From contig URVV01000004.1 in assembly GCA_900551455.1 (NCBI GenBank), positions 18,165-82,164 on the forward strand: 64,000 bases of DNA, given 5' to 3'. The DNA comes from an uncultured Mycoplasmatota bacterium. GTDB lineage: Bacteria; Bacillota_I; Bacilli_A; RF39; UBA660. Position numbers and translations under genes: made by a program. The notes under the pieces were generated by a model, which saw nothing but the letters and a program-made list of their open reading frames with translations, was not told where the DNA came from and made no database searches. Positions 1-64,000 of the stretch are shown piece after piece (position 1 is the stretch's first letter; each line of letters opens with the position of its first letter).

Positions 1-820
1 GGAACCCTAATTCAATAGAGTTCTCCCCCTTTGATGCTTTATTATCACTGCACACCACTGCTGCATCGAAATTATATCTACTTTGTGCAGCCCATTCTGT
101 TAGTGATTGACTTGCCAATGCTATTGAAGGAACTAAAAATAAGACATTCCCTTTTCCTTTTAATTGTTCCTCTGCAATTCTTAAACTAGTGAATGTTTTA
201 CCAGTTCCACAAGCCATTATTAATTTACCACGGTCGTATTTTTCAAAGCCTTTAAGTACATCACTAATAGCATCAATTTGATGTTTTCTTGGATTCTTCT
301 TATCTATTGTTTCCATTTTTTTAGACATTAAAGAATACTTTTTCCAGTCAATTTGTGAATCAAGCAAGTCTGCAATGCCCAATCTGCCAACTTGAGGGTC
401 TTGTCCTCTTAATTCTAAGTCAGCATTTTTATTATATTTATCTGTAGTAGAAGCAATTAATCTATAACTAAATTTCTTTGAAATACCATCTACATCAAAA
501 GTTTTAGAAGATGCAGCTAAAAAAGTATCTACATCATCTTTTGTTATAGTGTGTTCTTCATCATAAAATTTACATTGAATAGCCCAATAATCATTAGTAA
601 ATGTTTTTGCAACTAAATCTATACCAATATCTCCAACATTATCTCTATATGGAAAATCTTTCCACATCCAAACATTAGATAATGTTTGCATATATTTTGG
701 TTCTGATTCTAAAAACATTTTTATAAGTTTTTCAAAAGCAGTTCCTTTATCTCTTTCGTTACCAAATAACCCCCTTAATTCATTCAATAACTCAGTTATT
801 GTCATTTGTTCATTCATCAT
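1..820 (-). CDS. N-terminal part (truncated by window edge) of a large Mrr-type nuclease + SF2 helicase protein, Type ISP restriction-modification-like
   Basis: Not in the ORF track because it runs off the window. My translation from ATG at 820 (GGTG SD at 823-828) reads MMNEQMTITELLNELRGLFGNERDKGTAFEKLIK...DIGIDLVAKTFTNDYWAIQCKFY (Mrr-like D...QxK nuclease core), then ...GKLIMACGTGKTFTSLRIAEE (Walker A / helicase motif I). Confidence 0.6.
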   Translation of the reverse strand, partial: MMNEQMTITELLNELRGLFGNERDKGTAFEKLIKMFLESEPKYMQTLSNVWMWKDFPYRDNVGDIGIDLVAKTFTNDYWAIQCKFYDEEHTITKDDVDTFLAASSKTFDVDGISKKFSYRLIASTTDKYNKNADLELRGQDPQVGRLGIADLLDSQIDWKKYSLMSKKMETIDKKNPRKHQIDAISDVLKGFEKYDRGKLIMACGTGKTFTSLRIAEEQLKGKGNVLFLVPSIALASQSLTEWAAQSRYNFDAAVVCSDNKASKGENSIELGF

Positions 821-927
821 ATCACCTCAAAGTTTTACTTCTACTTATTAAGTATAACATAAAAATCGATAAATTTCGAGAATTTGAGATAATAAAAAGG
901 AAGAATTTTAATTTCTTCCATAATAAT

Positions 928-1185
928 TCATTCAATATCTCTAAATAAGTCAGGTACTTCGATATTTAACCAATGACATATAATACATACTTCTTTAAGT
1001 GTTATTCTTTTAGCTTTACCACTTAATATATTCATAAGTCTTTGAGGTGATATATCAGGATTCACTTTTGCTATTAGATATTCAACTGCTTTTATATCAG
1101 GACAAGTCTTTTTAAATTCTTCGTCATTATCCATTTTATCAAGATATTTTAAGATTTCAACTGATATTTTTTGATATATATTCAT
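928..1185 (-). CDS. small XRE/Cro-like HTH protein
   Basis: 85 aa. C-terminal ...KRITLKEVCIICHWLNIEVPDLF resembles the HTH_3 recognition helix region. Confidence 0.4.
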   Translation of the reverse strand: MNIYQKISVEILKYLDKMDNDEEFKKTCPDIKAVEYLIAKVNPDISPQRLMNILSGKAKRITLKEVCIICHWLNIEVPDLFRDIE

Positions 1186-1193
1186 ATTAATAT

Positions 1194-1346
1194 TTAATTC
1201 CTTTCATTATTTACTTTTAATTCTTCAATTATTTCTTTAATTTCACTTGTCTTTTCTAATATTTGTTTTAAATTATCAACACTACTAAATTCTATATCAT
1301 TAATCTTATTTGTTATATCAGCTAATGATTTAGATATATCTTTCAT
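1194..1346 (-). CDS. hypothetical 50-aa protein
   Basis: Below the track cutoff. ATG at 1346 is preceded by GGAGGTG. Translation is MKDISKSLADITNKINDIEFSSVDNLKQILEKTSEIKEIIEELKVNNERN. Confidence 0.3.
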   Translation of the reverse strand: MKDISKSLADITNKINDIEFSSVDNLKQILEKTSEIKEIIEELKVNNERN

Positions 1347-1543
1347 ATTCCTACACCTCCTAAGTTTATATCCATTATATCGTGTATTTTTTATTTGTCA
1401 GTGCTTTTTATTTAAATTATTAAAACTTAATTATAGCTTGTTTATTCACAAAATATGGAGTTTTAACTAATTCTAATATATTTATACTATTTTATTATTT
1501 CTATGAGAATATGATACTCCAAACAAGACCACAGGACTTATTA

Positions 1544-2200
1544 TCAAGATTCATCATCATCAAAGTCCCACAATGATATATCTTGAGTAATATATCTAAG
1601 ATTATTAATAAGACTAATCTTAAGATAATTAAATTTATCATCTATTGAATTACCATACTCATCTTTATTATTATTTAATTTTAAATGTTTAAGTATATAA
1701 TTGGTACACATATAAATTAACTGATAATCATATTCTTGATTCAACTCCTTATACATTTCTTCATATTTATTTATTTCAAAGTCATCTTTACTAATATAAC
1801 GACGTCTAATTAATTCTTTTGTATAACCGCTTATAAGTGTTTCATCTATTTCATCTTTATTATTTATTTTATTTATTATATCTTTATTTTCCATATCCCG
1901 TATATTGGGATATGGTAATTCATATATAGCATAATCATACTTAACAAATCTTCCTTTATCATCTCTTATAGACTTTCTAATTAAATAGTTTTTGGATTCT
2001 AACTCTTTTAATAACCTATGGATAGTATTTTTACTTTCTTTAACAAGAGAAGCAAGTCCTACTGTAGAATAAGACCAATCATTAGGAAGTGATAACATAG
2101 TTATTAATAGTGCTTTAGCTGCTAGACTTAAATCTTTATCTTTTAATAATTCATTAGATATTCTTGTATAATTAATTTTATTTTCTTCTCTAAAGACCAT
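1544..2200 (-). CDS. winged-helix DNA-binding protein, replication-initiator/DnaD-N-like, typical of mobile elements
   Basis: 218 aa. N-terminal YTRISNELLKDKDLSLAAKALLITMLSLPNDWSYSTVGLASLVKESKNTIHRLLKELESKNYLIR pattern. SD GGAGGGTG lies upstream. Confidence 0.5.
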   Translation of the reverse strand: MVFREENKINYTRISNELLKDKDLSLAAKALLITMLSLPNDWSYSTVGLASLVKESKNTIHRLLKELESKNYLIRKSIRDDKGRFVKYDYAIYELPYPNIRDMENKDIINKINNKDEIDETLISGYTKELIRRRYISKDDFEINKYEEMYKELNQEYDYQLIYMCTNYILKHLKLNNNKDEYGNSIDDKFNYLKISLINNLRYITQDISLWDFDDDES

Positions 2201-2492
2201 ACTATCACACCCTCCGTGATGGTATATTTTAACGTATTTTTATAAATATCTGGATAGGACATTAAGATTTTTTTCTCTCTTATTCAAAGGTAGCATTATT
2301 TTTGTGATAATGTGATAGACTGTATTTCTTTAATATAAATAAAAAAATACCACTTCAAATATGAGTAGTATAGTGTTATAATTCATTATAGTTATAAAAA
2401 CAAATATCTAGGTCGACATAGTAAGTAACTTCATGTGTTTTATGGTGAGCATACCTACATAATCTAGTAAAGATAAACGCTTCCTTTTTGTA

Positions 2493-3340
2493 CACATTAT
2501 ATGTATTGAAGGTGCTTTAGCTTTAAGTTTAACTCCATACCTACCACCTTGTTTAATAATTTCCGGAGTTTCTAATTTCATATCTGCAAGAGTTGGTGAA
2601 GCAATTCCGTATCCCGTCTGTTTAACCGTTTTAAGAGCTGACTTAATTTGGTCATACTCAGTTTTAGTCTCATTAAATTCCTGAAATAAACTAAGTAAGT
2701 CTGCTTTAGAACTAATATCCACGTTAATAATTTCATTAAGTACCTGCCCATATAACTCTTTTGGAGCCGACAAATTAATTGTTACTTCCCCCGTTGAAGT
2801 GTCTACATCCGACAAATAAGCTTTATCTATATATTCACAATCATTAAAGTATTCTGTAATTGAATCAACCTCTCTAATTTTATCAATAGATAATACACTC
2901 TCTTTAATCTTCTCAATATAACACTTCTTTACATAATGTTGAGGATTTAATATAGATATCCAATCAGGAATATTTACTTTAACCTCAACAACCGGGAACT
3001 CATATAACGCCTCTTTCAATATATTATACATATCTCTTTCTTGCATTAATTCAACATTAATAGGTAATACTGGAACCCCATACTTATTTTTAAGTTCTAA
3101 AGTTAAGTTATTTGCCTCTTGACTTCCAGGATTAGCTGTATTTAAAAGAATAATAAAAGGTTTTCCTATTTCCTTTAACTCGTTGACCACCGTCTCTTCA
3201 GCTTCAACATAATTATTTCTTTTAAATTCCCCAAAAGATCCATCCGAAGTAACAACAATTCCAATAGTAGAATGTTCCTTAATAACCTTCTCAGTTCCAA
3301 TCTCGGCAGCCTCTACAAAAGGAATTGGTTCACTATACCA
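2493..3340 (-). pseudogene. spoIVA: spoIVA internal segment (stage IV sporulation protein A), bounded by foreign DNA on both sides
   Basis: Continuous frame YSEPIPFVEAAEIGTEKVIKEHSTIGIVVTSDG...ELKEIGKPFIILLN...LYEFPVVEVKVNIPDWI...TEYDQIKSALKTVKQTGYGIASPTLADMKLETPEIIKQGGRYGVKLKAKAPSIHIM. It is colinear with B. subtilis SpoIVA (...TPWYEEPIPFHEAAEIG...APSIHMIKVDV...). After IHIM the frame runs into unrelated CTKRKRLSLLD...* (stop at 2408). Confidence 0.85.
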
Positions 3341-3408
3341 GTATGACCTGTTTTTGTGATACCTAATTTTATTTTTAAAAATTGCTTGGAAGCAACTCGT
3401 ATTTTTAC

Positions 3409-4995
3409 CTATATTAATACTTCACTTTTTTTAATTCTATAATGAATTTCTAGTTTTTTATCTTTCGTTACATATATTTTATCTATTAATCTATTCATGA
3501 TTTCTCTTGTTGGATTTTTCATATCTAGAAAACTTTTAATAATATCTAAATATTCTACATAACAAGAAGAATCATCATTAATACTAGATATTTCATTTTG
3601 TAATTGTTCTAGTTTATCTTTTGCAGTTTTAATATCTTCTTCAGTAGCATTAAATAATCTTTGATAAGTTTCTACACTTATAACATTATTAAATTTATCA
3701 TCATATAAAGAGTCTTGTTTTCTTTTTAAATCATTTATTGTATGATTTAATTCTTCTATCTTTTTTAGTTTATCTGCTTTTGGATCAACATATTGGCTTT
3801 TAATAATATTTTCAAATTCTTCTTTATCATTAATATATTGATTAGCCATAGTACTTAACTTGTCATAGACTGTGTTTTCTAGTTTTGTATAGTTAATATA
3901 GTGAGAAAAGCATATATCATACTTACTAAACTTACGATAGTTATTACAATTCATTGTGACTCTATCTCTTTTCTTATCATAACTAATACTCATTCTAGCA
4001 CCACAATCTTTACAAAATACTAAATCAGATAAAACATAATCAACATTTCTTCGTTCAGGATTATAATTATTTGATGAATCTTTAATAGATTGTGCGATTT
4101 CAAATGTTTTCCTATCTACAAGTGGTTCGTGTGCATTTTCTTTAATACACCATTCACTTTCAGGAACACTTTTTCTTTTCTTAATCTTATAATTCACTTT
4201 TTGAAATCTGTGTTGAATTAAATCTCCAATATAAACTCTATTTTTGATGATATTACTGACAGATGTGTGTTTCCATATTTCAGGATGGTCAAATCTATTT
4301 AATTTTGAATCAGAGTATTTATACATAACTGGTGTAGGTAATTCTTCTCTTGTTAGTATTTCAGCAATTTGTGAGCTACCATAACCTGCAACATATAAAT
4401 CAAAAATTCTTTTTACTACAGGAGCAGTTTCTGGATCAGGTACTAGTTTGTGTTTGTCTAAAGGATCTCTCATATAACCATAAGGTGCAGAACTTCCACA
4501 AAACTTTCCATCTTTTTTCATTTGAAGTAAGTTTGAACGAACTTTTTTAGAAATATCTTTTGCATACATATCATTCATACTTAATCTAAATGGCATCATA
4601 TCAGAGCCACTTGTTTCAAAAAAAGTATCTATATCATCGTTTACGGCAACATATCTAACATCGTTTTCTGGGAAAAATGTTTCAACATAATAACCAGTCA
4701 TTATATGGTCACGACCTAATCTTGATAAATCTTTAGTAATAACCATGTTTATTTTTCCATTTTCAATGTCATTTAACATTCTCTTAAACTCTGGGCGTTC
4801 AAAATTTGTTCCTGTATAACCATCATCTACATAAATATCAACTGCAACTAATCCTTGTGCTTTTAAATAACCAATTAATAAACTTCTTTGATTAGTGACA
4901 CTTTCTGATTCCATATCATCACCATCTTCACGAGATAGTCTTATATAAATGGCTATTTTAAAAATCGTATTGTCTATTGCATATCTACTATACAT
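3409..4995 (-). CDS. large serine recombinase (element A integrase/excisionase)
   Basis: 528 aa. IAIYIRLSREDGD catalytic-Ser motif with ...ITKDLSRLGRD, a recombinase domain, the Cys pairs CKDCGARMS...MNCNNY, and a coiled-coil tail. SD AAAGGAGA. Confidence 0.9.
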   Translation of the reverse strand: MYSRYAIDNTIFKIAIYIRLSREDGDDMESESVTNQRSLLIGYLKAQGLVAVDIYVDDGYTGTNFERPEFKRMLNDIENGKINMVITKDLSRLGRDHIMTGYYVETFFPENDVRYVAVNDDIDTFFETSGSDMMPFRLSMNDMYAKDISKKVRSNLLQMKKDGKFCGSSAPYGYMRDPLDKHKLVPDPETAPVVKRIFDLYVAGYGSSQIAEILTREELPTPVMYKYSDSKLNRFDHPEIWKHTSVSNIIKNRVYIGDLIQHRFQKVNYKIKKRKSVPESEWCIKENAHEPLVDRKTFEIAQSIKDSSNNYNPERRNVDYVLSDLVFCKDCGARMSISYDKKRDRVTMNCNNYRKFSKYDICFSHYINYTKLENTVYDKLSTMANQYINDKEEFENIIKSQYVDPKADKLKKIEELNHTINDLKRKQDSLYDDKFNNVISVETYQRLFNATEEDIKTAKDKLEQLQNEISSINDDSSCYVEYLDIIKSFLDMKNPTREIMNRLIDKIYVTKDKKLEIHYRIKKSEVLI

Positions 4996-4998
4996 TTT

Positions 4999-5181
4999 TT
5001 ATCTCCTTTCAGTAGACAACACATTCACTTTATTAGTTGAATTAATTATACTATTTTTTGCGTTCGATTTAAATACTTTTGATGAATTTTTATAAGCCAT
5101 ATAATATTTATATATACAACTTTTTAAGACTTCTTTTAAATCACAACCATTACTATCATAAAATTCTAGTGTTTCATACAT
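4999..5181 (-). CDS. hypothetical 60-aa protein translationally coupled to the LSR gene
   Basis: GGAGG SD. The stop lies 3 nt before the LSR ATG. No recognisable motif. Confidence 0.4.
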   Translation of the reverse strand: MYETLEFYDSNGCDLKEVLKSCIYKYYMAYKNSSKVFKSNAKNSIINSTNKVNVLSTERR

Positions 5182-5256
5182 GATTATTCCTCCACAATGA
5201 ATTTTATGTGTAATAGTTTATAAAAATTACTATTCTTCATAAATTATCACACCTTT

Positions 5257-5676
5257 CTATTGATATTCTTTTAGCATATCTTCCATTTCTTTAAGTTCTT
5301 CTTCAGTGGGTGGAATTGCTTCACATCTTTTTCCATCCCAAACTTCAACACCGTCTGAATCAAGTCTTATATGAGGACCTTTTCTTCCGTTCATCATTTC
5401 ATCTTTATTGTCTGATATATCAGTCACAGTAATAAAACTTTGTATTCTTTCATTTGTAATATAAGAATTAAGATAACCTTTAACAAAAACTCTTGTTCCT
5501 TTAACAAAAAAATCTTTATATATTTCATAAAGATTTCGGTTAATATTAAAACTAGCATAAACTTTCCTTTTATCATATTTAAGAGTGGTTAAACCAAACT
5601 TAATATAATCTTTATTATTATCTGTCACATTATTAATAGTTCCAGATATTATAATTTCGTTTAAATCAATTTCCAT
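5257..5676 (-). CDS. hypothetical protein, possibly an OB-fold/SSB-like domain
   Basis: 139 aa. N-terminal LNEIIISGTINNVTD...VFVKGYL loosely resembles SSB OB-fold strands, with an acidic C-terminus. Weak call. Confidence 0.3.
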   Translation of the reverse strand: MEIDLNEIIISGTINNVTDNNKDYIKFGLTTLKYDKRKVYASFNINRNLYEIYKDFFVKGTRVFVKGYLNSYITNERIQSFITVTDISDNKDEMMNGRKGPHIRLDSDGVEVWDGKRCEAIPPTEEELKEMEDMLKEYQ

Positions 5677-5826
5677 TTTTATAACTTCCTTTCTTTTTAA
5701 TCTTTTTAAAGATTTAAATTATTAAAATAATTTTAAATTTATATTATCTATTAATATTATTTATTATATTATTTATTCTGTTAGAAGATACTTGCTATAC
5801 TCACTAGCAGTATCTTGCTATTACAT

Positions 5827-6108
5827 CTAGCAGAAATCTGCTAAATAGATTCTTCTTATATTAGGTTCATTTTCAACTCTAATATATTTTTTTGTTCTTA
5901 ATGATGTTATGCAACTAGTAATCGTTCTTTTAGATACTTTTAAAAGATTACTTAAATACTTATTACTTGCATAACAAAATCCCTCTTGCATAGATAGGGT
6001 ATTAATTAAACCCATTAATAGTTTAGTAGTAGAAGATAGTTCTTCATCTAATAAAACTATTGTAGGCACCTCTATATGCTTTAATTTAGTAATATCGCTA
6101 TTATTCAT
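5827..6108 (-). CDS. winged-helix DNA-binding protein (MGE Rep/DnaD-N-like)
   Basis: The track starts at a TTG (6141). I prefer the ATG at 6108, preceded by AAAGGAAAGGAG. Pattern: LDEELSSTTKLLMGLINTLSMQEGFCYASNKYLSNLLKVSKRTITSCITSLRTKKYI. Confidence 0.5.
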   Translation of the reverse strand: MNNSDITKLKHIEVPTIVLLDEELSSTTKLLMGLINTLSMQEGFCYASNKYLSNLLKVSKRTITSCITSLRTKKYIRVENEPNIRRIYLADFC

Positions 6109-6395
6109 ATTATCAATCTCCTTTCCTTTAAATTTAGGCAATAAAAAAACTTGTAAACACTACTTACAAGTCATACTAATAATGACAATAAAATCCCTGT
6201 GTGAGATAAATCTCACTAAATAGGTTGCTTGAAGTAAAACATACATAACATATTTCAATCCCTTTTATTCTTTTATTTCGTTCTTTGAAATATGTTTTAC
6301 TTCAAACTAGTTCATCTTATATTTCTATAAGATAGGTTCTAATATAAATCTACGAACATTTACTGAACCTTTATTTGTTAGTGATTTAATCTTTT

Positions 6396-6662
6396 CTAAC
6401 AAATCTCGTATGTGTATAATCCTCGGTCGTATTCATTGAACCTTATATATTTGTTATCTTCTAATATTTTTAGGTTCTTCTTGAATCCAACATTTGTTAT
6501 ACTCAATTTCTTTTGAACTCTCCCGATACTTATACTTGTGAATTCACATCTTTGGGATTGTTCCGCACAGAGTATTTTGTATATCAGCTTCGTTTCAAAC
6601 TTGATATTTTTATCTCTCCATACTCTTGGATCAATTAATTCTAGTTGTTTTTTTAATCTCAT
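6396..6662 (-). CDS. small winged-helix DNA-binding protein
   Basis: 88 aa. FETKLIYKILCAEQ...ISIGRVQKKLSITNVGFKKNLKILEDNKYI. GGAGG upstream. Confidence 0.4.
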   Translation of the reverse strand: MRLKKQLELIDPRVWRDKNIKFETKLIYKILCAEQSQRCEFTSISIGRVQKKLSITNVGFKKNLKILEDNKYIRFNEYDRGLYTYEIC

Positions 6663-6844
6663 ACATTTGATTTCCTCCTTTCTTTTTCTATGTTACCCAT
6701 TTAATTTAAAGGTGGGTTCATTTGGAAACATATTTAATATATCATGCTAATTACTATATTGTCAACACTTTTTTACCCATTTATTGAAATTATGTTGACT
6801 TTTTTACCCACTGGGTGTATTATTATGGTGTGAGGTGAATTTCT

Positions 6845-7348
6845 ATGCTAGAAAAAAATATCGGCGAAGTTATTGCTGAAGCTAGAGAAAAGAAAGGTTT
6901 ATCGCAAAGACAACTTGCGAAACTTGCAAAGATTAATAACTCTGAACTTTCTAAAATAGAATCAGGTATAAGAAAAGATCCTAGTCCTAAAATATTAAGA
7001 AAGATAAGTAATATAATAGATGTTAATTATAGTGACTTAATGTATATGATAGGTTTAGGATTAGAAGTGACACAACTTAATTATTTTGTTAAGAGTCATT
7101 ATGCTAGTTTAAATCTAGAACAATTAGATACTGCTGAAATAAATGTTTTAGGAAGTATAGAAAATTCTGAAAGTATAGTTTCTACATGTAAAAAAGAATT
7201 AGAAAAAGATGATTTACCAGAAGAACAAAAAGAGTTATTAATACATACTATCGAAGATCATACATATCAAATTAATTCATCAAAAGAAATAATCAAACTT
7301 ATTCAAAGTTTAAAAGTAAAGGAGAGAAATAAAAATGCTAAAAAGTAA
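6845..7348 (+). CDS. XRE-family HTH transcriptional regulator
   Basis: 167 aa. IAEAREKKGLSQRQLAKLAKINNSELSKIESG is a classic HTH_3. Confidence 0.8.
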   Translation: MLEKNIGEVIAEAREKKGLSQRQLAKLAKINNSELSKIESGIRKDPSPKILRKISNIIDVNYSDLMYMIGLGLEVTQLNYFVKSHYASLNLEQLDTAEINVLGSIENSESIVSTCKKELEKDDLPEEQKELLIHTIEDHTYQINSSKEIIKLIQSLKVKERNKNAKK

Positions 7349-7763
7349 TATAATTAAAAAATTATTAGTAGTAGTGAATTTTATTGTAGGATTATTTTTA
7401 ATACTAACTATCATATTTAATAATAAACTTACTTATTCTTTATATTGGATTTTAATTCCTATTTTAATATTTTTAATTGTAATGTTTATATATGAGGTAG
7501 ATAAAGGGTTAATTGAAATAAATCAAAACGAGGGCAAGTCAATTAGAAGATCATATAATGATATAACAGTTGTATCTACTGTATTCTATGGATTAATATA
7601 TTTAGGAATAGAGTTTATTGATATGATAAATAGTGATGTTAGAAATAATATTTATTTAGTATGTGGTTTCTTTGCAATTACACTTTTATATGAATTATTT
7701 GTATTCATGGCAATTAAGAGTGCTAAAAAAGAAACATCGGAATTACTAAATAAGAAAAAATAA
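7335..7763 (+). CDS. small multi-pass membrane protein
   Basis: 142 aa with about 4 hydrophobic helices. Overlaps the upstream XRE gene by 14 nt. Confidence 0.5.
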   Translation: MLKSNIIKKLLVVVNFIVGLFLILTIIFNNKLTYSLYWILIPILIFLIVMFIYEVDKGLIEINQNEGKSIRRSYNDITVVSTVFYGLIYLGIEFIDMINSDVRNNIYLVCGFFAITLLYELFVFMAIKSAKKETSELLNKKK

Positions 7764-7870
7764 ATTTATGAAGTAAATTTATAATCCTTACTTTTGCATA
7801 GCAAAAGAAAAAAATAACCTTTTACCCTTTCGTTAGATTAGGTATTAGGTTATTTTTATTTAAAGAATAC

Positions 7871-8085
7871 GTGGCACGTTTTGTTGCTTTAGCAATGAAA
7901 GTGGCGATAGTATTCTTTCTTTTTTATGTAGTCGCAAGACAAAATAAAAAAGAGCAACATTCACTTACGATAGTTTGTGAAATGTTGCTTATTGGGTTTC
8001 AAAAGGGTGTCCCTTTGCACACTATTCCTAGTTGGCAAAATGCCGACTTGGTAGTGTGTTACTATCTTGTCTTAAAGATAGTCTT
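7871..8085 (+). other. conserved noncoding module shared with element C (putative oriT or structured RNA)
   Basis: GTGGCACGTTTTG-TTGCtttaGCAA-TGAAAGTGGCGATAG at 7871-7910 matches the minus strand of 48206-48168, with a compensatory stem change. Downstream are GTGTGT (8054-8059) and the hairpin ACTATCTT/AAGATAGT (8061-8082). Confidence 0.5.
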
Positions 8086-8219
8086 TCACGAAAATCCATT
8101 AGTTATGTAATTTCTTTTGGATTTTCGTTTTCAATAGGTTTTGATTTTTATATTTAATTTATTCAGAATATCTTAATATTACGATTTAATCGATAAATTG
8201 TAATTTAGCGAATAGTAAC

Positions 8220-10142
8220 TTAATTTTCTTTTTTATTAAACATATGGCGTACTTTATCTATTCGATTATTTGGTCTGCGTGATTGAATAACTGGTTCACA
8301 AGTAGCAATTTGATAATCTTTTAATTCTGTCAAAAAAACTGCTTGCCCATTTGTATATAGAGTTAAAGTATTACGATATTCATTAATACAACGTGCAGGA
8401 ATATGTCCTGTAAAAATAACTTCATCATTTTTTGATTGACTTGTTTCAATTATTGCACAATGTTTTTGTGCATCATTATATGCACGAGAAAAGTATTCCT
8501 GTGGTGTAAAAAGTATAAACGAACAATATGGCTCTAATAATTGCGTTCCCGCTTTTTTCAATGTTTGTTCAAGTACAATTGGGGCAAGAAAGCGAAAATC
8601 CGAGGGAGTACTAACAGGGCTATAATAAACACCATATTCAAAACATATTTTACAATCTGTTACTTCCCAACCATACAAACCTTGCTCCAGTCCATAATTA
8701 ATACCTTCTCTTACTGCATTTTGGAAACTTTGATTTAAATAACCGAGTGAAACTTTGCTTTCGTACTGTATTCCACTGCCAATTGGAAGTGGAGTTATTG
8801 ATAATCCAATCGATGCCCAAAATGGATTTGGTGGTACTTCAATATGAATAGTATAATCTGCCTTTTGTAATGGTTTTTCCAAATAAATTACGGTTGGATC
8901 TTCGATTCTTATGTTTATGTGATATTTTTCAATCAACAGAGAACAGATAACTTCTAACTGCACTGTTCCTAAAAAAGAAATGATGATTTCATGTGTTATC
9001 GTATCAACATAATAACGTAAAAGAGGATCAGTATCTGCAATTTCTGTAAGAGCATCCAATAATTTTTCTCTCTCTTCTATTTTTATCGGTTCAATTCTTG
9101 TTCGTAGTATTGGTACAGTCTTGTCATTCCATACATTGCATGGCAAAAGCTTTTCATTTCCTATAATATCGTTCAATCTTAATGTATTGTTAGGTATAAT
9201 AAAAATATCTCCAGAACAAACTGTTTTTGTCTGTATCATTTCTCCATTTGAAGGAATATATATTTCTGTAAGTTTCACTTTCTTTTTTTCTGGCAATATA
9301 ATTGTATCTCGTAAGTGTAATGTTCCACTGTAAAGACGCAAATAAACTAATCTTTGCTTATGGTCTGTATATTCAATTTTAAAAACCCTTCCACATAGTT
9401 CTGAATCATTCTCATTCATTTCAGGACAAAAAAGATTTGAAATAGCTTCGATGAGTTGTTGAGTCCCTATATTATTTCTAGCACTTCCATGGTATATAGG
9501 AAACAACGAACCTTTTTTAACACACCTATATTCTTCATACGTTAATTCTTGTATAGTCAATTTTTCTCCTGCAATATATTTTTCTAAAAGTTTATCATTT
9601 TTGGAAATTACAGGATCCCAATCATCTAAATCAATAATATTTTTAATTGATATTTCTGGAGTTAATGTTACATTTTGCATAACAATAATATCATTTGAAA
9701 GTTTTTCTTTGATATTTTGATAAATATTATTTAAGTTAATTCCATCCTGATCTATTTTATTTATAAAAATAATTGTTGGTATATTCATTTTTTGAAGTGC
9801 ATGGAATAGTATTCTGGTTTGTGCTTGTACACCATCTTTAGCAGAAATTACTAAAATAGCTCCATCAAGAACAGATAAGGAACGATACACTTCTGTTATA
9901 AAATCTGCATGTCCAGGAGTATCTACAATATTGATTTTGTAGTCATTCCAATTAAAAGAAGTAACTGCTGCCTGAATTGTGATTCCACGCTGACGTTCTA
10001 AAAACATAGTATCTGTCCTTGTTGTTCCCTTATCTACACTGCCTAATTCTAAAATCGCTCCACTTGTATAAAGCAGACTTTCCGTTAAAGTTGTCTTTCC
10101 TGCATCTACATGAGCAAGAATACCAATGTTGATTATTTTCAT
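8220..10142 (-). CDS. tetracycline-resistance ribosomal protection protein, Tet(M)/Tet(O)/Tet(44) family (640 aa; a Tet(44)-like allele is suspected from memory only)
   Basis: [30 protein letters not shown]...[17 protein letters not shown]...DTPGHADF...INKIDQ is the EF-G-like GTPase with the characteristic RPP N-terminus. SD GGGAGGGA. Confidence 0.93.
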
Positions 10143-10191
10143 TGAATTTCCCTCCCTACAAATTTATCTTTTAACTTAAAATCAATATTTG

Positions 10192-10719
10192 CTAATTTTG
10201 TTCTTTTAAACTATTCTCAAAATCAATTATCCACTTTTCTAATGTTTCTACTAATGCTAATTGTTGTTTGAACATTTGTTTTCCAACATTAGGAATATGT
10301 TGTCTATGAGATTGTCTTTCATTTAGTAATTCTTTTAATTCTAATATCTTTGATTTTATATTAGAAACAAGAATCTTTTTTTGTTCATCATCTACTAAAT
10401 CTAAATTCGTAATAATAATATTAAAATCCAAATATAGACTAACATCATAATTTGAAATATCATTCATAAGTCTATTAAAATAATCATTACCTTTGTCAGT
10501 AATAGTATATACTGCTTTATCTGGCATATTTCCCTCTTTCTCTTTATGGCAAACAATATATTCTTTTGATTCTAATTGTAATACTTTCTTATAAATAGAC
10601 TGTTCACTAATTCTTACCCATCTTGGTATATTACGATATTCTATATTTTTTTTAATATCATAAGCACTTTGTGATTTTTGTTTAATAAGTCCTAATAATA
10701 CCAAATCTATATTTGACAT
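10192..10719 (-). CDS. PadR-family transcriptional regulator
   Basis: 175 aa. LVLLGLIKQKSQSAYDIKKNIEYRNIPRWVRISEQSIYKKVLQLESKEYI. Lies 49 nt upstream of tet. Confidence 0.75.
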   Translation of the reverse strand: MSNIDLVLLGLIKQKSQSAYDIKKNIEYRNIPRWVRISEQSIYKKVLQLESKEYIVCHKEKEGNMPDKAVYTITDKGNDYFNRLMNDISNYDVSLYLDFNIIITNLDLVDDEQKKILVSNIKSKILELKELLNERQSHRQHIPNVGKQMFKQQLALVETLEKWIIDFENSLKEQN

Positions 10720-10731
10720 AATCTCTACTCC

Positions 10732-11082
10732 TTACTTAATATAATCTGTAACGCCAAGTCTATTTCCAAATGGATCTTCAAACTCGACTGCATTACCCGT
10801 TCCAATTTTAAAAGGCTCACTCAAAAATTTTATACCATTATTCAACATTTCTTTATAGAAGATTGCAACATCTTCTACTTCAAACCATATTGTAGGCTTT
10901 AAATTCTCAAATTTATTTTTGTCTTTTAAAATTATTGCAGGTTCTTCATTTCCAATATTATAAGCAACCATTCCCTTATCAGAGAAATCAAATTTCTTTT
11001 TTAACCCCAATATTTCCTCATAATATCTTTTTGCTTCTTCCATATTATCTACTGGAAGAAAATAGTTGTCATAATTTTTCAT
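10732..11082 (-). CDS. VOC/glyoxalase-bleomycin-resistance family protein
   Basis: FLPVDNMEEAKRYYEEILGLKKKFD...FEDPFGNRLGV. The track start is a GTG at 11091; the ATG at 11082 is also possible. Confidence 0.7.
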   Translation of the reverse strand: MKNYDNYFLPVDNMEEAKRYYEEILGLKKKFDFSDKGMVAYNIGNEEPAIILKDKNKFENLKPTIWFEVEDVAIFYKEMLNNGIKFLSEPFKIGTGNAVEFEDPFGNRLGVTDYIK

Positions 11083-11232
11083 ATACTCCACATCTCCTTT
11101 TTTGCTATAAGCTACACTACTATATTTTATAGTAGTTACCGTTAAAAGTCAATATATAACAAAAAAGACTGTCATTACTGACAATCTTTTCGGTAAATTA
11201 CTATAAATCAATAACTATAAAATTGTAATTTA

Positions 11233-11913
11233 TTAATTCTTGCAATCCCCTTCTGTATATTCCATAGAATAATCGCCAATTAATATATTTTTATCATTTT
11301 TAGTGGTATGGCATACTATCATAGTGATATCTTTATTTTTAGATTTGTAAATTTTTGTTCCTCCATCTCTCAATGTGACTGTTAACTCTAATTTATCAGT
11401 AATATTTTTTATGCCATCATCAAGTGTTTGATAAGCAGTTGAAAGATAAGTTTTCAAAGTAATATCTTTATCTTTATCTTTAATATAAAACTCTCCAATA
11501 TTACCAGCTAAATAAATTGTGCGATTTTCAACAGTACAATAATCATTAAATCTAATATCATTATGATTTTCAGGCTTTGTTATATAAAAATCAAAATCGT
11601 TAATCTCAATATTTGTTGTTCCTACTTGTGCTGGATAGCTTTCATTAATCATACCTTTATAAGTAATAGTTACCTTATCCCCAATTTTACAAGAATTAAA
11701 ACCATCAACATATTCAATTCTAAATTTATCGCTAGACTTATATTCTTCTTCATTTTCATTTGGGCGAACAATCATAGTTTTTTCTTCGCACTCTGTTATA
11801 GTTCCTGCAAAGGTATGAATATCATCTAAATTATTTTGTTTTGACTTTCTACAACCAGTCATTCCTAATACCATAACCCCACACACTAAAATAGCAAATA
11901 ATGTTTTTTTCAT
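11233..11913 (-). CDS. lipoprotein of unknown function
   Basis: Signal peptide with lipobox LGMTGC. GGAGGAG SD. Confidence 0.6.
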   Translation of the reverse strand: MKKTLFAILVCGVMVLGMTGCRKSKQNNLDDIHTFAGTITECEEKTMIVRPNENEEEYKSSDKFRIEYVDGFNSCKIGDKVTITYKGMINESYPAQVGTTNIEINDFDFYITKPENHNDIRFNDYCTVENRTIYLAGNIGEFYIKDKDKDITLKTYLSTAYQTLDDGIKNITDKLELTVTLRDGGTKIYKSKNKDITMIVCHTTKNDKNILIGDYSMEYTEGDCKN

Positions 11914-12047
11914 AATCTCTCCTCCATTTCAACAAATTACTATTTATCTGTCTGTTTAATTATATCATACTTTTTACATATTTTTTTATTAATATACTAA
12001 TCATAAGATTACTATTTTACTAACATTTTATTTTATATAATATATCA

Positions 12048-12335
12048 TTATATATCAGAATATAATTTCTCAATTAAATCATATTCTTCTCCTAATTGAG
12101 CATATAATTCAGATATTTTATTTTCATATTCTTCTTTCTTATTGTTATATTCAATAAGTTTCTTTTTTTGAAAGAAGAAAGGTTTATTATCTTCTAAGTG
12201 GTCAATTAATGTTTGATAAGACTTTATTCTATTATCTATCATTCTTATATTTATATTTGAATCTTCAATAGCATATCTAATATTTAGTTTTAATAATGAT
12301 TTAAATAACTCATTATCATCATTTTTTTTAGTCAT
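12048..12335 (-). CDS. hypothetical coiled-coil protein
   Basis: 95 aa. GGAGGTG SD. No motif. Confidence 0.4.
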   Translation of the reverse strand: MTKKNDDNELFKSLLKLNIRYAIEDSNINIRMIDNRIKSYQTLIDHLEDNKPFFFQKKKLIEYNNKKEEYENKISELYAQLGEEYDLIEKLYSDI

Positions 12336-12453
12336 AATGCACCTCCAATACTTAAATATTTATTACAATTTAATTATATCACTTTTTTAACGAATAATCT
12401 TCGGTTTTGTAGTTAAAACTAATTTTAATGGGACAATAGTATCGGTGATAGTT

Positions 12454-12903
12454 ATGTTTGATAATAATTTACGATATGCTAGAGAAGAATTAGAAATGAC
12501 ACAATCTGAACTGGGTTATATATTTGGTGTATCTGATTCAGCAGTTAGATCATGGGAAACTGCTCACGATTCAATACCTTTACCTAAACTAATTAAATTT
12601 TGTGATATGTATGATTTCTCATTAGATTTTATATGTGGTTTAATTAGAAAGAATATTACTTATGGTCATTTTAAAACTGACAAAGTTAAAATTAGTAAAA
12701 AATTAAAAGAGTTAAGAAAAAGTTTAAATCTATCTCAACAAAAATTATCTGATGATTGCAAAATATCTCAAACAACATATAGTGGTTATGAAACAGGTCA
12801 TTATCTAATTAATACAACTAATCTTTATTATATTTGTAAAACTTATAATGTTTCTATGGATTGGATTGTTGGAAGAACTAATAATCAAAAAATAGGCAAA
12901 TAA
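12454..12903 (+). CDS. transcriptional regulator with two tandem XRE-type HTH domains
   Basis: LRYAREELEMTQSELGYIFGVSDSAVRSWE and LKELRKSLNLSQQKLSDDCKISQTTYSGYE. ATG at 12454 follows GGTGA (the track uses GTG at 12445). Confidence 0.7.
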   Translation: MFDNNLRYAREELEMTQSELGYIFGVSDSAVRSWETAHDSIPLPKLIKFCDMYDFSLDFICGLIRKNITYGHFKTDKVKISKKLKELRKSLNLSQQKLSDDCKISQTTYSGYETGHYLINTTNLYYICKTYNVSMDWIVGRTNNQKIGK

Positions 12904-12907
12904 AAAA

Positions 12908-12948
12908 AGCGAGAGTATGCTAAAAAAAATAACATATTCTCGCTTTTA
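12908..12948. terminator. bidirectional stem-loop between convergent genes
   Basis: GCGAGAgTATG...CATAtTCTCGC flanked by an A-run and a T-run. Confidence 0.45.
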
Positions 12949-13341
12949 TAATACATTTAGTGAATAACAATAATCATATACATTTAATTGTTCATTGATT
13001 TTGGTATTTATTTCTTCATTATTAAAGTCATATTGAAAGATATTAAACAGCATTTCTAATGAAAACTTTCGCTTTTCTAATAATGATAGCTCCATATACT
13101 TTGCTGAAATAAATAATAGGTTCTTATATTTAGCAAAGTTAGTTATTACATTTTTAGATTCAGGATCTAGTATTAATAATACATTTTTTAGAAGTTTAAT
13201 GAAGTTATTAATATCATAAATAGGTGTAAACCCTATATCTTCAAGTAGGTGTATTGCTAATCTAACCTTATCAATTCCTTTTAAATCATCAAACATATTA
13301 ACTAAATCAATAACTTTCTCGGTATTATCATCTAATAACAT
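12946..13341 (-). CDS. hypothetical protein downstream of the relaxase gene
   Basis: 131 aa. AAAGGAGA SD. No motif. Confidence 0.4.
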   Translation of the reverse strand: MLLDDNTEKVIDLVNMFDDLKGIDKVRLAIHLLEDIGFTPIYDINNFIKLLKNVLLILDPESKNVITNFAKYKNLLFISAKYMELSLLEKRKFSLEMLFNIFQYDFNNEEINTKINEQLNVYDYCYSLNVL

Positions 13342-13513
13342 AAATATTCTCCTTTCAAATACGCCATTTAAGGCACTTTATTTAAAGAACAGATAAGAGA
13401 TTAAACCTTAACTTAAAACTCAACTATAAGCATTTAAATAGGGTATAATTTCAAATTTCTGTTTTTCTATTTATCACTCTAACAATCAAAAAAATCAAGA
13501 GTATTTTTTAAAT

Positions 13514-14806
13514 TTATCTACTTAAATCAAAATCATCTTTATCGTATTCTTCTTCATCATAATCTCTAACTCTTTCTTTATAATAATCTGGTGCTTCAAC
13601 ATAATCAAATAATTCATCTTGTTTAGTTGTTCCTTTAGATATTCTTACAACATCTCCCATATCAAACTCACTATTATCATAACAATCTTTAACAACATCA
13701 GCAGTTTCATCTTTAGTATAATCATTACCTCGTTGTAATAATTTTCTTAAAAATTTCTTTAATAGTTGAAATAGTTCACTTAATCTATAAATTAAACTTC
13801 TATTTTCTTGTTCTAGGTTTTGATTTTCATATTCTAGTTTACTTATTTCTTTCCTATATTTTTGATTTTCTTTTTCTAGTGATTTATAACTATTAGCATA
13901 ACTATCAACTTTATTAAATATTGTTTGTAGTTTAGGTTGCAATTCCATTACTTTTTTAGATTCATTAATAACATTATTCATACTATCAAAAGTTTCTTTT
14001 TCTAAAATAACATGTTTATTATCAAAAGGAATCTTTTTATTTGTTTTCATTTGTTCTTCAAACTCACTCATCGCTTTATCTAATCTATCACTTTTAGCAT
14101 TTAATTCGTGATTTAATTTTTTAGTAAGTTGTTTATATTCTTTTATTTTAATGTGTTTATTATCACTACCTTTAATACCTCGTTCTAGATCATAACCTTT
14201 TTCAGTTAGACTTTTATGATACATATCTTGTAATTGTGATAGGTGTATTTTATCTCTAATATATTGTTTTTTAGATATGGTATATCTTTCAGTATTAGTT
14301 CTCTTATCCAATTTCTTAACAAGTGGAACAACAACACAATGAACATGAGGTGTTAATTCATCTAAATGGACAGTTGCATGTAAAATTTGTTCTTTTTTAT
14401 AACCTAAATCTTTATAAACAAATTCCATACAAGTATCTGCCCATTCTTTTATTTGCTCTCTAGACATACCATCAAAGAAAGTATGAGTAGCAGTAAAAAT
14501 TAATTCATCAGCAACACAATTTTTGGAACTATTTAACATTTCATGGTATCTTTTCTTTCTATCAGCTCGTTCAGTTTTCATTCTTTCTTCGTGTTCTTTT
14601 TTATATTCTTTTGTTAGTTTATCAAAACCTTTAGTATATTTCATATCTAGTGGAACAAGTTCTATATTATTTTTACTTAATTCTATTTTAATATCTTTAT
14701 TTGATTGATAAGCTTTCTTTTCTCGCTTATTATGTGATCCTATTTGGGCTAAATCAGGTATAGTCATAATAGGTTCACTTCTAAATATTGCATAATTTAA
14801 TTCCAT
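13514..14806 (-). CDS. MobV-family (Mob/Pre, plasmid recombination enzyme) relaxase
   Basis: N-terminal GSHNKRE (HxxR) and HLDELTPHVHCVVVPL (HxDExxPHxH), followed by a long coiled-coil C-terminus. Confidence 0.88.
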   Translation of the reverse strand: MELNYAIFRSEPIMTIPDLAQIGSHNKREKKAYQSNKDIKIELSKNNIELVPLDMKYTKGFDKLTKEYKKEHEERMKTERADRKKRYHEMLNSSKNCVADELIFTATHTFFDGMSREQIKEWADTCMEFVYKDLGYKKEQILHATVHLDELTPHVHCVVVPLVKKLDKRTNTERYTISKKQYIRDKIHLSQLQDMYHKSLTEKGYDLERGIKGSDNKHIKIKEYKQLTKKLNHELNAKSDRLDKAMSEFEEQMKTNKKIPFDNKHVILEKETFDSMNNVINESKKVMELQPKLQTIFNKVDSYANSYKSLEKENQKYRKEISKLEYENQNLEQENRSLIYRLSELFQLLKKFLRKLLQRGNDYTKDETADVVKDCYDNSEFDMGDVVRISKGTTKQDELFDYVEAPDYYKERVRDYDEEEYDKDDFDLSR

Positions 14807-14871
14807 ATATCATTTCTCCTTTCTTTTTAAACAACAAAAAAGATATGTCGTTAAACATACCTTTAATTACA

Positions 14872-15855
14872 TTAATCATCATATCTCTTGTTATAATGAC
14901 AATAATTTCTTATCTTACATTTCTCGCAGTTAGGGTGTTCTCCACAAATGTTAGCAGATCTTAATAAACAAAATTGTTGGATTATTGATTCTACGATTAT
15001 CTCATCACAGTTATTTAATTCAGCAATCTTTTTTATAATATTTAATACTTGTTGTTCAGTAGCATTAGCATTTTCAACAATTCCTAGTCTATGACTACCA
15101 AATAATCTTTCTAATTGAGAACTCTTTTTGCAAGTATTAACTCCAACTCTTTTTAAATAATCATAAGCAAAAGCTCGTCCAACTTGTATTAATTTATATT
15201 TACCACTGTTAAACATATTTGCTATGTCATTAGGTTTTTCTTTACTTACAAACTTATCTAAACTTCCATAATCTTTTTCTATTTGTTCTAATACCATTAT
15301 ATTTTTAGATAATGCTTTCATTTGATAACTAATCATTGGGTTAGTGCAATGAATCTTCCTTAACTTATTAACTAAAACACTTGGTTCAACAACTTTTAAA
15401 TAATTCTTATTATAATTATGAAATATTTCATCAATAGCATCCATATTTTCCCTAATATTATTATCTCCCCATCTATGATTAGAAAGTAGAGCAATTATTA
15501 ATGCCTTTAAATGTTCTTCAAAAGAATATTTTTTACCTTTCTTTCTTGATTTAACATTATTAACTAAATCTTTAATATCTCTCATATAATCGTAATTGAT
15601 TTTTTCCATACTTTCTTTTATAAGAGGGTATATATCTTTTAAATCATTATCATCTAATAAAGTAATATTTTTAACCATTTCATAGTTAGGATTATATATT
15701 TCTTCCTTATCAATACAATTCTTTAATACATCTATAACTTCTGCATTAGATAAATACTTTACTTTCTCAATAGGAAATACAACTTTATTTACCTTAACAT
15801 ATTTTATCAGCAAAGGAATTAATTCACTATTTTTAAAAATTTCCTTATTTTCCAT
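14872..15855 (-). CDS. endonuclease III-like HhH-GPD superfamily protein with a C-terminal Fe-S cluster loop
   Basis: The C-terminus CGEHPNCEKCKIRNYC (C-x5-C-x2-C-x5-C) is close to the EndoIII/MutY cluster loop. LIQVGRAFAYDYLKRVGV is hairpin-helix-like. There is an extra N-terminal domain of about 110 aa. ATG at 15855 preferred over the track GTG at 15870. Confidence 0.55.
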   Translation of the reverse strand: MENKEIFKNSELIPLLIKYVKVNKVVFPIEKVKYLSNAEVIDVLKNCIDKEEIYNPNYEMVKNITLLDDNDLKDIYPLIKESMEKINYDYMRDIKDLVNNVKSRKKGKKYSFEEHLKALIIALLSNHRWGDNNIRENMDAIDEIFHNYNKNYLKVVEPSVLVNKLRKIHCTNPMISYQMKALSKNIMVLEQIEKDYGSLDKFVSKEKPNDIANMFNSGKYKLIQVGRAFAYDYLKRVGVNTCKKSSQLERLFGSHRLGIVENANATEQQVLNIIKKIAELNNCDEIIVESIIQQFCLLRSANICGEHPNCEKCKIRNYCHYNKRYDD

Positions 15856-15977
15856 AAAAAAATATCTCACTTTCTAAATTTTAGCCTTTAACTAATAAAG
15901 TGAAATATTGCCTTTTATCCTTATTTTATAAGGTATTTCTTTATTTTTATATTTGGGTATCACTTATTCAACAACAA

Positions 15978-16340
15978 CCAAGGAGTCATTACATATCTAG
16001 GACCATTCTCATCATCCACTCCCTTAGCATCATTAATAACATACCCAACACAATCAATCATTTTAATATTTGCTGAGAATTCATCTACCATAATTTTAGC
16101 CGCATTTGCTGGCACAAATTTTGGTTCTGTTGTCATAATCATTTTTCCACTAGCAGCTTGTGGTAACTCATCTAAAGTTCTTTTCTTTTCAAATTCATCC
16201 TGAATATTCGGAATAACCATATTTTCCATAAATCTACGTATAAATGTAGATTTACCAGTTCTAACTGCTCCAACAACTCCTAAATAAATATCTCCCCCCG
16301 TACGTTTAGCAATATTTTTAATAACCTCTATTTTTTCCAT
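15978..16340 (-). pseudogene. spoIVA: spoIVA N-terminal segment (Walker A ATPase part), cut off by element A
   Basis: MEKIEVIKNIAKRTGGDIYLGVVGAVRTGKSTFIRRFMENMVIPNI...MTTEPKFVPANA...DCVGYVINDAKGVDDENGPRYVMTPW, then foreign LLLNK*. B. subtilis has MEKVDIFKDIAERTGGDIYLGVVGAVRTGKSTFIKKFME... SD AGAGGGAG lies before the ATG at 16340. Confidence 0.9.
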
Positions 16341-16432
16341 AAATCTCCCTCTTTTCATTAAATATTATGTCAATATTATAAAGATATTCAAAAAAGAGAA
16401 AAAAAGATGAACAAAATTCATCTTTAAAATAC

Positions 16433-17515
16433 CTACTTCTGATACTTTGTAATATCATCAACTTTAACTGCAAAATAAGGCTTATCCTTATTGCTTTCCT
16501 TCAAAAATAACACAAAACTATCATCCACTAAAAAATACCTTGGATCAGGATGAATAATAGAAGTCGTTTTAGTATCCATTGCCGCCTCACTCTTAACCTT
16601 TCCCCCTGTTTCATTAATAGAAAAACTAATTGTTTGAATAGCCTTTTCTATATTAACTTTTTTTCCATCCGCAGTAATAAAACTATTATTTTCTAATTCC
16701 ACATACTCTCTTTTAACATTAAAATCTATCATTGGAGCCTTAAATTTATCATCCTTTGTAAATTCCTTACTATCAGTATATTTACTACTTAAAGTAACAA
16801 TCCTCTCATACATCTCATTAAAGGTCTTCCCTGTAGGATTCTTATAAAAGATAACTTCGTCATTATTCTTTGTTAATAACTTAATAGCAAATTCATCCGT
16901 TGAATTATAAAATAATACTTCTATTTGTTTTCTTACATCACTATTTGTATTCTCACTAGTTCCAAAATACCTAACATTATCATAATTTCCAAATTTTCCA
17001 TTCTTTAATATACTAAATCTACTTTTATATTCAAATTCTCTATACAACATAGTATAAAAGAAATATCTTCTCTCATTTAAATTATCTTCATTATCTAATC
17101 CATTATCACTCCAATCAAAATCATCCAGAATATCACTTGTTTGATTAAACTTCTCTTTAATTCCCTTCTTAATATCTTCTAATAACTTTTTATTTTTAAT
17201 TCCATATATCTTAAAATAATACTCATCAGATAACATATCTTCCCTAAAATCTTCTTTATTTAAATTTCTAACCATTTCAATTTGGGGATTAAATATTATA
17301 TCTTGTTTAACAATTTCATTTTTCAAATCATTCCATACTAACTGAAAAGTAGCACACCAACTACTATCATTACTTATTAAATCATTCATCGTTGGTACTA
17401 CAGTAACTCCCTCAGTAACAGCAATTCTCTTTTTATTATTTTTTAACATCCAAAAAAATCCTCCTCCTATCACTACTATTCCTAACATTCCTAAAATAAT
17501 CAACTTTTTTTTCAT
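16433..17515 (-). CDS. membrane-anchored serpin-like protein
   Basis: N-terminal TM helix. C-terminal INETGGKVKSEAAMDT...YFLVDDSFVLFLKE resembles the serpin hinge/RCL and the F-x-x-D-x-x-F-x-F signature. Recognised by pattern only. Confidence 0.45.
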   Translation of the reverse strand: MKKKLIILGMLGIVVIGGGFFWMLKNNKKRIAVTEGVTVVPTMNDLISNDSSWCATFQLVWNDLKNEIVKQDIIFNPQIEMVRNLNKEDFREDMLSDEYYFKIYGIKNKKLLEDIKKGIKEKFNQTSDILDDFDWSDNGLDNEDNLNERRYFFYTMLYREFEYKSRFSILKNGKFGNYDNVRYFGTSENTNSDVRKQIEVLFYNSTDEFAIKLLTKNNDEVIFYKNPTGKTFNEMYERIVTLSSKYTDSKEFTKDDKFKAPMIDFNVKREYVELENNSFITADGKKVNIEKAIQTISFSINETGGKVKSEAAMDTKTTSIIHPDPRYFLVDDSFVLFLKESNKDKPYFAVKVDDITKYQK

Positions 17516-17634
17516 TAATCATTCTCCTTAAAAATTTAAATTTCAATTAAATTGTATCAAATAAGCTTAAAAAAGTCTAGTAATTCATTAAATATCATCA
17601 TAATTCTTGAGAAAAAGAATGATAACCTCATTCT

Positions 17635-20448
17635 TTATTTTAAATAGTCTTTTAAGAATTGTCCAGTATAGCTATTTTTACATTTTGCAACTTCTTCCGG
17701 AGTACCAGTAGCAATCACCTTACCACCTAAATCTCCACCATCAGGGCCCAGATCAATAATATAATCCGCTACTTTAATAACATCTAAATTATGTTCGATA
17801 ACAATAACCGTATCTCCATTATCAACAATTCTGTTCAAAATAGAAAGTAATTTTTCAATATCGTAAGAATGAAGACCTGTCGTTGGTTCATCTAATATAA
17901 AGACACTTTTTCCAGTTGGTTTCTTTTGTAGTTCTTTTGCCAATTTTACTCTCGCAGCCTCTCCACCTGATAAAGTTGGTGCACTTTGTCCAATTTTGAT
18001 ATAACCAAGTCCCACATCTTGTAAAGTTTTAAGTTTGTTTAATACTTTCGGATGATTTTCAAAAAAATCAACCAAATCATCAACTCTCATCTCTAAAACA
18101 TCATATATACTTTTACCCTTATATTTAATACTTAATGTTTCCTTATTATATCTCGTTCCGTGACATACATCGCAAGGAACATAAACATCTGGTAAAAAAT
18201 GCATTTCTATTTTCTTAACACCATCACCCCAACAAGCCTCACATCTTCCACCTTTAACATTAAAACTAAACCTACTCTTATCATATCCTTTAATCTTTGC
18301 TTCTTTAGTTTCAGCAAATACATCTCTTATATCATCAAATACAGAAACATAAGTAGCTGGATTACTTCTTGGAGTTCTACCAATCGGATTTTGAGTTATA
18401 AGAATAACCTTATCAACCTCATCAAGGCCTAAAACTTCTTTACATTTTCCAGGTTTTTCCTTAAAACTATATAAATTACTTGCTAAAGTTTTATATAAAA
18501 TTTCATTTACTAAACTACTCTTTCCAGAACCAGAAACTCCCGTTACACAAGTAAATGTACCCAAAGGAAACTTTACATTAATATTTTTTAAATTATTCTC
18601 ACTAGCTCCCTTAACAGTAATAAACTTTCCATTTCCTTTTCTTCTAGTTTTAGGCACCTCAATCTTTCTTTTTCCGGATAAGAATTGCCCAGTAATACTA
18701 TTCTCACACTTCATAACCTCTTCTGGAGTTCCAGCCGCTACAACATATCCCCCGTGTTCCCCTGCTAAAGGTCCAATATCAACTAAATAATCTGCTGCCA
18801 GCATTGTATCCGCATCGTGCTCAACAACAATTAAAGTATTACCCAAATCTCGCATTTCTAACAAAGAATTAATTAACTTTTGATTATCCTTTTGATGTAA
18901 ACCAATACTAGGTTCATCTAATACATATAAAACACCAGTTAACTTAGAACCAATTTGCGTAGCCAATCTAATTCTTTGACTTTCTCCACCTGATAAAGTT
19001 CCTGCAGTTCTATTAAGCGTTAAGTATTCCAATCCCACATTAATAAGAAAATCTAATCTACTATCAATTTCCTTAATTAATAATGTGGCAATTTCTTTCT
19101 TCTCATCAGATAATTTTAGATTATTAATAAAGTCTCTTAAATCTCTAATAGATAAACAACTAGTCTCATATATATTCTTATTATTAATCAAAACTGACAA
19201 AGCCCCTTCACCAAGTCTAGCACCCTTACACGTAGGACATACACTCTCACTCATATATCCCTCAATCCATTCTCTAATCCAAGTGCTCTTAGTTTCAATA
19301 TACCTTCTCTCTAAATTAGTAATAACCCCTTCAAAATAATCTTTCGCATTTCTGGTATTTCCATTTTTAGAAGTATATCTAAATTCCAATATATCTGGAG
19401 AACCATATAAAACAATATCCATCTTATTCTTAGGAATATCTTTAATAGGCATATCTAAATCAATATCATAATACTTAGCAACTGTTTCAATTTGTGTCCT
19501 ATTAATATTATCATCATCAATATTAAATGGTTTAATTCCCCCATTATTAATAGATAAATTTCTATCAGGAATAACTAAGTCCATATCCAACTTAAACTTA
19601 ACTCCCAATCCCTTACAATCAGGGCAAGCTCCATAAGGCGCATTAAAAGAAAATATTCTAGGTTCCAACTCTAACAAAGAAAAGTCACAATAAGGACAAG
19701 CAAAATCCTCACTCATAAGCATTTCTTCTTTAGTATCTGGTAAATCAATAATAATCTTTCCCTTAGCAATTTTTGAAGCCGTTTCAATCGAATCGTATAA
19801 TCTAGATCTAATCTCATCTTTTACAACTAATCTATCTACAATAACTAAAATAATATGTTTCTTATTCTTTTCTAATTCTATATTTTCATTAAGTTCTTTA
19901 ATTTCACCATCAATTTTACATCTTACAAAACCGTCTCTTCTAAGCTGGTCTAATGTATCTTTATGAGTACCTTTTTCCCCCTTTACAATTGGAGCCATTA
20001 CCATAATCCTAGTTCCAGTGTCAAGTTCTAAAACTTTGTTTGTCATTTCTTCAACACTTTGTTGAGTAATTGGAACATGATGCCTTGGGCAATAAGGAAC
20101 TCCTACCCTAGCATACAAAAGTCTTAAATAATCATATATCTCAGTAATAGTTCCTACTGTAGATCTAGGATTCTTATTTGTACTCTTTTGATCAATACTA
20201 ATTGAAGGAGACAGTCCCTCAATTGAATCTACTAAAGGCTTTTCACTCCCCCCAAGAAATTGTCTAGCATAAGCACTTAAGCTTTCAATATACCTTCTCT
20301 GTCCTTCAGCATAAATCGTATCAAAGGCAAGACTACTCTTTCCAGAACCTGAAACCCCAGTCATAACCACTAACTTATTCTTAGGTATTTCAATATCAAT
20401 ATTTTTTAAATTATTTTCTCTAGCACCCTTAACAATAATCTTATCCAT
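17635..20448 (-). CDS. uvrA: excinuclease ABC subunit A
   Basis: MDKIIVKGARENNLKNIDIEIPKNKLVVMTGVSGSGKSSLAFDTIYAEGQRRY..., two ABC modules, zinc-finger Cys pairs. ATG at 20448 follows GGAAGTGAG. Confidence 0.97.
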   Translation of the reverse strand: MDKIIVKGARENNLKNIDIEIPKNKLVVMTGVSGSGKSSLAFDTIYAEGQRRYIESLSAYARQFLGGSEKPLVDSIEGLSPSISIDQKSTNKNPRSTVGTITEIYDYLRLLYARVGVPYCPRHHVPITQQSVEEMTNKVLELDTGTRIMVMAPIVKGEKGTHKDTLDQLRRDGFVRCKIDGEIKELNENIELEKNKKHIILVIVDRLVVKDEIRSRLYDSIETASKIAKGKIIIDLPDTKEEMLMSEDFACPYCDFSLLELEPRIFSFNAPYGACPDCKGLGVKFKLDMDLVIPDRNLSINNGGIKPFNIDDDNINRTQIETVAKYYDIDLDMPIKDIPKNKMDIVLYGSPDILEFRYTSKNGNTRNAKDYFEGVITNLERRYIETKSTWIREWIEGYMSESVCPTCKGARLGEGALSVLINNKNIYETSCLSIRDLRDFINNLKLSDEKKEIATLLIKEIDSRLDFLINVGLEYLTLNRTAGTLSGGESQRIRLATQIGSKLTGVLYVLDEPSIGLHQKDNQKLINSLLEMRDLGNTLIVVEHDADTMLAADYLVDIGPLAGEHGGYVVAAGTPEEVMKCENSITGQFLSGKRKIEVPKTRRKGNGKFITVKGASENNLKNINVKFPLGTFTCVTGVSGSGKSSLVNEILYKTLASNLYSFKEKPGKCKEVLGLDEVDKVILITQNPIGRTPRSNPATYVSVFDDIRDVFAETKEAKIKGYDKSRFSFNVKGGRCEACWGDGVKKIEMHFLPDVYVPCDVCHGTRYNKETLSIKYKGKSIYDVLEMRVDDLVDFFENHPKVLNKLKTLQDVGLGYIKIGQSAPTLSGGEAARVKLAKELQKKPTGKSVFILDEPTTGLHSYDIEKLLSILNRIVDNGDTVIVIEHNLDVIKVADYIIDLGPDGGDLGGKVIATGTPEEVAKCKNSYTGQFLKDYLK

Positions 20449-20608
20449 TTTTCTCACTTCCAAGTTCATATTATATAACAAAATTAACAAATTTGTTTAA
20501 CTAATTTCTTCCATAAAACTACCACTATCATAACATAATTAAAAATATCTGTCAAGATTAAATAATACATTTGTTTGTATTATCTAATAAATAAAAAAAT
20601 AACTATTT

Positions 20609-21193
20609 CTAGTTATCTTCTTCAAAAACTTTCTTAATTTTAATCTTAATTCTATGAAAAGTATTATAAATAGACTTAACATCTTTATTTAAACTATTAG
20701 CAATTTCTAAAAAATCATATCCCCTAATTTTTAATTCAAAAACTTTTAATTCAAATTCAGTTAATTCTTTTCTTATCTTTTCGATAATCTTTTCTTCATA
20801 ATCCCTTAATAAAAATGCTTTTTCTATATCGGTATTATCCTTAATAACTTTCTCCATATTTTCATCAATAGCAATAGCATTATTTAATACTTTTTCTTTT
20901 CCCTTTGTTGACTTTCTTAAATAATTAACTATTTTTCTATCTATACATAAATTAGCAAATGTATAAAAAGTCGCCTTATTATCTCCAGGTAAAAAACTTT
21001 TTATCGCTTCTTCTAACCCAATATACCCCTCTTGCATAATATCACTAATTTCTATCCCATGATGTGTCGCATATATAATAGCATTTTTACTCTTTTTTAC
21101 AACAATTGGTTTATACTTTTGATAAATTAAATTACTCGCATCCTCATTGCCCTCTTGTGCCAATAATACTAACTCATAATCATTATATTCCAT
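20609..21193 (-). CDS. sigH: sigma-70 family sigma factor, SigH-like by sequence and by context (downstream of mrnC-rlmB)
   Basis: ELVLLAQEGNEDASNLIYQKYKPIV...IMQEGYIGLEEAIKSF plus a region 4 HTH at the C-terminus. Confidence 0.7.
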   Translation of the reverse strand: MEYNDYELVLLAQEGNEDASNLIYQKYKPIVVKKSKNAIIYATHHGIEISDIMQEGYIGLEEAIKSFLPGDNKATFYTFANLCIDRKIVNYLRKSTKGKEKVLNNAIAIDENMEKVIKDNTDIEKAFLLRDYEEKIIEKIRKELTEFELKVFELKIRGYDFLEIANSLNKDVKSIYNTFHRIKIKIKKVFEEDN

Positions 21194-21195
21194 AA

Positions 21196-21897
21196 TTACC
21201 TTTTACTAGCCACAATTCTTGCTAAAACAATTCCACAAGAAACCGAAGCATTTAAACTATTAATTTTTCCAATCATTGGTATTTTAGCCACAAAATCACA
21301 ATTATCTTGTAAAACTCTACTCATTCCTTTTCCTTCATTACCAATAATTAAGCAAATTGGCATATTATAATCTAATTCTGTATAATCAGTACCATCCATA
21401 TCTGTACCAATAACCCAATAACCAATTTCCTTAAGTTTCTTAATAGCTACTCCTAAATTAGCCACTTTAATAATTGGCATATTATAAATAGCACCTACAC
21501 TAGTTTTAACAACCGTCGCATTAATAGAGACACTTCTATCATTAGGAATAATAATTCCATCTATTCCTAGTGCCTCACACGTTCTTATAATTGCTCCAAA
21601 ATTATGTGGATCTTCTATGTGATCAAGTAACACAATTATCGGATTTTTCTTATTAATACCCTTAATATAATCAAAATCAAAAGTTTCAACCTCATCAACT
21701 TCTAATATAATTCCCTGATGAACCCCATCAACTTTATTATCTAAAAATTTATTAGGAACAAAAGTATATCTAATCCCATATTTTTTAATTAAACTCATAA
21801 TTTCTGAATCATTAAACTTTTCCGCTAAATAAATTTTATTAATCTTTTCCCCACTCTTAATCTTCTCTTTAGCTACATTTTTTCCATATATATACAT
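21196..21897 (-). CDS. rlmB: TrmH/SpoU-family 23S rRNA 2'-O-methyltransferase (RlmB/YacO-like)
   Basis: LDHIEDPHNFGAIIRTCEALG...LIIGNEGKGMS...SLNASVSCGIVL. Confidence 0.85.
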   Translation of the reverse strand: MYIYGKNVAKEKIKSGEKINKIYLAEKFNDSEIMSLIKKYGIRYTFVPNKFLDNKVDGVHQGIILEVDEVETFDFDYIKGINKKNPIIVLLDHIEDPHNFGAIIRTCEALGIDGIIIPNDRSVSINATVVKTSVGAIYNMPIIKVANLGVAIKKLKEIGYWVIGTDMDGTDYTELDYNMPICLIIGNEGKGMSRVLQDNCDFVAKIPMIGKINSLNASVSCGIVLARIVASKR

Positions 21898-21902
21898 TTA
21901 AA

Positions 21903-22268
21903 TCACTCCAAATCAAAACCCCAATTTAATAAACCACCATCTAAATTATACAAATTAGTATATCCCATTTTGCTTAATTTCTCTGCTGCCTTCATACTTC
22001 TCATTCCACTAGCACAATATAAAATGATTATCGTACTCTTATCATAACTAATATTATCTATCCCTTCTAAAGGAACATTTTTAGCATTAGCAATATGACC
22101 AGTATTATATTCATCCATATTTCTTACATCAATTATCTCTACCTTATTATTATTAATTAAATTCATAGCTTCATTTGCATCAATCGTTTTATAAGCTTTC
22201 TTCCCACAACCAGTAACTAAAAGTAAAAATAAACTAAAAGTCATCACCTTAAACCATTTCTTCATCAT
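21903..22268 (-). CDS. rhodanese-domain lipoprotein
   Basis: MKKWFKVMTFSLFLLLVTGCG lipobox. IIDVRNMDEYNTGHI and the active-site loop YCASGMRS. Confidence 0.75.
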   Translation of the reverse strand: MMKKWFKVMTFSLFLLLVTGCGKKAYKTIDANEAMNLINNNKVEIIDVRNMDEYNTGHIANAKNVPLEGIDNISYDKSTIIILYCASGMRSMKAAEKLSKMGYTNLYNLDGGLLNWGFDLE

Positions 22269-22641
22269 ATTCCTCCAATATAAAATTAACAATTTCTGTA
22301 ACTCGATCAATCTTATCACTTAAATACAAATATCCAATTAATGCCTCAAATCCTGTAGAATTCTTATAAGTAATTATATCCGTATTCTTAGGATGACTTC
22401 CTCTCTTATAATTTCTACCTCGTTTAACAACATCTATCTCCTCATTACTCAAATAACCAATATCAAGTAAGTACTTAAGTATTCTAGCCTGACTTTTCGC
22501 AGATACATACTTAATAGCTTCTTTTTGTAAATCCTCTACCTTAGCAATTCCCTTTTTAATTAAATCCTCCCTTATATATACCTCATAAACAGCATCTCCC
22601 ATATAAGCCAAAGTAATAACATTAATCATATTTACATCCAT
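22249..22641 (-). CDS. mrnC: Mini-ribonuclease 3
   Basis: LAYMGDAVYEVYIRE...GRN...NSTGFEALIGYLYL. Confidence 0.85.
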   Translation of the reverse strand: MDVNMINVITLAYMGDAVYEVYIREDLIKKGIAKVEDLQKEAIKYVSAKSQARILKYLLDIGYLSNEEIDVVKRGRNYKRGSHPKNTDIITYKNSTGFEALIGYLYLSDKIDRVTEIVNFILEEYDEEMV

Positions 22642-22833
22642 CTTTTCACTTCCATATTCATTTTATCATATAAAAAATAATTTGTAAAATTATTTAACTA
22701 CCAGTAATATAAAGAAAAAAGTCAGAAAAGACTATAGGTATATAACCTATTACTTTCTGACCATATATTTAAGTCATATCTATCATATGACATTATTATT
22801 ATCACCCATAACAAAATAATTATACATCCAATT

Positions 22834-25800
22834 TTAAAGTTTACTATAATATTCGTATCTAGCCTTTGCCCATTTTTTTTGATTATCCAATAACTTATCT
22901 GCCTCACTAGGATTAATCTTTTTCAAATTTGCATACCTATTCTCATTAGATAAAAATTCATCATACCTATCAAAATCAACATCCTTCGAATCTAAAGTAA
23001 AAACTTTATTTTGAGGATTATATCTAAATGTCAAGAAATATCCACATTTTGAAGCTAAATAAGCATCATCTAAACTATGTTCCATTCCTTTTTTTATCCC
23101 GTGTTCAATACAAGGCGCATAAGCAATAACAATTGAAGGTCCATTATGATTATTAGCCTCTTGTAAAACCTTTAAATACTGTTCCTTATTATAACCAATA
23201 TTAACACAAGCAACATATACGTGTGGATAACACATTGCAATTCTAGCTAAATCTTTTTTATAATTATTTTTTCCATTAGCTGTAAATGAAGCAATAGAAC
23301 CAAGATTACTAGATTTTGAAGACTGTCCTCCAGTATTAGAATATACCTCCGTATCAAGAACTAAAATATTAATATTCTCATTTGTTGATAGTATATGATC
23401 TAATCCTCCATATCCAATATCATAAGCAAATCCATCTCCCCCAACAATCCATACAGATTTAGGAACAATATAATCTCTAAGTTCCTTTAAATATGTATGC
23501 TTATTAAAATCAATTCTCTTATAAACATCCTTACAGATTTCATAATTATCCATATTATTAACCCATAAATCAAAGTCCGGAGAACTATTCTCTTCCATAT
23601 ATTTCTTAATCTTATTTCTTTTAATATTAATTCCCTGTTTAATACCTAAACCAAATTCTGCATTATCCTCAAACAAACTATTAGCCCAAGGAATAGAGTA
23701 TGGTGTAGAAGGAGCACTAGCCCCATATATTGAAGAACATCCCGTTGCATTAGCAATAAATAAATTATCATTAAATAATTGTGTTAAATTTTTAAGATAA
23801 GCTGTTTCCCCACAACCAGCACATGCTCCAGAAAATTCAAATTTAGGTTCTACAAACTCCAAATTTTTAACATTAACAATTTTAGGATCATACTCTTCTT
23901 TATTCTTTTCTAAATATTCAAAATCATCATTCGTATAAATATTCTTATCATACTTCTTCATTTCCAAAGCTTTCTTTCCAAGTTTACCAGGACAAACATT
24001 AGCACAAACACCACATCCCGTACAATCCTTGTAACTTATTCCAATCGTATATTTTTTATTCTTTGGAAAAACACTTAAAATTCCATTTTCATAAGGATCA
24101 TCCTCCTTAAGTAAAAAAGGTCTAATTACTGCGTGCGGACAAACAAAAGCACATTGATTACACTGAATACAATTATCTTTATTCCAACAAGGAACATTCT
24201 CAGCAATATCTCTTTTTTCAAATTTAGTACTTCCCCCTGGATATATTCCCGATTTTCTCTCTAAAAAAGCACTAACTGGTAATTCATTTCCTTTAAGTAA
24301 CCCAATCATTTCTTCAATAGATAAATCCTCTCTCTCCGTATATTTTAAATTAATCCAATCCTCATCAACTGTAATCTTATTAATATGAAGAGTAGATTCC
24401 ATCACAATCCTATTATTTACCTGTACAACATTATCCCCTTTATGAGCAAACCTTTTCTCATTTGTATTCTTCATAATATCTTTAACTAAATCTATATCTA
24501 AAATTTTAATAATATCAAAAATACATATCTCCATACAAGTACTAATTTTATTCTTAAGTCCCAACTCATTAACTAATTTATAAGCATCTATCGTATAAAA
24601 ATTAACCTTCTTCTTAGCTAATAAATATTTAACTTTATTAGGAAGTGATCTAACTAACTTATCACTATCCATTCTCGTATTTAAAAACAAAGTACCATTA
24701 TCCATCAGATTATCTAAAATATCATACTTATAAATATATTCTTCCTTAGAAACAACCACCAATGAAGGATTACTAACATAATAAGGAGCCTTAATTTCCT
24801 TATCAGAAATCCTCATATGACTTCTAGTAACTCCCCCAGATTTTTTTGAATCATATTGAAAATAACCTTGCACATACTTATCCGTATGATCCCCAATAAT
24901 TTTAATCATATCCTTTGAAGTAGATACCATTCCATCTGATCCATATCCATATATCAAAAACTCTGTCATATTATTAGGAATAATAAAATTCTCATCAATA
25001 TCTATACTCAAATTAGTAACATCATCTTTAATTCCTATTGTAAAATTACTATGTCTCTTATCACTATTCATAAAGTCAAATAAACTCTTAATCTGACTCG
25101 GAGTCGTATCTTTTGAAGATAATCCATATCTTCCTCCAATAATTTCAATATCTAAATCCTTAAATACCGAAATTACATCCAAATACAAAGGTTCACCATT
25201 TTGAGCAGGATCCTTAGTTCTATCTAAAACAGCAATCTTCTTAACAGTTTTAGGAACTACCTCGAGTAAATGTTTTGCACTAAACGGTCTATATAAATGA
25301 ACTTCTACCATCCCATAAGATTTTCCCTGTAGATTTAAATAATCGACGGTATTTCTAATCGTATCACATACACTACCCATAGCAATAATTATTTCCCTTG
25401 CATCCTCAGCTCCATAATAATTAAAAGGCTTGAAATCACTTCCTGTTATTTTGTTAATTTCTTTCATATAATCCTCAACTGTATTAACTACATCAACATA
25501 ATCTTTATTTCTAGCCTCAGTATTTTGAAAATATATATCGTCATTTTGAGCAGTACCTCTAGTATTGTAATTTTCATTACTCATAGCTTTATCTCTAAAT
25601 TTTTTTAATGCCTCTTTATCAATAAGCCTCTTAACCTTATCAAAATCAATTAATTTAATCTTATCTATTTCATGACTAGTTCTAAAACCATCAAAAAAAT
25701 TAATAAATGGTAATGAAGATTTAATTGCTGATAAATGTGCAATATTTGCCATCAAATAAGCATCTTGTGGATTAGCTGAGCATAACATACATCCTCCGGT

Positions 25801-26202
25801 AGACCTAACAGCATATATATCCTGATGATCCCCAAAAATACTAAGAGCATGTGTTGCCAAACTTCGAGCTGCTACGTGCATAACAAGCGGTAACATCTCT
25901 CCAGCAATTTTATATAAACTAGGAATCATTAAAAGTAATCCCTGACTAGCAGTAAACGTCGAAGCTAATACTCCAGATTGTAATGCCCCGTGTACTAAAG
26001 CAATCGCTCCCGCTTCTGACTGCATTTCAACAACTTTTACTTTATTATTCCAAAAATTATAAGTTTCCGTATTTGAAATAACATCAACATTTTCTGCCAT
26101 AGGTGATGCTGGAGTAATCGGATATATTCCACATAGTTCACTAAATTTATAAGCCACCGTACTTACTGCTTCATTTGCATCCATTGTTTTAAACTTTTCC
26201 AT
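22834..26202 (-). CDS. nifJ: pyruvate:ferredoxin (flavodoxin) oxidoreductase
   Basis: 1122 aa. DANEAVSTVAYKFSELCGIYPITPASPMAE, two 4Fe-4S ferredoxin motifs (CIQCNQCAFVCPHA, CTGCGVCANVCP), and a TPP domain GGDGFAYDIG. Confidence 0.95.
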   Translation of the reverse strand: MEKFKTMDANEAVSTVAYKFSELCGIYPITPASPMAENVDVISNTETYNFWNNKVKVVEMQSEAGAIALVHGALQSGVLASTFTASQGLLLMIPSLYKIAGEMLPLVMHVAARSLATHALSIFGDHQDIYAVRSTGGCMLCSANPQDAYLMANIAHLSAIKSSLPFINFFDGFRTSHEIDKIKLIDFDKVKRLIDKEALKKFRDKAMSNENYNTRGTAQNDDIYFQNTEARNKDYVDVVNTVEDYMKEINKITGSDFKPFNYYGAEDAREIIIAMGSVCDTIRNTVDYLNLQGKSYGMVEVHLYRPFSAKHLLEVVPKTVKKIAVLDRTKDPAQNGEPLYLDVISVFKDLDIEIIGGRYGLSSKDTTPSQIKSLFDFMNSDKRHSNFTIGIKDDVTNLSIDIDENFIIPNNMTEFLIYGYGSDGMVSTSKDMIKIIGDHTDKYVQGYFQYDSKKSGGVTRSHMRISDKEIKAPYYVSNPSLVVVSKEEYIYKYDILDNLMDNGTLFLNTRMDSDKLVRSLPNKVKYLLAKKKVNFYTIDAYKLVNELGLKNKISTCMEICIFDIIKILDIDLVKDIMKNTNEKRFAHKGDNVVQVNNRIVMESTLHINKITVDEDWINLKYTEREDLSIEEMIGLLKGNELPVSAFLERKSGIYPGGSTKFEKRDIAENVPCWNKDNCIQCNQCAFVCPHAVIRPFLLKEDDPYENGILSVFPKNKKYTIGISYKDCTGCGVCANVCPGKLGKKALEMKKYDKNIYTNDDFEYLEKNKEEYDPKIVNVKNLEFVEPKFEFSGACAGCGETAYLKNLTQLFNDNLFIANATGCSSIYGASAPSTPYSIPWANSLFEDNAEFGLGIKQGINIKRNKIKKYMEENSSPDFDLWVNNMDNYEICKDVYKRIDFNKHTYLKELRDYIVPKSVWIVGGDGFAYDIGYGGLDHILSTNENINILVLDTEVYSNTGGQSSKSSNLGSIASFTANGKNNYKKDLARIAMCYPHVYVACVNIGYNKEQYLKVLQEANNHNGPSIVIAYAPCIEHGIKKGMEHSLDDAYLASKCGYFLTFRYNPQNKVFTLDSKDVDFDRYDEFLSNENRYANLKKINPSEADKLLDNQKKWAKARYEYYSKL

Positions 26203-26281
26203 TAATCTCGCCTCTATTCATTATTTATTATATAACAAATACTTAAGACATTCAAGCAAGATAATCAAAGAAAAAGAGTAA

Positions 26282-26863
26282 TTACTTACAAGTATAGCCT
26301 TGTTTAGTGTAATTATCTCTAAATGTATTAATATCTCTAGATAAATTTAAAGTATTTAAATCAGTATCACTTATCTTATCATAATCAATTAAATAATTAA
26401 CAATATAATTATTATCTGTATCAGTAGTATTTTGCACTGAAAAGCCCGCAATATTACCATATGTACTTTGAACAGTAGCGTGCCTACTCTTAATTCCGGC
26501 AACATCTAAAATAACTGCTGAAGTACCTTGAATAACTTTATCAATTGCACTACCTATAACTCCATCAATAATACCATCATTATCTTTTTGAGTATCATTT
26601 GTTGTACCATCAGTACCAGTACCCACGCCATCAATATCTTTCTTTCCATCTCCGTCAGTATCATTAACTGTATTTTGCTTATAATCATAAGTAATTCTAA
26701 CTTTTTTAATTTCTTTACCTTCATAGTCAACATCATACTTTGTCTTCGTAGTTAATGTCCCATTTTTAACTTCATAACTACAACTCATCGTATTAGTAGC
26801 TCCAGCTCCACATCCAGTTAACATTAAAATCATTCCTAAAGATAAAAATAAAACTTTTTTCAT
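26282..26863 (-). CDS. lipoprotein with Asp/Gly-rich calcium-binding-like repeats
   Basis: Lipobox LTGCG. DTDGDGKKDIDGVGTGTDGTTNDTQKDNDGIIDG. Confidence 0.55.
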   Translation of the reverse strand: MKKVLFLSLGMILMLTGCGAGATNTMSCSYEVKNGTLTTKTKYDVDYEGKEIKKVRITYDYKQNTVNDTDGDGKKDIDGVGTGTDGTTNDTQKDNDGIIDGVIGSAIDKVIQGTSAVILDVAGIKSRHATVQSTYGNIAGFSVQNTTDTDNNYIVNYLIDYDKISDTDLNTLNLSRDINTFRDNYTKQGYTCK

Positions 26864-27000
26864 TTCATACCTCCTTTTATTCTTATTATTTTCTAAAACA
26901 AGAAAAAAATAATTGGTAATTTTTGAAAAAAATTAAAAATCATATTACCTAAAAAATGAAAAGACAATCAAATCTAAATACTTGATTGTCTATACATTAA

Positions 27001-28371
27001 CTAAAAATCACAATTTCCTGGAGTTCTCGGATAAGGAATTACATCTCTTATATTATCTACACCAGTTAAATATATAAGTAATCTTTCAAATCCCATACCA
27101 AATCCTGAATGAACACATCCTCCAAATTTTCTCAACTTTAGGTACCAGTCAAAATCTTCTTCTTTCATTCCCAATTCTCTAATTCTCTCTAATAACTTAT
27201 CATAATTCTCTTCTCTTTGACTACCACCAATAAGTTCACCTGCTGAAGGAACTTCTAAATCTACTGCTGCCACCGTCTTACCATCATCATTTTGTTTCAT
27301 ATAAAACGCCTTAATATCCTTAGGCCAATTTTTAATAAATACCGGTCCATCAAAATATTCAGTAATATATTTCTCGTGTTCTCTTGCTATATCTTCGCCA
27401 TATTCAGGAGTAAATTCCCATTTAACTGGAGCCTCTTTTAAAATTTTAATAACCTCTTCGTGATCTATTCTCACAAAGTTACTATTTATTAACTTGTTAA
27501 GCTTATTTAAAAGACCCTTTTCTACATAACTATCAAAAAATTCCATTTCTTCCTTACAGTGTTCTAATACATACTTAACAACAAACTTTAACATTTCTTC
27601 CATCACGTCCATATCTCCATCAAGATCACAAAATGCCATTTCTGGTTCAATCATCCAAAACTCTGAAGCGTGAGTTTTAGTATTTGAATTTTCTGCCCTA
27701 AACGTTGGCCCAAAAGTATAAATTCTCTTATAAGCTAAAGCAAAAGTTTCCCCTTCAAGTTGTCCAGTAACAGCAAGTCCAACTTTTTTGTTAAAGAAAT
27801 CTTTATTATAATCAACTTCCCCATTTTTAGCCACTCTATCTAAATCAAGTGTTGTAACCTGAAACATTTGTCCAGCCCCTTCACCATCATTTGCTGTAAT
27901 AATAGGTGTATGAACATAAACATAATCTTTTTCTTGAAAAAACTTATGAATAGCATATGCAGCTACACTTCTAACCTTAAATACCGCTTTAAACAAATTA
28001 GTTCTTGGTCTAAGATAAGCAATTTCTCTTAAAAATTCACGAGTAGGTCTTCCTTTAGATTGTAAAGGATAATCATCAGGACAATCTCCAAGTAGTATTA
28101 TATCACTAGCTTTTAACTCAAAGTCTTGCTTTCCTTCTGATTTAACTAAAACACCCTTTGCAGTTATCGCTGATCCAATATGTAATTTCTGAATATCATC
28201 AAAATTTTTCAAACTATTATCATAAACAATTTGTAAATTTTCAAAAAAAGTTCCATCATTAAAATCAATAAAACCAAATTCTTTTTGTTTACGATGATTT
28301 CTAATCCATCCATTAACAGTTATTTCTTTTCCAACATAATCATTTTTAAACAAATCTCTAACATCTAACAT
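27001..28371 (-). CDS. asnS: asparagine--tRNA ligase
   Basis: 456 aa class IIb aaRS. VNGWIRNHRKQKEFGFIDFNDGT (OB anticodon-binding), FRAENSNTKTHASEFWMIE, GGSQRE, GFGMGFERL. Confidence 0.9.
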   Translation of the reverse strand: MLDVRDLFKNDYVGKEITVNGWIRNHRKQKEFGFIDFNDGTFFENLQIVYDNSLKNFDDIQKLHIGSAITAKGVLVKSEGKQDFELKASDIILLGDCPDDYPLQSKGRPTREFLREIAYLRPRTNLFKAVFKVRSVAAYAIHKFFQEKDYVYVHTPIITANDGEGAGQMFQVTTLDLDRVAKNGEVDYNKDFFNKKVGLAVTGQLEGETFALAYKRIYTFGPTFRAENSNTKTHASEFWMIEPEMAFCDLDGDMDVMEEMLKFVVKYVLEHCKEEMEFFDSYVEKGLLNKLNKLINSNFVRIDHEEVIKILKEAPVKWEFTPEYGEDIAREHEKYITEYFDGPVFIKNWPKDIKAFYMKQNDDGKTVAAVDLEVPSAGELIGGSQREENYDKLLERIRELGMKEEDFDWYLKLRKFGGCVHSGFGMGFERLLIYLTGVDNIRDVIPYPRTPGNCDF

Positions 28372-28416
28372 GATATTCCTTCTTTCTTAAAGATATTATA
28401 TCATAAAAACATCATA

Positions 28417-28770
28417 TTATATACGTTTTTTGTAAAGTGAATTAAAAAATCTTCTTGGTTCAGTTGCTATATAGTTATATAAAGAAGGCAATCTACGCAA
28501 TTCTCTAATTATTTCTAAGTCAGTAAGAGCCAACATAACTGAAACACTTTCATCACCATCACAAACAGCACTAAGTTCTCTTCCCATTAAATAGTCGGCA
28601 GAAATATTAAAAACTTCCAACATTTTTTCCATAACTTCCATACTAGGTACTCTTATCCCTTTTTCATATCCAGAAATAGAAACCTTAGTAACACCCAAAA
28701 GTTTTCCAAGCTCCTCTTGACTCATATGCCTTTCTTTTCGCAATTCTTTTATTCTACACCCTAATACCAT
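28417..28770 (-). CDS. XRE-family HTH regulator
   Basis: IKELRKERHMSQEELGKLLGVTKVSISGYEKG. Confidence 0.75.
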   Translation of the reverse strand: MVLGCRIKELRKERHMSQEELGKLLGVTKVSISGYEKGIRVPSMEVMEKMLEVFNISADYLMGRELSAVCDGDESVSVMLALTDLEIIRELRRLPSLYNYIATEPRRFFNSLYKKRI

Positions 28771-28825
28771 AATTCCATTATCCTTTCATTATAAATTTTA
28801 CTATAAATAACTTAAAAGAAAAAGT

Positions 28826-29260
28826 TTATTTTTTCTTTTTATCATTCTTGTTTTGATTTTCACCAACATTGGTATTATCTAATACATTATCTAATTTCTT
28901 TGTATCCCTATTTACACTATTATCTTCATCCTTTAATTTTTCCGCCGAAGATAAAAAAGTAACTCTTTCAGCCACAATCTCAGTTCTTTTAAACTTATTT
29001 CCGTCTTCTTTTTCAACAATTCTTGTTTGAAGTCTTCCCTTAACTCCAATAACATCTCCTGTTCTACAGTATTCAGCAGTATTTTCTGCTACATTTGTCC
29101 ACAAAGTACAATCAAAAAAGTCCGTATCATATTCTCCATTAGTATTTTTAAAAGCTCTATTTACAGCTAAAGTCACAACACTAATCTTTTTGCCAGATTC
29201 AGTTAATTGCAATTCAGGATTTCTAACCAATCTTCCAACCAAAATAACTTGATTTAACAT
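28826..29260 (-). CDS. ssb: single-stranded DNA-binding protein
   Basis: MLNQVILVGRLVRNPELQLTESGKKISVVTLAVNRAFKN... ATG at 29260 follows GGAAAGGAGGAA (the track start at 29308 is unlikely). Confidence 0.85.
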   Translation of the reverse strand: MLNQVILVGRLVRNPELQLTESGKKISVVTLAVNRAFKNTNGEYDTDFFDCTLWTNVAENTAEYCRTGDVIGVKGRLQTRIVEKEDGNKFKRTEIVAERVTFLSSAEKLKDEDNSVNRDTKKLDNVLDNTNVGENQNKNDKKKK

Positions 29261-29440
29261 CTCTATTCCTCCTTTCCAAAAAGAATATAACATAATGTAA
29301 AAAGCCAATCAAATAAAAAAAATTAATTCTTGTTATAAACAAAACTCCCAAATCAAATAAATGTTTAAAATAAAAGTATAATCTTCTCAAAAACAAATAA
29401 ATATTTATTTGTTTTCTTCCAAAAATAAAAAAATGTCAAA

Positions 29441-29475
29441 AAATAAAAAAGTCAAATAATAAATTTGACTTTTTA
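29441..29475 (-). terminator. rho-independent terminator after the amidase gene
   Basis: AAAAAGTCAAA/TTTGACTTTTT stem followed by a T-run on the minus strand. Confidence 0.55.
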
Positions 29476-29504
29476 TTAATTTAACACTAATTTTACATAT
29501 TTAT

Positions 29505-30752
29505 TTAATTACTACCCCTAAGAGAACCCACAACATCAGTAATTCCTTTAGCATATGTATCCATTTTTGTTTTCATATTCTCTAAATCACTCTTATTAGA
29601 AATATAACCTAACTCCAGTAAATAAGTCTCAGTACCAACATTACTATTATAATATGGATTACCAAGAATTTTTTCATTTCTATTATCTACGTAAGCTCCA
29701 GTAACAATTCCACCAGTTTCCCTAATAATGTAGTAGTATATAGATTTTGTAGTAATATCATAAGGTTTTAGATCCTTACTCTCATAATCCTTCATAGAAC
29801 TATCAATATCATCTTGTGTAAACTTTCTCGTATAAATTCCTTCAAATAATCTATTAATTCTATTTCCTGAATACTTTAATCCTGTATTAGAAGTAATACT
29901 TTCTCCTAGTTTTTTAGCAAAATCAAAATTAATATCACTTGCCGTATATATTTCTAGCCCATTAACCGAAGTTGCCACACTACTATTCATATGTAGTGAA
30001 AATAAATATTTAGCGTGTACTTCATAAGGAACAACTGCTCTTCCATGTACTCCATATTCATTTAACTTATCATTTTTAGTTAATTGCCCAGGTTCATGCG
30101 TTAACTTAACTTTAAAACCTTTATCCTCTAACAATTTCTTTACCTTTACCGCTAAATCCATTGTAAAATCAGATTCTTTAGAACCATATCTATTAGCTCC
30201 TCCATCCATTCCTCCGTGACCAGGATCAATAACTATATCATATACATTACTATCTGTATTCTCCGCCACACAAACCATCATTGTCGGATAACTATCTTCA
30301 CTATTAATTACAATTTTATTATTAACATTACTAAAAGTATAATAAATCGTTTCTTTATAATTACTACTATTATTTAAAGCATAGTATTTATATGATTCTA
30401 TTCCATCTTGATCTGTTTCTTTGTTTCTTAAAAACAAGTAATAATTACCTCTTGGAATTGTCTCTAAATCATATCCCTCATTAATATAGTTAGATAAATT
30501 AAATCCCTCGTTTATCTTATTAAGTCCAATTGATATAAATTCCCCATTATATAAAACCAAATCTACATTCTCATCAATATTTCTATTACTATGTAAATTA
30601 AGATGAGTTCCATATACATAAATTTCATCAATCTCAACTCGCTCTTCTTCAATTTTCAATTTAGGAATACCCTTATCACGATATGTGTTATAAAGAATAT
30701 ATCCACAAAAAAACATAAACAAACATAAAAGTCCAATTAAAACCTTCTTCAT
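29505..30752 (-). CDS. membrane-anchored N-acetylmuramoyl-L-alanine amidase (Amidase_3)
   Basis: VIDPGHGGMDGGA...LFSLHMNS...LLELGYISN. ATG at 30752 follows GGAGGTG. Confidence 0.85.
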   Translation of the reverse strand: MKKVLIGLLCLFMFFCGYILYNTYRDKGIPKLKIEEERVEIDEIYVYGTHLNLHSNRNIDENVDLVLYNGEFISIGLNKINEGFNLSNYINEGYDLETIPRGNYYLFLRNKETDQDGIESYKYYALNNSSNYKETIYYTFSNVNNKIVINSEDSYPTMMVCVAENTDSNVYDIVIDPGHGGMDGGANRYGSKESDFTMDLAVKVKKLLEDKGFKVKLTHEPGQLTKNDKLNEYGVHGRAVVPYEVHAKYLFSLHMNSSVATSVNGLEIYTASDINFDFAKKLGESITSNTGLKYSGNRINRLFEGIYTRKFTQDDIDSSMKDYESKDLKPYDITTKSIYYYIIRETGGIVTGAYVDNRNEKILGNPYYNSNVGTETYLLELGYISNKSDLENMKTKMDTYAKGITDVVGSLRGSN

Positions 30753-30768
30753 ATTCACCTCCATATAA

Positions 30769-32076
30769 TTATTTGTTTATATTATCAGCTAACAATCTAT
30801 TAAGCTCAACTGCATACTCCATAGGTAGTTCATCTCTAAAAGCATTAACAAAACCTAAAATAATTAACTCTTTCGCTGTATCCTCACCTATTCCTCTACT
30901 CATTAAATAAAATAACTTATCCTCTTCAATCTTAGCTACAGTAGCCTCATGTTCTAAATAAGAACTATCATTTAAAACCATATTTTTAGGAATCGTATCA
31001 CTTTTTGATTTTTTATCCAAAATAATCGTATCACATTTAACATTACTAACAGAATGAATAGCCTCTTTACTAATTCTAACAGTACCTCTATAAGTAGCAT
31101 TACCTCCATTCGAAGCAATAGACTTTGATACAATATTACTCTTCGTATATGGAGCTAAATGAATCATCTTAGCCCCAGAATCCTGTATCTGTCCTGCAGA
31201 AGCCGCTGCTATTGTAATACAATTTCCCCTTGCTCTCTTCCCATTAAGAATACAACAAGGATACTTCATATTAGTTTTAGAACCAATATTACCATCAATC
31301 CATTCCATCAGTCCATCTTCATCCACAATAGCCCTTTTAGTAACAAGATTATATACATCATTTGACCAATTCTGAATAGTCGTATATCTACACTTAGATC
31401 TCTTACCAACATATATTTCCACCACAGCTGCATGTAAAGCATCTTCCGTATAAGTTGGTGCAGTACAACCTTCAATATAATGCAGTTCACTATCATCATC
31501 CACAATAATCAAAGTTCTTTCAAATTGTCCCATATTCTTACTATTAATTCTAAAATAACTCTGAAGAGGTCTATCTAACTTTGTATTTTTAGGAATATAG
31601 ATAAAAGTGCCCCCACTCCAAACAGCCCCATTTAAAGCTGTATACTTATTCTCATCATATAAAACTAAATTATTAAAATACTTTTTAAATAATTCTGGAT
31701 ATTTCTTTAAAGCACTATCCGTATCCATAAAAATAACATTCTTCTTTTCCAATTCCTTAATCATATTATGATAAATTACTTCACTATCATATTGTGCACC
31801 AATTCCATCTAAATATTTATTTTCCGCAGCAATTACTCCTAAATCTCTAAATTCATTTCTAATAGCACAATTAATCTTTTCCCAATCATTCGTAAGTTCC
31901 TGAGTTCTCTCCTTATAGTAAGTAATTTTATCAAAGTCAACTTCAATTTTAGGTCCCCAATCCGGATCTTTAGTCTTATCAAAGTATAGAAAAGAATTAA
32001 CCCTAAAATCTCTCATCCATTCTGGTTCATTTTTAATACTTGATATTTTCTCAACAATATCTCTTGTTAATTTCAT
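30769..32076 (-). CDS. sufB: Fe-S cluster assembly protein SufB/SufD family
   Basis: 435 aa. EPEWMRDFRVNSF...NWSNDVYNLVTKRA...HEATVAKIEEDKLFYLMSRGI. No sufC/sufS adjacent in this window. Confidence 0.8.
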   Translation of the reverse strand: MKLTRDIVEKISSIKNEPEWMRDFRVNSFLYFDKTKDPDWGPKIEVDFDKITYYKERTQELTNDWEKINCAIRNEFRDLGVIAAENKYLDGIGAQYDSEVIYHNMIKELEKKNVIFMDTDSALKKYPELFKKYFNNLVLYDENKYTALNGAVWSGGTFIYIPKNTKLDRPLQSYFRINSKNMGQFERTLIIVDDDSELHYIEGCTAPTYTEDALHAAVVEIYVGKRSKCRYTTIQNWSNDVYNLVTKRAIVDEDGLMEWIDGNIGSKTNMKYPCCILNGKRARGNCITIAAASAGQIQDSGAKMIHLAPYTKSNIVSKSIASNGGNATYRGTVRISKEAIHSVSNVKCDTIILDKKSKSDTIPKNMVLNDSSYLEHEATVAKIEEDKLFYLMSRGIGEDTAKELIILGFVNAFRDELPMEYAVELNRLLADNINK

Positions 32077-32190
32077 ATATTCACCTCGAGTAACACACCT
32101 TAATTATAGCAAATTTACTTAAATAAGTACATTATTTTCCTTTAAAAATATAACTTTACAGTAGGTTAACAATAATAAATAAAAAAGAAC

Positions 32191-33054
32191 CTATAAAAAC
32201 ATTTTATAAGCTCTACAAATTCCCTCATTATTTTTATATAAAGCTAACAACCTTTTTTCATTATCTAAAATAAAAGCCATTTCTTCTTTAAATAAACCTC
32301 TAATTGCTACACCATTCTTAATCTTAAAAGCCATCTCATCTTGCACAATAATTCTCTTAATCTCTTTAAAAGCATCTAATATATCAATAACTTTTCCCCG
32401 ATCACTTAAAATATCTTCTAAAGTATTCGCATCTTCTATTAAAAAACATCCTTGTTTAGTTCTAACCAGACTATTCATAACTGCCGGACAACCTAATTTC
32501 TCTCCAATATCTCTTACCAAACTTCTAATATAAGTCCCTTTACTAACATTACATTTAATATTAAAAGAAATCTTTCCCTCACATCTCTTAATATCACTAC
32601 ATAGCATAATCTTATTAATTGTAACTTCTCTCCTTGGCAAGTTAACCTCTACATTACTCCTCGCATAATCATATAGTTTTCTACCATTAATCTTAATTGC
32701 CGAATACTTAGGAACCTCTTGCAAATAAGTTCCTAAAAAAGAATTAACGGCTGTAATAATTTCCCCATCCGTATAATCAACATCACATTCATCAGTTATC
32801 TTGCCATCCATATCTATCGTATCAGTACTTATTCCCAAAGTAATTCCCGCTATATATTCTTTATTATTACTAGTTAAAAGTTCACTCATTTTTAATGCCT
32901 TACCCATACATAAAACTAAAACTCCACTAGCTAAAGGATCTAAAGTTCCCGTATGTCCAACCTTCTTCGTATTAAATTTCTTACAAACAATATTAACAAT
33001 ATCTCTACTCGTATATCCAATTTCCTTATTAACAGCAATAATACCATCTATCAT
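32191..33054 (-). CDS. truB: tRNA pseudouridine(55) synthase
   Basis: DGIIAVNKEIGYTSRDIVNIV...VGHTGTLDPLASGVLVLCMG. Confidence 0.92.
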   Translation of the reverse strand: MIDGIIAVNKEIGYTSRDIVNIVCKKFNTKKVGHTGTLDPLASGVLVLCMGKALKMSELLTSNNKEYIAGITLGISTDTIDMDGKITDECDVDYTDGEIITAVNSFLGTYLQEVPKYSAIKINGRKLYDYARSNVEVNLPRREVTINKIMLCSDIKRCEGKISFNIKCNVSKGTYIRSLVRDIGEKLGCPAVMNSLVRTKQGCFLIEDANTLEDILSDRGKVIDILDAFKEIKRIIVQDEMAFKIKNGVAIRGLFKEEMAFILDNEKRLLALYKNNEGICRAYKMFL

Positions 33055-33992
33055 CTATTAATTACCTTTATACTTTCCTCAATTAATCTCTTTTTCATCT
33101 CTAAAAAATCTAAATTAATTAAAGCCCCTGCCGCAAATTCATGCCCATTACCACCAAATATCATAGCTATTTCATTAACTTTCACTAATCCATTAGATCT
33201 AAATGAAATTCTATAACCATCATCTTCTCTTACAAATATTGATACCTCTACACCAGAAATATTTCTTCCAATATCTACTAATCCCTCGTGATCACCAAGT
33301 AAAGCCTTAGTATTTACCATATCATCCTTTGTAATATAAGAAAAAGCAATCTTTCCTTCATCAAAAAACTCTAATCTATTCATCGTCAATTTCGCAAGTT
33401 CAAATTGTGCTCTACTCCTTCTTGCCAAAACTATGTCATATAACTCATACAAATTAACTTTATCCATTAATTCCAACATCATCTTAAAAGTTTCTTTATT
33501 AACATTATTGTTCCTAAAACCACCAGTATCAGTTAAGACTCCCACTGTAAGAGCTACACCAATATCCTTACTTATCTCAACATTCCAATCCTTAAATAAA
33601 TAATAGATACTCTGCGAACAAGCCGGATCATTTCCAACAACATAATTAACATCTGCATACTTAGTATTAGCAAAATGATGATCAATATTAACTGTCCTCT
33701 TACATCTTGAAAACTCCTCATTAACTTGTCCAATTCTCTCTTTCGTAGCACAATCAACAACAATAGCTAAATCATATTCTCTAGTATCTCTATCAACAGA
33801 ATTGTTGATAAAAGGAATAAAACCAAATAAAGGAGGATATTTAGGTAATAACACCCTAACATCCTTACCAATATCCTTTAACATTAAATACAATGCCATT
33901 ATACTACCAATCGCATCTCCATCAGGGTTTATATGTGTAAGTAAAAGAATTGAATTACTATTATTAATTAATTCCCAAATCTTACTTTTCAT
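33051..33992 (-). CDS. nrnA: DHH/DHHA1 phosphoesterase (NrnA-like nanoRNase/pAp phosphatase)
   Basis: HINPDGDAIGS, NIDHH, GGNGHEFAAGA. ATG at 33992 follows GAAAGGA. Confidence 0.8.
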   Translation of the reverse strand: MKSKIWELINNSNSILLLTHINPDGDAIGSIMALYLMLKDIGKDVRVLLPKYPPLFGFIPFINNSVDRDTREYDLAIVVDCATKERIGQVNEEFSRCKRTVNIDHHFANTKYADVNYVVGNDPACSQSIYYLFKDWNVEISKDIGVALTVGVLTDTGGFRNNNVNKETFKMMLELMDKVNLYELYDIVLARRSRAQFELAKLTMNRLEFFDEGKIAFSYITKDDMVNTKALLGDHEGLVDIGRNISGVEVSIFVREDDGYRISFRSNGLVKVNEIAMIFGGNGHEFAAGALINLDFLEMKKRLIEESIKVINR

Positions 33993-34320
33993 GGTTGATC
34001 CTTTCAATAATATCATCAATTCTATGCCCATATTCCACTGATTCATCATACACAAAATGAATTTCCGGCATCTTTCTTAACTGAACCTTTTCACAAAGTC
34101 TACTCCTAATAAAACCACTAGCCTTATTAAGAGCTTCAGTAACTTGCCTTCTATTCTCTTCATTACTAGTAAAATATACCTTTGCAAAAGATAAATCATT
34201 AGTAATTTTAACCTCAGTAATAGTTACAAACTTAACATCCTTATCCTTAATATCATTATGTAATATCTCACTAATCTTCTCTACAAAAGTATTATTAAGT
34301 CTTTCCATCTTTATACTCAT
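33982..34320 (-). CDS. rbfA: ribosome-binding factor A
   Basis: VTITEVKITNDLSFAKVYF...IRSRLCEKVQLRKMPEIHFVYDES. Confidence 0.9.
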   Translation of the reverse strand: MSIKMERLNNTFVEKISEILHNDIKDKDVKFVTITEVKITNDLSFAKVYFTSNEENRRQVTEALNKASGFIRSRLCEKVQLRKMPEIHFVYDESVEYGHRIDDIIERINHEK

Positions 34321-34330
34321 AATATCCGCC

Positions 34331-34708
34331 CTATCTACGTTTTTTAGTTACTATATCATAAATTTTATCAACAGCTTCTTCCAGAGTTATCTCACTCTTA
34401 CTTTCTCTAACCTTTTTCTCCTCAAGTAATTTCAAACCATAAGCTATTCTCTCAGCAACCCTATACCCAATTGCAAAGTAATATCTCTCCTTGGCAAGTT
34501 CCTCATCAGTAAGCCTAAAACCCTCATCAAAGAATTTTTTCCCAAGAGCAATATCCTGATCCTTTGTAGAAGTCTCATTGTATGAAGGATATCTCTTACT
34601 AGCCATCCATTGTAGATAATTCTTTTCATTCATTCGACGTACAGCAATTCTCGCAGCTATACCTTTACCATTTAATTTCTCTTTCATTCTTAATTCATCA
34701 AAACTCAT
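34331..34708 (-). CDS. hypothetical protein embedded in the infB-rbfA operon
   Basis: 125 aa. AAGAGGTG SD. No family recognised (not DUF503/YlxP-like). Contains YYFAIGYRVAERIAYG. Confidence 0.6.
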   Translation of the reverse strand: MSFDELRMKEKLNGKGIAARIAVRRMNEKNYLQWMASKRYPSYNETSTKDQDIALGKKFFDEGFRLTDEELAKERYYFAIGYRVAERIAYGLKLLEEKKVRESKSEITLEEAVDKIYDIVTKKRR

Positions 34709-34727
34709 AATTCACCTCTTTCATCCT

Positions 34728-35384
34728 TTATCTTGAATGCTTTTTTTCATCAGCATTTAACTGATTAACTACATTTCCTGCATATTCAATTCCATTTAGA
34801 AAATACTTATTATCACGAAGCCAATCAGACGGAGGTCTCTCTTGATCAAATACAAACTTTAAACCATCTCTCATAAATCCATAAAGATATCCCAAAGTAA
34901 ACAATCCCTGCGTATATCCAATTGCAAAACTACCAGAACCATATACCTCACTATCAATATTATTATGCATTTCCTTAATTTCATCTAAATTATAACCAAG
35001 AATTCCACACTTATATCCAATTTCTTTCTGATTGCTCTTATTATTTTTATCAACCATATTAATTCCAAATAATTGATCAAAAGTATAATTTCTAAACTCT
35101 TCCTTATCACTATCATAACGTTCTTCAGTTATAAACTTTCTAAAAATAACTACCCCTTGTAAATATCCACGAACAAATTCTCTATCCATAAAATTATCAT
35201 CATTAGTAATATCAACCATTTTTCCTGCAAATAGAAATCCATTTCTATAACTATTATGTTTATTCATTCTATTAATATTATTACTACTCTCTCTATTTAA
35301 AGCAAGTTTCTCATTAAAATATCTACTTGCTCTAGTCGTATCACCAAATAATTTACAATATTTATATGAATCATATAACTCCAT
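34728..35384 (-). CDS. hypothetical protein embedded in the infB-rbfA operon
   Basis: 218 aa. Starts 5 nt after the infB stop, with an AAGAGGTAA SD. Has repeated G-Y containing motifs (FAIGYTQGLFTLGYLYGF, EIGYKCGILGYN). Confidence 0.6.
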   Translation of the reverse strand: MELYDSYKYCKLFGDTTRASRYFNEKLALNRESSNNINRMNKHNSYRNGFLFAGKMVDITNDDNFMDREFVRGYLQGVVIFRKFITEERYDSDKEEFRNYTFDQLFGINMVDKNNKSNQKEIGYKCGILGYNLDEIKEMHNNIDSEVYGSGSFAIGYTQGLFTLGYLYGFMRDGLKFVFDQERPPSDWLRDNKYFLNGIEYAGNVVNQLNADEKKHSR

Positions 35385-35389
35385 AACTA

Positions 35390-37525
35390 TTACCTCTTAA
35401 TTTCCACAATTTCATAATCCTCAATAATATCTCCCTCTTTAATATCATTAAAGCCATCAATTGTAATTCCACATTCAAGTCCCTGTTTAACCTCTTTAAC
35501 CTGATCCTTTTCTCTAGCAACAGAACCAATACTACCATCATATATAATTATACCATCACGTAATATTCTAGCCTTTGCATCTCTTTTAATAATTCCATCA
35601 GTAACATAACTACCAGCAATCGTACCAACCTTAGAAAACTTAAACAATTTTCTAACCTCAGCCTGTCCAAGTACCTTCTCTTCATAAACAGGTTCCAATT
35701 TTCCTTTTAAAGCAGCTTCCATTTCCTCTACAACCTTATATATAATATTATATAATCTAATATCGACCCCTTTCTCTTTAGCATAAGTAGCTATCTTATT
35801 ATTAGGTCTAACATTAAATCCTATAATTAAAGCATTCGAAGCTGCTGCTAAAACAACATCACTCTCACTTATTGCTCCAACACTACTTCTAATAACATTA
35901 ATTTTTATTCCCTCAACATCAAGTTTAAGTAAAGAGTTCTTAACTGCCTCCTCACTACCTCTAACATCAGCTTTTAAAATAACATTAACTTCTTTCTCTC
36001 CAGCTTCAATTCTATTAAACAAATCATCCAAAGAAACTGAAGTATTAGAACTCATATTTCTCTTCTTAGCAAGTTGTACTCTTTCATTAGCAATATCTTT
36101 AGCCTTCCTCTCATTTTCAAAAGCCATAAACTTATCCCCTGCTGAAGGGCATTCACTAAGACCAGTAATAGATATTGGCATTGAAGGTCCAGCTTCTACC
36201 AAATCTTCCCCTTTATCATTTTTAAGAGTACGAACCTTACCAGCATAGTTACCTACAACAATCGCATCTCCTAATCTTAAAGTACCATTTTGAATCAATA
36301 TTGTACACACAACTCCAGCATATTTATCCATTCTAGACTCAATAACAGTACCTGAAGCATATCTATTAGGATTAGCCTTAAGCTCCTGCATCTCACTAAT
36401 TAATAACAAATTATCCAACAACTCATCTATTCCCTGCCCCGTTTTAGCAGAAATATTAACAAATAAAGTATCTCCACCCCAAGTATCAGGTGTAATACCA
36501 TTTTGACTCATCTCAGTAAGAACTCTCTCTGGATTAGCATTTGGTTTATCAATCTTATTAACTGCAACTACAATAGGAACACCTGCTGCCTTCGCATGAT
36601 CGATTGCTTCTTTCGTCTGTGGCATTACTCCATCATCAGCAGCTACAATAATAATAACAATATCAGTAATACTAGCTCCTCTAGCACGCATCTCTGTAAA
36701 AGCCTCGTGTCCCGGAGTATCTATAAAAGTAATTGGTTTACCATTATAAATAATTTGATAAGCCCCAATATGTTGAGTAATCCCCCCAGCTTCCCCAGCT
36801 ACAACATTAGTCTTCCTAATCGTATCTAGTAAAGTAGTCTTACCGTGATCAACGTGTCCCATAATAGTAATTACTGGAGGTCTCTCCACTAAATCATTTG
36901 GATCATCAATAATTTCTAACTCTTCAAAATTAAATTCATCTCTAGTCGTATCCTTCTTTAAAGTCTTTCCATACTCCAAAGAAAGAATTTCTGCAGTTTC
37001 AAAATCAATAACTGCATTAAGATTCATAATCTTCCCCAAACTCATTAACTTTTTAATAATCTCAGCCACATTCTTATCAAGAACCTTCGCTAAATCACTA
37101 ACAGACATCCCTTCAGTATACAAAATAATTGAATCATCCTCAGTTTTAACATTAGATTGTAACTTCTCTCTATGCTTATACATCTCTTTCTTCTGTTGAG
37201 CAAAATTATTCTCTTTTTTCTCTTTCCCATCTTTTTTAGGATTTTTCTTTTTCTTTTTAACTGTAGCTACAACTTCTACCTCTTCAAGTTCCTCTTCATA
37301 AGAGTCTTCAAATGTCTCATTATCAAAACTATCAACATTCTCATCATTATCATCCTCAAGTTCACTATCATTAGCAATCTCATTATCAAGTAAAATAATA
37401 TCATCATCAGATAACATCGCATCCTCTTGATTAGCCTTAATTCCTAACTTACCACACAAATCAATAATCTCAGCCACACTCTTATCAACATCATTTGCAT
37501 ATTCTAATACAGTCATCATTTTCAA
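35390..37525 (-). CDS. infB: translation initiation factor IF-2
   Basis: [21 protein letters not shown]...DTPGHEAF...NKIDK, with an acidic low-complexity N-terminal region. Confidence 0.97.
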
Positions 37526-37532
37526 ACACCTC

Positions 37533-37796
37533 CTAATTGTTTATTATATTCTTAATATCCTCATATACCTTATCAGATATTGTCGTCTCCAAAGCTTTTT
37601 CTAATATTTTAGATTTAATAGCCTTCTCCAAAACATCAATATCTTTTTTAATATATGCTCCTCTTCCATTAACTTTACCCGTCATATCCACAGAAACTAC
37701 CCCATCACTACCTCTTACAATCCTAAGTAATTCCTTTTTTGGTAATTTCTCTCTTGTAACGATACAACTTCTCATAGGCTCTTTCCTAATCTTCAT
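37533..37796 (-). CDS. ylxR: YlxR/RnpM (DUF448) RNA-binding protein
   Basis: MRSCIVTREKLPKKELLRIV...GKVNGRGAYI. Confidence 0.85.
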   Translation of the reverse strand: MKIRKEPMRSCIVTREKLPKKELLRIVRGSDGVVSVDMTGKVNGRGAYIKKDIDVLEKAIKSKILEKALETTISDKVYEDIKNIINN

Positions 37797-38856
37797 CTAA
37801 TTCTCCAATTTTCTTAATAGAAATTTTATACTTAGTAAGTCTTGAAGCCAATTTAACATTTTGCCCCTTTTTACCAATCGCCAAAGAAGAATTTTCATCA
37901 TTAACAATCGCTAAAGCCTCTCTATTCTTCTCATCAACAATTCTAACATCAACATCCTTTGCTGGACTAAGAGCATTCTGAATAAACTTAACAGGATCCT
38001 TATCATATAAAATAACATCTATTTTCTCTCCATTAAGTTGTTCTAAAACCCTATTAATTCTAGAACCTTTCTCTCCAATAATAGCCCCAACAGGATCAAC
38101 CTTATCATATTCCGAATAAACAGCAATCTTACTTCTATTACCCGCATCTCTAGCTACAGAATACAATACAACAGTTCCATCACTAAGTTCAGGAATCTCA
38201 CTTTCAAGTAATCTTTTAACAAAACCATAATGACTCCTAGATAAAAGAATAAATAATCCCTTAGATCCAAATTCAATTTTAGAAACATATACCTTAATTG
38301 AAGATCCCATTACTAACTTTTCCCCAGGAATAATTTCATCCTTTGGAAGTACACCGTGTGCTCTACCTAAATCAACATAATAATTTTTAGAATCCTCTCT
38401 AGATAAAGTCCCAACTAAAATTTCATCCTGTTTATCTTGAAATTCCTCTGTAACTAAATTCTTTTCTGCTTCCTTAACCTTTTGTACAATTATTTGCTTA
38501 GCAGACAAAACAGCAACTCTTCCAAACTCCTCTGGAATAATTTTAACCTCTGTATCAATAGTTTCTCCAACTTGAATATCAACTACTATCTTTCTCGCAT
38601 CCTCAAGAGAAATAATACTCTCATTATCCTTATCTTCTTCATCAATTGTCTCTACAACAGTTTTATAAGTAAATAATCTAATTTGTCCTGTTTCTGGATT
38701 AACTGTTGCCTTAACATTCTGAATACCAGTATTCTTCTTATAAGCATTTGCCATTGCTGCTTCCATACCCTCAATAACAATTTTCTTATCAATACCCTTC
38801 TCAGCTACTAAACTATCAACAGCCTTAATAAATTCTTTTGCTTGCTTACTATTCAT
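37786..38856 (-). CDS. nusA: transcription termination/antitermination factor NusA
   Basis: MNSKQAKEFIKAVDSLVAEKGIDKKIVIEGMEAAMANAYKK... with S1 and KH domains. ATG at 38856 preferred. Confidence 0.93.
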   Translation of the reverse strand: MNSKQAKEFIKAVDSLVAEKGIDKKIVIEGMEAAMANAYKKNTGIQNVKATVNPETGQIRLFTYKTVVETIDEEDKDNESIISLEDARKIVVDIQVGETIDTEVKIIPEEFGRVAVLSAKQIIVQKVKEAEKNLVTEEFQDKQDEILVGTLSREDSKNYYVDLGRAHGVLPKDEIIPGEKLVMGSSIKVYVSKIEFGSKGLFILLSRSHYGFVKRLLESEIPELSDGTVVLYSVARDAGNRSKIAVYSEYDKVDPVGAIIGEKGSRINRVLEQLNGEKIDVILYDKDPVKFIQNALSPAKDVDVRIVDEKNREALAIVNDENSSLAIGKKGQNVKLASRLTKYKISIKKIGELDED

Positions 38857-39103
38857 TTTTACCACCCTTCTCTTTCGTAGATACATCTAATATGTAACTA
38901 TCCTTAATAAAATCAGCTTTATCTAAAAGAGGATTAATCACATTAGTAACTTCGACACAAGTATCAATATCGATAATATCATCACGGTCAATAACAATTC
39001 TCAAAAAATAATTATTCCCCTCTTTTTCATAAACAATACTATCAATTGATATTCCTAATTTATTAACCTCATCACTGATTAAATCTCTAATTTTATCTTC
39101 CAT
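38849..39103 (-). CDS. rimP: short RimP (N-terminal domain only, 84 aa)
   Basis: LISDEVNKLGISIDSIVYEKEGNNYFLRIVIDRDD...IDTCVEVTNVINPLLDKADFIKDSYILDVS, then a stop overlapping the nusA start. The usual SSPG..RPL segment and C-terminal domain are absent. Confidence 0.6.
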   Translation of the reverse strand: MEDKIRDLISDEVNKLGISIDSIVYEKEGNNYFLRIVIDRDDIIDIDTCVEVTNVINPLLDKADFIKDSYILDVSTKEKGGKNE

Positions 39104-39244
39104 AACGCCTCCTTTAAAGATTAAATCAACAATAAAGAGTGGATTTTAAGCCACTCTTTGTCAAGATATAAATAAATTATATCATATAAATCACAGATAT
39201 ACAATAAAAAAATAATAAAAAAACTCTCATAAAGTGACATTTTT

Positions 39245-39277
39245 TCAAATAAAAACTCGAACTATAAAAATTCGAGT
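39245..39277 (-). terminator. rho-independent terminator after tRNA-Arg
   Basis: ACTCGAA/TTCGAGT stem (39255-39277) followed by TTTTTATTT on the minus strand. Confidence 0.6.
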
Positions 39278-39287
39278 AAATATCAAC

Positions 39288-39364
39288 TGGCGCGCCCATA
39301 GGGATTCGAACCCCAAACCTTTTGGTCCGTAGCCAAACGCTCTATCCAATTGAGCTATGGGCGC
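39288..39364 (-). tRNA. tRNA-Arg (anticodon ACG), canonical
   Basis: GCGCCCA-TA-GCTC-AATTGGATA-GAGC-G-TTTGG-CTACGGA-CCAAA-AGGTT-TGGGG-TTCGAAT-CCCTA-TGGGCGC-G-CCA folded by hand. G18G19 and TTCGA are present. Confidence 0.9.
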
Positions 39365-39441
39365 AAATCAAAAATGTATACATATTATATAACCATTTTT
39401 GAAAAAAGTAAATACCTATCTTTTACTTCCATCTAAATTAA

Positions 39442-39948
39442 TCATATTTTTAGATTAATCTCCTTCTCACTAGAATCAAGAAATCTAATCTTAACTCCAC
39501 AAACTTTAAACATCCTAATAGAAGCTTCCATCTCATCACTATGATGATCATAATCATATGCCTTAGCATATATTACTTCCTTAATTCCTGACTGAATAAT
39601 TATCTTTGCACACTCATTACAAGGAAATAAATCAACATATATCTTTGCTCCTTCTAATTCCTTTCTACTACCACGATAATTAATAATTGCATTCATCTCC
39701 CCATGGCAAACATACAAATACTTCGTATCAAGTTTTTCACCTTCCCTATCCCACGGAAAAACCTCATCTCCATACCCATTTGGTGTTCCATTATAACCAA
39801 TTGATAAAATTCTATTATCACTAGAAACAATACAAGCCCCCACCTGAGTATTAGGATCCTTACTCCTCATCGCAGATAATTTAGCCACCCCCATAAAATA
39901 TTCATCCCAAGTTAAATAATTCTTTCTTTGCTTATTAATCTTTTTCAC
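39442..39948 (-). CDS. comEB: dCMP deaminase (ComEB)
   Basis: WDEYFMGVAKLSAMRSKDP...CHGEMNAI...PCNECAKIIIQSGI. Confidence 0.88.
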   Translation of the reverse strand: MKKINKQRKNYLTWDEYFMGVAKLSAMRSKDPNTQVGACIVSSDNRILSIGYNGTPNGYGDEVFPWDREGEKLDTKYLYVCHGEMNAIINYRGSRKELEGAKIYVDLFPCNECAKIIIQSGIKEVIYAKAYDYDHHSDEMEASIRMFKVCGVKIRFLDSSEKEINLKI

Positions 39949-40168
39949 ATTTACCTCCTCTTATAGGTATCGGATCATATCCTCCCCTATTAAAACAATT
40001 ACATCTCAATATTCTCTTAACAGTTAAATACATTCCCCTAAAAAAGCCATATTCACTCAATACACCTATTGCATATTCAGAACAACTAGGTCTAAATTTA
40101 CAATAACTATGCCATCTTCCTGGAATCTTTTGATAAAGTTTAATTAAATATATCATTAAATACTTCAT
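39935..40168 (-). CDS. yidD: membrane protein insertion efficiency factor YidD
   Basis: CKFRPSCSEYAIGVLSEYGFFRGMYLTVKRILRCN...GGYDPIP. Confidence 0.88.
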   Translation of the reverse strand: MKYLMIYLIKLYQKIPGRWHSYCKFRPSCSEYAIGVLSEYGFFRGMYLTVKRILRCNCFNRGGYDPIPIRGGKCEKD

Positions 40169-41088
40169 TACTTATTCACAAACAACTTATTAATATTCTT
40201 CCTAGGTATCATCATCTGAATATCCCTATCAATCGTAATCTCATAATCTTTAACAATTTTATCCAACTTCTCCCCATCAATACACCATGGCTTTTTTGGC
40301 TTCTTTACAAACTTAATTTTCAACTTATTCGCCTTATATGAATAAATTCCCGGAACCTTATGAACATCATACATTGTTAAAAAATACAAACTTCTAATAA
40401 TATCCTTCTTCTTACATATATTACAAAGTAATACCTCAAACTTATTATCATCTAATTTAACATCTCTATAAAAATTATTAATTCCAGAAATTCTATTAGC
40501 ACTAGAAACAATTATGAAAGAAAATAATCCCCTATACTCAACCCCATCTACCTCATATATAATCTCATTAAGTTTAGTCTTATCAAAAAATGATTTAACA
40601 CCCTCTCTTAAATAAGCCAAATACCCTAATCTCTTTTTAAGTTCCCTAGGAGTCTCATATGCTATATCAGTAAACTTACCAATTCCCGCTACATAAATAA
40701 ACGGTCTCCCATTAATAAGGCAAATATCTACATTCTTAACTACCCCCTCAAGTGTTAATTTAAGATTACCAATCATATTTTTCCCATACCCCATCATTAC
40801 TCCAATATCATTAGTAGTTCCACAAGGTATATGAGCACAAACCAATCGTTTACTACGCATATAATTACCCATTACAGATTCATTAAAAGTTCCATCTCCT
40901 CCAATAGACAAAACCAAATCTACAAACTCAAGATTCTTAACAATTTCACTAGCATGCCCCTTATATTCAGTATAATATATCTTGCTCTCATACCCATAAT
41001 CATTAAGTATCTTCTCAAATTGTGGTAAATACTTAAAATTAACCTTTCTCCCACTATGAGGATTATAAATAATAGCACATTTTTTCAT
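40168..41088 (-). CDS. dagK: diacylglycerol/lipid kinase (DagK/YegS family)
   Basis: CAIIYNPHSG...LVLSIGGDGTFNESV...HIPCGTTNDIG. Confidence 0.85.
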   Translation of the reverse strand: MKKCAIIYNPHSGRKVNFKYLPQFEKILNDYGYESKIYYTEYKGHASEIVKNLEFVDLVLSIGGDGTFNESVMGNYMRSKRLVCAHIPCGTTNDIGVMMGYGKNMIGNLKLTLEGVVKNVDICLINGRPFIYVAGIGKFTDIAYETPRELKKRLGYLAYLREGVKSFFDKTKLNEIIYEVDGVEYRGLFSFIIVSSANRISGINNFYRDVKLDDNKFEVLLCNICKKKDIIRSLYFLTMYDVHKVPGIYSYKANKLKIKFVKKPKKPWCIDGEKLDKIVKDYEITIDRDIQMMIPRKNINKLFVNK

Positions 41089-41219
41089 AACTCACCCCAG
41101 TCACTTTCATTTTATCATAATATTAGTATTTTTCCTATATTTCTCAATAAAAAACTACATATCTACATTTATGTCTATTATCTTTTATCTTTCCCTTTCT
41201 CTAACAATTCTTTATAACA

Positions 41220-41582
41220 TCATTTCATATTATTATCAATCCAAGTCATAATAACCTCAACTATATAATTAACCTCTCTATCAGAGAGAACTATCCCCTT
41301 ACTAATATGATGCCACTTTTCAATACATCCTCTACAACAAGTAGCACTAGCATGCTGTGCCACAAATACAGGATGTCCCCTCATCGGAGTTTGTTTTCCA
41401 TCATTAACCAATCTTCCGTCTCTAATTCTTTTATTAACAAAATCATAAGCATGCTCCTGGATCTTCTCAATACCCTTTTCTCTAATATAAAGTATATCCT
41501 TATCACTAAGTCTAAAACTACTTCTAAACTTAGACCTCTGGAGCCTATCCAATACTGTATAAATTCTATCATCTACACCCAT
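41220..41582 (-). CDS. DUF4186-family protein
   Basis: LQRSKFRSSFRLSDKDILYIREKG...HPVFVAQHASATCCRGCIEKWH. Confidence 0.7.
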   Translation of the reverse strand: MGVDDRIYTVLDRLQRSKFRSSFRLSDKDILYIREKGIEKIQEHAYDFVNKRIRDGRLVNDGKQTPMRGHPVFVAQHASATCCRGCIEKWHHISKGIVLSDREVNYIVEVIMTWIDNNMK

Positions 41583-41657
41583 ATCTATATCACAACAACA
41601 TTATAACATAAACAACTAAAAAGAAAAGACCTATTTTAGGTCTTTACAAATCTATTA

Positions 41658-42014
41658 TTATCTAAATTGACAACAAGAACCACATTGTTGATTAGTAACA
41701 ACATTTTCTTCACTGCAAGTATAATGCGGTTGATATGTATGTCTAAATATATGGTTGTTAATTATCTTAGTATTTATTGGACATATATGTTTAACTTCGT
41801 GTACAATATTTCTTTGAATACATCTTTCTCTACCAGCCTCTACTATAGGTCCAGATTGCATACCAAAACTCATATCATTAACTTCATTCATATTAACATT
41901 TTGGTTAACATTAGTATTGGTATTAGTATTCATATTACTATTATTAATATTTATATCGATTCCATCCCCTAATCCATAATTCATGTCTGGTCTAAAATCA
42001 TCGTTATATAACAT
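41658..42014 (-). CDS. CotD-like spore coat protein
   Basis: N/T-rich low-complexity N-terminus, then IVHEVKHICPINTKIINNHIFRHTYQPHYTCSEENVVTNQQCGSCC, which resembles the CotD His/Cys-rich core. Confidence 0.55.
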   Translation of the reverse strand: MLYNDDFRPDMNYGLGDGIDININNSNMNTNTNTNVNQNVNMNEVNDMSFGMQSGPIVEAGRERCIQRNIVHEVKHICPINTKIINNHIFRHTYQPHYTCSEENVVTNQQCGSCCQFR

Positions 42015-42269
42015 ATTTTTTTCCTCCTATCTATTCTTATAATATGACATATATAAAATAATGACTGTGATAAAATCACAAAAAATTATGTTATAGAAAA
42101 ACATTATATACTATAAATTAACCTCATTACAATACAATAAAACAAATAATCCCAGCAATAAAAAAGAAAGATAAATGAAGTTGCCAATGAAAAATAGACC
42201 CTTTCAACAGTAAAACTTTTCTATAATTAGGTGTATTGATGTACCTTATGTATTAATGAGAATAATCAG

Positions 42270-42611
42270 TTAATTTAGCGAACTGTTTCTACATAAGCTT
42301 TCCTTCTTTTCCAAAATTTTTAATGTAGATACTACAATTTCATAAATATTAAGACTTAGTTCCATATAAACATCATCTTCTAAATGAGTAGGTAGGTCAC
42401 TTAATGTTCTATATAGATAATATTTAATATTTACTTCATTAATATTTAGTATTTGAGATGTTTCTTTTATTTTATATCCTATACAATAATATAAATAAAA
42501 TATTCTATTAATAAGAATAAATTTTTTAGTTAATGATATTTTAGGTATTTTAGTAATTTTATCCTTAACACTTAAAGGAAATTCTAAATGTTCTATGGTT
42601 ATTTTTATTTG
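42270..42611 (-). pseudogene. sigma-70 region-4-like HTH ORF with no canonical start codon
   Basis: Stop-to-stop frame QIKITIEHLEFPLSVKDKITKIPKISLTKKFILINRIFYLYYCIGYKIKETSQILNINEVNIKYYLYRTLSDL... AAAGGAGG lies 8 nt before an ATA codon. There is no ATG/GTG/TTG near the 5' end. Confidence 0.35.
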
Positions 42612-42667
42612 TTAATCCTCCTTTCATATATGAAAAAATCCCATATCAACAAGTGATATAGGATATT

Positions 42668-42700
42668 CTATAAAAATAAAACTCACACAAAAGTGTGAGT
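42668..42700 (-). terminator. rho-independent terminator-like hairpin
   Basis: ACTCACAC-aaaa-GTGTGAGT followed by TTTTATTTTT on the minus strand, just downstream of the CTCAATGGAGC copy at 42707-42717. Confidence 0.5.
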
Positions 42701-42813
42701 AATTCTCTCAATGGAGCCGTAGTTGAGTGATTACACAACTTTTTCTCACATGAGGATGATATATAAATCATCCATCTATAAATATTATAGCACTTTTTTT
42801 GTTTTAATAATAT

Positions 42814-44613
42814 TTATTTTAAATAATTGTTAATAATTTTTTTGTAATCTTTTTCATTACTATTTTTAATAACTATTTTCATTTTAAATTTGTTTGTTAT
42901 AGTTTTAAAATACTGATTAATCAAATCTTTATCAAATTTAAATATAAAGTTTAAAAATAAGTTATCTTCTTTATCATCCTCTAAACAATATTTTAGTATA
43001 TAGTTATAATCTTCTTGTGAATAATTTATTAAATCTTTAACACCCCAATTTTGTTGATTTTTAAACAATAATTCTAAGTGTTCTTTAACGAATTTTCTAC
43101 AGAAATCTAAATCAATTCCATAATAATCACTATATATGTTGTGTTCCCAATTATTATTTTCCATTTTTATTAATGCAAGTAATGTTAAATGAATTGCTAC
43201 TCTCATTTCTTCAGATTCCAAATTCATTCCAATAAATAATTTAAAACTTCGCTCATCTTTATTTTGAAGTGTTCTTAATAAAAGAAGCGCTGTTGCTTGA
43301 CCTAATATGTGAGGTTTCATTTTTCTTTCTTTTGGCTTTATATAGTCGTAAGAAAAATTTGTAATATCTCTAATAATATTGCAACCATTATGAGCTGACA
43401 TTCTATAAATTTCATGTAATTCAGTATAGCAATTTAATTTTTCTCTTTCACTTAAGTATTTATTATTATAAACATTACTATATACTATATCAAAATAATC
43501 ACTGTTATAGTGATAAATAAAATTTAATTTTATTTCTGGCCAATTTATATAAGAATAATCATTAGTTAAAGCAAAATGTTGTTGTATTTCTATATTAGTT
43601 ATTATAGGAGATAACATACTTAGATAATTTTTTGTTTCGTATTCATTATTAAAATCCATTATTTTATTAGCTATATCTTTAAAAATTTTATTCATACCAT
43701 CATAACTTATAAAGATATTATGAAAATTAAATCTTGAAAGAATCCAATTGTAATATTGAATGGCTCTAGTTAAATCTTTAAAATATATAAAATGTTCTAT
43801 TACTTCTATAAAATCATTTACTATACTCGGTGCATATGACATATTCAAATGATATTTTTGTAATTCCTTAGGTATATTAAACAATATTCGATCAATTAAA
43901 ACTTTGTACATGTTTATATTTTTTATATATGAATTGTCATTATTTGCAATCAGTTTTATTGTTTCTTCTTTTAAATTTATTAACAGAGGGGAATTGTAGT
44001 CTTTAGGAGGAATATTGTTAATTATATTTTTTTCGCATTCTAAATAGTATTTTGAATATAGCAATTTTACATATTTTTTTGTTGTGACAAAGATTGTTCC
44101 TATTTTTGTTATAATGTATATTAGAACAAAGATTGATAATAAAAATAGTGAAATTATTAAATTAGAACATTCTTTTTTTATTGTTAATGTAACATTAATA
44201 ATCATTGAAACATATAAAAGAAACATTGGCAAATAAAATTTTAATAATTTTTTACCAAACAATAAATTTGTTGTTTTTTCTCCAAGGATATGTTTATCCT
44301 CGACACTCGATACAAGTGATAGTACAGCAGTGGTCAAAAATGTACTTCCTATTTGAGATATTACCAAATCTTTATAAATATCTTCGTATTTAATATCCAT
44401 TATTTTAATAAATTTCCATGAATGAAAATCAAATGAAATGACATTTAAAATTTTCAATATGAATAAGTATATTGTGATAAATAATATAAATTTTAAACAA
44501 TTATAAATTAAATTTGTTTTTGGAGTCCATTTATGTTCTGCTTTTTTTAAATAATTATCAATATTCCATTTATTTTTTTTAATCGACATTTTAATTTTTG
44601 CTATTTTTTTCAT
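42814..44613 (-). CDS. large uncharacterized membrane protein (N-terminal multi-TM region + about 400-aa helical soluble domain)
   Basis: ATG at 44613 follows GGGTGGGA (the track start 44676 is less likely). Hydrophobic helices run through about residue 200. No catalytic motif recognised. Divergent from the R-M operon. Confidence 0.6.
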   Translation of the reverse strand: MKKIAKIKMSIKKNKWNIDNYLKKAEHKWTPKTNLIYNCLKFILFITIYLFILKILNVISFDFHSWKFIKIMDIKYEDIYKDLVISQIGSTFLTTAVLSLVSSVEDKHILGEKTTNLLFGKKLLKFYLPMFLLYVSMIINVTLTIKKECSNLIISLFLLSIFVLIYIITKIGTIFVTTKKYVKLLYSKYYLECEKNIINNIPPKDYNSPLLINLKEETIKLIANNDNSYIKNINMYKVLIDRILFNIPKELQKYHLNMSYAPSIVNDFIEVIEHFIYFKDLTRAIQYYNWILSRFNFHNIFISYDGMNKIFKDIANKIMDFNNEYETKNYLSMLSPIITNIEIQQHFALTNDYSYINWPEIKLNFIYHYNSDYFDIVYSNVYNNKYLSEREKLNCYTELHEIYRMSAHNGCNIIRDITNFSYDYIKPKERKMKPHILGQATALLLLRTLQNKDERSFKLFIGMNLESEEMRVAIHLTLLALIKMENNNWEHNIYSDYYGIDLDFCRKFVKEHLELLFKNQQNWGVKDLINYSQEDYNYILKYCLEDDKEDNLFLNFIFKFDKDLINQYFKTITNKFKMKIVIKNSNEKDYKKIINNYLK

Positions 44614-44719
44614 AATTATCCCACCCAACAAAAATAAATTGCTATTATTATAACATATTTTAAGTATTATCAACAAAAATAACTGTGTTATATGTTATAA
44701 TATATACGAGGTGTAATGT

Positions 44720-45586
44720 ATGAGTGATAACTTGATATTTTTTATGAATGCTTTTTTGTTTGAATTGGAAGAATCATTAAATAATAATTTGGCATACTTT
44801 GATGATGTTAAATTCCAATTTGATGAAGCAAATACGGATCAACAAATAAAAATAAAGATTAAAGAATTCATTTTAAGTAATTTTAAAAGTATTAATAGTG
44901 TCACTGAAATAAAAAGTAATGGCAAGGATACTTATATTTCAAAAGATGATTTTAGTATTTCGAATGTTAAAGTTCCATCAGAATTAACAGATGATGATAG
45001 AAATTATATTCGAAGTACTAGAAATGCTGTATATACTAATCCGGACTTACTATTTATTATAACTGATGGAGAAAATAACTATAGAATTCCTGTTGAAGTG
45101 AAAAGTACAAAAAATAATAATATTCCTGGGTCTAGTGTACAGCAAATAGATGCAAATGACTGGGTAATATTTTTGAAACATGATGATAAACATATTTTGG
45201 AATTTGTTACTGGAAAATATATTGATGCAATAAGCGGTACAATGCAATTTCCTGATAGAAGTCCTAGACCACAAGTATCTTATAATATATTAAAGAATTG
45301 GAATAGAGATTATAGAACCTTTAAAAATGGTATTCTAGCTTTTGAAGAGGATAAAGATAAAGATGATAAACTTCAATTAATTGAAGATTGGCAAATGCTA
45401 TTGTCGAAAAGATGGTTAGGTTTATTGAAACAAAAAAAGAAATTTTATAATGAACCTTGGTTTAATAATAATATAAGAAAATTTTCAGTATTGTTACTAG
45501 AATATTATGATTCATTAAGCAATGAGGAAAAACAAGAATACATAAATTTTATTAAGGATAATATTACAGGAGAAACCAATGACTAA
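44720..45586 (+). CDS. type II restriction endonuclease candidate (PD-(D/E)xK)
   Basis: LLFIITDGENNYRIPVEVKSTK fits D-x(n)-E-x-K. GAGGTG SD. The 3' end overlaps the methyltransferase start by 8 nt. Confidence 0.6.
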   Translation: MSDNLIFFMNAFLFELEESLNNNLAYFDDVKFQFDEANTDQQIKIKIKEFILSNFKSINSVTEIKSNGKDTYISKDDFSISNVKVPSELTDDDRNYIRSTRNAVYTNPDLLFIITDGENNYRIPVEVKSTKNNNIPGSSVQQIDANDWVIFLKHDDKHILEFVTGKYIDAISGTMQFPDRSPRPQVSYNILKNWNRDYRTFKNGILAFEEDKDKDDKLQLIEDWQMLLSKRWLGLLKQKKKFYNEPWFNNNIRKFSVLLLEYYDSLSNEEKQEYINFIKDNITGETND

Positions 45587-46589
45587 ACAAAAATATAAAG
45601 TAGTATCCTTGTTTTCTGGATGTGGCGGTATGGATTTAGGATTTGAAGGGAACTTTACTTATTTAAATAAAAAATATGCTGCTAACCCTTTTGAAATAGT
45701 TTACTCCAATGATTTTGAAAAGAAAGCGTGCGAAACATATAATTATAATTTCAAAACAAAAATAGTTTGTGATGATATAAATAATATAGATGAAAAAGAC
45801 ATTCCAAATTGTGATATAGTTATAGGTGGATTTCCATGTCAAGACTTTTCTTTAGCTGGTAAAAGAAAGGGATTTAGTAGTCAAAGAGGACAACTTTATA
45901 AACAAATGTTAAGAATTGTAAAAAGTAAAATGCCAAAAATATTTGTAGCAGAAAATGTTGAAGGAATTAGTATAAATATTGAAAATAGTTCTCCGTTATT
46001 GAAAATAATTGATGAGTTTAGACATGTAGGTTATAAAGTTGATTATCAGTTATTTAATACTGCTGATTATGGAGTTCCTCAAACAAGAAAAAGGATTATT
46101 ATAATAGGAGTCCGTGATGATTTAAACATATTACCCAAATTTCCTAAACCAACATTAACTTCAAATACTTGGATTACCGCAAAAGATGCTATAGATGATT
46201 TATGGGATAAATTGGATACAGGTTATGTAAAAAATCACACTTCAAAGGATTATTCAAAAGCAAAATTTTCAGAAAATGGTAAGGGTCAAGGAAACAGACA
46301 AATTGAGGCTGATAAACCATCTATAACTATAAGAGCTGAACATCATGGAAATATAGAAGGCCATTATAGAAGTATGAATCCTAAAGAACCTAATAATAAA
46401 AATTTTTGGAGAAGATTATCAATTAGAGAATGTGCAAGAATTCAAAGTTTTCCAGATAGCTTTGTATTTCCATGTGCGGCTTCTTCTGCATATAAACAAA
46501 TAGGAAATGCTGTCCCACCTGTTTTTGGATGGCATATTGCAAATAATGTGCTTGAAATTTTAGAGCAAATTGAAAAAGATGATTTATAG
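45579..46589 (+). CDS. DNA (cytosine-5)-methyltransferase
   Basis: Motif I SLFSGCGGMDLGF, motif IV GGFPCQDFSLAG, motif VI ENVEG, motif VIII QTRKRIIIIG, motif X GNAVPP. Confidence 0.95.
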   Translation: MTKQKYKVVSLFSGCGGMDLGFEGNFTYLNKKYAANPFEIVYSNDFEKKACETYNYNFKTKIVCDDINNIDEKDIPNCDIVIGGFPCQDFSLAGKRKGFSSQRGQLYKQMLRIVKSKMPKIFVAENVEGISINIENSSPLLKIIDEFRHVGYKVDYQLFNTADYGVPQTRKRIIIIGVRDDLNILPKFPKPTLTSNTWITAKDAIDDLWDKLDTGYVKNHTSKDYSKAKFSENGKGQGNRQIEADKPSITIRAEHHGNIEGHYRSMNPKEPNNKNFWRRLSIRECARIQSFPDSFVFPCAASSAYKQIGNAVPPVFGWHIANNVLEILEQIEKDDL

Positions 46590-47957
46590 GGATATTCCAG
46601 AATCATCTTTTTCTTTGCCAAAATTATCATTATAACCTAAAATATTATCAAATGTTTTTTCACTAATAATTTGATTATTATACATGTCATCAACAACTTC
46701 TGTATAAATGTCTTCTTTATCTTTTCTATTAAGCATTCTTTTTAAGAATTTAACTAGTTTTTCAAATAAATGTTGCAGTCCTTGAAGTTGATATTTTAAA
46801 TCAAAATTATCATTTTTTAATTCTTTTATTTGTTTTTCTTGAGTTTCTACTTTTTCATTTAAGTTATCAACTCTTAACTCTAGCGTTTCATTATTCTCTC
46901 TCAAACTTTTAAGTTTTCTACTATCTTGTCTTGCTTGTTTAGTAATAATATTTAAGTTTGCCGATAATTCTTTTACATCTCTATAATCATCTGTAATTTT
47001 ATCAACTTTATCAATATAGTCTTCCAATTTATCTTTTTGTTCTTTAGAAATAATAAATAAATTATCTTTTAATAGAACTTTCTTAAGATTTTTTATTTCA
47101 TTCTTAATAATATTAGAATTAGATTTTAATTCTAAAGAATTATTACTTATTGAATCTATTTCTTTTTGATGTTTTTCAATTAAGTTTTTAGTTTCTTGAT
47201 AATTAGACATGTCAGATACATTAATATCTCTATTTCTACCTTTTAATTTTTGTTTTAAAGTAGCATCCAGATTATATTCTTTGTTGTATTCTTCAATACA
47301 TAGAGTTCTCATCTTATCTTGCAACTCTTTTAATGAATTTCTAGTAAACACATCTGTTTTGCCAACTTGAGTTGTCATTCCAGTTTTACAATTATACTTT
47401 ATAGGAACACCTACAATGTGCATGTGAGGACTAGTCTCATCATAATGAATTATTGCACTACACACTTTAAAATTTGGTATTAATAACTCTAAATCATCCA
47501 CTTGTTTTGAATATACATTAGTCATTTTATATTTATATTTTAAATCCTTTGTGTCCCAAAATTTCTTATCTCCAAGTTCAATTATAATCTCGCAAGCTAA
47601 ATCACTTTTAGAATTATCACTTACTTTTTTGAAATAATTATCTATCTTTCTATCTTCTCTTGTTTGCTTATTATTGTATTCTAATCTTGCTTCTTCAAAT
47701 TCGTTTTTATAAAAATCTTGAACATCTTTATAAAGGGAAGAAGTACCTTTTACAATTACAATCTGTTCTTGTTCATTGTCATATTTTCTATAATTATGAT
47801 TATCACATTTTGATAAAGTCTTGGCATTTTGTATTCCATTATTAGTCATTGAAGTTGTTCCACTCACGTTATTTTTAGCAGAACTTCTAACACTATTTTT
47901 TTTATTCTTATCACTACCCAAATGGAAAGAATATGCTAATTCACTTATAAAAATCAT
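46584..47957 (-). CDS. MobV-family (Mob/Pre) relaxase
   Basis: CDNHNYRKYDN (HxxR) and HYDETSPHMHIVGVPI (HxDExxPHxH), with a coiled-coil C-terminus. The SD abuts the ATG, so the exact start is uncertain. Confidence 0.85.
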   Translation of the reverse strand: MIFISELAYSFHLGSDKNKKNSVRSSAKNNVSGTTSMTNNGIQNAKTLSKCDNHNYRKYDNEQEQIVIVKGTSSLYKDVQDFYKNEFEEARLEYNNKQTREDRKIDNYFKKVSDNSKSDLACEIIIELGDKKFWDTKDLKYKYKMTNVYSKQVDDLELLIPNFKVCSAIIHYDETSPHMHIVGVPIKYNCKTGMTTQVGKTDVFTRNSLKELQDKMRTLCIEEYNKEYNLDATLKQKLKGRNRDINVSDMSNYQETKNLIEKHQKEIDSISNNSLELKSNSNIIKNEIKNLKKVLLKDNLFIISKEQKDKLEDYIDKVDKITDDYRDVKELSANLNIITKQARQDSRKLKSLRENNETLELRVDNLNEKVETQEKQIKELKNDNFDLKYQLQGLQHLFEKLVKFLKRMLNRKDKEDIYTEVVDDMYNNQIISEKTFDNILGYNDNFGKEKDDSGISL

Positions 47958-47997
47958 CTCCTTTTTAATGGCTTTATTTTGGATGTCAAAATATATA

Positions 47998-48206
47998 ACC
48001 CCCTAGATATCTTGTCATGCTAACAAGATATCAGTGGGCTAAGGAATATTCCTTAGAATCCTTTATGCAATACTTTGTAATGAAACTATGTACTACATAC
48101 TTTCAAAACTTCGTATTGTAATGATGAAAATATTTTATCTTCATAAAACATTTTCCTTTGTTAAAATGCTATCGCCACTTTCATTACTTCGTAACAAAAC
48201 GTGCCA
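47998..48206 (-). other. conserved noncoding module upstream of mob (putative oriT), homologous to 7871-8085
   Basis: Minus strand from 48206 reads GTGGCACGTTTTG-TTACgaaGTAA-TGAAAGTGGCGATAG. Also an 18-bp perfect palindrome CTAAGGAATATTCCTTAG (48039-48056) and a 10-bp-stem hairpin GATATCTTGT/ACAAGATATC (48006-48032). Confidence 0.55.
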
Positions 48207-48212
48207 CGCATT

Positions 48213-50192
<1,980 letters not shown>

Positions 50193-50336
50193 CTAAATAC
50201 TACTGACTCCTCAAAATAATTGATATTAATTAATTTTAATTGTCTGTGTTTATATTTCATAGATGTACTTCCATTTCTAGATCATACCTCTTTCATTGGT
50301 TATATATAGTATCACTTTTGAAAATAATGTCAATAG

Positions 50337-50609
50337 TTATAGATTTTTAATAAACTCTTGTAAATCACTAATATTAATATGTTTTTGTAAATTTTCTACA
50401 TAAACATCTCTACCATGATTAAAAGCTAGAAATGTTGTACCTTTGATGATTATTTTATTTGGTTCTATATAATTGATATTTGTTTTCTCAACTTTACGAA
50501 TAGAACCATTGATAAACGTAGGCGTAGTATTACAAAAATCGCAAATAAACTGGATTCTTGTTTTAAGCTCTTCATCAATAGGTATTTCTTTTGTTATAAC
50601 TTTTAACAT
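50337..50609 (-). CDS. hypothetical 90-aa protein at the element C terminus, upstream of the LSR gene
   Basis: AAAGGATGGTGA SD. No motif. Confidence 0.45.
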   Translation of the reverse strand: MLKVITKEIPIDEELKTRIQFICDFCNTTPTFINGSIRKVEKTNINYIEPNKIIIKGTTFLAFNHGRDVYVENLQKHINISDLQEFIKNL

Positions 50610-50680
50610 AATTCACCATCCTTTCTTTTTGGATGGATGATTTATATATCTTCCAAGCTCACACGTGGGAGTTCGAGACA

Positions 50681-50707
50681 CAAAAAAATCTATCTTTCGA
50701 TAGATTT
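50681..50707 (-). terminator. rho-independent terminator downstream of tRNA-Gly
   Basis: AAATCTATC-tttc-GATAGATTT followed by TTTTTTT on the minus strand. Confidence 0.6.
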
Positions 50708-50757
50708 ATATATCAAACTCGGTAATTGTTCCGAGCAGATTCCTCAATGGAGCAGAT

Positions 50758-50832
50758 GAGGGGAGTCAAACCCCCGTCACAGCCTTGGCAAGGCCGTATT
50801 CTAGTCGTTGAACCACATCTGCATAATCAGTA
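50758..50832 (-). tRNA. tRNA-Gly (anticodon GCC) with non-canonical D-loop and T-loop
   Basis: Hand fold: GCAGATG-TG-GTTC-AACGACTA-GAAT-A-CGGCC-TTGCCAA-GGCTG-TGAC-GGGGG-TTTGACT-CCCCT-CATCTGC-T-CCA. All stems pair, but the D-loop has no GG and the T-loop is TTTGA rather than TTCGA. Confidence 0.7.
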
Positions 50833-50871
50833 AACTTAAAGTAACATCAACAAGTAAATTAATTATATCAA

Positions 50872-50899
50872 AAATAAATTAAAAATCAACCTTTTTATA
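50872..50899 (-). promoter_or_regulatory. candidate sigma-A promoter for tRNA-Gly
   Basis: Minus strand TTGATT - 16 nt - TGaTATAAT, about 40 nt upstream of the tRNA 5' end. The AT-rich context makes chance matches common. Confidence 0.3.
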
Positions 50900-50952
50900 T
50901 AAAAATAGTGAAAAAAGTTAAAATTAGTGTATAATTATTTTAGGTGATGAAG

Positions 50953-52260
50953 ATGTTTGAAAATTTAAGTGACAGATTACAAAGTATAGCCCACAAAATA
51001 AAAGGCTATGGAAAAATAACAGAAGATAACATATCAGAAATGATGAGAGAAATAAGATTATCCCTTCTAGAAGCAGATGTTAACTACAAAGTAGTAAAGG
51101 AATTTACAAATAACGTTAAAGAAAAAGCCCTTGGTGAAGAAGTAAATAAAAGTCTAAACCCCGGTGACTTATTTGTAAAAATAGTAAGGGATGAACTACA
51201 AGAATTATTAGGAGGAGATAATGCTCCCCTAGTTACAGACAAGAAACCTACTGTAGCTATGCTAGTAGGCCTTCAAGGATCTGGTAAAACTACTACCAAT
51301 GGGAAACTTGCTAATTTACTAAGAAAAAAATATCACAAGAATCCCCTACTAGTAGCTTGTGATGTATATAGACCAGCTGCCATTGATCAATTAAAACAAA
51401 TTGGTAAAGAACTAAACATTCCAGTATACAGTGAAGGATTGAAAGATCCTGTAGAAATAAGTAAAAATGTTTTAACATACGCCAAAGAAAACGGTTACGA
51501 CTATATTCTTATAGACACTGCCGGTAGACTTCATATTGATCAATTATTAATGACAGAATTAAAAAATATAGTAGGCGTAGTTAATCCAAACGAAATATTA
51601 CTTGTTCTAGATGCAATGATGGGACAAGATGCCATTAACGTTATAACTGGTTTTAATGATGCTCTCCAATTAACCGGTGTTATTTTAACCAAATTAGATG
51701 GCGACACCAGAGGAGGAGTTGCCCTATCAGTAAGACATTTAACCCATATTCCTATTAAATTTATTGGTATTAGTGAAAAAATGGATGGCCTAACCGAATT
51801 CCATCCCGATCGTATGGCAAATCGTATTATAGGAATGGGAGATGTCATTAGTTTAGTAGAAAAAGTACAAGATGAAATTGATGAAAAAGAAGCCGAAAAA
51901 ACCGCCAAAAAAATGATGAAAGGAAATTTTGATTTAGAAGATTTCCTATCCCAATTAAATCAAATAAAAAAACTAGGACCTCTCGAAAATTTAATTAAAC
52001 TATTACCCGGAGCAAAAAAGATGGGTCTTAATAATGCTAAAATAGATCCAAAACAAATGGCCCATATCGAAGCTATTGTCCTATCAATGACCCCTGAAGA
52101 AAGAAAACATCCAGAAATTATTAAAGCAAGTAGGAAACAAAGAATAGCCAAAGGGTGTGGATTAAATGTAAGCGATGTCAATAAACTACTAAATCAATTT
52201 GAAGAAATGAAAAAAATGATGAAAATGATAAACAATAAAAACTTTAAAATGCCATTCTAA
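50953..52260 (+). CDS. ffh: signal recognition particle protein Ffh
   Basis: MFENLSDRLQSIAHKIKG...LVGLQGSGKTTTNGKLA...DTAGRL...LTKLDGDTRGG and an M-domain. ATG at 50953 follows AGGTGA. Confidence 0.96.
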   Translation: MFENLSDRLQSIAHKIKGYGKITEDNISEMMREIRLSLLEADVNYKVVKEFTNNVKEKALGEEVNKSLNPGDLFVKIVRDELQELLGGDNAPLVTDKKPTVAMLVGLQGSGKTTTNGKLANLLRKKYHKNPLLVACDVYRPAAIDQLKQIGKELNIPVYSEGLKDPVEISKNVLTYAKENGYDYILIDTAGRLHIDQLLMTELKNIVGVVNPNEILLVLDAMMGQDAINVITGFNDALQLTGVILTKLDGDTRGGVALSVRHLTHIPIKFIGISEKMDGLTEFHPDRMANRIIGMGDVISLVEKVQDEIDEKEAEKTAKKMMKGNFDLEDFLSQLNQIKKLGPLENLIKLLPGAKKMGLNNAKIDPKQMAHIEAIVLSMTPEERKHPEIIKASRKQRIAKGCGLNVSDVNKLLNQFEEMKKMMKMINNKNFKMPF

Positions 52261-52334
52261 TAAATAACTTTAAATTAAAAAAATAAAAATATATGATAAA
52301 ATATAAATAAATAACCATTAAGGGAGGTTTTTAA

Positions 52335-53036
52335 ATGAACATAGCAATAATTTTTGCCGGAGGAACAGGTCAACGAATGGGAACAGAAATACCCAAACAA
52401 TTTTTAAAAATTGACAGAAAACCAATAATTATTCATACAATTGAAAAATTTGAAAAAAATGAAAATATTGATGCAATTATTATCTCCTGCCTAGAAACCT
52501 GGATTCCAAAATTAGAAAAACTAGTAAAACAATATAACATTAAAAAAGTAAAATCTATTATTCCAGGTGGAGAAACTGGTCAACTATCAATATTTAATGG
52601 TATCAATACTGCATATAAAATGTTCCCAAAAGAATCAATTGTTTTAATTCACGATGGAGTTAGACCATTTATTGATAACAATCTTATTAATGAAAATATA
52701 AAAACAACTAAAGAAAAAGGAAGTGCTATTTCCTGCGTCAAATCAACTGAAACATTTACAATAATAAATGAAAATATGGATATAATTAAAATTCCCGAAA
52801 GAAGTGAATCTTTAGTAGCTAAAGCCCCACAAACTTTTATTTTAGATGACATATACAATGCCCATCTTAAAGCAATGAAAGAAGAAAAATATAACTTTAT
52901 TGATTCTTGTACCTTAATGGACCATTACAATTATCACTTAACAGTTGTATTAACAGACTATGATAATATTAAAATAACAACTCCTAAAGATATATTCTTA
53001 GCAAAATCAATTTACAACAGGAGAAAAAATGATTAA
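52335..53036 (+). CDS. IspD/TarI-family cytidylyltransferase (ribitol-5-P or MEP cytidylyltransferase)
   Basis: IIFAGGTGQRMGTEIPKQFL...VLIHDGVRPF. Confidence 0.8.
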   Translation: MNIAIIFAGGTGQRMGTEIPKQFLKIDRKPIIIHTIEKFEKNENIDAIIISCLETWIPKLEKLVKQYNIKKVKSIIPGGETGQLSIFNGINTAYKMFPKESIVLIHDGVRPFIDNNLINENIKTTKEKGSAISCVKSTETFTIINENMDIIKIPERSESLVAKAPQTFILDDIYNAHLKAMKEEKYNFIDSCTLMDHYNYHLTVVLTDYDNIKITTPKDIFLAKSIYNRRKND

Positions 53037-54084
53037 TAATACCATAATTCTTGATGATATAAATGAAATAATAAATAATAGCACCTCATCTATTCCATTT
53101 CTAAAAAACAAAAGCATTCTAATTACTGGGGCTAATGGAATGCTCTCATCATATTTAGTAGCTACTTTTCTAAAACTAAATCAAAATCTTAACACAAACA
53201 TCAAAATATACGCTTTAGTTAGAAATAAAGAAAAATTTTATTCAAAAATGGGCATATTCCAAGAAGAAAATATCACTGTAATTGAACAAGACATATGTAA
53301 AAAAATAGATCTCGAAGAAAAAATAGATATTATATTTCACTTTGCTAGTTCTTCTAATCCTCAAACAATTCTAAATTCTCCAATAGATATTATTAAAGCA
53401 AATACATTAGGAACATATAATGTTTTAGAATTTTCTAAAAAAAATAAATCCTATGTAGTATTTTCATCAACAAGGGAAATATATGGAAAAACTAATGAAC
53501 TAGAAGCCATAAAAGAAACAGATTATGGCATCCTAGATCCTAGTGACCTAAGATCTTGTTATCCAGAAAGTAAAAGAATGGCTGAAAATATGATGATTTG
53601 TTATAACTATCAGTATAATATCCCCTATTGTATACTAAGGATAGCTCACTCCTACGGACCAGGAATGATAATAAACAATGATGGAAGAATAATGGCTGAT
53701 TTAATCGGAAATATTGTAAACAGACAAGATATAATATTAAAAAGTAAAGGTGAAGCTAAAAGATCATTTTGCTATGTAAGTGACGCAATTACTGGAGTTT
53801 TAATAGCAATGAGCAAAGAAAAAAATCAAATATATAATTTATCCAATGAAAAAGAGGAAATAACAATCAAAGAACTAGCCAATTTAATGTCCTCAATGTA
53901 TAAAGATAAACAAATATCAGTTATATATAATATTCCTAAAGAACAATCAAAAGGATATGTATCATTTAAAAGAACCCCATTAGATACCTCTAAAATTGAA
54001 AAATACGGCTGGACACCTAAAGTTAAATTACAAGAAGGTATTACTAAAACAGTTCAATTTTTTGAGAATATTAACCATTACTAA
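53029..54084 (+). CDS. NAD(P)-dependent SDR epimerase/dehydratase/reductase
   Basis: ILITGANGMLSSYL (GxxGxxG-like) and YPESKRMAE (YxxxK). Overlaps the cytidylyltransferase gene, so it may be a CDP-alditol pathway partner. Confidence 0.75.
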   Translation: MINNTIILDDINEIINNSTSSIPFLKNKSILITGANGMLSSYLVATFLKLNQNLNTNIKIYALVRNKEKFYSKMGIFQEENITVIEQDICKKIDLEEKIDIIFHFASSSNPQTILNSPIDIIKANTLGTYNVLEFSKKNKSYVVFSSTREIYGKTNELEAIKETDYGILDPSDLRSCYPESKRMAENMMICYNYQYNIPYCILRIAHSYGPGMIINNDGRIMADLIGNIVNRQDIILKSKGEAKRSFCYVSDAITGVLIAMSKEKNQIYNLSNEKEEITIKELANLMSSMYKDKQISVIYNIPKEQSKGYVSFKRTPLDTSKIEKYGWTPKVKLQEGITKTVQFFENINHY

Positions 54085-54112
54085 AAAACTGTCTCTTAAG
54101 AGACAGTTTTTT
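54085..54112 (+). terminator. rho-independent terminator
   Basis: ACTGTCTCT-taag-AGACAGT followed by TTTTTT. Confidence 0.7.
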
Positions 54113-54182
54113 ATATATCCTACTTATTAAAATTATTCTCTTCTTTTTCTATCTAAGAAAAGAATCAATATAAATATTCTCT

Positions 54183-55373
54183 TTAATTGACAGGTATTTG
54201 TTCTAGAACTTTCTTATATTCTTCTCTATTTAAGTAACTCTTATCTAACATATTATCCTTAATAAATTTTTGTTTATATAAAAGTATTCTTTTAACAGAA
54301 TCATTAATTCTATCTTCAGTAATTATTCCCCTATCAACGGCTTCCTTAATAGCTGTCATAACTGTATCAGGATTCTTAGGACTAAGTAAAATATCTACCC
54401 CTGCTTTAATTGCCATAACATATACCTCCTCTTCCTTATATCCCTTATTAACCCCTTGCATTCCTAATCCATCCGTAATAATAATTCCCTTATAATTTAA
54501 TTTATCTCTCAAAATACCTGTAACAATATCCCTAGATAATGTTGCTGGAGTATTATCCCCAGTAATTTTAGGCAAAGATATATGTCCTATCATTATCATA
54601 CTAACCCCATCATTAATTGCTTCTTTAAAAGGAACCAATTCATTACTAAGTAACTCCTCATAACTCTTATCAATAATAGGTAAATCTAAATGTGAATCAG
54701 TCTCCGTATCTCCGTGACCGGGAAAATGTTTTACACAAGACATAACTCCATTATCTTCCAATCCCCGTCTTAAATACATTCCCATTTTACTAACAATATC
54801 TTTATTACTACCAAAAGATCTATATCCAATAACCTCATTTTTAGGATTACTATAAATATCCAATACCGGTGTAAAATCTAAATTAACTCCCAAAGTCTTA
54901 ACTTGTTTAGCAATAATATCCCCTACCTGATAAGCTAAACTATTATTTCCTGTCTTTCCTAAATAATACATATAAGGAACATCTGCCACTTTCACATCCG
55001 AAAAATTTCTTAAACGTTGTACTCTTCCTCCCTCTTCATCAATTGCAATAAATAATGGAATACTATAAGACTGTTTAATTGCTCTAACAAACCTTAAAGT
55101 CTCATCATATGTAGTAATATTCTCTCCCATAATAATAAATCCTCCCGGATGAATCCTTTTAATAATTCCCTCCATTTCTTCATCATAACTCTTTTTAGAA
55201 CTACTAATAATAATCATTTGCCCAATTTTCTCTTCAAGAGTAAAATTATCTAAATTATATTCTAAAAGTTCTTCTTCCCACCATTCAAGTTTCTTTTCCT
55301 CATATTCCTCTCTTTTTCCACATCCCGAAAGCATTAAAATAATTATCCAAAAAAAACCTAAAAATCTCTTCAT
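54183..55373 (-). CDS. GH3 beta-N-acetylhexosaminidase (NagZ-like) lipoprotein
   Basis: Lipobox LMLSGCG. IDEEGGRVQRL and KHFPGHGDTETDSH. Confidence 0.85.
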   Translation of the reverse strand: MKRFLGFFWIIILMLSGCGKREEYEEKKLEWWEEELLEYNLDNFTLEEKIGQMIIISSSKKSYDEEMEGIIKRIHPGGFIIMGENITTYDETLRFVRAIKQSYSIPLFIAIDEEGGRVQRLRNFSDVKVADVPYMYYLGKTGNNSLAYQVGDIIAKQVKTLGVNLDFTPVLDIYSNPKNEVIGYRSFGSNKDIVSKMGMYLRRGLEDNGVMSCVKHFPGHGDTETDSHLDLPIIDKSYEELLSNELVPFKEAINDGVSMIMIGHISLPKITGDNTPATLSRDIVTGILRDKLNYKGIIITDGLGMQGVNKGYKEEEVYVMAIKAGVDILLSPKNPDTVMTAIKEAVDRGIITEDRINDSVKRILLYKQKFIKDNMLDKSYLNREEYKKVLEQIPVN

Positions 55374-55539
55374 CTTATCACCATACAATAATTATATCTC
55401 AAAATAAAAAATCAGATAAAATATTTTAACGACAATTTTCTTAATCAAACTTATCCAACATTAAAAATATCCATAATTGAAAAAAAATAACATCTATGAT
55501 ATAATCATAACATTAAATTTCAAGAAAGAAGTATGGTCT

Positions 55540-56274
55540 ATGAAAGAGTATAATTATCAAAATATTCCTGAAGATACCCACATTATGAACAATTGGACAC
55601 CACTAAAATTTACTATTAAAGATAACTATAAATATATTAATAAAAATCCCCTTCTAACAATAATAACCAATATTCTAGATCTCCCCATATACTTAATCTT
55701 ATATATCCACAATAAAATATTTTATGGATATAAAATTATTAATAAACAAAACATCATTAAAAATACTGGTTTTGTTTCTGTATCTAACCATATTCATCCT
55801 ATGGACTGTACAATGGTAGGATTAATTTACTACCCAACTCTTATTTATTATCCAACTCTATCATCAAACTTTAAAATTCCTTTCATAAGACATCTAATTA
55901 AATTCTTAAATGCTCTTCCCATTCCCACAAAAGAGTCACATAAAAAAGAATTTTATCGTCAAATAAATGAAGCCTTAACAAATAAAAAAATAGTTCATAT
56001 GTATCCTGAAGGTTCCCTTTGGCCATATTATGAAAAAATAAGACACTTTAAATATGGTGCCTTTAAAATGGCCGTAGATGCTAACGTCCCCATTCAACCA
56101 ATCCGCTTTGAGCTTTCCAACCCCACATCCATCTTTAAATTATATAAAAAAAAGAAATGCATCAAAGCCAATATCCTTCCTCCCATCTACCCCAATCAAA
56201 AACTAGACAGAGTTCAAAGAATAGAAGATCTCTTAGAAAGAACATATCAAAATATAAAAGGAGAAATAAAATGA
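55540..56274 (+). CDS. lysophospholipid (1-acyl-glycerol-3-phosphate type) acyltransferase
   Basis: SNHIHPMDC (HxxxxD) and MYPEGS motifs. Confidence 0.7.
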   Translation: MKEYNYQNIPEDTHIMNNWTPLKFTIKDNYKYINKNPLLTIITNILDLPIYLILYIHNKIFYGYKIINKQNIIKNTGFVSVSNHIHPMDCTMVGLIYYPTLIYYPTLSSNFKIPFIRHLIKFLNALPIPTKESHKKEFYRQINEALTNKKIVHMYPEGSLWPYYEKIRHFKYGAFKMAVDANVPIQPIRFELSNPTSIFKLYKKKKCIKANILPPIYPNQKLDRVQRIEDLLERTYQNIKGEIK

Positions 56275-57362
56275 AAATATTAATTTTATCATGTAGTACC
56301 GGTGGCGGTCATAATTCCTGTGCTAAATACATTCAAGAAGAATTAAAAGAAAATAATATTCTCTGTGAATTTAAAGATTTTTATAATATAGTTAATGCTA
56401 ATGCTAAAGAACTATCAGAAAAAATATATCTTTCTACACTTGGCGGCAATGGTCAAGTCTTCAAAAATATTTATAAACTTGGAGAATTATATAGCAAAAC
56501 AAAAATAAAAAGTCCTGTTTACCTAGTAAATAAATTTCATCAAAAGTCTCTCTATAATTATATAACTGAAAATAATTTTGATTTAATTATTGCTACTCAC
56601 TTATTCCCAGCCCTAACCCTAACTGCAATTAATAAGAATAAAAATTATCAAAAAATAAACTTTATAACCATTGCTACCGACTATGAACCTTGCCCTTTTC
56701 TTGAAGAAACAAAACCAGATCATTTAGTAGTAGCCAAAGACTTAAATAAAAGATTTCTTTCAAAAGGCATCAAAAAAACAATTTTAACACCCCTTGGTAT
56801 TCCTGTATCAACACGTTTCATAACCACTGCTAAAGATATTCGAAAAGAATTAAATATCAAAGATGAAAAAATAATTCTCATTATGCTAGGAAGTATGGGT
56901 TTTGGTAAAATCACTAATATTATTTCATCCATCTCTCAAGAAGAAAATGTAAAAATAATAATTGTCTGTGGTTCTAATAAAAAGTTATTATCTGAGTTAA
57001 CAAACCTATCTAATCCTAATCTTATACCTCTAGGTTTTGTTAACAATATAAATGATCTGATTTATACCTCTGATGTAGTTCTCTCAAAACCAGGAGGTCT
57101 CTCTTCAACAGAAATTGCCAGTATTGGAAAACCATTAATTCATATCTATCCAATCCCCGGAATTGAAACCTATAATACCAATTATTTTTCTACAAGAAAG
57201 ATGTCTCTATCGTGTCAAAAAGAAGAGGAAATAATTACTAGTTTAAGAAAAATTTTACAAGATGAAAAACTTCAAAAAAGAATGATCAAAAATCAACATA
57301 AGTACATTCCCAACACCTCTGCCAAAGATCTCGTAAATCTAATTAAAGAAAAATATAACTAA
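56271..57362 (+). CDS. GT28-type diacylglycerol glycosyltransferase (MGDG synthase/UgtP-like)
   Basis: MKILILSCSTGGGHNSCAKYIQEEL... and SKPGGLSSTE. ATG at 56271 overlaps the upstream stop. Confidence 0.75.
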   Translation: MKILILSCSTGGGHNSCAKYIQEELKENNILCEFKDFYNIVNANAKELSEKIYLSTLGGNGQVFKNIYKLGELYSKTKIKSPVYLVNKFHQKSLYNYITENNFDLIIATHLFPALTLTAINKNKNYQKINFITIATDYEPCPFLEETKPDHLVVAKDLNKRFLSKGIKKTILTPLGIPVSTRFITTAKDIRKELNIKDEKIILIMLGSMGFGKITNIISSISQEENVKIIIVCGSNKKLLSELTNLSNPNLIPLGFVNNINDLIYTSDVVLSKPGGLSSTEIASIGKPLIHIYPIPGIETYNTNYFSTRKMSLSCQKEEEIITSLRKILQDEKLQKRMIKNQHKYIPNTSAKDLVNLIKEKYN

Positions 57363-57410
57363 AAAATATATCTCATAAAAGGATATATTTTTTTTAATAA
57401 ATTATTCCTC

Positions 57411-57704
57411 TTAAAAATTTCTAAAATCATCCGGTATCAAAATATCTAAATACTTAATAGTATCCTCTTTTGTATATTTATTATCATCCTTTAACCATTC
57501 TACTCCCAAATTAATAACCCCCCCTAAATAAAATTTAGCAATAATATTACCAGGTATCTTCGTATTAATTTCATCAGACTTAACTCTCTTAATAACATCA
57601 TCATTAACTACACTAAGTAAAATATCCATCATAATACTATTTCTATTCTTAAGCATAATTAAACTATATATATCCTTTTTATCCTCTACATAGTCTAAAA
57701 ACAC
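57411..57704 (-). pseudogene. TetR-family regulator C-terminal domain fragment (no N-terminal HTH)
   Basis: 97 aa, ...IIAKFYLGGVINLGVEWLKDDNKYTKEDTIKYLDILIP, resembles the TetR_C (DhaS-like) ligand domain. The DNA-binding domain is missing, and the sequence upstream is unrelated and codes on the other strand. Confidence 0.45.
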
Positions 57705-58111
57705 CTTAAAAAAATCTTCAGCTCTACTATTCGTAGTAGGAGTACTTATAACGAGTTTTCCTACCCCTACCCTTGCCCTAACAAAAAACGAAACTGTTTA
57801 TGCCAAAATCGATGAATCTGGAAACATCAAAAACATCTTTGCTAATGAACATCTAATTAATACCCAATCAGATTCTCCTTTAGAAGACTATTCTGAATTA
57901 AAAAACATACTAAATATAAATGGTGATGAAAAATTCAAAATATCTGATAATAAAATAACCTGGAATACCGCTGGAAAAGATATATTTTATCAAGGAACAA
58001 CAGAAAAAGAATTACCTATAAAATTAAATATAACTTATAAACTAGATAATAAAAAAATATCATACGATATTTCTTCCAGAGTATTGATAAACTCAATACT
58101 CTTTTTTAATA

Positions 58112-58366
58112 CTAAATATTTTCATTACAAACTTCTTCAAATCTATATTTCTGCTTAACATCAGGATACTTATCTTTATCAACATAACTATTAAACATTT
58201 CATATGGCCTAGCCCATCTTAAATGTTCCCCATATAAGCCTTCATATATAACAACCCTCTTATACTCCTCATCCCTATTAGATTCACTATCATAAACAAT
58301 ATCTATAACCTTATAAGTATTTCCCTTAAAATGCCTATATATCTTCCCTACTTTAACCTCTCGCAT
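58112..58366 (-). CDS. DUF1653-family protein
   Basis: GKIYRHFKGNTYKVIDIVYDSE...VVIYEGLYGEHLRWARPYEMF. Confidence 0.75.
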   Translation of the reverse strand: MREVKVGKIYRHFKGNTYKVIDIVYDSESNRDEEYKRVVIYEGLYGEHLRWARPYEMFNSYVDKDKYPDVKQKYRFEEVCNENI

Positions 58367-58367
58367 T

Positions 58368-58925
58368 TTATAAATTCTCCCTATCAATAATTTTTCTAAA
58401 TTCATTCGTAGCATCATCGAGATTATCATTAACAATTACATAATCATAAAAACTAACTTGTTTAAGTTCCTCTTCTGCTATCTTTAACCTCTCTTCGATC
58501 TTATCAATAGATTCAGTCCCTCTATTAATAAGTCTTTTCCTAAGCTCATCAATTGAAGGAGGAGCAATATATATAAGTAATGCATCAGGAAAAATCTTTT
58601 TAATATTTTTTGCCCCATTTACATCAATTTCTGAAAATATATTAATTCCTTTATTAATTTTCTCCATTACAAAGTCTTTTGAAGTACCATAATAATTTCC
58701 ATTATAAATATTATATTCTAAAAACTTACCATCTTTTATTTGCCTTTCAAACTCTTCTTTAGAAATAAAATTATAATTTACTCCATCTATTTCTCCTACT
58801 CTCTTCTCTCTCGTAGTAAAAGAAACTGAATACTCTGCTCTCATTTCCTTCATCAAAATATTACATATAGTTCCCTTTCCAACTCCTGATGGTCCAGATA
58901 CCACAATAAATTTCCCTTGTTTCAA
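58368..58925 (-). CDS. gmk: guanylate kinase
   Basis: KFIVVSGPSGVGKGTI...FTTREKRVGEIDGVNYNFI. The likely start is TTG at 58925, preceded by AGAGGTG. The track ATG at 58997 adds an implausible hydrophobic leader. Confidence 0.88.
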   Translation of the reverse strand: MKQGKFIVVSGPSGVGKGTICNILMKEMRAEYSVSFTTREKRVGEIDGVNYNFISKEEFERQIKDGKFLEYNIYNGNYYGTSKDFVMEKINKGINIFSEIDVNGAKNIKKIFPDALLIYIAPPSIDELRKRLINRGTESIDKIEERLKIAEEELKQVSFYDYVIVNDNLDDATNEFRKIIDRENL

Positions 58926-59033
58926 AAATAACACCTCTAATATAAGTATAAAGATAACTCTTAATAAAATCAATTCTTTTCCAAAAAGTTTACACAAGTA
59001 AATATCTCCAACTTATGTATATTTGTAAATGAT

Positions 59034-60256
59034 GTGAAACAAAAATTTTGATAAAAATGATCCAATTAGTATTGGGTTGTTTTTTCTTTGCTATCACACA
59101 AATAATACAGAAATGAATTTAGTCAATGATTAACTTTAGTTAAATTTATTTTGCATTGACTAAAGAAATGAATGTATTATAATTGTTAAGCAAAGAAATA
59201 ATTAATTCTTGTCTTTTTTCTAATGGTGTTTTATATCCTAGAACTGCCATTGGTATTTTATTAGTTCTTTCTAAATGTTTTTTGCCTTTTATTCTTAAAT
59301 CTTCAAGCGAATCAAATTTTAAATTATTATAAAACCTTTCGTTATCATTTCTATGACTTCTTTCAACTTTTCCATTATGTCTTGGTGTTCTTGGTTTAAT
59401 TTTGTGATGATCAATATCTAATTTTAAACACAATTCACCAAGTGGATGCAGCTTCTTCATTTTACTTTGATTCCAAGTGAATTCTGTTCCATTATCTGTT
59501 TGAATTTCTATTGTTTTATATCCGTAATAGGAAATACATCTTTTTACAAAATCTACGGTATTAACTGACGTGTGTTCATCATACCAAAAAAGAAATCTTT
59601 CTCTAGAAGCTTCATCAATGCATGTATATTGGTAAAACTTTTTATCTTTAGGTATTTTGTTGCTATGGCAACAAGTTGGAACAAATTTTACATCAATTTG
59701 CCATTTAATTCCTAATTGCTTTGGTGTATCATATTTTTTAGGCACATATTTAGATGTATTTTTAATATTTATTTCTTTATAAAAATCTAATCTTTTTAAT
59801 ACTCTATATAAGCTTCCAATATGCCTTGAATATCCTCGGTTAATTCTTAATTTATACCATAATTCACATAATGTAATATCAGGATTTCTTCTTATTAGAT
59901 TTTTAATCCAAGTTATTTCTTCATCAGTATGAGCATTAGGATGTTTTGATAATGGTCTATGCGACTTATCTTTTAAAGATTCTTTAGTTCCATCATATTG
60001 TTTATTCCAACGATAAAGGTCTAGATATATGGTATTTTCTACATACATAACTAATTGAATTTCCGTTTCTATAAGTTTTAACTGCATTTTCTCTAATATG
60101 CAATTCATGAGACAAATATCTTTTGCTTTTTTCGTTATTTTCATTTATAATATTCATTGTGATTCAAGTCCTTTCGTATAAATTTTTTGTTCAACTCAAT
60201 ATTATACGACTTGAATCTCTTTTTTTCTATAGAAATGTTTCACATCAATTGTAACA
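59034..60256. mobile_element. IS481-like insertion sequence (about 1.2 kb)
   Basis: Terminal inverted repeats TGTAAATGATGTGAAAC (59034-59050) and GTTTCACATCAATTGTAACA (60237-60256), with an 11-nt perfect core TGATGTGAAAC. A single DDE transposase lies inside. No clear target duplication seen. Confidence 0.65.
59146..60144 (-). CDS. DDE (rve) transposase, IS481-like
   Basis: WQIDVKF...IQTDNGTEF...PRHNGKVERSHRN (D, D, E triad context) with an N-terminal HTH region. Confidence 0.8.
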   Translation of the reverse strand: MKITKKAKDICLMNCILEKMQLKLIETEIQLVMYVENTIYLDLYRWNKQYDGTKESLKDKSHRPLSKHPNAHTDEEITWIKNLIRRNPDITLCELWYKLRINRGYSRHIGSLYRVLKRLDFYKEINIKNTSKYVPKKYDTPKQLGIKWQIDVKFVPTCCHSNKIPKDKKFYQYTCIDEASRERFLFWYDEHTSVNTVDFVKRCISYYGYKTIEIQTDNGTEFTWNQSKMKKLHPLGELCLKLDIDHHKIKPRTPRHNGKVERSHRNDNERFYNNLKFDSLEDLRIKGKKHLERTNKIPMAVLGYKTPLEKRQELIISLLNNYNTFISLVNAK

Positions 60257-60290
60257 CAACAATATCACATACTTTATCTCTTTAAAATTA

Positions 60291-60319
60291 TTTACATAAA
60301 ATATATAAAATGATATAAT
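60291..60319 (+). promoter_or_regulatory. candidate sigma-A promoter of cysS
   Basis: TTTACA - 17 nt - TATAAT, 24 nt upstream of the cysS ATG and 35 nt from the IS right end. Confidence 0.4.
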
Positions 60320-60342
60320 TATAAAGAAAAAGGAGAGATATT

Positions 60343-61737
60343 ATGAGATTATATAATACATTAACTAAAAAAGAAGAAGAATTTATTCCTTACAATAAAG
60401 ATAGAGTTAATATGTATACTTGTGGACCAACAGTCTACTACTACGCTCATATTGGTAATTTAAGAACCTATATTAGTGAAGACATTCTAGAAAAATCCTT
60501 AAACTATCTCGGATACAACGTTCATCGTGCTATGAATATTACCGATGTTGGTCATTTATCAAGCGATGCCGATACTGGTGAAGATAAAATGTTAAAAGGT
60601 GCTAAAAGAGAGCAAAAAAGTGTTTTAGAAATAGCAGCCTATTATACCGAATGTTTTAAAAACGATTGTACCAAATTAAATATAAAATGGCCAGAACAAG
60701 TAGTTCCAGCTACTACAATGATTAAAGAATACATAAGTTTTATAGAAAAATTAATTACAAAAGGTTACGCCTATCTTGCTAATGGCAATGTTTACTTTGA
60801 TACATCTAAGTTAAATGATTATTATAAACTAACCAATCATACTGCTGAAGAATTAATATCAGGAGTAAGAGAAACAGTAGAGGAAGACTCTAATAAGAAG
60901 AACAAAACAGACTTTGTACTTTGGTTTACAAAATCAAAATTTGACAACCAAGAGTTAAAATGGGAAAGTCCTTGGGGAACAGGTTACCCTGGATGGCACA
61001 TAGAGTGCTCTTGTATCTCGTTAAAATGTCTTGGTGAATACCTAGATATACATTGTGGCGGAGTTGATAATATCTTCCCCCATCACACTAACGAGATTGC
61101 TCAAACAGAGAGTTACTTAGGACATAAATGGTGTAATTACTGGATTCATACTGAACATCTATTAGATGCTACCGGAAAGATGAGTAAATCAAGTGGTAAT
61201 TTCTTAACTTTAAATTTACTTGAGGAAAAAGGCTATTCTCCACTCGTATACCGTTTCTTCTGTCTTCAATCACATTATAAAAAACAATTAACTTTCAGTT
61301 TTGAATCATTAGATATTGCTAAGAATTCTTACAATAAACTTCTAAACAAAATAAAATCTATCTCTATAGATAATAGTCCTCTAGTACAAGAAGACTTTGA
61401 TAAATATAACAACCAATTTAAAGAATGTCTTGCTGATAATTTAAATACTTCCAATGCCCTAACAGTTTTATATGACATTCTAAAAAGCTCAATAAATAAT
61501 ACCACTAAATTATCATTAATAAAATCTTTTGATAAAGTGTTGTCTCTTGATTTAACAAAAGAAGACACAATAAATGAAGAATTAGTATCTTATATCAATG
61601 AAATGATAGAAAAAAGAAACATTGCTAAAAAAAATAAAGATTATGCTTTAGCCGATAGTATAAGAAATGAACTTCAAGAAAAAGGTATTATCTTGAAAGA
61701 TAGCCGTGAAGGAACAACCTATGAGGTGATAAAATAA
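60343..61737 (+). CDS. cysS: cysteine--tRNA ligase
   Basis: MYTCGPTVYYYAHIGNLRTY (HIGH region) and GKMSKSSGN (KMSKS). Confidence 0.96.
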   Translation: MRLYNTLTKKEEEFIPYNKDRVNMYTCGPTVYYYAHIGNLRTYISEDILEKSLNYLGYNVHRAMNITDVGHLSSDADTGEDKMLKGAKREQKSVLEIAAYYTECFKNDCTKLNIKWPEQVVPATTMIKEYISFIEKLITKGYAYLANGNVYFDTSKLNDYYKLTNHTAEELISGVRETVEEDSNKKNKTDFVLWFTKSKFDNQELKWESPWGTGYPGWHIECSCISLKCLGEYLDIHCGGVDNIFPHHTNEIAQTESYLGHKWCNYWIHTEHLLDATGKMSKSSGNFLTLNLLEEKGYSPLVYRFFCLQSHYKKQLTFSFESLDIAKNSYNKLLNKIKSISIDNSPLVQEDFDKYNNQFKECLADNLNTSNALTVLYDILKSSINNTTKLSLIKSFDKVLSLDLTKEDTINEELVSYINEMIEKRNIAKKNKDYALADSIRNELQEKGIILKDSREGTTYEVIK

Positions 61738-62432
61738 TGAATTATAATGATTATTTTCTTATTGAATATACTATTCCCTTTTTAGGATTCTTAATTACCC
61801 TTCTAGCTCAAATATATGTAATGTCTTCTTATAATAAATATCGAAACATTCCTACATCTGGTAAGAAAACTGGTGCTGATACTGCCAGAAAAATTCTAGA
61901 TGCCAATGGCTTAGAAAATGTTAAAATAAATAAAATTACTGGAAACTTAACAGATCATTATGATCCCCGAAACAAGACTGTTAACCTATCAGCAGATATC
62001 TATGATGGAACATCTATTTCCTCAGTATCTGTAGCTGCCCACGAATGCGGTCACGCTATCCAAGATAAAGAAGGATATACTTTTATGAAAATAAGATCTC
62101 TTTTAGTACCAATAACAAATTTCTCTTCAAAAATAGGTTATCTTGTCGTTATAATTGGCTTAATATTCAATGCTATAGGTCTTGCTAAATTTGGCCTAAT
62201 CCTTTTATTATCAATTTTATTATTTCAACTAATAACTCTTCCAGTAGAGTTTAATGCTTCGAGTCGAGCAAAAAAACAACTAATAAAATTAAACATCGTC
62301 GATAACGATGAATTAAGCGATTCTTCATCAATGTTACACGCAGCTGCATTCACTTATGTTGCTTCTCTAGTAACTTCCCTTCTTCAGATTTTAAGATTAG
62401 CCCTTATTGTTTTTGGCCGTGACAAAGATTAA
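61737..62432 (+). CDS. membrane zinc metallopeptidase (Zn_peptidase_2 / YpfJ-like family)
   Basis: VAAHECGHAIQD (HExxH) with flanking TM helices. Confidence 0.75.
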   Translation: MNYNDYFLIEYTIPFLGFLITLLAQIYVMSSYNKYRNIPTSGKKTGADTARKILDANGLENVKINKITGNLTDHYDPRNKTVNLSADIYDGTSISSVSVAAHECGHAIQDKEGYTFMKIRSLLVPITNFSSKIGYLVVIIGLIFNAIGLAKFGLILLLSILLFQLITLPVEFNASSRAKKQLIKLNIVDNDELSDSSSMLHAAAFTYVASLVTSLLQILRLALIVFGRDKD

Positions 62433-62535
62433 AAATATAAAAAGTAATATAGTTTTTTAAATATTAAAGCTATAATACTTTTTCTATATTATAAAATTTT
62501 CCTTTTCGTAAATAATAAATACGAAAGGAGATCAA

Positions 62536-62766
62536 ATGAATAATTATCAAGAAGTACCAAATATCATAAGTGGTAAAGATCTAGATTACCTATCAGATAT
62601 GTTTGAATGGAATTATATTGCATATAAAACTACTCATAATGCCATCTCACAAGTTCAAGAAGAAGAAATAAAAACACATCTTATAAAAGGTATAGATCTA
62701 TTTAAATTTAATATGCATCAAATACTAGAAATACTAGGAGGTCAAAATGAACAACAAAATAACTAA
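62536..62766 (+). CDS. small spore-coat-associated protein (partner of the CotF-like gene)
   Basis: 76 aa. AGGAG SD. Overlaps the downstream CotF-like ORF. Assignment is by context only. Confidence 0.4.
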   Translation: MNNYQEVPNIISGKDLDYLSDMFEWNYIAYKTTHNAISQVQEEEIKTHLIKGIDLFKFNMHQILEILGGQNEQQNN

Positions 62767-63061
62767 TCCAGAAGTAGAAGTCCCTAAATCTTCTAACTTG
62801 AATGATAAAGATTATCTTAACATCCTTCTTACAAGTTTGAAAGAATTATCTAAAAATTATACTATCAGTATGACTGAAGCAAGCAATGAATACCTATTTG
62901 CCAAATATAATAAAACCTTTGAAAAAATAATCAATCTTCAAAGAGAAACATTTGAATTAATGTTTAAAAAAGGATGGTATCCATTAGAAAAAGCCGAAAA
63001 TAATAAAATTACAGAGAAATATACAACTCTAAATAAAGAATATCAAGATTTAGAAGAATAA
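62747..63061 (+). CDS. CotF-family spore coat protein
   Basis: LNDKDYLNILLTSLKELSKNYTISMTEASNEYLFAKYNKTFEKIINLQRETFELMFKKGWY matches the Coat_F helical pattern. Confidence 0.6.
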   Translation: MNNKITNPEVEVPKSSNLNDKDYLNILLTSLKELSKNYTISMTEASNEYLFAKYNKTFEKIINLQRETFELMFKKGWYPLEKAENNKITEKYTTLNKEYQDLEE

Positions 63062-63079
63062 CCTAAAAAGGTTATTTTT

Positions 63080-63985
63080 TTAACCCTTAAAATCAAAATT
63101 AGGAATAAAACTCTCACTAACCGTCCCTTCCTCTTGAACAAATGCCTTTCTTATTCCAATCTTCCAAGCATAATCAATAACCTCTTCATAAACTTCTAGC
63201 GTTACTCTTTTATTAAGACAATCATATTTACAAACTCTAACTGGAGTATATTGATTCATTATACTATAATAAATATTATTCTTATATCTATCATACAAGA
63301 ATTTAAGTATTTTTTTACTATCTTCCTCCATTCCAGGTATCAGCATATGTCTAACTATTACACCACTAATCATTCGCCCATTATCATCAAAAACACATTT
63401 TGGCTTTTGTCTAACCATTTCCTCAATCGCTACTTCCGTATATTTAAAATAATCCTTACATCCTGAATACTTAACAGCATATTCATCACTATAATATTTA
63501 AAATCAGGTAAATACACATCAACTATTCCATCAAGTAATTTAAGCGTATCAACACTTTCATATCCCGAAGAATTATAAACTATAGGTATCCTCAATCCAT
63601 TATTTTTTGCCAAATTAATTCCCTCTATTATTAAAGGAACAAAGTGTGTCGGAGTAACTAAATTAATATTACTAGCCCCCCTACTCTGTAAATCTAAACA
63701 TATTTCACTAAATCTACTAACACTAATCTCTACCCCATTATCAAGTTCACTAATATAATAATTTTGACAAAAAATACACCTCAAATTACAATTACTAAAA
63801 AATATTGTTCCAGATCCCAACTTCCCAGTTATACAAGGCTCTTCCCACATATGTAAATAAGCCTTAGCTATTTTAATTTTATTCCCAGCCCTACAAAAAC
63901 CTAATTCTCCCCTATTTCTATTAATTAAACATTTCCTAGGACACAATTGACAATTATTAAATAATTCCTCCATATAAGCCTCCAA
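63080..63985 (-). CDS. radical SAM activating-enzyme-like protein (PflX/YjjW-type)
   Basis: CQLCPRKCLINRNRGELGFC N-terminal Cys cluster plus CNLRCIFCQN (CxxxCxxC). Confidence 0.8.
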   Translation of the reverse strand: MEAYMEELFNNCQLCPRKCLINRNRGELGFCRAGNKIKIAKAYLHMWEEPCITGKLGSGTIFFSNCNLRCIFCQNYYISELDNGVEISVSRFSEICLDLQSRGASNINLVTPTHFVPLIIEGINLAKNNGLRIPIVYNSSGYESVDTLKLLDGIVDVYLPDFKYYSDEYAVKYSGCKDYFKYTEVAIEEMVRQKPKCVFDDNGRMISGVIVRHMLIPGMEEDSKKILKFLYDRYKNNIYYSIMNQYTPVRVCKYDCLNKRVTLEVYEEVIDYAWKIGIRKAFVQEEGTVSESFIPNFDFKG

Positions 63986-64000
63986 ATCAAAAATATTATA

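Follow-up and report, generated by a model that had tools for sequence, protein, structure and literature searches.

The window analysed here, a stretch of 64,000 nucleotides from a metagenome contig (ENA ERZ913692, run ERR209832, k127_38928, 86,468 bp), carries on its minus strand the essential spore-coat gene spoIVA of a human-gut bacterium as exactly three colinear, intact pieces, split by two mobile elements. When the intact 489-aa SpoIVA of the same species (P0005) was used as the tblastn reference against the window, residues 1 to 121 aligned at 16340-15978 with 100% identity, giving a 5′ fragment of codons 1-121 (15978..16340, minus strand) that includes the Walker A motif and ends in TPW. 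Residues 121 to 402 aligned at 3340-2495 with 99.3% identity and mismatches only at the junction, and together with the translation this places the middle fragment, codons 121-401, at 2499..3340 (minus strand). Residues 403 to 489 had no significant match within the window; codons 402-489 lie outside it on the same 86-kb contig, where a separate ORF, exactly 89 aa long and immediately following a second large serine recombinase (LSR), makes up the third piece. Joined end to end, the 402 aa reach 553 bits against the NCBIfam model TIGR02836 (stage IV sporulation protein A), whose cut-off is 459.9. The called ORF of the 5′ fragment has 126 aa and extends to 15960, its last five codons (LLLNK, then a stop) belonging to the first insert, element A; in the protein collection, this exact product occurs on 7 contigs, one of them the 86,468-bp source contig, and clusters with spoIVA N-fragments (cluster n=36). 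The called ORF of the middle fragment (260 aa, 3190-2408) reads into 28-29 codons of element B, so that ...SIH(I) is followed by the tail CTKRKRL...MST and a stop, and its exact product is on 5 contigs, the source contig included.

A sequence-only reading of the window had proposed that spoIVA was split into at least three pieces, colinear with SpoIVA, by two independent insertions, with the N-terminal part ending at 15978 before LLLNK and the frame resuming at 3340. All of this holds, and the count is now exactly three. The colinear run of the middle piece and its CTKRKRL tail also stand, but the piece ends at 2498/2499 (core 2499-2506) rather than at about 2493, and the C-terminal codons, correctly placed outside the window, number 88 and not about 95. 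Just beyond the window, the same contig holds the C-terminal fragment that had been predicted as well as a recombinase at element B's distal end, and intact alleles of related genomes define both attB sites, as had been suggested.

In-silico removal of both elements at the cores TGG and ATACATAT yields a 1470-nt ORF whose protein is identical to the intact same-species allele, the gene differing by 1 nucleotide; the flank downstream of spoIVA is 99.98% identical to the intact locus. We are thus practically certain of the description of three undamaged fragments and two exact insertions. The window does come from a short-read metagenome assembly, and element A is a repeat common to several species that can break or mis-join assembly graphs, so that mis-joined contigs could in principle have produced the three-piece structure. 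Nevertheless, the same junctions, among them those linking the recombinase of element A, the middle fragment and element B, were assembled independently (Logan, ENA) from runs ERR209831 and ERR209832, which argues against an artefact. Moreover, the junctions coincide to the base with conserved cores, the allele is recovered exactly upon excision, and a second doubly interrupted spoIVA, with element A and a different B-type element, occurs in another cohort (L104). We therefore regard a chimera as very improbable.

Element A (3341..15977, minus strand; 12,640 bp with one TGG core counted) was delimited by its junctions relative to intact alleles. The TGG core, which corresponds to Trp121, is found at each end (15978-15980 and 3338-3340), and the attB of the family consists of the Pro-Trp-Tyr codons (cc-TGG-TAT) at residue 121. 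The left, attL-side arm TTGTTGTTGAATAAGTGATACC (15956..15977, minus strand) has an outer 8 bp that form an inverted repeat of the right arm, and in L073 and L100 it likewise comes after the N-fragment of spoIVA. The right, attR-side arm GGTATCACAAAAACAGGTCATAC (3341..3363, minus strand) directly precedes the TGG-TAT of spoIVA. Element A is an integrative mobilizable element with a MobV relaxase, carrying a tetracycline resistance gene, and most of its genes share the orientation of spoIVA. Its first gene (14872..15870, minus strand; 332 aa, or 327 aa in another calling) belongs to the conserved backbone and had no match in family searches. The mobilization module contains the MobV (Mob_Pre) relaxase (13514..14806, minus strand; NCBIfam NF041497, 113.5 bits, cut-off 100), and Pfam Mob_Pre was found across all related elements. 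The cargo includes a tetracycline ribosomal-protection protein of the TetM/W/O/S family (8220..10142, minus strand; NCBIfam NF033148, 1242 bits, cut-off 1100), which is at most 70% identical to the Tet(O/32/W) genes of the plasmid collection. Directly upstream of it, in a variable cargo module, lies a PadR-family regulator (10192..10719, minus strand; Pfam PadR), adjoined by a glyoxalase-family gene (10732-11091; Pfam Glyoxalase). The same backbone was found with different cargo in 10 other contexts.

The recombinase of element A, LSR A (3409..4995, minus strand; 528 aa), has the Pfam architecture Resolvase + Recombinase + Zn_ribbon_recom + DUF4368, and its gene ends 68 nt before the resumed spoIVA frame, at the very end of the insert, where the earlier reading had seen it. 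We assign it to the TndX/TnpX type on the basis of its similarities: it shares 35% identity with TndX across 96% of its length, its N-terminal domain matches TnpX (2mhc, 3e-27), and its full length matches SprA/YokA of SPbeta (E 6e-23). Its best NCBIfam match is XisF, but at 112 bits against a cut-off of 375 we rejected membership in that family. A 60-aa ORF (4999..5181, minus strand) ends 4 nt ahead of the beginning of LSR A; it had no family match, is conserved in a family member that is 67% identical (L070), and may be an accessory or directionality factor.

Element B (15,641 bp, measured by stitching the window with L106 and L134) contributes its left 2.5 kb to the window (1..2498, minus strand); the remaining 13.1 kb, with LSR B and then the spoIVA C-terminal fragment, extend past window position 1 on the source contig. 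Comparison of attL, attR and attB gives an 8-bp core, ATACATAT (2499..2506, minus strand), common to attB and attP, which covers codons I400-H401 and the AT of M402; the family attB thus comprises residues 400-402, and the crossover dinucleotide is likely the central CA. Within the window, the element encodes an HTH_36 (DnaD-like) protein of 218 aa (1544..2200, minus strand; Pfam PF13730), which B-type elements of other species carry at the same position, and the 5′ part of a 1589-aa Type ISP/IIG restriction-modification enzyme (1..822, minus strand; PADLOC REase_MTase_IIG, 2004 bits) with the domains Mrr_cat_2-DEAD-ResIII-Helicase_C-ISP_coupler-Type_ISP_C. The element is one of a family of defence-gene islands. 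LSR B, the second recombinase on the contig, abuts the spoIVA C-terminal fragment, and its ORF extends across attR; a conserved 59-aa ORF is coupled to it upstream, and the element also encodes an excisionase-like 106-aa protein. LSR B is only 25% identical to LSR A, and the two are unrelated lineages. The locus holds two site-specific integrative elements that are unrelated to each other, have separate LSRs and are precisely integrated at two conserved spoIVA sites. In both, the recombinase gene comes last, has the orientation of spoIVA and immediately precedes the downstream gene fragment.

Both families are widespread and dedicated to spoIVA. The ends of element A come from many host species, and all 42 examined (24 metagenome contigs, 10 recombinase contexts and 8 species-representative genomes) lie in spoIVA at the TGG core. 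A 23-nt probe of the right end retrieved the 24 metagenome contigs, all continuing into spoIVA codon 121 (W121-Y...) and representing about 16 different host alleles, and exact LSR A was at codon 121 in 10 of 10 contexts. Among about 57 species-representative genomes of the clade, 8 (~14%) have spoIVA interrupted at this codon, always with an undamaged 369-codon 3′ part; in 6 of the 8, which have a recombinase gene inside the locus, the adjoining LSRs are 60-100% identical to LSR A. The relatives of element B whose cargo differs are all at codon 401. The contexts examined cover variants of the Type ISP, Type I R-M, methyltransferase/D5 and Macro-domain kinds, and wherever the LSR end is included (L093-L095, L104, L107 and L133-L135), the 87-95-aa C-terminal fragment is adjoined by an LSR with 48-97% identity to LSR B; one contig with a Type I R-M variant covers the left junction only. 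The protein collection likewise holds numerous stand-alone spoIVA C-fragments and 126-aa N-fragments.

The earlier reading had left two options, removal of both elements in the mother cell or an asporogenous strain. These observations bear on whether the elements simply inactivate the gene. According to such an explanation, spoIVA would be a conserved site dispensable in growth, the strain would be asporogenous or would sporulate only after rare spontaneous excision, and the elements would owe their persistence to being mobilizable and to selectable cargo (tetracycline resistance, restriction-modification). Loss of sporulation is established in host-adapted gut Firmicutes, and in this clade spoIVA is mutated in some genomes without any element (a frameshift in L067, a nonsense codon in L092), so sporulation may be under relaxed selection in part of it. 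Hosts of 100% identical LSR A copies have SpoIVA proteins only 59-100% identical, which points to recent horizontal spread between distantly related hosts, and fragment intactness there therefore says little about selection. LSR A is, in addition, a transposon-type recombinase, and TndX/TnpX-type enzymes excise without developmental control, which counts against regulated excision. In front of the two LSRs and of their small upstream ORFs we found no convincing sigma-E or sigma-K promoter, only a CATA(C/A)AAT -10-like motif with a poor -35 in a genome of 27% GC, and no proven RDF emerged. On the other hand, two LSR lineages are each specialised on the same mother-cell gene, and each family has diverged members (60-100% for A, 48-97% for B) that without exception occupy one and the same codon, which suggests a long association with the site. 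The frequency of undamaged A-type insertions in a clade that keeps its sporulation genes, and an LSR placement like that of known developmentally excised elements, also speak against plain inactivation, which we consider unlikely.

The attP junctions have a similar bearing. Circular or tandem forms of B relatives exist in metagenomes: as far as the core, L141 shares 98.4% identity with L107, an integrated B-type element, and it then continues into the element's left end, without spoIVA sequence, and a second B-type attP variant was found in 5 JGI samples. Since B-type elements encode replication-type proteins, such contigs could represent an autonomous replicating state rather than mother-cell excision. 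For element A, no attP junction was found in the metagenome collection that holds the 24 integrated right ends. One might thus envisage a mixed case, in which B is an old skin-like element excised in sporulation, as its excisionase-like gene, LSR-coupled ORF, attR-spanning LSR, diverse cargo and attP forms would suggest, and A is a recent resistance transposon that blocks sporulation unless excised by chance, in keeping with its cargo, relaxase, LSR type and identical cross-species copies. However, A-type LSRs of only 60-67% identity (L066, L070) occupy exactly the same codon, so the A family's link to spoIVA also appears old, and a small conserved ORF is coupled to the LSR of A as well. Furthermore, the exact LSR A protein turns up in 3182 index blocks of the assembly collection, a very high abundance that is hard to square with a sporulation-killing insertion in spore-transmitted gut bacteria. 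We deem this combination slightly less probable again than inactivation of the gene by both elements.

Overall, strict site specificity, skin-like LSR placement, exact in-silico reconstitution and B-type attP forms lean towards excision-competent, spoIVA-dedicated elements, whose control may be sporulation-specific. Regulated mother-cell excision of both elements seems to us evenly balanced between being right and wrong. Under this proposal, the chromosome would keep both elements through vegetative growth and pass them to the forespore, and in the terminally differentiated mother cell each LSR would join its own attL and attR, releasing two circles. LSR A might act alone, like TndX/TnpX, or with the 60-aa ORF, and LSR B with the 59-aa ORF or the excisionase-like protein; the 1470-bp spoIVA would be rebuilt in time for sigma-E-stage coat and cortex assembly.

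To our knowledge, no sporulation gene with two elements has been described. The earlier reading suspected that spoIVA had not been described as an element target, and our literature search likewise found no publication naming it, an absence that does not establish novelty. The skin, SPbeta, vfbin, vrin, gin and yin elements, together with those of cotJC and spoIIID, all lie in sporulation genes, mostly described as mother-cell expressed, usually with the recombinase at the edge adjoining the 3′ fragment (PMC4191935, PMC5595907, PMC10747680, bioRxiv 10.1101/2022.02.25.481979). In C. difficile, a constitutive LSR and a sigma-E/SpoIIID-dependent 72-aa RDF restrict excision to the mother cell (PMC5025042). 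Like A and B, the sigK element skin (SpoIVCA in B. subtilis; CD1231, with the RDF CD1234, in C. difficile) lies between LSR attachment sites inside the coding sequence of a mother-cell gene, its edge LSR gene adjoins the 3′ fragment, its precise excision restores the ORF, and cargo varies at one site. Its target, however, is a late sigma factor, whereas spoIVA encodes an early, sigma-E-stage structural ATPase; A and B are two elements with unrelated LSRs in one gene, neither looks like a prophage, and their sporulation-specific control, unlike that of skin, is inferred only. The elements gin (gerE), SPbeta (spsM), vfbin (spoVFB), vrin (spoVR) and yin (yabG) belong to the same gene-intervening class, and SprA of SPbeta is the full-length match of LSR A mentioned above; none of them targets spoIVA, and the reports consulted here describe no relaxase or antibiotic-resistance cargo, both of which element A has. 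A non-prophage mobile element in such a role has a precedent in gin of B. cereus ATCC 10987 (PMC5595907).

Element A also resembles the clostridial transposons Tn4451/Tn4453 (TnpX, TnpZ) and Tn5397 (TndX) in its LSR with a DUF4368 C-terminus, MobV/Mob_Pre relaxase and resistance cargo, and the N-terminal domain of LSR A is closest to TnpX. In contrast to element A, those transposons use many sites with a GA core, and their LSR is at the start, behind a joint-formed promoter, rather than at the end, reading outward; they also differ in their circular form, none having been seen so far for element A. The heterocyst elements of cyanobacteria belong to another phylum and another developmental programme and serve as an analogy only. 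These elements (nifD/XisA, fdxN/XisF, hupL/XisC) are developmentally excised from genes that only a terminally differentiated cell requires; XisF belongs to the LSRs, and one gene can hold several of the elements.

On the minus strand of the window, spoIVA lies in separate pieces. An ORF starting at 16340 (alternatively at 16358) encodes the Walker A region of SpoIVA as far as ...GPRYVMTPW, then reads LLLNK and stops; the frame restarts at 3340 with WYSEPIPFVEAAEIG..., runs colinearly to ...KAKAPSIH and ends in a tail, I-M-CTKRKRLSLL...MST, with its stop at 2408. The sequence-only reading had described these read-through tails and the resumed frame, and both were seen in the ORF list and in the junction sequences. 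When joined, the N-terminal and middle pieces (402 residues) score 553 bits against the NCBIfam model TIGR02836 (stage IV sporulation protein A; cut-off 459.9 bits) over model positions 1-403 of 492, and a homology search found all 402 residues to be 100% identical to P0005, an intact 489-aa SpoIVA of the same species that occurs on many long contigs. A tblastn search with P0005 places residues 1-121 at 16340-15978 and residues 121-402 at 3340-2495, and this agrees with the proposed colinearity of the fragments; residues 403-489 have no match within the window.

The missing C-terminus, which had been predicted to lie to the left of the window, was found on the contig from which the window comes. 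This contig, k127_38928 (86,468 bp), belongs to the ENA assembly of a human gut metagenome (run ERR209832, PRJEB1220); its locus L106 matches positions 1-14995 of the window at 100% identity, which shows the window to be part of it. As a separately called protein, the C-terminal fragment of P0005 (exactly its 89 aa) occurs on 9 contigs, of which k127_38928 is the longest, and its context there (locus L134) also holds the recombinase expected at the far end of the second insert, a 547-aa large serine recombinase (LSR B) whose end overlaps the start of the C-fragment. The genes 3' of the fragment (HU, a LexA-like protein, Vut_1 and others) follow exactly the order of loci L080-L082, in which spoIVA is intact.

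We then joined the window with L106 and L134 and cut out both inserts in silico at their common cores. The product is a 1470-nt ORF that differs by 1 nt from intact alleles and encodes a protein identical to P0005, and the 4.2 kb downstream of it are 99.98% identical to the intact locus. The C-terminal piece bears PF20439, and the reconstituted protein has all three SpoIVA domains (SpoIVA_ATPase/middle/C). With the second junction at 2498/2499 and one core copy counted for each, element A (3341-15977, at codon 121) measures 12,640 bp and element B (leftwards from 2498, at codon 401) 15,641 bp. The predicted restored sites are ATGACTCCTTGGTATAGTGAACC (attB-A) and TCAATACATATGATTAAAGTGG (attB-B), and the predicted joined-end sites are CAGGTCATACTGGTTGTTGTTGAAT (attP-A) and GAACTATACATATAATGTGTACAAA (attP-B). 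An assembly artefact was rejected as the source of the three-piece gene. Two unrelated LSR systems have integrated their elements exactly, each at a conserved codon, and none of the three gene pieces is damaged. This exact reconstitution, made in silico, indicates that excision is possible; its occurrence is a separate matter.

Element A begins with a gene for a 332-aa protein of unassigned function and encodes a MobV/Mob_Pre relaxase (113.5 bits against a cut-off of 100), several small HTH proteins, a DUF3221 protein, a glyoxalase-family protein, a PadR regulator, a TetM/W/O/S-family ribosomal-protection protein (8220-10142; 1242 bits against a cut-off of 1100), two divergently oriented genes, one of them HTH_3 repressor-like, and ORFs of 88 aa, 93 aa (HTH_36), 139 aa and 60 aa. 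The tet protein does not reach the NCBIfam cut-off specific to Tet(M), and no tet gene of the plasmid collection is more than 70% identical to it at the protein level; tet(O/32/O) and tet(W) match best, and it may represent a Tet(44)-like or an unnamed class. The large serine recombinase noticed earlier at the end of this insert, LSR A (3409-4995; 528 aa, with Resolvase, Recombinase, Zn-ribbon and DUF4368 domains in Pfam), is indeed there, 68 nt from the junction. Over 96% of its length it shares 35% identity with TndX of Tn5397; its N-terminal domain is nearest TnpX (match at 3e-27), and the whole protein can be aligned with SprA of SPbeta. Against the model for XisF, the excision recombinase of the fdxN element (NF041201), LSR A scores 112 bits and LSR B 90 bits; the equivalog cut-off is 375, so neither is a member of that family. 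The right end of the element reads GGTATCACAAAAACAGGTCATAC-TGG and the left end TGG-TTGTTGTTGAATAAGTGATACC, the TGG core being the single Trp121 codon, and joining these ends would give an attP that forms an imperfect palindrome of 23 + 23 nt, symmetric about the TG of TGG.

Codon 121 is a recurrent target. Among about 57 clade loci (uncultured "Bacilli", "Tenericutes" and "Erysipelotrichaceae" MAGs), spoIVA is broken at residue 121 in eight loci of GTDB species representatives (L050-L054, L066, L070 and L073), and an LSR 60-100% identical to LSR A adjoins it wherever upstream DNA is present; L051 and L052 begin at a contig end and hold only the right arm of the element. The exact LSR A protein was found in 3182 index blocks of the assembly collection; all 10 contexts examined have it immediately upstream of codon 121 of spoIVA, and the SpoIVA proteins of these hosts share 59-100% identity with P0005. 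Similarly, a 23-nt probe for the right end matched 24 contigs of the metagenome collection, all of which continue with TGG-TA(T/C)/TTT..., that is, W-Y/F-x-E/D-x-x-P-F-x-E-A-A-E-(I/V)-G-T..., in about 16 host alleles. The 126-aa product of the N-fragment belongs to a cluster of 36 variants, some of them on up to 85 contigs. In L066 and L070, whose LSRs are 60-67% identical to LSR A, the attR arms differ (...GGCATCACTTTAGGGGTTCACGG-TGG...) and the target is still TGG-TAT; the A family has retained its target site through changes in its arms. Matches of L053 and L087 to "aa 93-489" were discarded as spurious extension of the alignment into the attR region.

Among elements that share an identical LSR A (L097-L105), the backbone of element A is constant at both ends, and the middle (about 2-7 kb upstream of LSR A) varies. 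Its resistance-type cargo includes tet, APH with a GNAT acetyltransferase, ArsR with a P-type ATPase, and a van-like cluster of VanW, D-Ala-D-Ala ligase, VanY, an acyltransferase and an alanine/serine racemase; other copies carry PAP2, hydrolases or IS110/IS21 insertions. The backbone thus serves as an exchangeable platform for resistance genes. The element resembles Tn4451 and Tn5397 in its LSR, which has the Resolvase-Recombinase-Zn ribbon-DUF4368 architecture and is related to TnpX and TndX, and in combining a Mob_Pre/MobV (TnpZ-like) relaxase with resistance cargo. However, those are multi-site transposons that move via a circular intermediate, whereas element A is single-site. When the metagenome collection was scanned for the exact pattern of its attP, there were 0 matches, and in all fetched loci its left end lies only behind spoIVA N-fragments. 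Since every end examined is at codon 121 (24/24 contigs, 10/10 contexts and eight loci) and no attP joint was found, we regard it as a site-specific integrative mobilizable element rather than a transposon, outside the Tn4451/Tn5397 family in its behaviour.

In L134, the genes of element B run from the end of a Type ISP enzyme through an HTH_3 protein, a zinc-ribbon protein, a 76-aa ORF, a 106-aa excisionase-like protein, a small serine recombinase (236 aa), a 496-aa ORF on the other strand, a 109-aa ORF, an intron-type reverse transcriptase (426 aa; 5331-6611) and ORFs of 83, 98, 242 and 59 aa to LSR B (8365-10008). The reverse transcriptase scores 353 bits on TIGR04416, the group II intron RT/maturase model, above its cut-off of 300, and no Rfam match to a group II intron RNA was found around it at the gathering threshold. 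The attB/attP core is ATACATAT (Ile400-His401-Met402), and the attP arms are imperfect inverted repeats, CCTTTATGTAC...GTACAAAAAGG. Proteins of 428-430 aa, cut at the same residue and ending in related read-through tails, are encoded both in the species of the window and in others at 88-90% identity, and the contexts of truncated SpoIVA and of 87-95-aa C-fragments share a frame with HTH_36 on the left, a small resolvase, and a 59-aa ORF with the LSR on the right. The LSRs of this type are 48-97% identical to one another and about 25% identical to LSR A, and their cargo varies (Type ISP R-M, Type I R-M with HsdM, N6/N4 methyltransferases with a D5-type primase-helicase, or a Macro-domain protein). 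Like element A, element B is one of a family of elements dedicated to spoIVA.

A small serine recombinase of 196-239 aa is present in every B-type element as well (region 2046-3230 of L134, with equivalents in L093, L094, L104 and L107), and in some an excisionase-like HTH_17/MerR protein precedes it. The small recombinase might serve for internal resolution or inversion, or might work together with the LSR. The relatives found in IMG/VR for the small recombinase of element B are 44-55% identical, with none closer. JGI contigs L087-L091 (for example, 781-3826 of L087) show, in this order, a complete spoIVA 3' part with 80% identity to P0005, an ORF of 386 aa that has no Pfam match, a B-type attR-like remnant, the C-terminal 89 codons once more (90% identical) and the native downstream genes. 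Either a B-type element has decayed here, it seems, or one arrived with a replacement spoIVA 3' end of its own. The B-type element of L107 also contains an ORF of 386 aa, on the opposite strand.

The LSR B ORF spans attR and takes its last codon and stop from spoIVA (...TAT GAT TAA), so that its C-terminus depends on, and therefore reports, the integration state, which it might also sense. Integrated forms have 547, 549, 551 or 555 aa according to the host sequence variant, while the attP form is about 40 residues longer (586 vs 547 aa), and this offers a handle for finding joined ends. For instance, P0255, a 586-aa relative of LSR B, has the C-terminus that a reading frame through attP would produce. 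The contig that encodes it, L141 (run ERR2597492), matches the integrated element of L107 for 2185 nt at 98.4% identity, as far as the core's final base, and then enters the left end of the element, with no spoIVA sequence on the contig; it is 86% identical over all 220 nt to the attP predicted for element B. A second attP variant (P0269, 579 aa) was found in five JGI samples. Thus, B-type elements exist in gut metagenomes with their right and left ends joined, in circles or tandem copies.

As for the alleles themselves, the species of the window is found in three states: intact (182 index blocks), with element B only, and with both elements. A second doubly interrupted allele, L104, comes from another cohort and host (SpoIVA 72-80% identical) and combines element A at codon 121 with a 7-kb Macro-type B element at codon 401, both of whose ends are present.

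The arrangement recalls the skin, SPbeta, vfbin and gin type of intervening element, in which the recombinase is the last gene before the 3' fragment (Galperin et al.). Both elements lie inside the coding sequence of a sporulation gene expressed in the mother cell, judging by its expression class in C. difficile and B. subtilis, both have the skin-like placement with the recombinase directly ahead of the 3' fragment, and their precise excision at short common cores restores the ORF in silico. Published targets are sigK, spsM, spoVFB, spoVR, gerE and yabG, to which a survey adds cotJC and spoIIID (PMC4191935, PMC5595907, PMC10747680, bioRxiv 10.1101/2022.02.25.481979). Our full-text literature search gave no report of spoIVA as a target of an intervening element or serine recombinase or as an attB, in line with the sequence-only reading. 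Compared with the known cases, it is unusual that the target is an early structural gene, that two elements with unrelated recombinases share one gene, that one of them is a relaxase-bearing, resistance-carrying integrative mobilizable element with exchangeable cargo, and that prevalence in human-gut assemblies is very high.

We consider the case for regulated excision of both elements to be about evenly balanced. In the mother cell, both LSRs would recombine attL with attR and rebuild spoIVA, while the forespore would keep both elements. Tentatively, and with a little less than even confidence, we propose that spoIVA could be a double-locked developmental gene of uncultured small-genome gut Bacilli, whose two conserved sites would offer a safe harbour to two unrelated LSR element families, carried in the germline and excised in the mother cell. 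Spores would then need two independent rearrangements at the sigma-E stage, and resistance (tet, van-like, aminoglycoside, metal) and anti-phage cargo would pass through spore transmission free of cost to the host. Several observations speak against regulated excision. LSR A belongs to the transposon type, the presence of identical copies of it in distant hosts points to recent spread, and the metagenome scan gave no attP of element A. The joined ends of B-type elements could, moreover, be explained without sporulation by the replication proteins that such elements carry, and element-free spoIVA pseudogenes occur in the clade (L067 and L092). It is conceivable, if quite unlikely, that only element B is excised in sporulation, in the manner of skin, and that element A is a recent resistance transposon that blocks sporulation unless excised by chance. 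Pure insertional inactivation of spoIVA by both elements nevertheless seems rather unlikely to us, given the skin-like placement of the two.

If regulated excision does take place, its control might follow a known model. In B. subtilis, spoIVA is a sigma-E target. It is also listed among the sigma-E targets of C. difficile, where a constitutive LSR is combined with a small sigma-E/SpoIIID-dependent directionality factor, or RDF (PMC5025042). Conserved small ORFs are coupled to the LSR genes of element A (60 aa) and element B (59 aa), and these, or the excisionase-like protein of element B, are RDF candidates under the C. difficile model. We searched upstream of the LSRs and small ORFs with regular expressions for sigma-E (ATAww-N13-16-CATAyAnT, CATACAnT) and sigma-K (AC-N15-17-CATAnnnTA) motifs. 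In this DNA of 27% GC, the search found no convincing promoter for either sigma factor, the matches being CATACAAT in L070, with a wrongly spaced -35, and CATAAAAT in the window, with one mismatch.

To our knowledge, SpoIVA alone among the coat morphogenetic proteins is conserved in every endospore former; its action comes early. If mother-cell excision is true, an early structural gene would join the developmentally rearranged genes, spoIVA would be the first known case of a sporulation gene that depends on two rearrangements, and mobilizable resistance elements, besides prophage relics, would exploit the split between mother cell and forespore; given the 3182 index blocks with LSR A, this would be a common route of resistance-gene persistence in spore-transmitted gut bacteria. 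If the insertions instead abolish sporulation, they would represent a frequent element-driven route to its loss in gut commensals. Either way, the two attB/attP pairs define new, highly specific LSR systems, and genome surveys will mis-score a split spoIVA as "sporulation gene missing".

Some clade members may be losing sporulation by other means. In L067 (CP091726.1, a complete 1.46-Mb MAG; 10001-11469), spoIVA has a frameshift at about codon 258 and no element, and in L092, from another strain, a TAA nonsense codon lies at about codon 386 (~9955), again with no element. L092 was set aside as a split gene, since this single codon separates its 385-aa and 89-aa ORFs, and so was L096, which contains a run of N. 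In three Clostridia loci whose SpoIVA matches end at residues 400-446 (L065, L069 and L072), no adjoining LSR was detected. Finally, a 360-aa gene with only a weak, partial serpin-like match lies between uvrA and spoIVA in the window (16433-17515); it is absent near spoIVA in more distant clade members, where der-spoVIF-GATase is found upstream instead.

Follow-up and report, generated by a model that had tools for sequence, protein, structure and literature searches.

The stretch of DNA considered here, 64,000 nucleotides long and called the window below, contains in interrupted form the gene spoIVA, which carries SpoIVA_ATPase, middle and C domains. One interruption, Element A, covers 3341-15980 when one core copy is included, that is, 12,640 bp in minus-strand orientation, and its features are collected in Table 1. 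The first-pass annotation had already placed the element inside a sporulation gene, which turns out to be spoIVA, and had given its range as 3341-15977; the insertion stands, but this range leaves out both core copies and is corrected here. Element B splits spoIVA a second time, at 2498/2499. The first-pass annotation contained neither this second element nor the oriT candidate, the conserved small ORF and the widespread family with swappable cargo that are described below.

Table 1. Features of Element A and its surroundings, with positions counted from the first letter of the window.
Feature	Position	Strand	Remarks
Element A	3341..15980	-	one core copy; conspecific empty-site contigs L092-L094 pass from 15977 straight on to 3340 (overlap of 4 bp)
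spoIVA 5' part	15978..16340	-	codons 1-121, Walker A GAVRTGKS; 3' end is the TGG core
spoIVA middle part	2499..3340	-	codons 121 to ~401; TGG core at one end, Element B at the other
attL element arm (P')	15956..15977	-	TTGTTGTTGAATAA-GTGATACC; GTGATACC motif kept across the clade
attR element arm (P)	3341..3363	-	GGTATCAC-AAAAACAGGTCATAC
Large serine recombinase (LSR), 528 aa	3409..4995	-	R19/S21 in RLS motif; Pfam Resolvase, Recombinase, Zn_ribbon_recom
Conserved 60-aa ORF	4999..5181	-	abuts the LSR gene; candidate directionality or accessory factor
Sigma-E-like promoter	5201..5229	-	TAATTTT-N14-CATAAAAT, upstream of small ORF and LSR; putative function
Backbone genes	5257..6662	-	139-aa 5257-5676; HTH_36 Rep-N-like 104-aa 5827-6141; 88-aa 6396-6662
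Divergent sigma-70-type promoter pair	6736..6823	both	minus TTGACA-18-TATATT with TG; plus TTGACT-17-TATTAT
HTH_3 (cI-like) regulator, 167 aa, and overlapping 142-aa protein	6845..7763	+	membrane call by inspection
oriT candidate	8030..8068	+	hairpin AGTTGGCAAAATGCCGACT, then TGGTAGTGTG/TTACTATC; predicted nick 8058/8059
Variable cargo block	8207..11930	-	edges from backbone comparison
tet ribosomal-protection gene (TetM/W/O/S family)	8220-10142	-	in cargo block
PadR	10192-10719	-	in cargo block
VOC/glyoxalase	10732-11091	-	in cargo block
DUF3221 lipoprotein	11233-11913	-	in cargo block
Left-arm backbone	12048..13341	mixed	95-aa (-), double-HTH_3 152-aa (+), 131-aa (-)
MobV relaxase, 430 aa	13514..14806	-	HxxR and HLDELTPHVH motifs; Pfam Mob_Pre 102.5 bits
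332-aa protein	14872..15870	-	HhH-GPD glycosylase-like predicted fold; C-terminal Cys cluster
Element B start	1..2498	-	second, independent LSR element; breaks spoIVA after ...SIH; extends past the window

Read on the minus strand, the upstream junction is ...ATGACTCCT TGG TTGTTGTTGAATAAGTGATACC... and the downstream junction ...GGTATCACAAAAACAGGTCATAC TGG TATAGTGAACC.... Fusing the two with a single TGG gives ...GPRYVMTPW/YSEPIPFVEAAEIG... (the slash marks the joint), which aligns without gaps to intact SpoIVA. The corresponding empty site was found in three conspecific metagenome contigs (L092-L094), which follow the window from 22340 to 15977 and then from 3340 to 2499 at 99.4-99.9% nucleotide identity, with the 4-bp overlap TGGT at the empty site. 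An intact SpoIVA allele of 489 aa (P0125, starting MEKIEV, indexed in 182 blocks) shares ~100% identity with the reconstituted protein, and a contig from a related species matches the predicted 32-bp joint exactly. Empty and occupied spoIVA alleles are both common within one species. The precise att sites and restored codons (ACT CCT TGG/TAT AGT GAA) proposed in the first-pass annotation agree with this natural empty site, whose joint is exactly the one predicted there.

With the element encoding its own LSR, the frame restored in silico by precise excision is thus that of natural intact alleles. This joining, together with the presence/absence polymorphism in one species, points to precise excision that restores spoIVA. 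The predicted joints are ...CAGGTCATACTGG(T/G)TGTTGTTGAATAAG... for the circle and ...ACTCCTTGGTATAGTGAACC... for the repaired site; the circular joint was not found in IMG/VR, from which attP is absent.

The attP has the layout 8+15+TG+15+8 nt, with inverted 8-bp motifs (GGTATCAC/GTGATACC) that lie at 3356-3363 and 15956-15963 and are reverse complements on the plus strand. The attR arm is identical in all copies with a 100% identical LSR, its motif is retained in members with 53-92% LSR identity, and both inverted motifs recur in divergent relatives, in line with the ~48-bp attP with inverted distal motifs suggested earlier. The earlier view of TGG as the only shared core holds for most relatives, where nothing more is common to attL and attR because attL continues with G after TGG, but not for this copy, in which the shared core is the 4-bp TGGT. 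The crossover dinucleotide would be TG or GG, the former making attP symmetric. A short site of this kind, with so little in common between attL and attR, is usual for LSRs, whose att sites have ~40-50 bp, imperfect dyad symmetry and a 2-bp crossover.

Pfam and NCBIfam agree with the first-pass annotation on both the LSR and the MobV relaxase. The LSR is full length, without truncation relative to homologs: its 528 aa equal the length in relatives and span the whole of the Resolvase, Recombinase and Zn_ribbon profiles, while DUF4368 scores 23.1 bits, below the Pfam cut-off of 25. Among solved structures its catalytic domain is nearest to that of TnpX, the best PDB match (2mhc, E 3e-27), followed by SPbeta SprA at near full length; the identity to TndX is ~35%. 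TnpX and TndX carry out both excision and integration with no separate directionality factor.

The relaxase scores 113.5 bits against the NCBIfam MobV cut-off of 100. No T4SS or coupling-protein domains were found among the 16 ORFs scanned in the 12.6 kb, so that the element has the traits of an IME, namely its own integrase (the LSR) and its own relaxase, with mating-pore and coupling-protein domains not found. In the oriT candidate, a hairpin is followed by TAGTGTG/TTA, and the 10-mer TAGTGTGTTA, which occurs once in the window (0.12 expected), matches the pMV158 nick region letter for letter (PMC5863519). The candidate sits in the conserved backbone and is syntenic in all MobV-bearing relatives. 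Unlike in pMV158, ~5.5 kb separate it from mobV, which is on the opposite strand, and the 65-bp gap before mobV holds no pMV158-type site.

All backbone genes of Element A are intact, and those between 5257 and 6662 are conserved in all copies; the HTH_36 protein matches phage replication-initiator families over their N-terminal region. In relatives, the cargo is exchanged for a heavy-metal ATPase, PAP2, APH or a vanG-like operon. The tet, PadR, VOC, lipoprotein, HTH_3 and HTH_36 genes listed in the first-pass annotation were all recovered. The EndoIII-like protein listed with them was not recovered at the sequence level, since the 332-aa protein has no sequence-profile match; its AlphaFold model (pLDDT 85), however, resembles HhH-GPD glycosylases (TAG, EndoIII-1 and NTHL1 in Foldseek, with probability ~1 and target-normalised TM 0.5-0.6, but weak E-values of ~1e-2).

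All 45 clade loci have the 60-aa ORF beside the LSR gene, and none of the 43 outgroup loci does. The ORF has no match in Pfam (E<=10), NCBIfam, PHROGs or Foldseek, the last with a weak AlphaFold model (pLDDT 67). Its product could be a directionality or accessory factor, a tentative assignment that we place a little below even; it may do something else, because TnpX and TndX need no separate directionality factor. The CATA -10 box of the sigma-E-like promoter ahead of it is conserved in the clade alignment and also holds a sigma-A-like TAnAAT. The gap with this promoter shows no strong sigma-70 match among the matches listed, and the host spoIVA promoters are likewise sigma-E-like. The sigma-E assignment is based on the B. 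subtilis consensus, and the window as a whole shows no enrichment of the motif (3 found vs 5.7 expected). In B. subtilis, spoIVA is an early sigma-E gene (PMC517825). The best sigma-70-type matches in the element are those of the divergent pair.

The family of Element A is very widespread, had not been described before and lands only at the Trp-121 codon of spoIVA. Assembly blocks indexed with the exact LSR protein number 3,182, and many species have relatives in their representative genomes. The spoIVA 3' part directly follows the exact LSR in 10 of 10 places, whose host neighbourhoods differ, and all 43 assessable loci whose LSR is at least 53% identical use the same TGG; relatives at 40-44% identity are not near spoIVA. 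The backbone is 99-100% identical across hosts whose SpoIVA proteins are 61-85% identical (differences up to ~40%), and recent inter-species transfer is therefore indicated. In all of ~40 hosts the spoIVA halves are intact ORFs with no decay seen, which could mean just that insertion is recent. The hosts are uncultured, putatively spore-forming low-GC gut bacteria that are known from metagenome assemblies alone.

Element A is thus very probably an IME that is precisely and reversibly inserted in spoIVA and belongs to a site-dedicated family. In the mechanism that we propose, the LSR would integrate the ~48-bp attP (GGTATCAC-N15-TG-N15-GTGATACC) at one spoIVA coding site, the Trp-121 TGG. By homology, MobV would nick the excised circle at the pMV158-type oriT, across the cargo block, and a co-resident conjugative element could then carry Element A between species. 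The level of vegetative excision would be set by the cI-like repressor and the divergent promoter pair upstream of the 88aa-HTH_36-139aa-60aa-LSR operon, and the middle of the element would act as an exchangeable cargo bay, here occupied by tet-padR-VOC-lipoprotein.

That the locus is instead an immobile remnant or an assembly chimera could be suspected from hosts known only through metagenome assemblies, but we give this practically no credence: the junctions recur in independent assemblies and sources, contigs across both junctions exist (L004, L012 and the window itself), the intact backbone is identical across species, and presence and absence are polymorphic at 99.4-99.9% flank identity. 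The parallel with Tn4451/Tn4453 (C. perfringens, C. difficile) drawn in the first-pass annotation holds in terms of function. Like Element A, these are small chromosomal elements with a resistance gene, an LSR and a MobV/Pre relaxase (TnpZ); the LSR excises and integrates them, and the relaxase mobilizes them in trans. Tn4451/Tn4453 are further characterized by a TnpX LSR whose C-terminus bears DUF4368, by GA ends, many joint-like sites, tnpV/tnpW/tnpY, and RS_A upstream of tnpZ. Whereas they enter many GA-containing sites, Element A uses the spoIVA Trp-121 codon only, with the core TG(G), and it differs also in having the oriT candidate apart from mob and an extra conserved 60-aa ORF. TnpV/W/Y-type genes were not detected in it; there is no TnpV/TnpW-type match because the ORFs of 60, 88, 95, 131, 139 and 142 aa are without Pfam match (E<=0.01; E<=10 for the 60-aa ORF). 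Element A functions like Tn4451 yet stands outside its family. It would be a true member, of relaxed target choice and in spoIVA by chance, only very improbably. The LSR and Mob/Pre gene pair, TnpX as best catalytic-domain PDB match and the weak DUF4368 would fit, but the same codon in all 43 assessable relatives, a core that is not GA, the unmatched small ORFs, the mere 35% identity to TndX and the lack of megablast similarity in plasmid and phage records argue against it; relaxed-target membership is contradicted by the target-site survey.

The intervening elements of sporulation genes resemble Element A in choice of target; their excision is timed by sporulation sigma factors, through the recombinase or a directionality factor. 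In skin (sigK), SPbeta (spsM; SprA/SprB), vfbin (spoVFB), vrin (spoVR) and yin (yabG), a mother-cell gene is likewise the target and the LSR gene lies at the element end beside one gene fragment; in the skin/SPbeta group a small gene is also directly upstream of the LSR gene (cf. sprB-sprA). These are, however, prophages or prophage remnants, whereas Element A is an IME that encodes a MobV relaxase and whose family carries antibiotic or metal resistance cargo. The gin element, which intervenes in gerE of B. cereus, is not a prophage; it encodes a serine recombinase alongside a small partner gene, its experimentally shown excision rebuilds gerE, and a conjugative plasmid has been proposed to assist its transfer (PMC5595907). 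Like Element A, gin is non-viral and targets a mother-cell sporulation gene, but it is without its own relaxase or resistance cargo, its target belongs to the sigma-K stage rather than to early sigma-E, and excision of Element A is inferred. In the literature searched, spoIVA is not among the targets reported for intervening elements. Streptococcal and Faecalibacterium IMEs share with Element A the serine integrase, MobV, cargo and lack of mating-pore genes, and have an oriT where Element A has its candidate (PMC5357655, PMC5704250, PMC12084326), but differ in integrase clade and target; unlike them, Element A splits a developmental gene, in uncultured, putatively spore-forming, low-GC hosts.

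It is less likely than not, in our view, that Element A is a plain knock-out island, for which spoIVA is a growth-neutral conserved landing pad. Carriers would then be non-sporulating unless the element leaves, and repressor-controlled excision would be tied to transfer alone, with an LSR that is bidirectional unaided like TnpX and TndX. These are its closest characterised relatives, and the weak DUF4368 match, the cI-like repressor with strong divergent sigma-70-type promoters, the MobV and oriT candidate, and the empty and occupied alleles common in one species are all consistent with this scenario. It would also accord with the frequent loss of sporulation among gut Firmicutes. However, for an element in 3,182 blocks and in the representative genomes of many species, the cost would be heavy if each insertion abolished sporulation, and none of ~40 hosts has decayed spoIVA halves. 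The small ORF, preceded by a CATA-type promoter, is moreover inherited strictly together with the LSR, and two independent LSR families occupy the same mother-cell gene, which accords with the rule established for intervening elements (PMC4191935, PMC5595907).

Excision of Element A in the mother cell has, by analogy with these intervening elements, about an even chance of being correct. The sigma-E-like promoter upstream of the 60-aa ORF and the LSR would switch on this excision, and spoIVA would be rebuilt in the mother cell, while the forespore would retain the element, as for skin, SPbeta, vfbin and gin.

The spoIVA gene lies on the minus strand, and its 5' part terminates in ...ATG ACT CCT TGG at 15980-15978 of the window, after which TTGTTGTTGAATAAGTGATACC follows. 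At the other junction, GGTATCACAAAAACAGGTCATAC is followed by TGG TAT AGT GAA CC, read from 3340 downward. When the two parts are joined with a single TGG, the product ...GPRYVMTPW|YSEPIPFVEAAEIG... aligns without gaps to the uninterrupted SpoIVA of the related organism L091. A protein search also returned many intact 489-aa SpoIVA proteins with ca 100% identity to the reconstituted sequence, for example P0125, found in 182 indexed blocks. Three contigs bearing P0125 (L092-L094) are 99.4-99.9% identical to the window, and their alignment runs from 22340 to 15977 and then from 3340 to 2499, the two segments overlapping by 4 bp. These contigs give a natural empty site within the same species, exactly at the predicted position, which constitutes the decisive test. 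The empty sites already show that Element A, the integrative mobilizable element (IME) splitting spoIVA, is occasionally mobile.

The first-pass annotation had proposed this element and its att sites, and its overall reading is essentially right; the finding is real. The rejoined codons that it predicted are those of L092-L094, and the 32-bp joint is present exactly in L091. Its placement of the element at 3341-15977 with a TGG core holds as to position, but the extent with one core copy is 3341-15980 (12,640 bp), and the core common to both junctions in the window copy is TGGT. Most relatives have TGG-G... in attL, which leaves only TGG in common. The present analysis adds to that annotation the empty-site proof, the oriT candidate, the unit of small ORF and promoter, and the family-wide, cross-species targeting of a single codon with swappable resistance cargo.

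The diagnostic joint sequences are ...CAGGTCATACTGG[T/G]TGTTGTTGAATAAG... for attP and ...ATGACTCCTTGGTATAGTGAACC... for attB; the exact attP joint pattern, which represents the circular form, has no match in IMG/VR. Throughout the clade, GGTATCAC and GTGATACC are retained as the distal motifs while the inner spacers drift, and the spacing in the window family is 15 nt - TGG - 14 nt. With TG as the crossover the 48-bp attP is perfectly symmetric, while GG gives 16/14, which weakly favours TG as the crossover dinucleotide. The Ile-Pro codons of attB (ATACC or ATTCC) lie five bases nearer the centre than the ATACC of attP. In large serine recombinase (LSR) systems the zinc-ribbon-domain contacts are offset between attB and attP, and the five-base shift would fit such an offset.

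Two further observations concern the region around attR. A SpoIVA-like peptide between the LSR stop and the TGG of some relatives, seen as tblastn matches from residues 93-96, was inspected and rejected as a weak alignment extension. In some relatives, among them L032 and L022, a start codon within the attR arm begins an ORF that continues in frame into the 3' part of spoIVA; the resulting 388-aa SpoIVA, without the Walker A region, is probably without meaning.

Features of Element A in spoIVA orientation, cargo of its relatives, and elements at the second spoIVA site (positions in the window unless a relative's locus, L plus number, is named; gene calls annotated by sequence-profile results)
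Feature	Location	Strand	Remarks
attL	ends at 15980		
332-aa protein	14872-15870	-	no sequence-profile match
MobV relaxase	13514-14806		NCBIfam 113.5 bits (cut-off 100); HxxR and HxDExxPHxH motifs
131-aa ORF, double-HTH regulator, 95-aa ORF	12048-13341		
Cargo: DUF3221 lipoprotein, VOC, PadR, TetM/W/O/S-family protein	8207-11930		
Tetracycline ribosomal-protection protein	8220-10142	-	
Backbone stretch with oriT candidate	includes 8030-8068	+ (candidate)	ca 440 bp
142-aa membrane protein, HTH_3 regulator	6845-7763	opposite	membrane protein predicted by inspection
Divergent sigma-70-type promoter pair	6736-6823		
88-aa ORF, HTH_36 protein, 139-aa ORF	5257-6662		HTH_36 protein Rep N-terminal-like
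60-aa ORF	4999-5181		
LSR	3409-4995		
attR	3341-3363		element arm
388-aa SpoIVA ORF	L032 11597-12763; L022 11420-12586		
Cargo: tet block	window, L010		
Cargo: ArsR, P-type ATPase	L001, L006, L009, L024		L024 by backbone similarity only
Cargo: PAP2	L002, L003, L008		with or without APH and acetyltransferase; with or without IS110
Cargo: vanG-like operon	L005 1-6740		histidine kinase, VanW, D-Ala ligase, VanY, acyltransferase, racemase
Cargo: hydrolase	L004		
Cargo: MerR, IS110	L007		
Element B	1-2498; L010 12500-21587	minus-strand orientation (window)	runs off the window
B-like element	L095 3335-7022		
Different 7-kb element	L008 12540-19605; L011 8275-15340		core CATAT

Profile searches found no mating-pore or coupling-protein domains in Element A, and with megablast the whole element has no match among PLSDB plasmids or INPHARED phages. 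The only Rfam matches are two tRNAs, both outside the element. No tet(O), tet(W), tet(32) or mosaic gene on PLSDB plasmids exceeds 70% identity to the tetracycline ribosomal-protection protein, which scores under the NCBIfam cut-off specific for Tet(M). The label 'EndoIII-like', given earlier to the 332-aa protein, stands at the level of the fold and not of the sequence: the AlphaFold model (pLDDT 85) matches the HhH-GPD glycosylases TAG, EndoIII-1 and NTHL1, with weak E-values. This backbone gene adjoins mobV and encodes a C-terminal C-x5-C-x2-C-x5-C cluster; in the relative L009 a Fic-domain gene is found in its place.

In the oriT candidate, TGGTAGTGTG/TTACTATC comes after an 8-bp hairpin. 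The nick region of the pMV158 oriT is GTATAGTGTG/TTATAC (PMC5863519), and the 10-mer TAGTGTGTTA of the candidate is identical to it; the 64-kb window has this 10-mer a single time, where 0.12 are expected. The candidate belongs to the conserved right arm, outside the cargo, and its backbone position is shared by all MobV-bearing relatives, among them those with 92% LSR identity. Unlike in pMV158, it lies ca 5.5 kb from mobV and on the opposite strand. A location next to mobV was also considered and rejected, as neither the gap upstream of mobV nor the stretch between attL and the 332-aa gene holds a pMV158-type site. From the sequence, we infer that nicking would take place within 8030-8068, between G8058 and T8059.

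We now consider how Element A relates to known systems. The parallel with Tn4451/Tn4453 drawn in the first-pass annotation applies to the functional organisation, since Element A too is an IME with an LSR, a Mob/Pre relaxase and a resistance gene. It does not extend to membership of that family, which uses many sites, has a GA core and carries TnpV/W-type genes, whereas Element A uses one site, has a TG(G) core and shows no such genes in Pfam searches. Durrant et al. (PMC10083194) report that DUF4368 typifies multi-targeting LSRs of the TndX-like kind and seldom occurs in site-specific LSRs; the Element A LSR gives a sub-threshold DUF4368 match only and behaves as strictly site-specific. In its structure, Element A conforms to the sporulation gene-intervening elements. 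The targets reported for such elements in the open-access literature searched are sigK, spsM, spoVFB, spoVR, gerE and yabG; within that scope, spoIVA is absent among them, and all of the elements lack both a relaxase and resistance cargo.

The exact 528-aa LSR is found in 3,182 indexed blocks of the assembly collection, and in 10/10 displayed places a spoIVA 3' fragment follows directly downstream of it, with differing host genes beyond. The backbone arms of these copies are 99-100% identical, while identity to the reference is only 61-85% for the SpoIVA fragments of their hosts, which indicates that Element A has moved recently between different species. Across the family, hosts differ by up to ca 40% in SpoIVA. 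Among GTDB species representatives there are 560 LSR relatives. At LSR identities of at least 53%, all 43 assessable loci are inserted at the same TGG codon; the other four of the 47 are on contigs that end inside or just past the LSR. None of the LSRs with 40-44% identity (43 loci, L048-L090, a large group in similar MAGs) is inserted in spoIVA: 42 of them have no spoIVA in the fetched flanks, and L054 has an intact, uninterrupted copy nearby; the 60-aa ORF is absent from this group. The host MAGs bear the labels Bacilli, Tenericutes/Mycoplasmatota, Erysipelotrichaceae or Tissierellia, and their sources include human, rabbit and ruminant samples. The smallest family members, of 3.5-4.2 kb, comprise the LSR, a few other genes and the small ORF, which is truncated in L022, without an intact relaxase. 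Some copies of the backbone with cargo other than the vanG-like operon carry IS110 or IS21 insertions.

It is important to point out that spoIVA is interrupted a second time, after ...KAPSIH at 2498/2499 (junction ...TCAATACATAT|AATGTG), by Element B. This element carries an HTH_36 gene of 218 aa and an 85-aa gene, and in the relative L010 additionally a 1,589-aa Type ISP restriction enzyme and a small resolvase. It occurs independently of Element A, as L095 has a B-like element without Element A and L092-L094 have neither. In L008 and L011 a different 7-kb element occupies this second site. It encodes a 546-aa LSR, ahead of which lies a 91-aa ORF, as well as a macro-domain protein and a small resolvase; the LSR operon in L008 shows no clear promoter of the CATA type. 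Together with the LSR of Element A, this means that two unrelated LSR lineages use two fixed sites in one mother-cell gene.

Turning to the control of excision, the best sigma-70-type matches in Element A are a divergent pair between the HTH_3 regulator gene and the gene string 88aa-HTH_36-139aa-60aa-LSR, a layout resembling a lysogeny switch. Among the sigma-70 matches listed (35 weaker ones exist besides), no strong one falls in the 75-bp gap that precedes the 60-aa ORF. This gap contains TAATTTT-N14-CATAAAAT, 15 nt ahead of the ribosome-binding site. The sigma-E consensus of B. subtilis is kmATATT-N14-CATACAnT, with which 6/7 and 7/8 positions agree. Of 14 divergent relatives, aligned at the ribosome-binding site, 11 retain the CATA box together with its C, and the host spoIVA promoters in these genomes have the same type of box. 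The chance of the motif occurring in that gap is ca 0.002-0.005 by a rough, post hoc estimate. As the window as a whole shows no enrichment of the motif (3 matches, 5.7 expected), the argument for the promoter is one of position and conservation only. spoIVA is an early sigma-E gene (PMC517825), and sigma-E-timed excision is thus what a skin-like model requires.

The 60-aa ORF abuts the LSR start in a frame that is not conserved relative to the LSR, which makes it a separate gene. An HMM built on it matches all 45 clade loci with upstream sequence and none of the 43 outgroup loci. It has no match in Pfam (E up to 10), NCBIfam, PHROGs or Foldseek, and a search of 5.8 billion proteins returned only unnamed or 'hypothetical' ones. 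In the AlphaFold model (pLDDT 67) a single confident helix spans residues 15-32, and the tail is disordered. The position of the ORF mirrors the pairs sprB-sprA and girX-girC, while TnpX and TndX, the nearest characterised LSRs, need no partner. The protein could tentatively be assigned as a directionality factor. Excision in the mother cell, which we infer, would be the most attractive mechanism.

That sporulation itself triggers release of the transferable resistance element, making it a developmentally gated IME, we regard as rather unlikely. In such a scheme, the sigma-E-driven small factor would act with the LSR to excise the IME in the mother cell, and the rebuilding of spoIVA would serve to check the timing of coat assembly, this genome having two elements that act in series. 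The excised product would be a circular, oriT-bearing, plasmid-like resistance molecule, held by a mother cell either near lysis or serving as a dedicated donor, and the forespore, as the germ line, would retain the integrated copy. If true, IMEs gated by development would form a new class and would dominate in uncultured gut spore-formers.

The LSR is a candidate genome-engineering tool, being a naturally validated single-site integrase with attP and attB fully defined, and its place beside the usually multi-targeting TnpX/TndX branch makes it useful for studying the evolution of site specificity. A few sporulation genes are reported as split by mobile DNA, and spoIVA joins them; the intervening DNA is here a mobilizable element with relaxase and resistance, not a prophage remnant. 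The family is extremely common in gut metagenomes, and its cargo includes tetracycline, aminoglycoside, vanG-like and metal-resistance genes. Given this abundance, the movement across hosts and the exchange of cargo, it is plausible that the family is a major, overlooked resistance-gene vehicle among uncultured spore-formers.

Follow-up and report, generated by a model that had tools for sequence, protein, structure and literature searches.

Element C, which adjoins tRNA-Gly in an uncultured Mycoplasmatota bacterium, is an 8036-bp integrative mobilizable element (IME), and the two copies of an outer 11-bp direct repeat are its true bounds. The inner inverted repeats, put forward in the preliminary description as a competing set of ends, instead look like RNA control sequences, and the data are probably best explained jointly by an IME that resides at the CCA of tRNA-Gly, has the outer bounds, and uses the inner repeats in a control circuit on the minus strand. 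The window, that is the whole stretch of 64,000 nucleotides analysed (GCA_900551455.1 URVV01000004.1:18165-82164), holds the following features at the ends of the element:

42681..42700, minus strand: original tRNA-Gly terminator, displaced to the far flank (terminator scan)
42707..42717, unstranded: attL core, left 11-bp repeat copy CTCAATGGAGC (empty-site alignment; mismatched-core family junctions)
42718..42744, minus strand: far-end attP arm (P') AAAAAGTTGTGTAATCACTCAACTACG, kept up to the core throughout the group with 78-99% LSR identity
50718..50742, minus strand: near-end attP arm (P) with hairpin T1 (CTCGG...CCGAG, 50718-50735), replacing the tRNA's own terminator
50743..50753, unstranded: attR core, right 11-bp repeat copy, with 50748-50753 being the last 6 nt (GCTCCA) of tRNA-Gly
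50748..50822, minus strand: tRNA-Gly(gcc), the target gene (ARAGORN)

Five independent contigs (L001, L004, L006, L007 and L008) with otherwise identical flanks exhibit the empty site, ...GTAATTCT-CTCAATGGAGC-AGATGAGG(tRNA), which on alignment consists of the left flank, a single 11-mer and tRNA-Gly. The 11-mers at 42707-42717 and 50743-50753 thus delimit an insertion of 8036 bp. The comparison with genomes lacking the element, suggested in the preliminary description as a check, confirms the outer model; the left copy was also placed correctly there, and only the right copy, given as 50753-50763, had to be moved by 10. That the pair is no chance occurrence, and that the right copy contains the tRNA end, equally held: the 11-mer occurs twice within the window and never in 100 shuffles. 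An identical element, with 0 mismatches across 8200 nt, was found in GCA_902476685.1. Presence and absence between strains are documented by filled and empty sites with identical flanks, the direct repeats bounding an integration module that is the element's own. tRNA-Gly, with a promoter TTGATT-16-TATAAT at 50889-50862 according to the promoter scan, is intact after the insertion. Its terminator directly adjoins the tRNA in the empty sites and corresponds to the hairpin at 42681-42700 that had already been noticed. Three other element types are inserted at the same tRNA-Gly point. Elements sharing a homologous module of a 90-aa protein and a large serine recombinase (LSR) are found there with the shorter repeats AATGGAGC and TGGAGC, and tandem arrays made up of different element families are common at this site.

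Only six ORFs are carried by element C:

42814..44676, minus strand: 620-aa ORF, cargo (599 aa as called in L002), no family match
44720..45586, plus strand: 288-aa ORF, cargo, overlapping the methylase start (ORF call)
45579..46589, plus strand: C-5 cytosine DNA methyltransferase, cargo (PF00145, E 1.3e-81; PADLOC MTase_II, E 9e-102)
46584..47957, minus strand: MobV/Mob_Pre relaxase, 457 aa (PF01076, E 5.2e-12)
48213..50141, minus strand: LSR, 642 aa (PF00239, E 7.8e-33; PF07508, E 2.2e-17)
50337..50609, minus strand: 90-aa protein, first gene of the LSR operon, adjoining the LSR throughout the family

The relaxase, which matches the NF041497 MobV model with E 2e-8 but at 34.6 bits, under its 100-bit cutoff, is accompanied by no ORF matching a coupling protein or VirB4. 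With an N-terminal resolvase catalytic domain that includes the active-site serine (PF00239 at residues 14-160, YMRVSTEDQ near the N-terminus), a recombinase domain, a zinc ribbon (PF13408 at 20.2 bits, under the 25.3 cutoff), a long C-terminal part and more than 400 aa, the recombinase displays the attributes of its class, and it matches the phrog_95 integrase with E 2.8e-100. The 90-aa, 288-aa and 620-aa proteins match nothing in Pfam, PHROGs, PADLOC or NCBIfam. The 90-aa protein has a confident predicted fold, for which no match was found in the PDB; by its position it is a candidate recombination directionality factor (RDF), and the 288-aa ORF is, again by position, a candidate restriction enzyme. 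A search of the plasmid collection returned no near match of element C. Elsewhere in the window, a 640-aa ORF at 8220-10142 considered as a sister LSR proved unrelated on checking.

The element belongs to a large family. Of 194 related genome loci found, 80 were fetched, nearly all of them 0.5-0.9 kb from a tRNA 3' end (Gly, Leu, Arg, Cys, Thr or Gln), and the specificity for the CCA end holds across 50+ loci. Relatives number in the thousands, and 11 species-representative genomes carry the LSR at 96-99% identity. Homology to the window begins at the core and takes in Mob; it is lost in the cargo and reappears over the final ~120 bp before the far core. Stacking in tandem is frequent, with about half of 79 near ends following the far end of another element; far ends were located by motif searches with the P' arm, replacing unreliable searches for 8-9 nt direct repeats. 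The last 7 nt before the core vary with the target, GACGTTC-GCTCCA for Gly and TTCGTTG-GCACCA for Leu/Arg.

Family junctions with mismatched cores (L074, L037, L062, L093 and L013) were exploited to narrow down the crossover. In L074 (tRNA-Cys CCTCCA against far GCTCCA), L037 (GTACCA against GCACCA) and L093 (GCTCCA against GCACCA), the near side has the base of the tRNA and the far side that of the element, while L013 and L003 set the right limit directly past the A of CCA. The mismatched junctions thus place the crossover inside the tRNA CCA; in element C it appears confined to TGG (42712-42714), equivalent to CCA on the tRNA strand, and the crossover dinucleotide would be CC or CA. attP and attB are identical over the outer 11-bp repeat, and a scan for palindrome centres of both sites hinted at a weak common centre near the core. 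The circle joint predicted from the outer bounds, P'-GCTCCATTGAG-P, gave no match in an exact search of metagenome contigs, and a broader search of such contigs recovered a W-type far-core-near joint in 0 of 79 near ends.

Inside these bounds, the following sequences surround the inner repeats:

42754..42776, minus strand: arm L GATGGATGATTTATATATCATCC, a 7-6-7 hairpin with which the outward transcript is predicted to begin
42784..42792, minus strand: P_out, predicted outward extended -10 promoter TGCTATAAT (TGnTATAAT; sequence comparison)
50613..50624, minus strand: Shine-Dalgarno (SD) region AAAGGATGGTGA of the 90-aa gene, paired to the anti-SD in the predicted 5'UTR fold
50631..50641, minus strand: anti-SD sequence ATCATCCATCC, 3' part of arm R (predicted 5'UTR fold)
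50632..50654, minus strand: arm R GGAAGATATATAAATCATCCATC, its 3' part being the anti-SD (fold z = -4.26)
50645..50677, minus strand: facultative 33-nt segment that contains the right CTCACA; 12 of 69 distinct related near ends have this segment
50682..50707, minus strand: T2, terminator-like hairpin AAATCTATC-GAAA-GATAGATTT followed by seven T, its position conserved in all groups
50703..50714, minus strand: third 12-mer copy GATATATAAATC, overlapping the 5' half of T2 and complementary to arm L

Much of what was originally described here stands. The 23-nt arms are complementary with one mismatch (the inverted repeat I3 spans 29 nt at 90%), and arm L is complementary to arm R as well as to the 12-mer at 50703-50714. 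The 12-mer GATTTATATATC is indeed present three times (50639-50650, 50703-50714, and inverted at 42758-42769; chance expectation 0.05), although the copy assigned to 50713 lies at 50703-50714. Similarly, the hairpin at 50686-50707 is real, as part of T2, yet the consensus terminator scan does not call it since the stem has only 2 G-C pairs. The CTCACA copies are located as stated (42745-42750 and 50658-50663), but not their role as a boundary: the word is not enriched, with 15 copies in the window against 18.4 expected, and the right copy sits in the facultative segment.

It is extremely improbable that CTCACA and the 23-nt arms delimit a smaller, self-moving element nested in a 126-bp remnant. 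A 6-bp direct repeat does flank 23-nt inverted arms, and a palindromic joint of 58 bp, ...TCTTCCAAG-CTCACA-TGAGGATGA..., would result; however, in dozens of hosts the 37 bp and 89 bp beyond the arms belong to the element and are conserved as far as the core, which refutes the inner model as a recombination boundary. No locus has the inner unit without these stretches, all relatives reach the core, and 57 of 69 distinct related near ends lack the right CTCACA although these relatives occur in many hosts. Between the repeat and the start of each arm there are moreover 3 nt, which mismatch. A DDE-type transposon with terminal inverted repeats and target site duplication was likewise rejected, as no DDE transposase is encoded among the ORFs of element C, the arms are not directly next to the repeat, and its right copy is facultative. 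The notion that the whole interval of 126 bp is the scar of an earlier element found no support, though the 33-nt segment may be one.

The reading we favor assigns the arms to RNA. In the integrated state, the 90-aa/LSR operon would be reachable only by read-through from the tRNA promoter, which would encounter hairpin T1, the terminator-like T2 and then a 5'UTR in which arm R is paired to the SD sequence and the start codon. At the far end, the extended -10 promoter would fire outward, yielding a transcript that starts with arm L and that, in the integrated state, would end at the displaced tRNA terminator. In the excised circle, P_out would instead read across attP into the operon; arm L could in that case bind arm R and so release the ribosome site, and could also pair with the 12-mer flanking T2. 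Under this proposal integrase would be made mainly from the joined form, thereby favoring re-integration. By analogy to ICEKp1, ICEclc and Tn4451, we infer that integrase expression depends on the junction.

Several observations are congruent with such a circuit. In 11 far ends TATAAT is conserved in 11/11 and TG in 9/11, with the upstream cargo DNA unrelated; the window copy has no -35 match, equivalent far-end promoters were detected by scan in L058 (TTGCAA-16-TATACT) and L005 (TTGAAA-17-TACAAT), and in all groups either TGnTATAAT or a -35/-10 consensus is present at the far end. The anti-SD:SD hairpin is the RNAalifold consensus of 20 sequences, with compatible one-sided changes and a single both-sided change (AU to UG, 3 sequences); group D relatives have no anti-SD sequence. 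For the window, leader and near end form a duplex of -37.3 kcal/mol (z = -7.7), and pairing reaches p <= 0.03 in 17 of 20 elements, significance being derived from mononucleotide shuffles of sequences that are related, so that the p-values overstate the evidence. When leaders were combined with T2 regions from four sequence groups, the diagonal was lowest in every row and column (-20.4, -18.9, -19.9 and -17.2, compared with off-diagonal values of -8 to -17); as judged from the sequences, leader-to-5'UTR complementarity is group-specific and covaries across the four groups. Sense pairing exceeds antisense pairing (-20.0 against -17.7), being better in 20 of 29 elements. In predicted folds of the window element, the SD is unpaired with a probability of 0.76 in the junction transcript, up from 0.29, while T2 formation does not drop (0.75 in both states). 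The minimum-energy fold of L005 does not use the arm pairing, and no effect was seen in the predicted folds of L058 and L088. Arm L also lies ~170 nt upstream of arm R and its own hairpin forms first, hence kinetics could prevent the long-range pairing.

Alternatively, the arms and the 12-mer could be DNA sites bound by protein, be it accessory sites of the LSR, sites of the 90-aa protein acting as directionality factor, or operators of a repressor; they would then affect the architecture of the attP synapse or keep promoters at both ends repressed. Each arm is near-palindromic (GGATGAT-N6-ATCATCC) and operator-like, in several groups the spacing between sites and core is roughly alike on both sides (~40-60 bp), and a group-specific match would also fit co-evolution with a group-specific protein. 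We nevertheless consider this rather unlikely: the half-sites differ in order and spacing between the far end (GGATGAT-6-ATCATCC) and T2 or the anti-SD (ATCATTC-4-GAATGAT; CCATCC-9-GGATGG), variants are G-U compatible with one strand favored, the far arm always directly follows the conserved -10 box, the near arm coincides with the SD partner, and the 90-aa protein has no recognisable DNA-binding fold. LSRs in general need attP sites of only ~50 bp. The position of the arm behind a conserved outward promoter, the overlap with anti-SD and terminator flank, and the tolerance of G-U pairs with strand asymmetry together point to RNA pairing rather than recombinase binding; the suggestion that the arms are accessory sites was apparently correct in viewing them as functional sequences outside the crossover, but probably not in the partner. 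That the inverted repeats are functionless debris, from duplicated terminator-like hairpins or from remnants of neighbors left by tandem accretion or imprecise deletion, would fit the frequent arrays at the site and the facultative 33-nt segment, whose TGTCTCGAACT resembles the family P arm TCTGTTCGAACT. It is nonetheless quite unlikely, considering that complementarity persists in four groups with LSRs only 63-80% identical and leaders that differ, a behavior not expected of neutral non-coding DNA, that the 15-nt core of arm R is kept in 54 of 69 near ends, and that the far-end module is conserved beside unrelated cargo.

The favored RNA circuit has counterparts in known systems. Tn4451/Tn4453, mobilizable transposons of Clostridium/Clostridioides with TnpX and TnpZ, resemble element C in size (6-8 kb), low-GC Firmicute hosts, a large serine recombinase with a Mob_Pre/MobV relaxase, very short end repeats, and a circular intermediate as the recombinase-expressing form, the latter being our reading for element C. 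Lyras and Rood are said to have found, in 2000, that the Tn4451 recombinase promoter is formed at the circle joint; in element C, by contrast, the predicted promoter is complete at the far end, and a putative RNA complement to the 5'UTR is added. Furthermore, TnpX matches the LSR in the catalytic domain only (2mhc, E 2.5e-9), neither DUF4368 nor TnpV was found in element C, and the set of TnpX with DUF4368, TnpV, TnpY and TnpW is thus not that of element C. Tn4451 has a 2-bp crossover and low target specificity (PMC5704250), at GA dinucleotides, unlike the CCA-specific family described here.

In ICEKp1, ICEclc and ICEEc1 (PMC13023037), int is codirectional with the tRNA whose 3' end it adjoins and the tRNA terminator is displaced, 5'UTR stem-loops attenuate read-through, a far-end promoter drives int in the circle, and pairing between a short stretch of the far end and one 5'UTR stem-loop has been proposed; specifically, integrated ICEKp1 relies on the tRNA promoter and attenuating stem-loops, excised ICEKp1 on a 3'-end promoter, and a 15-nt 3'-end sequence is proposed to pair with SL3 (PMC13023037). 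The same int-type layout is apparent in element C from sequence and fold prediction, with the far-end promoter predicted. Those elements are however large, conjugative, from Proteobacteria and equipped with tyrosine integrases, as opposed to a small mobilizable element with a serine integrase in a low-GC gut Firmicute, where an anti-SD layer appears to be added and cross-group comparison, rather than experiment, supports the pairing. With phage-type LSRs (TP901-1, A118/LI, Bxb1, phiC31) the recombinase shares the order of resolvase, recombinase and zinc ribbon, a best PDB match to the TP901-1 integrase catalytic domain (E 8.8e-22), and the expectation of short att sites and of a separate directionality factor; the carrier is nonetheless not a phage, and its target is the universal tRNA CCA, with the tRNA end rebuilt from attP. 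Such rebuilding is a habit of tyrosine integrases, to which the IME literature credits the use of the CCA end without damage to the tRNA. Streptococcal serine-integrase IMEs (PMC5357655, PMC5704250) are alike in that a lone serine integrase lies at one end, the flanking repeats are very short and accretion with other elements is frequent, but they insert inside rumA, traG, maff2 and snf2 and disrupt them (PMC5357655, PMC5704250), whereas the present family occupies tRNA 3' ends and leaves the tRNA intact.

Aggregated, the boundaries, the conserved architecture of the family and its group-specific complementarity are established, and att sites are settled for a gut family of serine-integrase mobilizable elements that is very common yet undescribed. 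Serine integrases are shown to be able to use the tRNA CCA end with the tRNA undamaged. P_out activity, the RNA pairing and its effect on expression would add a layer of control, and comparative support for pairing between far end and 5'UTR offers a testable form of an idea previously only suggested for ICEKp1. Integrase tools could make practical use of attP/attB pairs this short and defined, and of what looks like re-targeting through a change of a few bases. More tentatively, the circuit may act as an RNA lock and key: the leader from the far promoter would pair only with the terminator flank and anti-SD of its own operon, so integrase would be made once the element's own two ends join in the circle, and not from the outward promoter of a neighbor in a tandem array or from tRNA read-through, in an LSR family that would cross over inside the universal CCA and switch tRNAs by ~7 nt of attP. 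If true, many unrelated elements could share a single tRNA end without cross-activation.

The preliminary description proposed two sets of ends for element C, the mobile element beside tRNA-Gly(gcc): an outer pair at an 11-bp direct repeat, and an inner pair at a CTCACA repeat with 23-nt inverted arms (arm L, 42754-42776; arm R, 50632-50654). The sequence features listed there, namely the 11-mer, CTCACA, the arms and a 12-mer motif, GATTTATATATC, are all present in the window, with two coordinates shifted by ten. The direct repeat is real, but its right copy, CTCAATGGAGC, is located at 50743-50753, ten off the position assigned to it; similarly, the 12-mer does occur three times in the window (0.05 expected), with a middle copy at 50703-50714 that had been misplaced by the same distance. 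The 11-mer is beyond chance, with two copies in the window and none in any of 100 shuffles, and the right copy indeed contains the last six bases of the tRNA. CTCACA as a word is on the other hand not significant, since the window holds 15 copies versus 18.4 expected.

Features of the tRNA-proximal region and the exchange point
50748-50822, minus strand: tRNA-Gly(gcc), last six bases inside the right 11-mer
50337-50609, minus strand: gene of a 90-aa protein, adjoining the large serine recombinase (LSR) gene throughout the family
42712-42714 and 50748-50750: TGG, equal to CCA of the tRNA, deduced crossover interval in the window

Empty sites were reached via the DUF4186 protein gene approximately 1.1 kb left of element C, which led to same-flank contigs from other samples. 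The outer model predicts an empty site of the form ...GTAATTCT-CTCAATGGAGC-AGATGAGG, and the comparison with element-free genomes, as suggested earlier, bears this out: five loci without the element (L001, L004, L006, L007 and L008) read ...AACTCACACAAAAGTGTGAGTAATTCT-CTCAATGGAGC-AGATGAGGGGAG..., that is, the left flank, a single 11-mer and the tRNA. Thus, the insertion measures 8036 bp and its ends are the outer repeat. An identical element is present in L002 (GCA_902476685.1). The circle joint predicted by the outer model is ...CACTCAACTACG-GCTCCATTGAG-GAATCTGCTCGG..., and a search of assemblies for this joint of the window's type recovered none. The stretches separating the inner from the outer marks (37 bp and 89 bp) belong to the element itself and are conserved, as the homology of relatives reaches the far core (the 11-mer on the cargo side). 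The right CTCACA falls within a 33-nt segment (50645-50677) that just 12 of the 69 distinct related near ends (the tRNA/LSR side) carry. The inner repeats are therefore excluded as a boundary, and the outer model is correct. The 33-nt segment also occurs, in diverged form, in L093. The TGTCTCGAACT within the segment resembles the family P arm (the near arm of attP), and the segment could be the scar of an earlier neighbour.

The position of strand exchange was assessed from elements whose far-end core mismatches the occupied tRNA. At these junctions the base of the tRNA is kept on the near side and that of the element on the far side, placing the exchange right of the third base.

Mismatched junctions, near (tRNA) and far (element) sequences
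L074: near CCTCCA, far GCTCCA
L037: near GTACCA, far GCACCA
L062: near ACTCCA, far GCTCCA
L093: near GCTCCA, far GCACCA

In L013 and L003 divergence begins directly after the A, and, taken together with the mismatched junctions, this locates the crossover within CCA. Among far ends of loci L037-L099, the 7 nt of attP before the core vary with the target while the remaining arm is unchanged, with GACGTTC-GCTCCA in Gly/Thr/Cys elements and TTCGTTG-GCACCA in Leu/Arg elements, which, judged from sequence, suggests that re-targeting may follow a simple rule.

Three further elements sit at this insertion point with shorter repeats: L005 and L009 have AATGGAGC, L003 has TGGAGC, and L010 shows a fourth left end. 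Two of them carry genes for an approximately 90-aa protein and a serine recombinase beside the tRNA, homologous to the pair in the window, with recombinase identities of 29% and 55%. The tRNA-Gly CCA end (42707-42717 / 50743-50753) is a shared hot spot, with at least four to six unrelated element families inserted there, as seen besides the window in L003, L005, L009, L010, L013, L021, L024, L028 and L034. Tandem stacking is frequent, and about half of 79 metagenome-contig near ends abut the far end of another element. The recombinase of the L003 element at this site (5985-6656) is 223 aa long, with a catalytic domain 55% identical to that of the window LSR and apparently missing middle domains; its sequence suggests a copy in decay.

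From the tRNA side, the minus strand of element C encodes the 90-aa protein, a 642-aa LSR with Resolvase and Recombinase domains and a Mob_Pre/MobV relaxase, followed by cargo comprising a C5 cytosine methylase and ORFs of 288 and 620 aa, for which family matches were sought and none found. This make-up is that of an integrative mobilizable element (IME). The 90-aa protein is 49-89% identical within the family and 26-37% in other element types; its AlphaFold model is confident (pLDDT 90.9) with an alpha/beta fold, matching no solved structure in the PDB (best E 0.58), and by its position it is a candidate directionality factor. A 640-aa ORF elsewhere (8220-10142) was considered as a recombinase and rejected, being unrelated in sequence to the LSR of element C.

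Relatives of the LSR number in the thousands; 194 loci were confirmed in a genome scan, and 80 of these were retrieved. Where the upstream DNA is long enough, nearly every locus has a tRNA 3' end (Gly-gcc, Gly-tcc, Leu, Cys, Arg, Gln or Thr) lying 0.5-0.9 kb upstream and oriented the same way. Homology to the window extends from the core through the relaxase, breaks at the cargo and reappears over the approximately 120 bp leading to the far core. LSRs 96-99% identical to that of the window are found in 11 different species-representative genomes (L021-L031), with labels including Mollicutes, Bacilli, Erysipelotrichaceae, Clostridium and Tenericutes MAGs from humans, ruminants and other animals, indicating recent wide transfer.

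What then are the inner repeats? In elements with LSRs 78-99% identical to the window's, the far ends share a common order beside unrelated cargo: TGnTATAAT (TATAAT in 11 of 11, TG in 9 of 11), approximately 10 nt, arm L (GGATGATTTATATATCATCC), TCATGTGAG, the P' arm (the far arm of attP) and the core. The 63-67% group retains the order with other sequences, TTGCAA-16/17-TGaTATACT followed by the hairpin TTGATTGATATTTGTATCAATCG. The distant L005 type has TTGAAA-17-TACAAT and then TAGAAAGAGAAC. Arm L is thus the first structured part of the predicted transcript of a conserved outward promoter. All near ends in turn display the order core, P arm with hairpin T1, T2 (a terminator-like hairpin with a T-run), AAATCATCC, a loop, GGATGGTG and the start codon. 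In the last hairpin the Shine-Dalgarno (SD) sequence is paired with the 3' part of arm R, and an RNAalifold consensus of 20 diverse sequences recovers it, with one base pair changed on both sides (AU to UG) and compatible changes on a single side. The predicted fold of the window 5'UTR (z = -4.26) holds T1, T2 and the stem sequestering SD and AUG. Measured from the tRNA end, the P-arm hairpin (50718-50735) lies where the host terminator (42681-42700) lies at the empty site, and the two look similar in sequence (AAACTC...GAG..TTC.CTCAATGGAGC).

The two ends are furthermore complementary. The window leader and near end form a predicted duplex of -37.3 kcal/mol (z = -7.7 versus shuffled leaders), and p ≤ 0.03 was obtained in 17 of 20 elements, values that are indicative only because the sequences are related. 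In the 63-67% group the leader is complementary to GATACAAAATCAATCAG, the T2 5' half plus flank, at the place that the third 12-mer has in the window. When leaders were set against T2 regions for four sequence groups, each row and each column of the matrix had its lowest value on the diagonal. In 20 of 29 cases the LSR-sense strand gives the stronger duplex (mean -20.0 versus -17.7 on the opposite strand), as expected if RNA tolerates G-U pairs. In the minimum-energy fold predicted for the window junction transcript, arm L pairs with arm R.

Predicted probabilities in the integrated and junction transcripts
Window element, SD unpaired: integrated 0.29, junction 0.76
L032, SD unpaired: integrated 0.29, junction 0.73
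L027, SD unpaired: integrated 0.29, junction 0.69
L051, T2: integrated 0.99, junction 0.21
L072, T2: integrated 0.75, junction 0.03
L040, T2: integrated 0.87, junction 0.41
L058, T2: integrated 0.99, junction 0.99
Window element, T2: integrated 0.75, junction 0.75

Members not fitting the pattern are L088, L058 and group D, the last without the anti-SD sequence. The inner repeats are real and conserved; their most likely role is that of regulatory elements in RNA.

We propose a switch in which, while the element is integrated, transcription running on from the tRNA promoter (50889-50862) would be halted by T1 and T2, any transcript getting past them would have its ribosome site blocked, and the outward promoter would read into the flank and terminate at the displaced tRNA terminator (42700-42681). 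In the circle, the same promoter would transcribe across attP, and the leader would pair, within its own operon, with the anti-SD sequence and the flank of T2, so that the 90-aa protein and LSR would be produced and the circle would integrate. Such behavior recalls Tn4451, where tnpX expression is circle-dependent. State-dependent promoter switching has been demonstrated in ICEKp1, with reports of it in ICEclc and ICEEc1 as well, and in ICEKp1 a 15-nt far-end sequence was suggested to pair with a 5'UTR stem-loop (PMC13023037); the switch proposed here matches these systems, including the suggested pairing. Speculatively, group-specific pairing could stop the outward promoter of a neighbour from activating a foreign integrase in tandem arrays. 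Element C combines known kinds, a serine-integrase IME and state-dependent integrase control, and the combination is a new variant.
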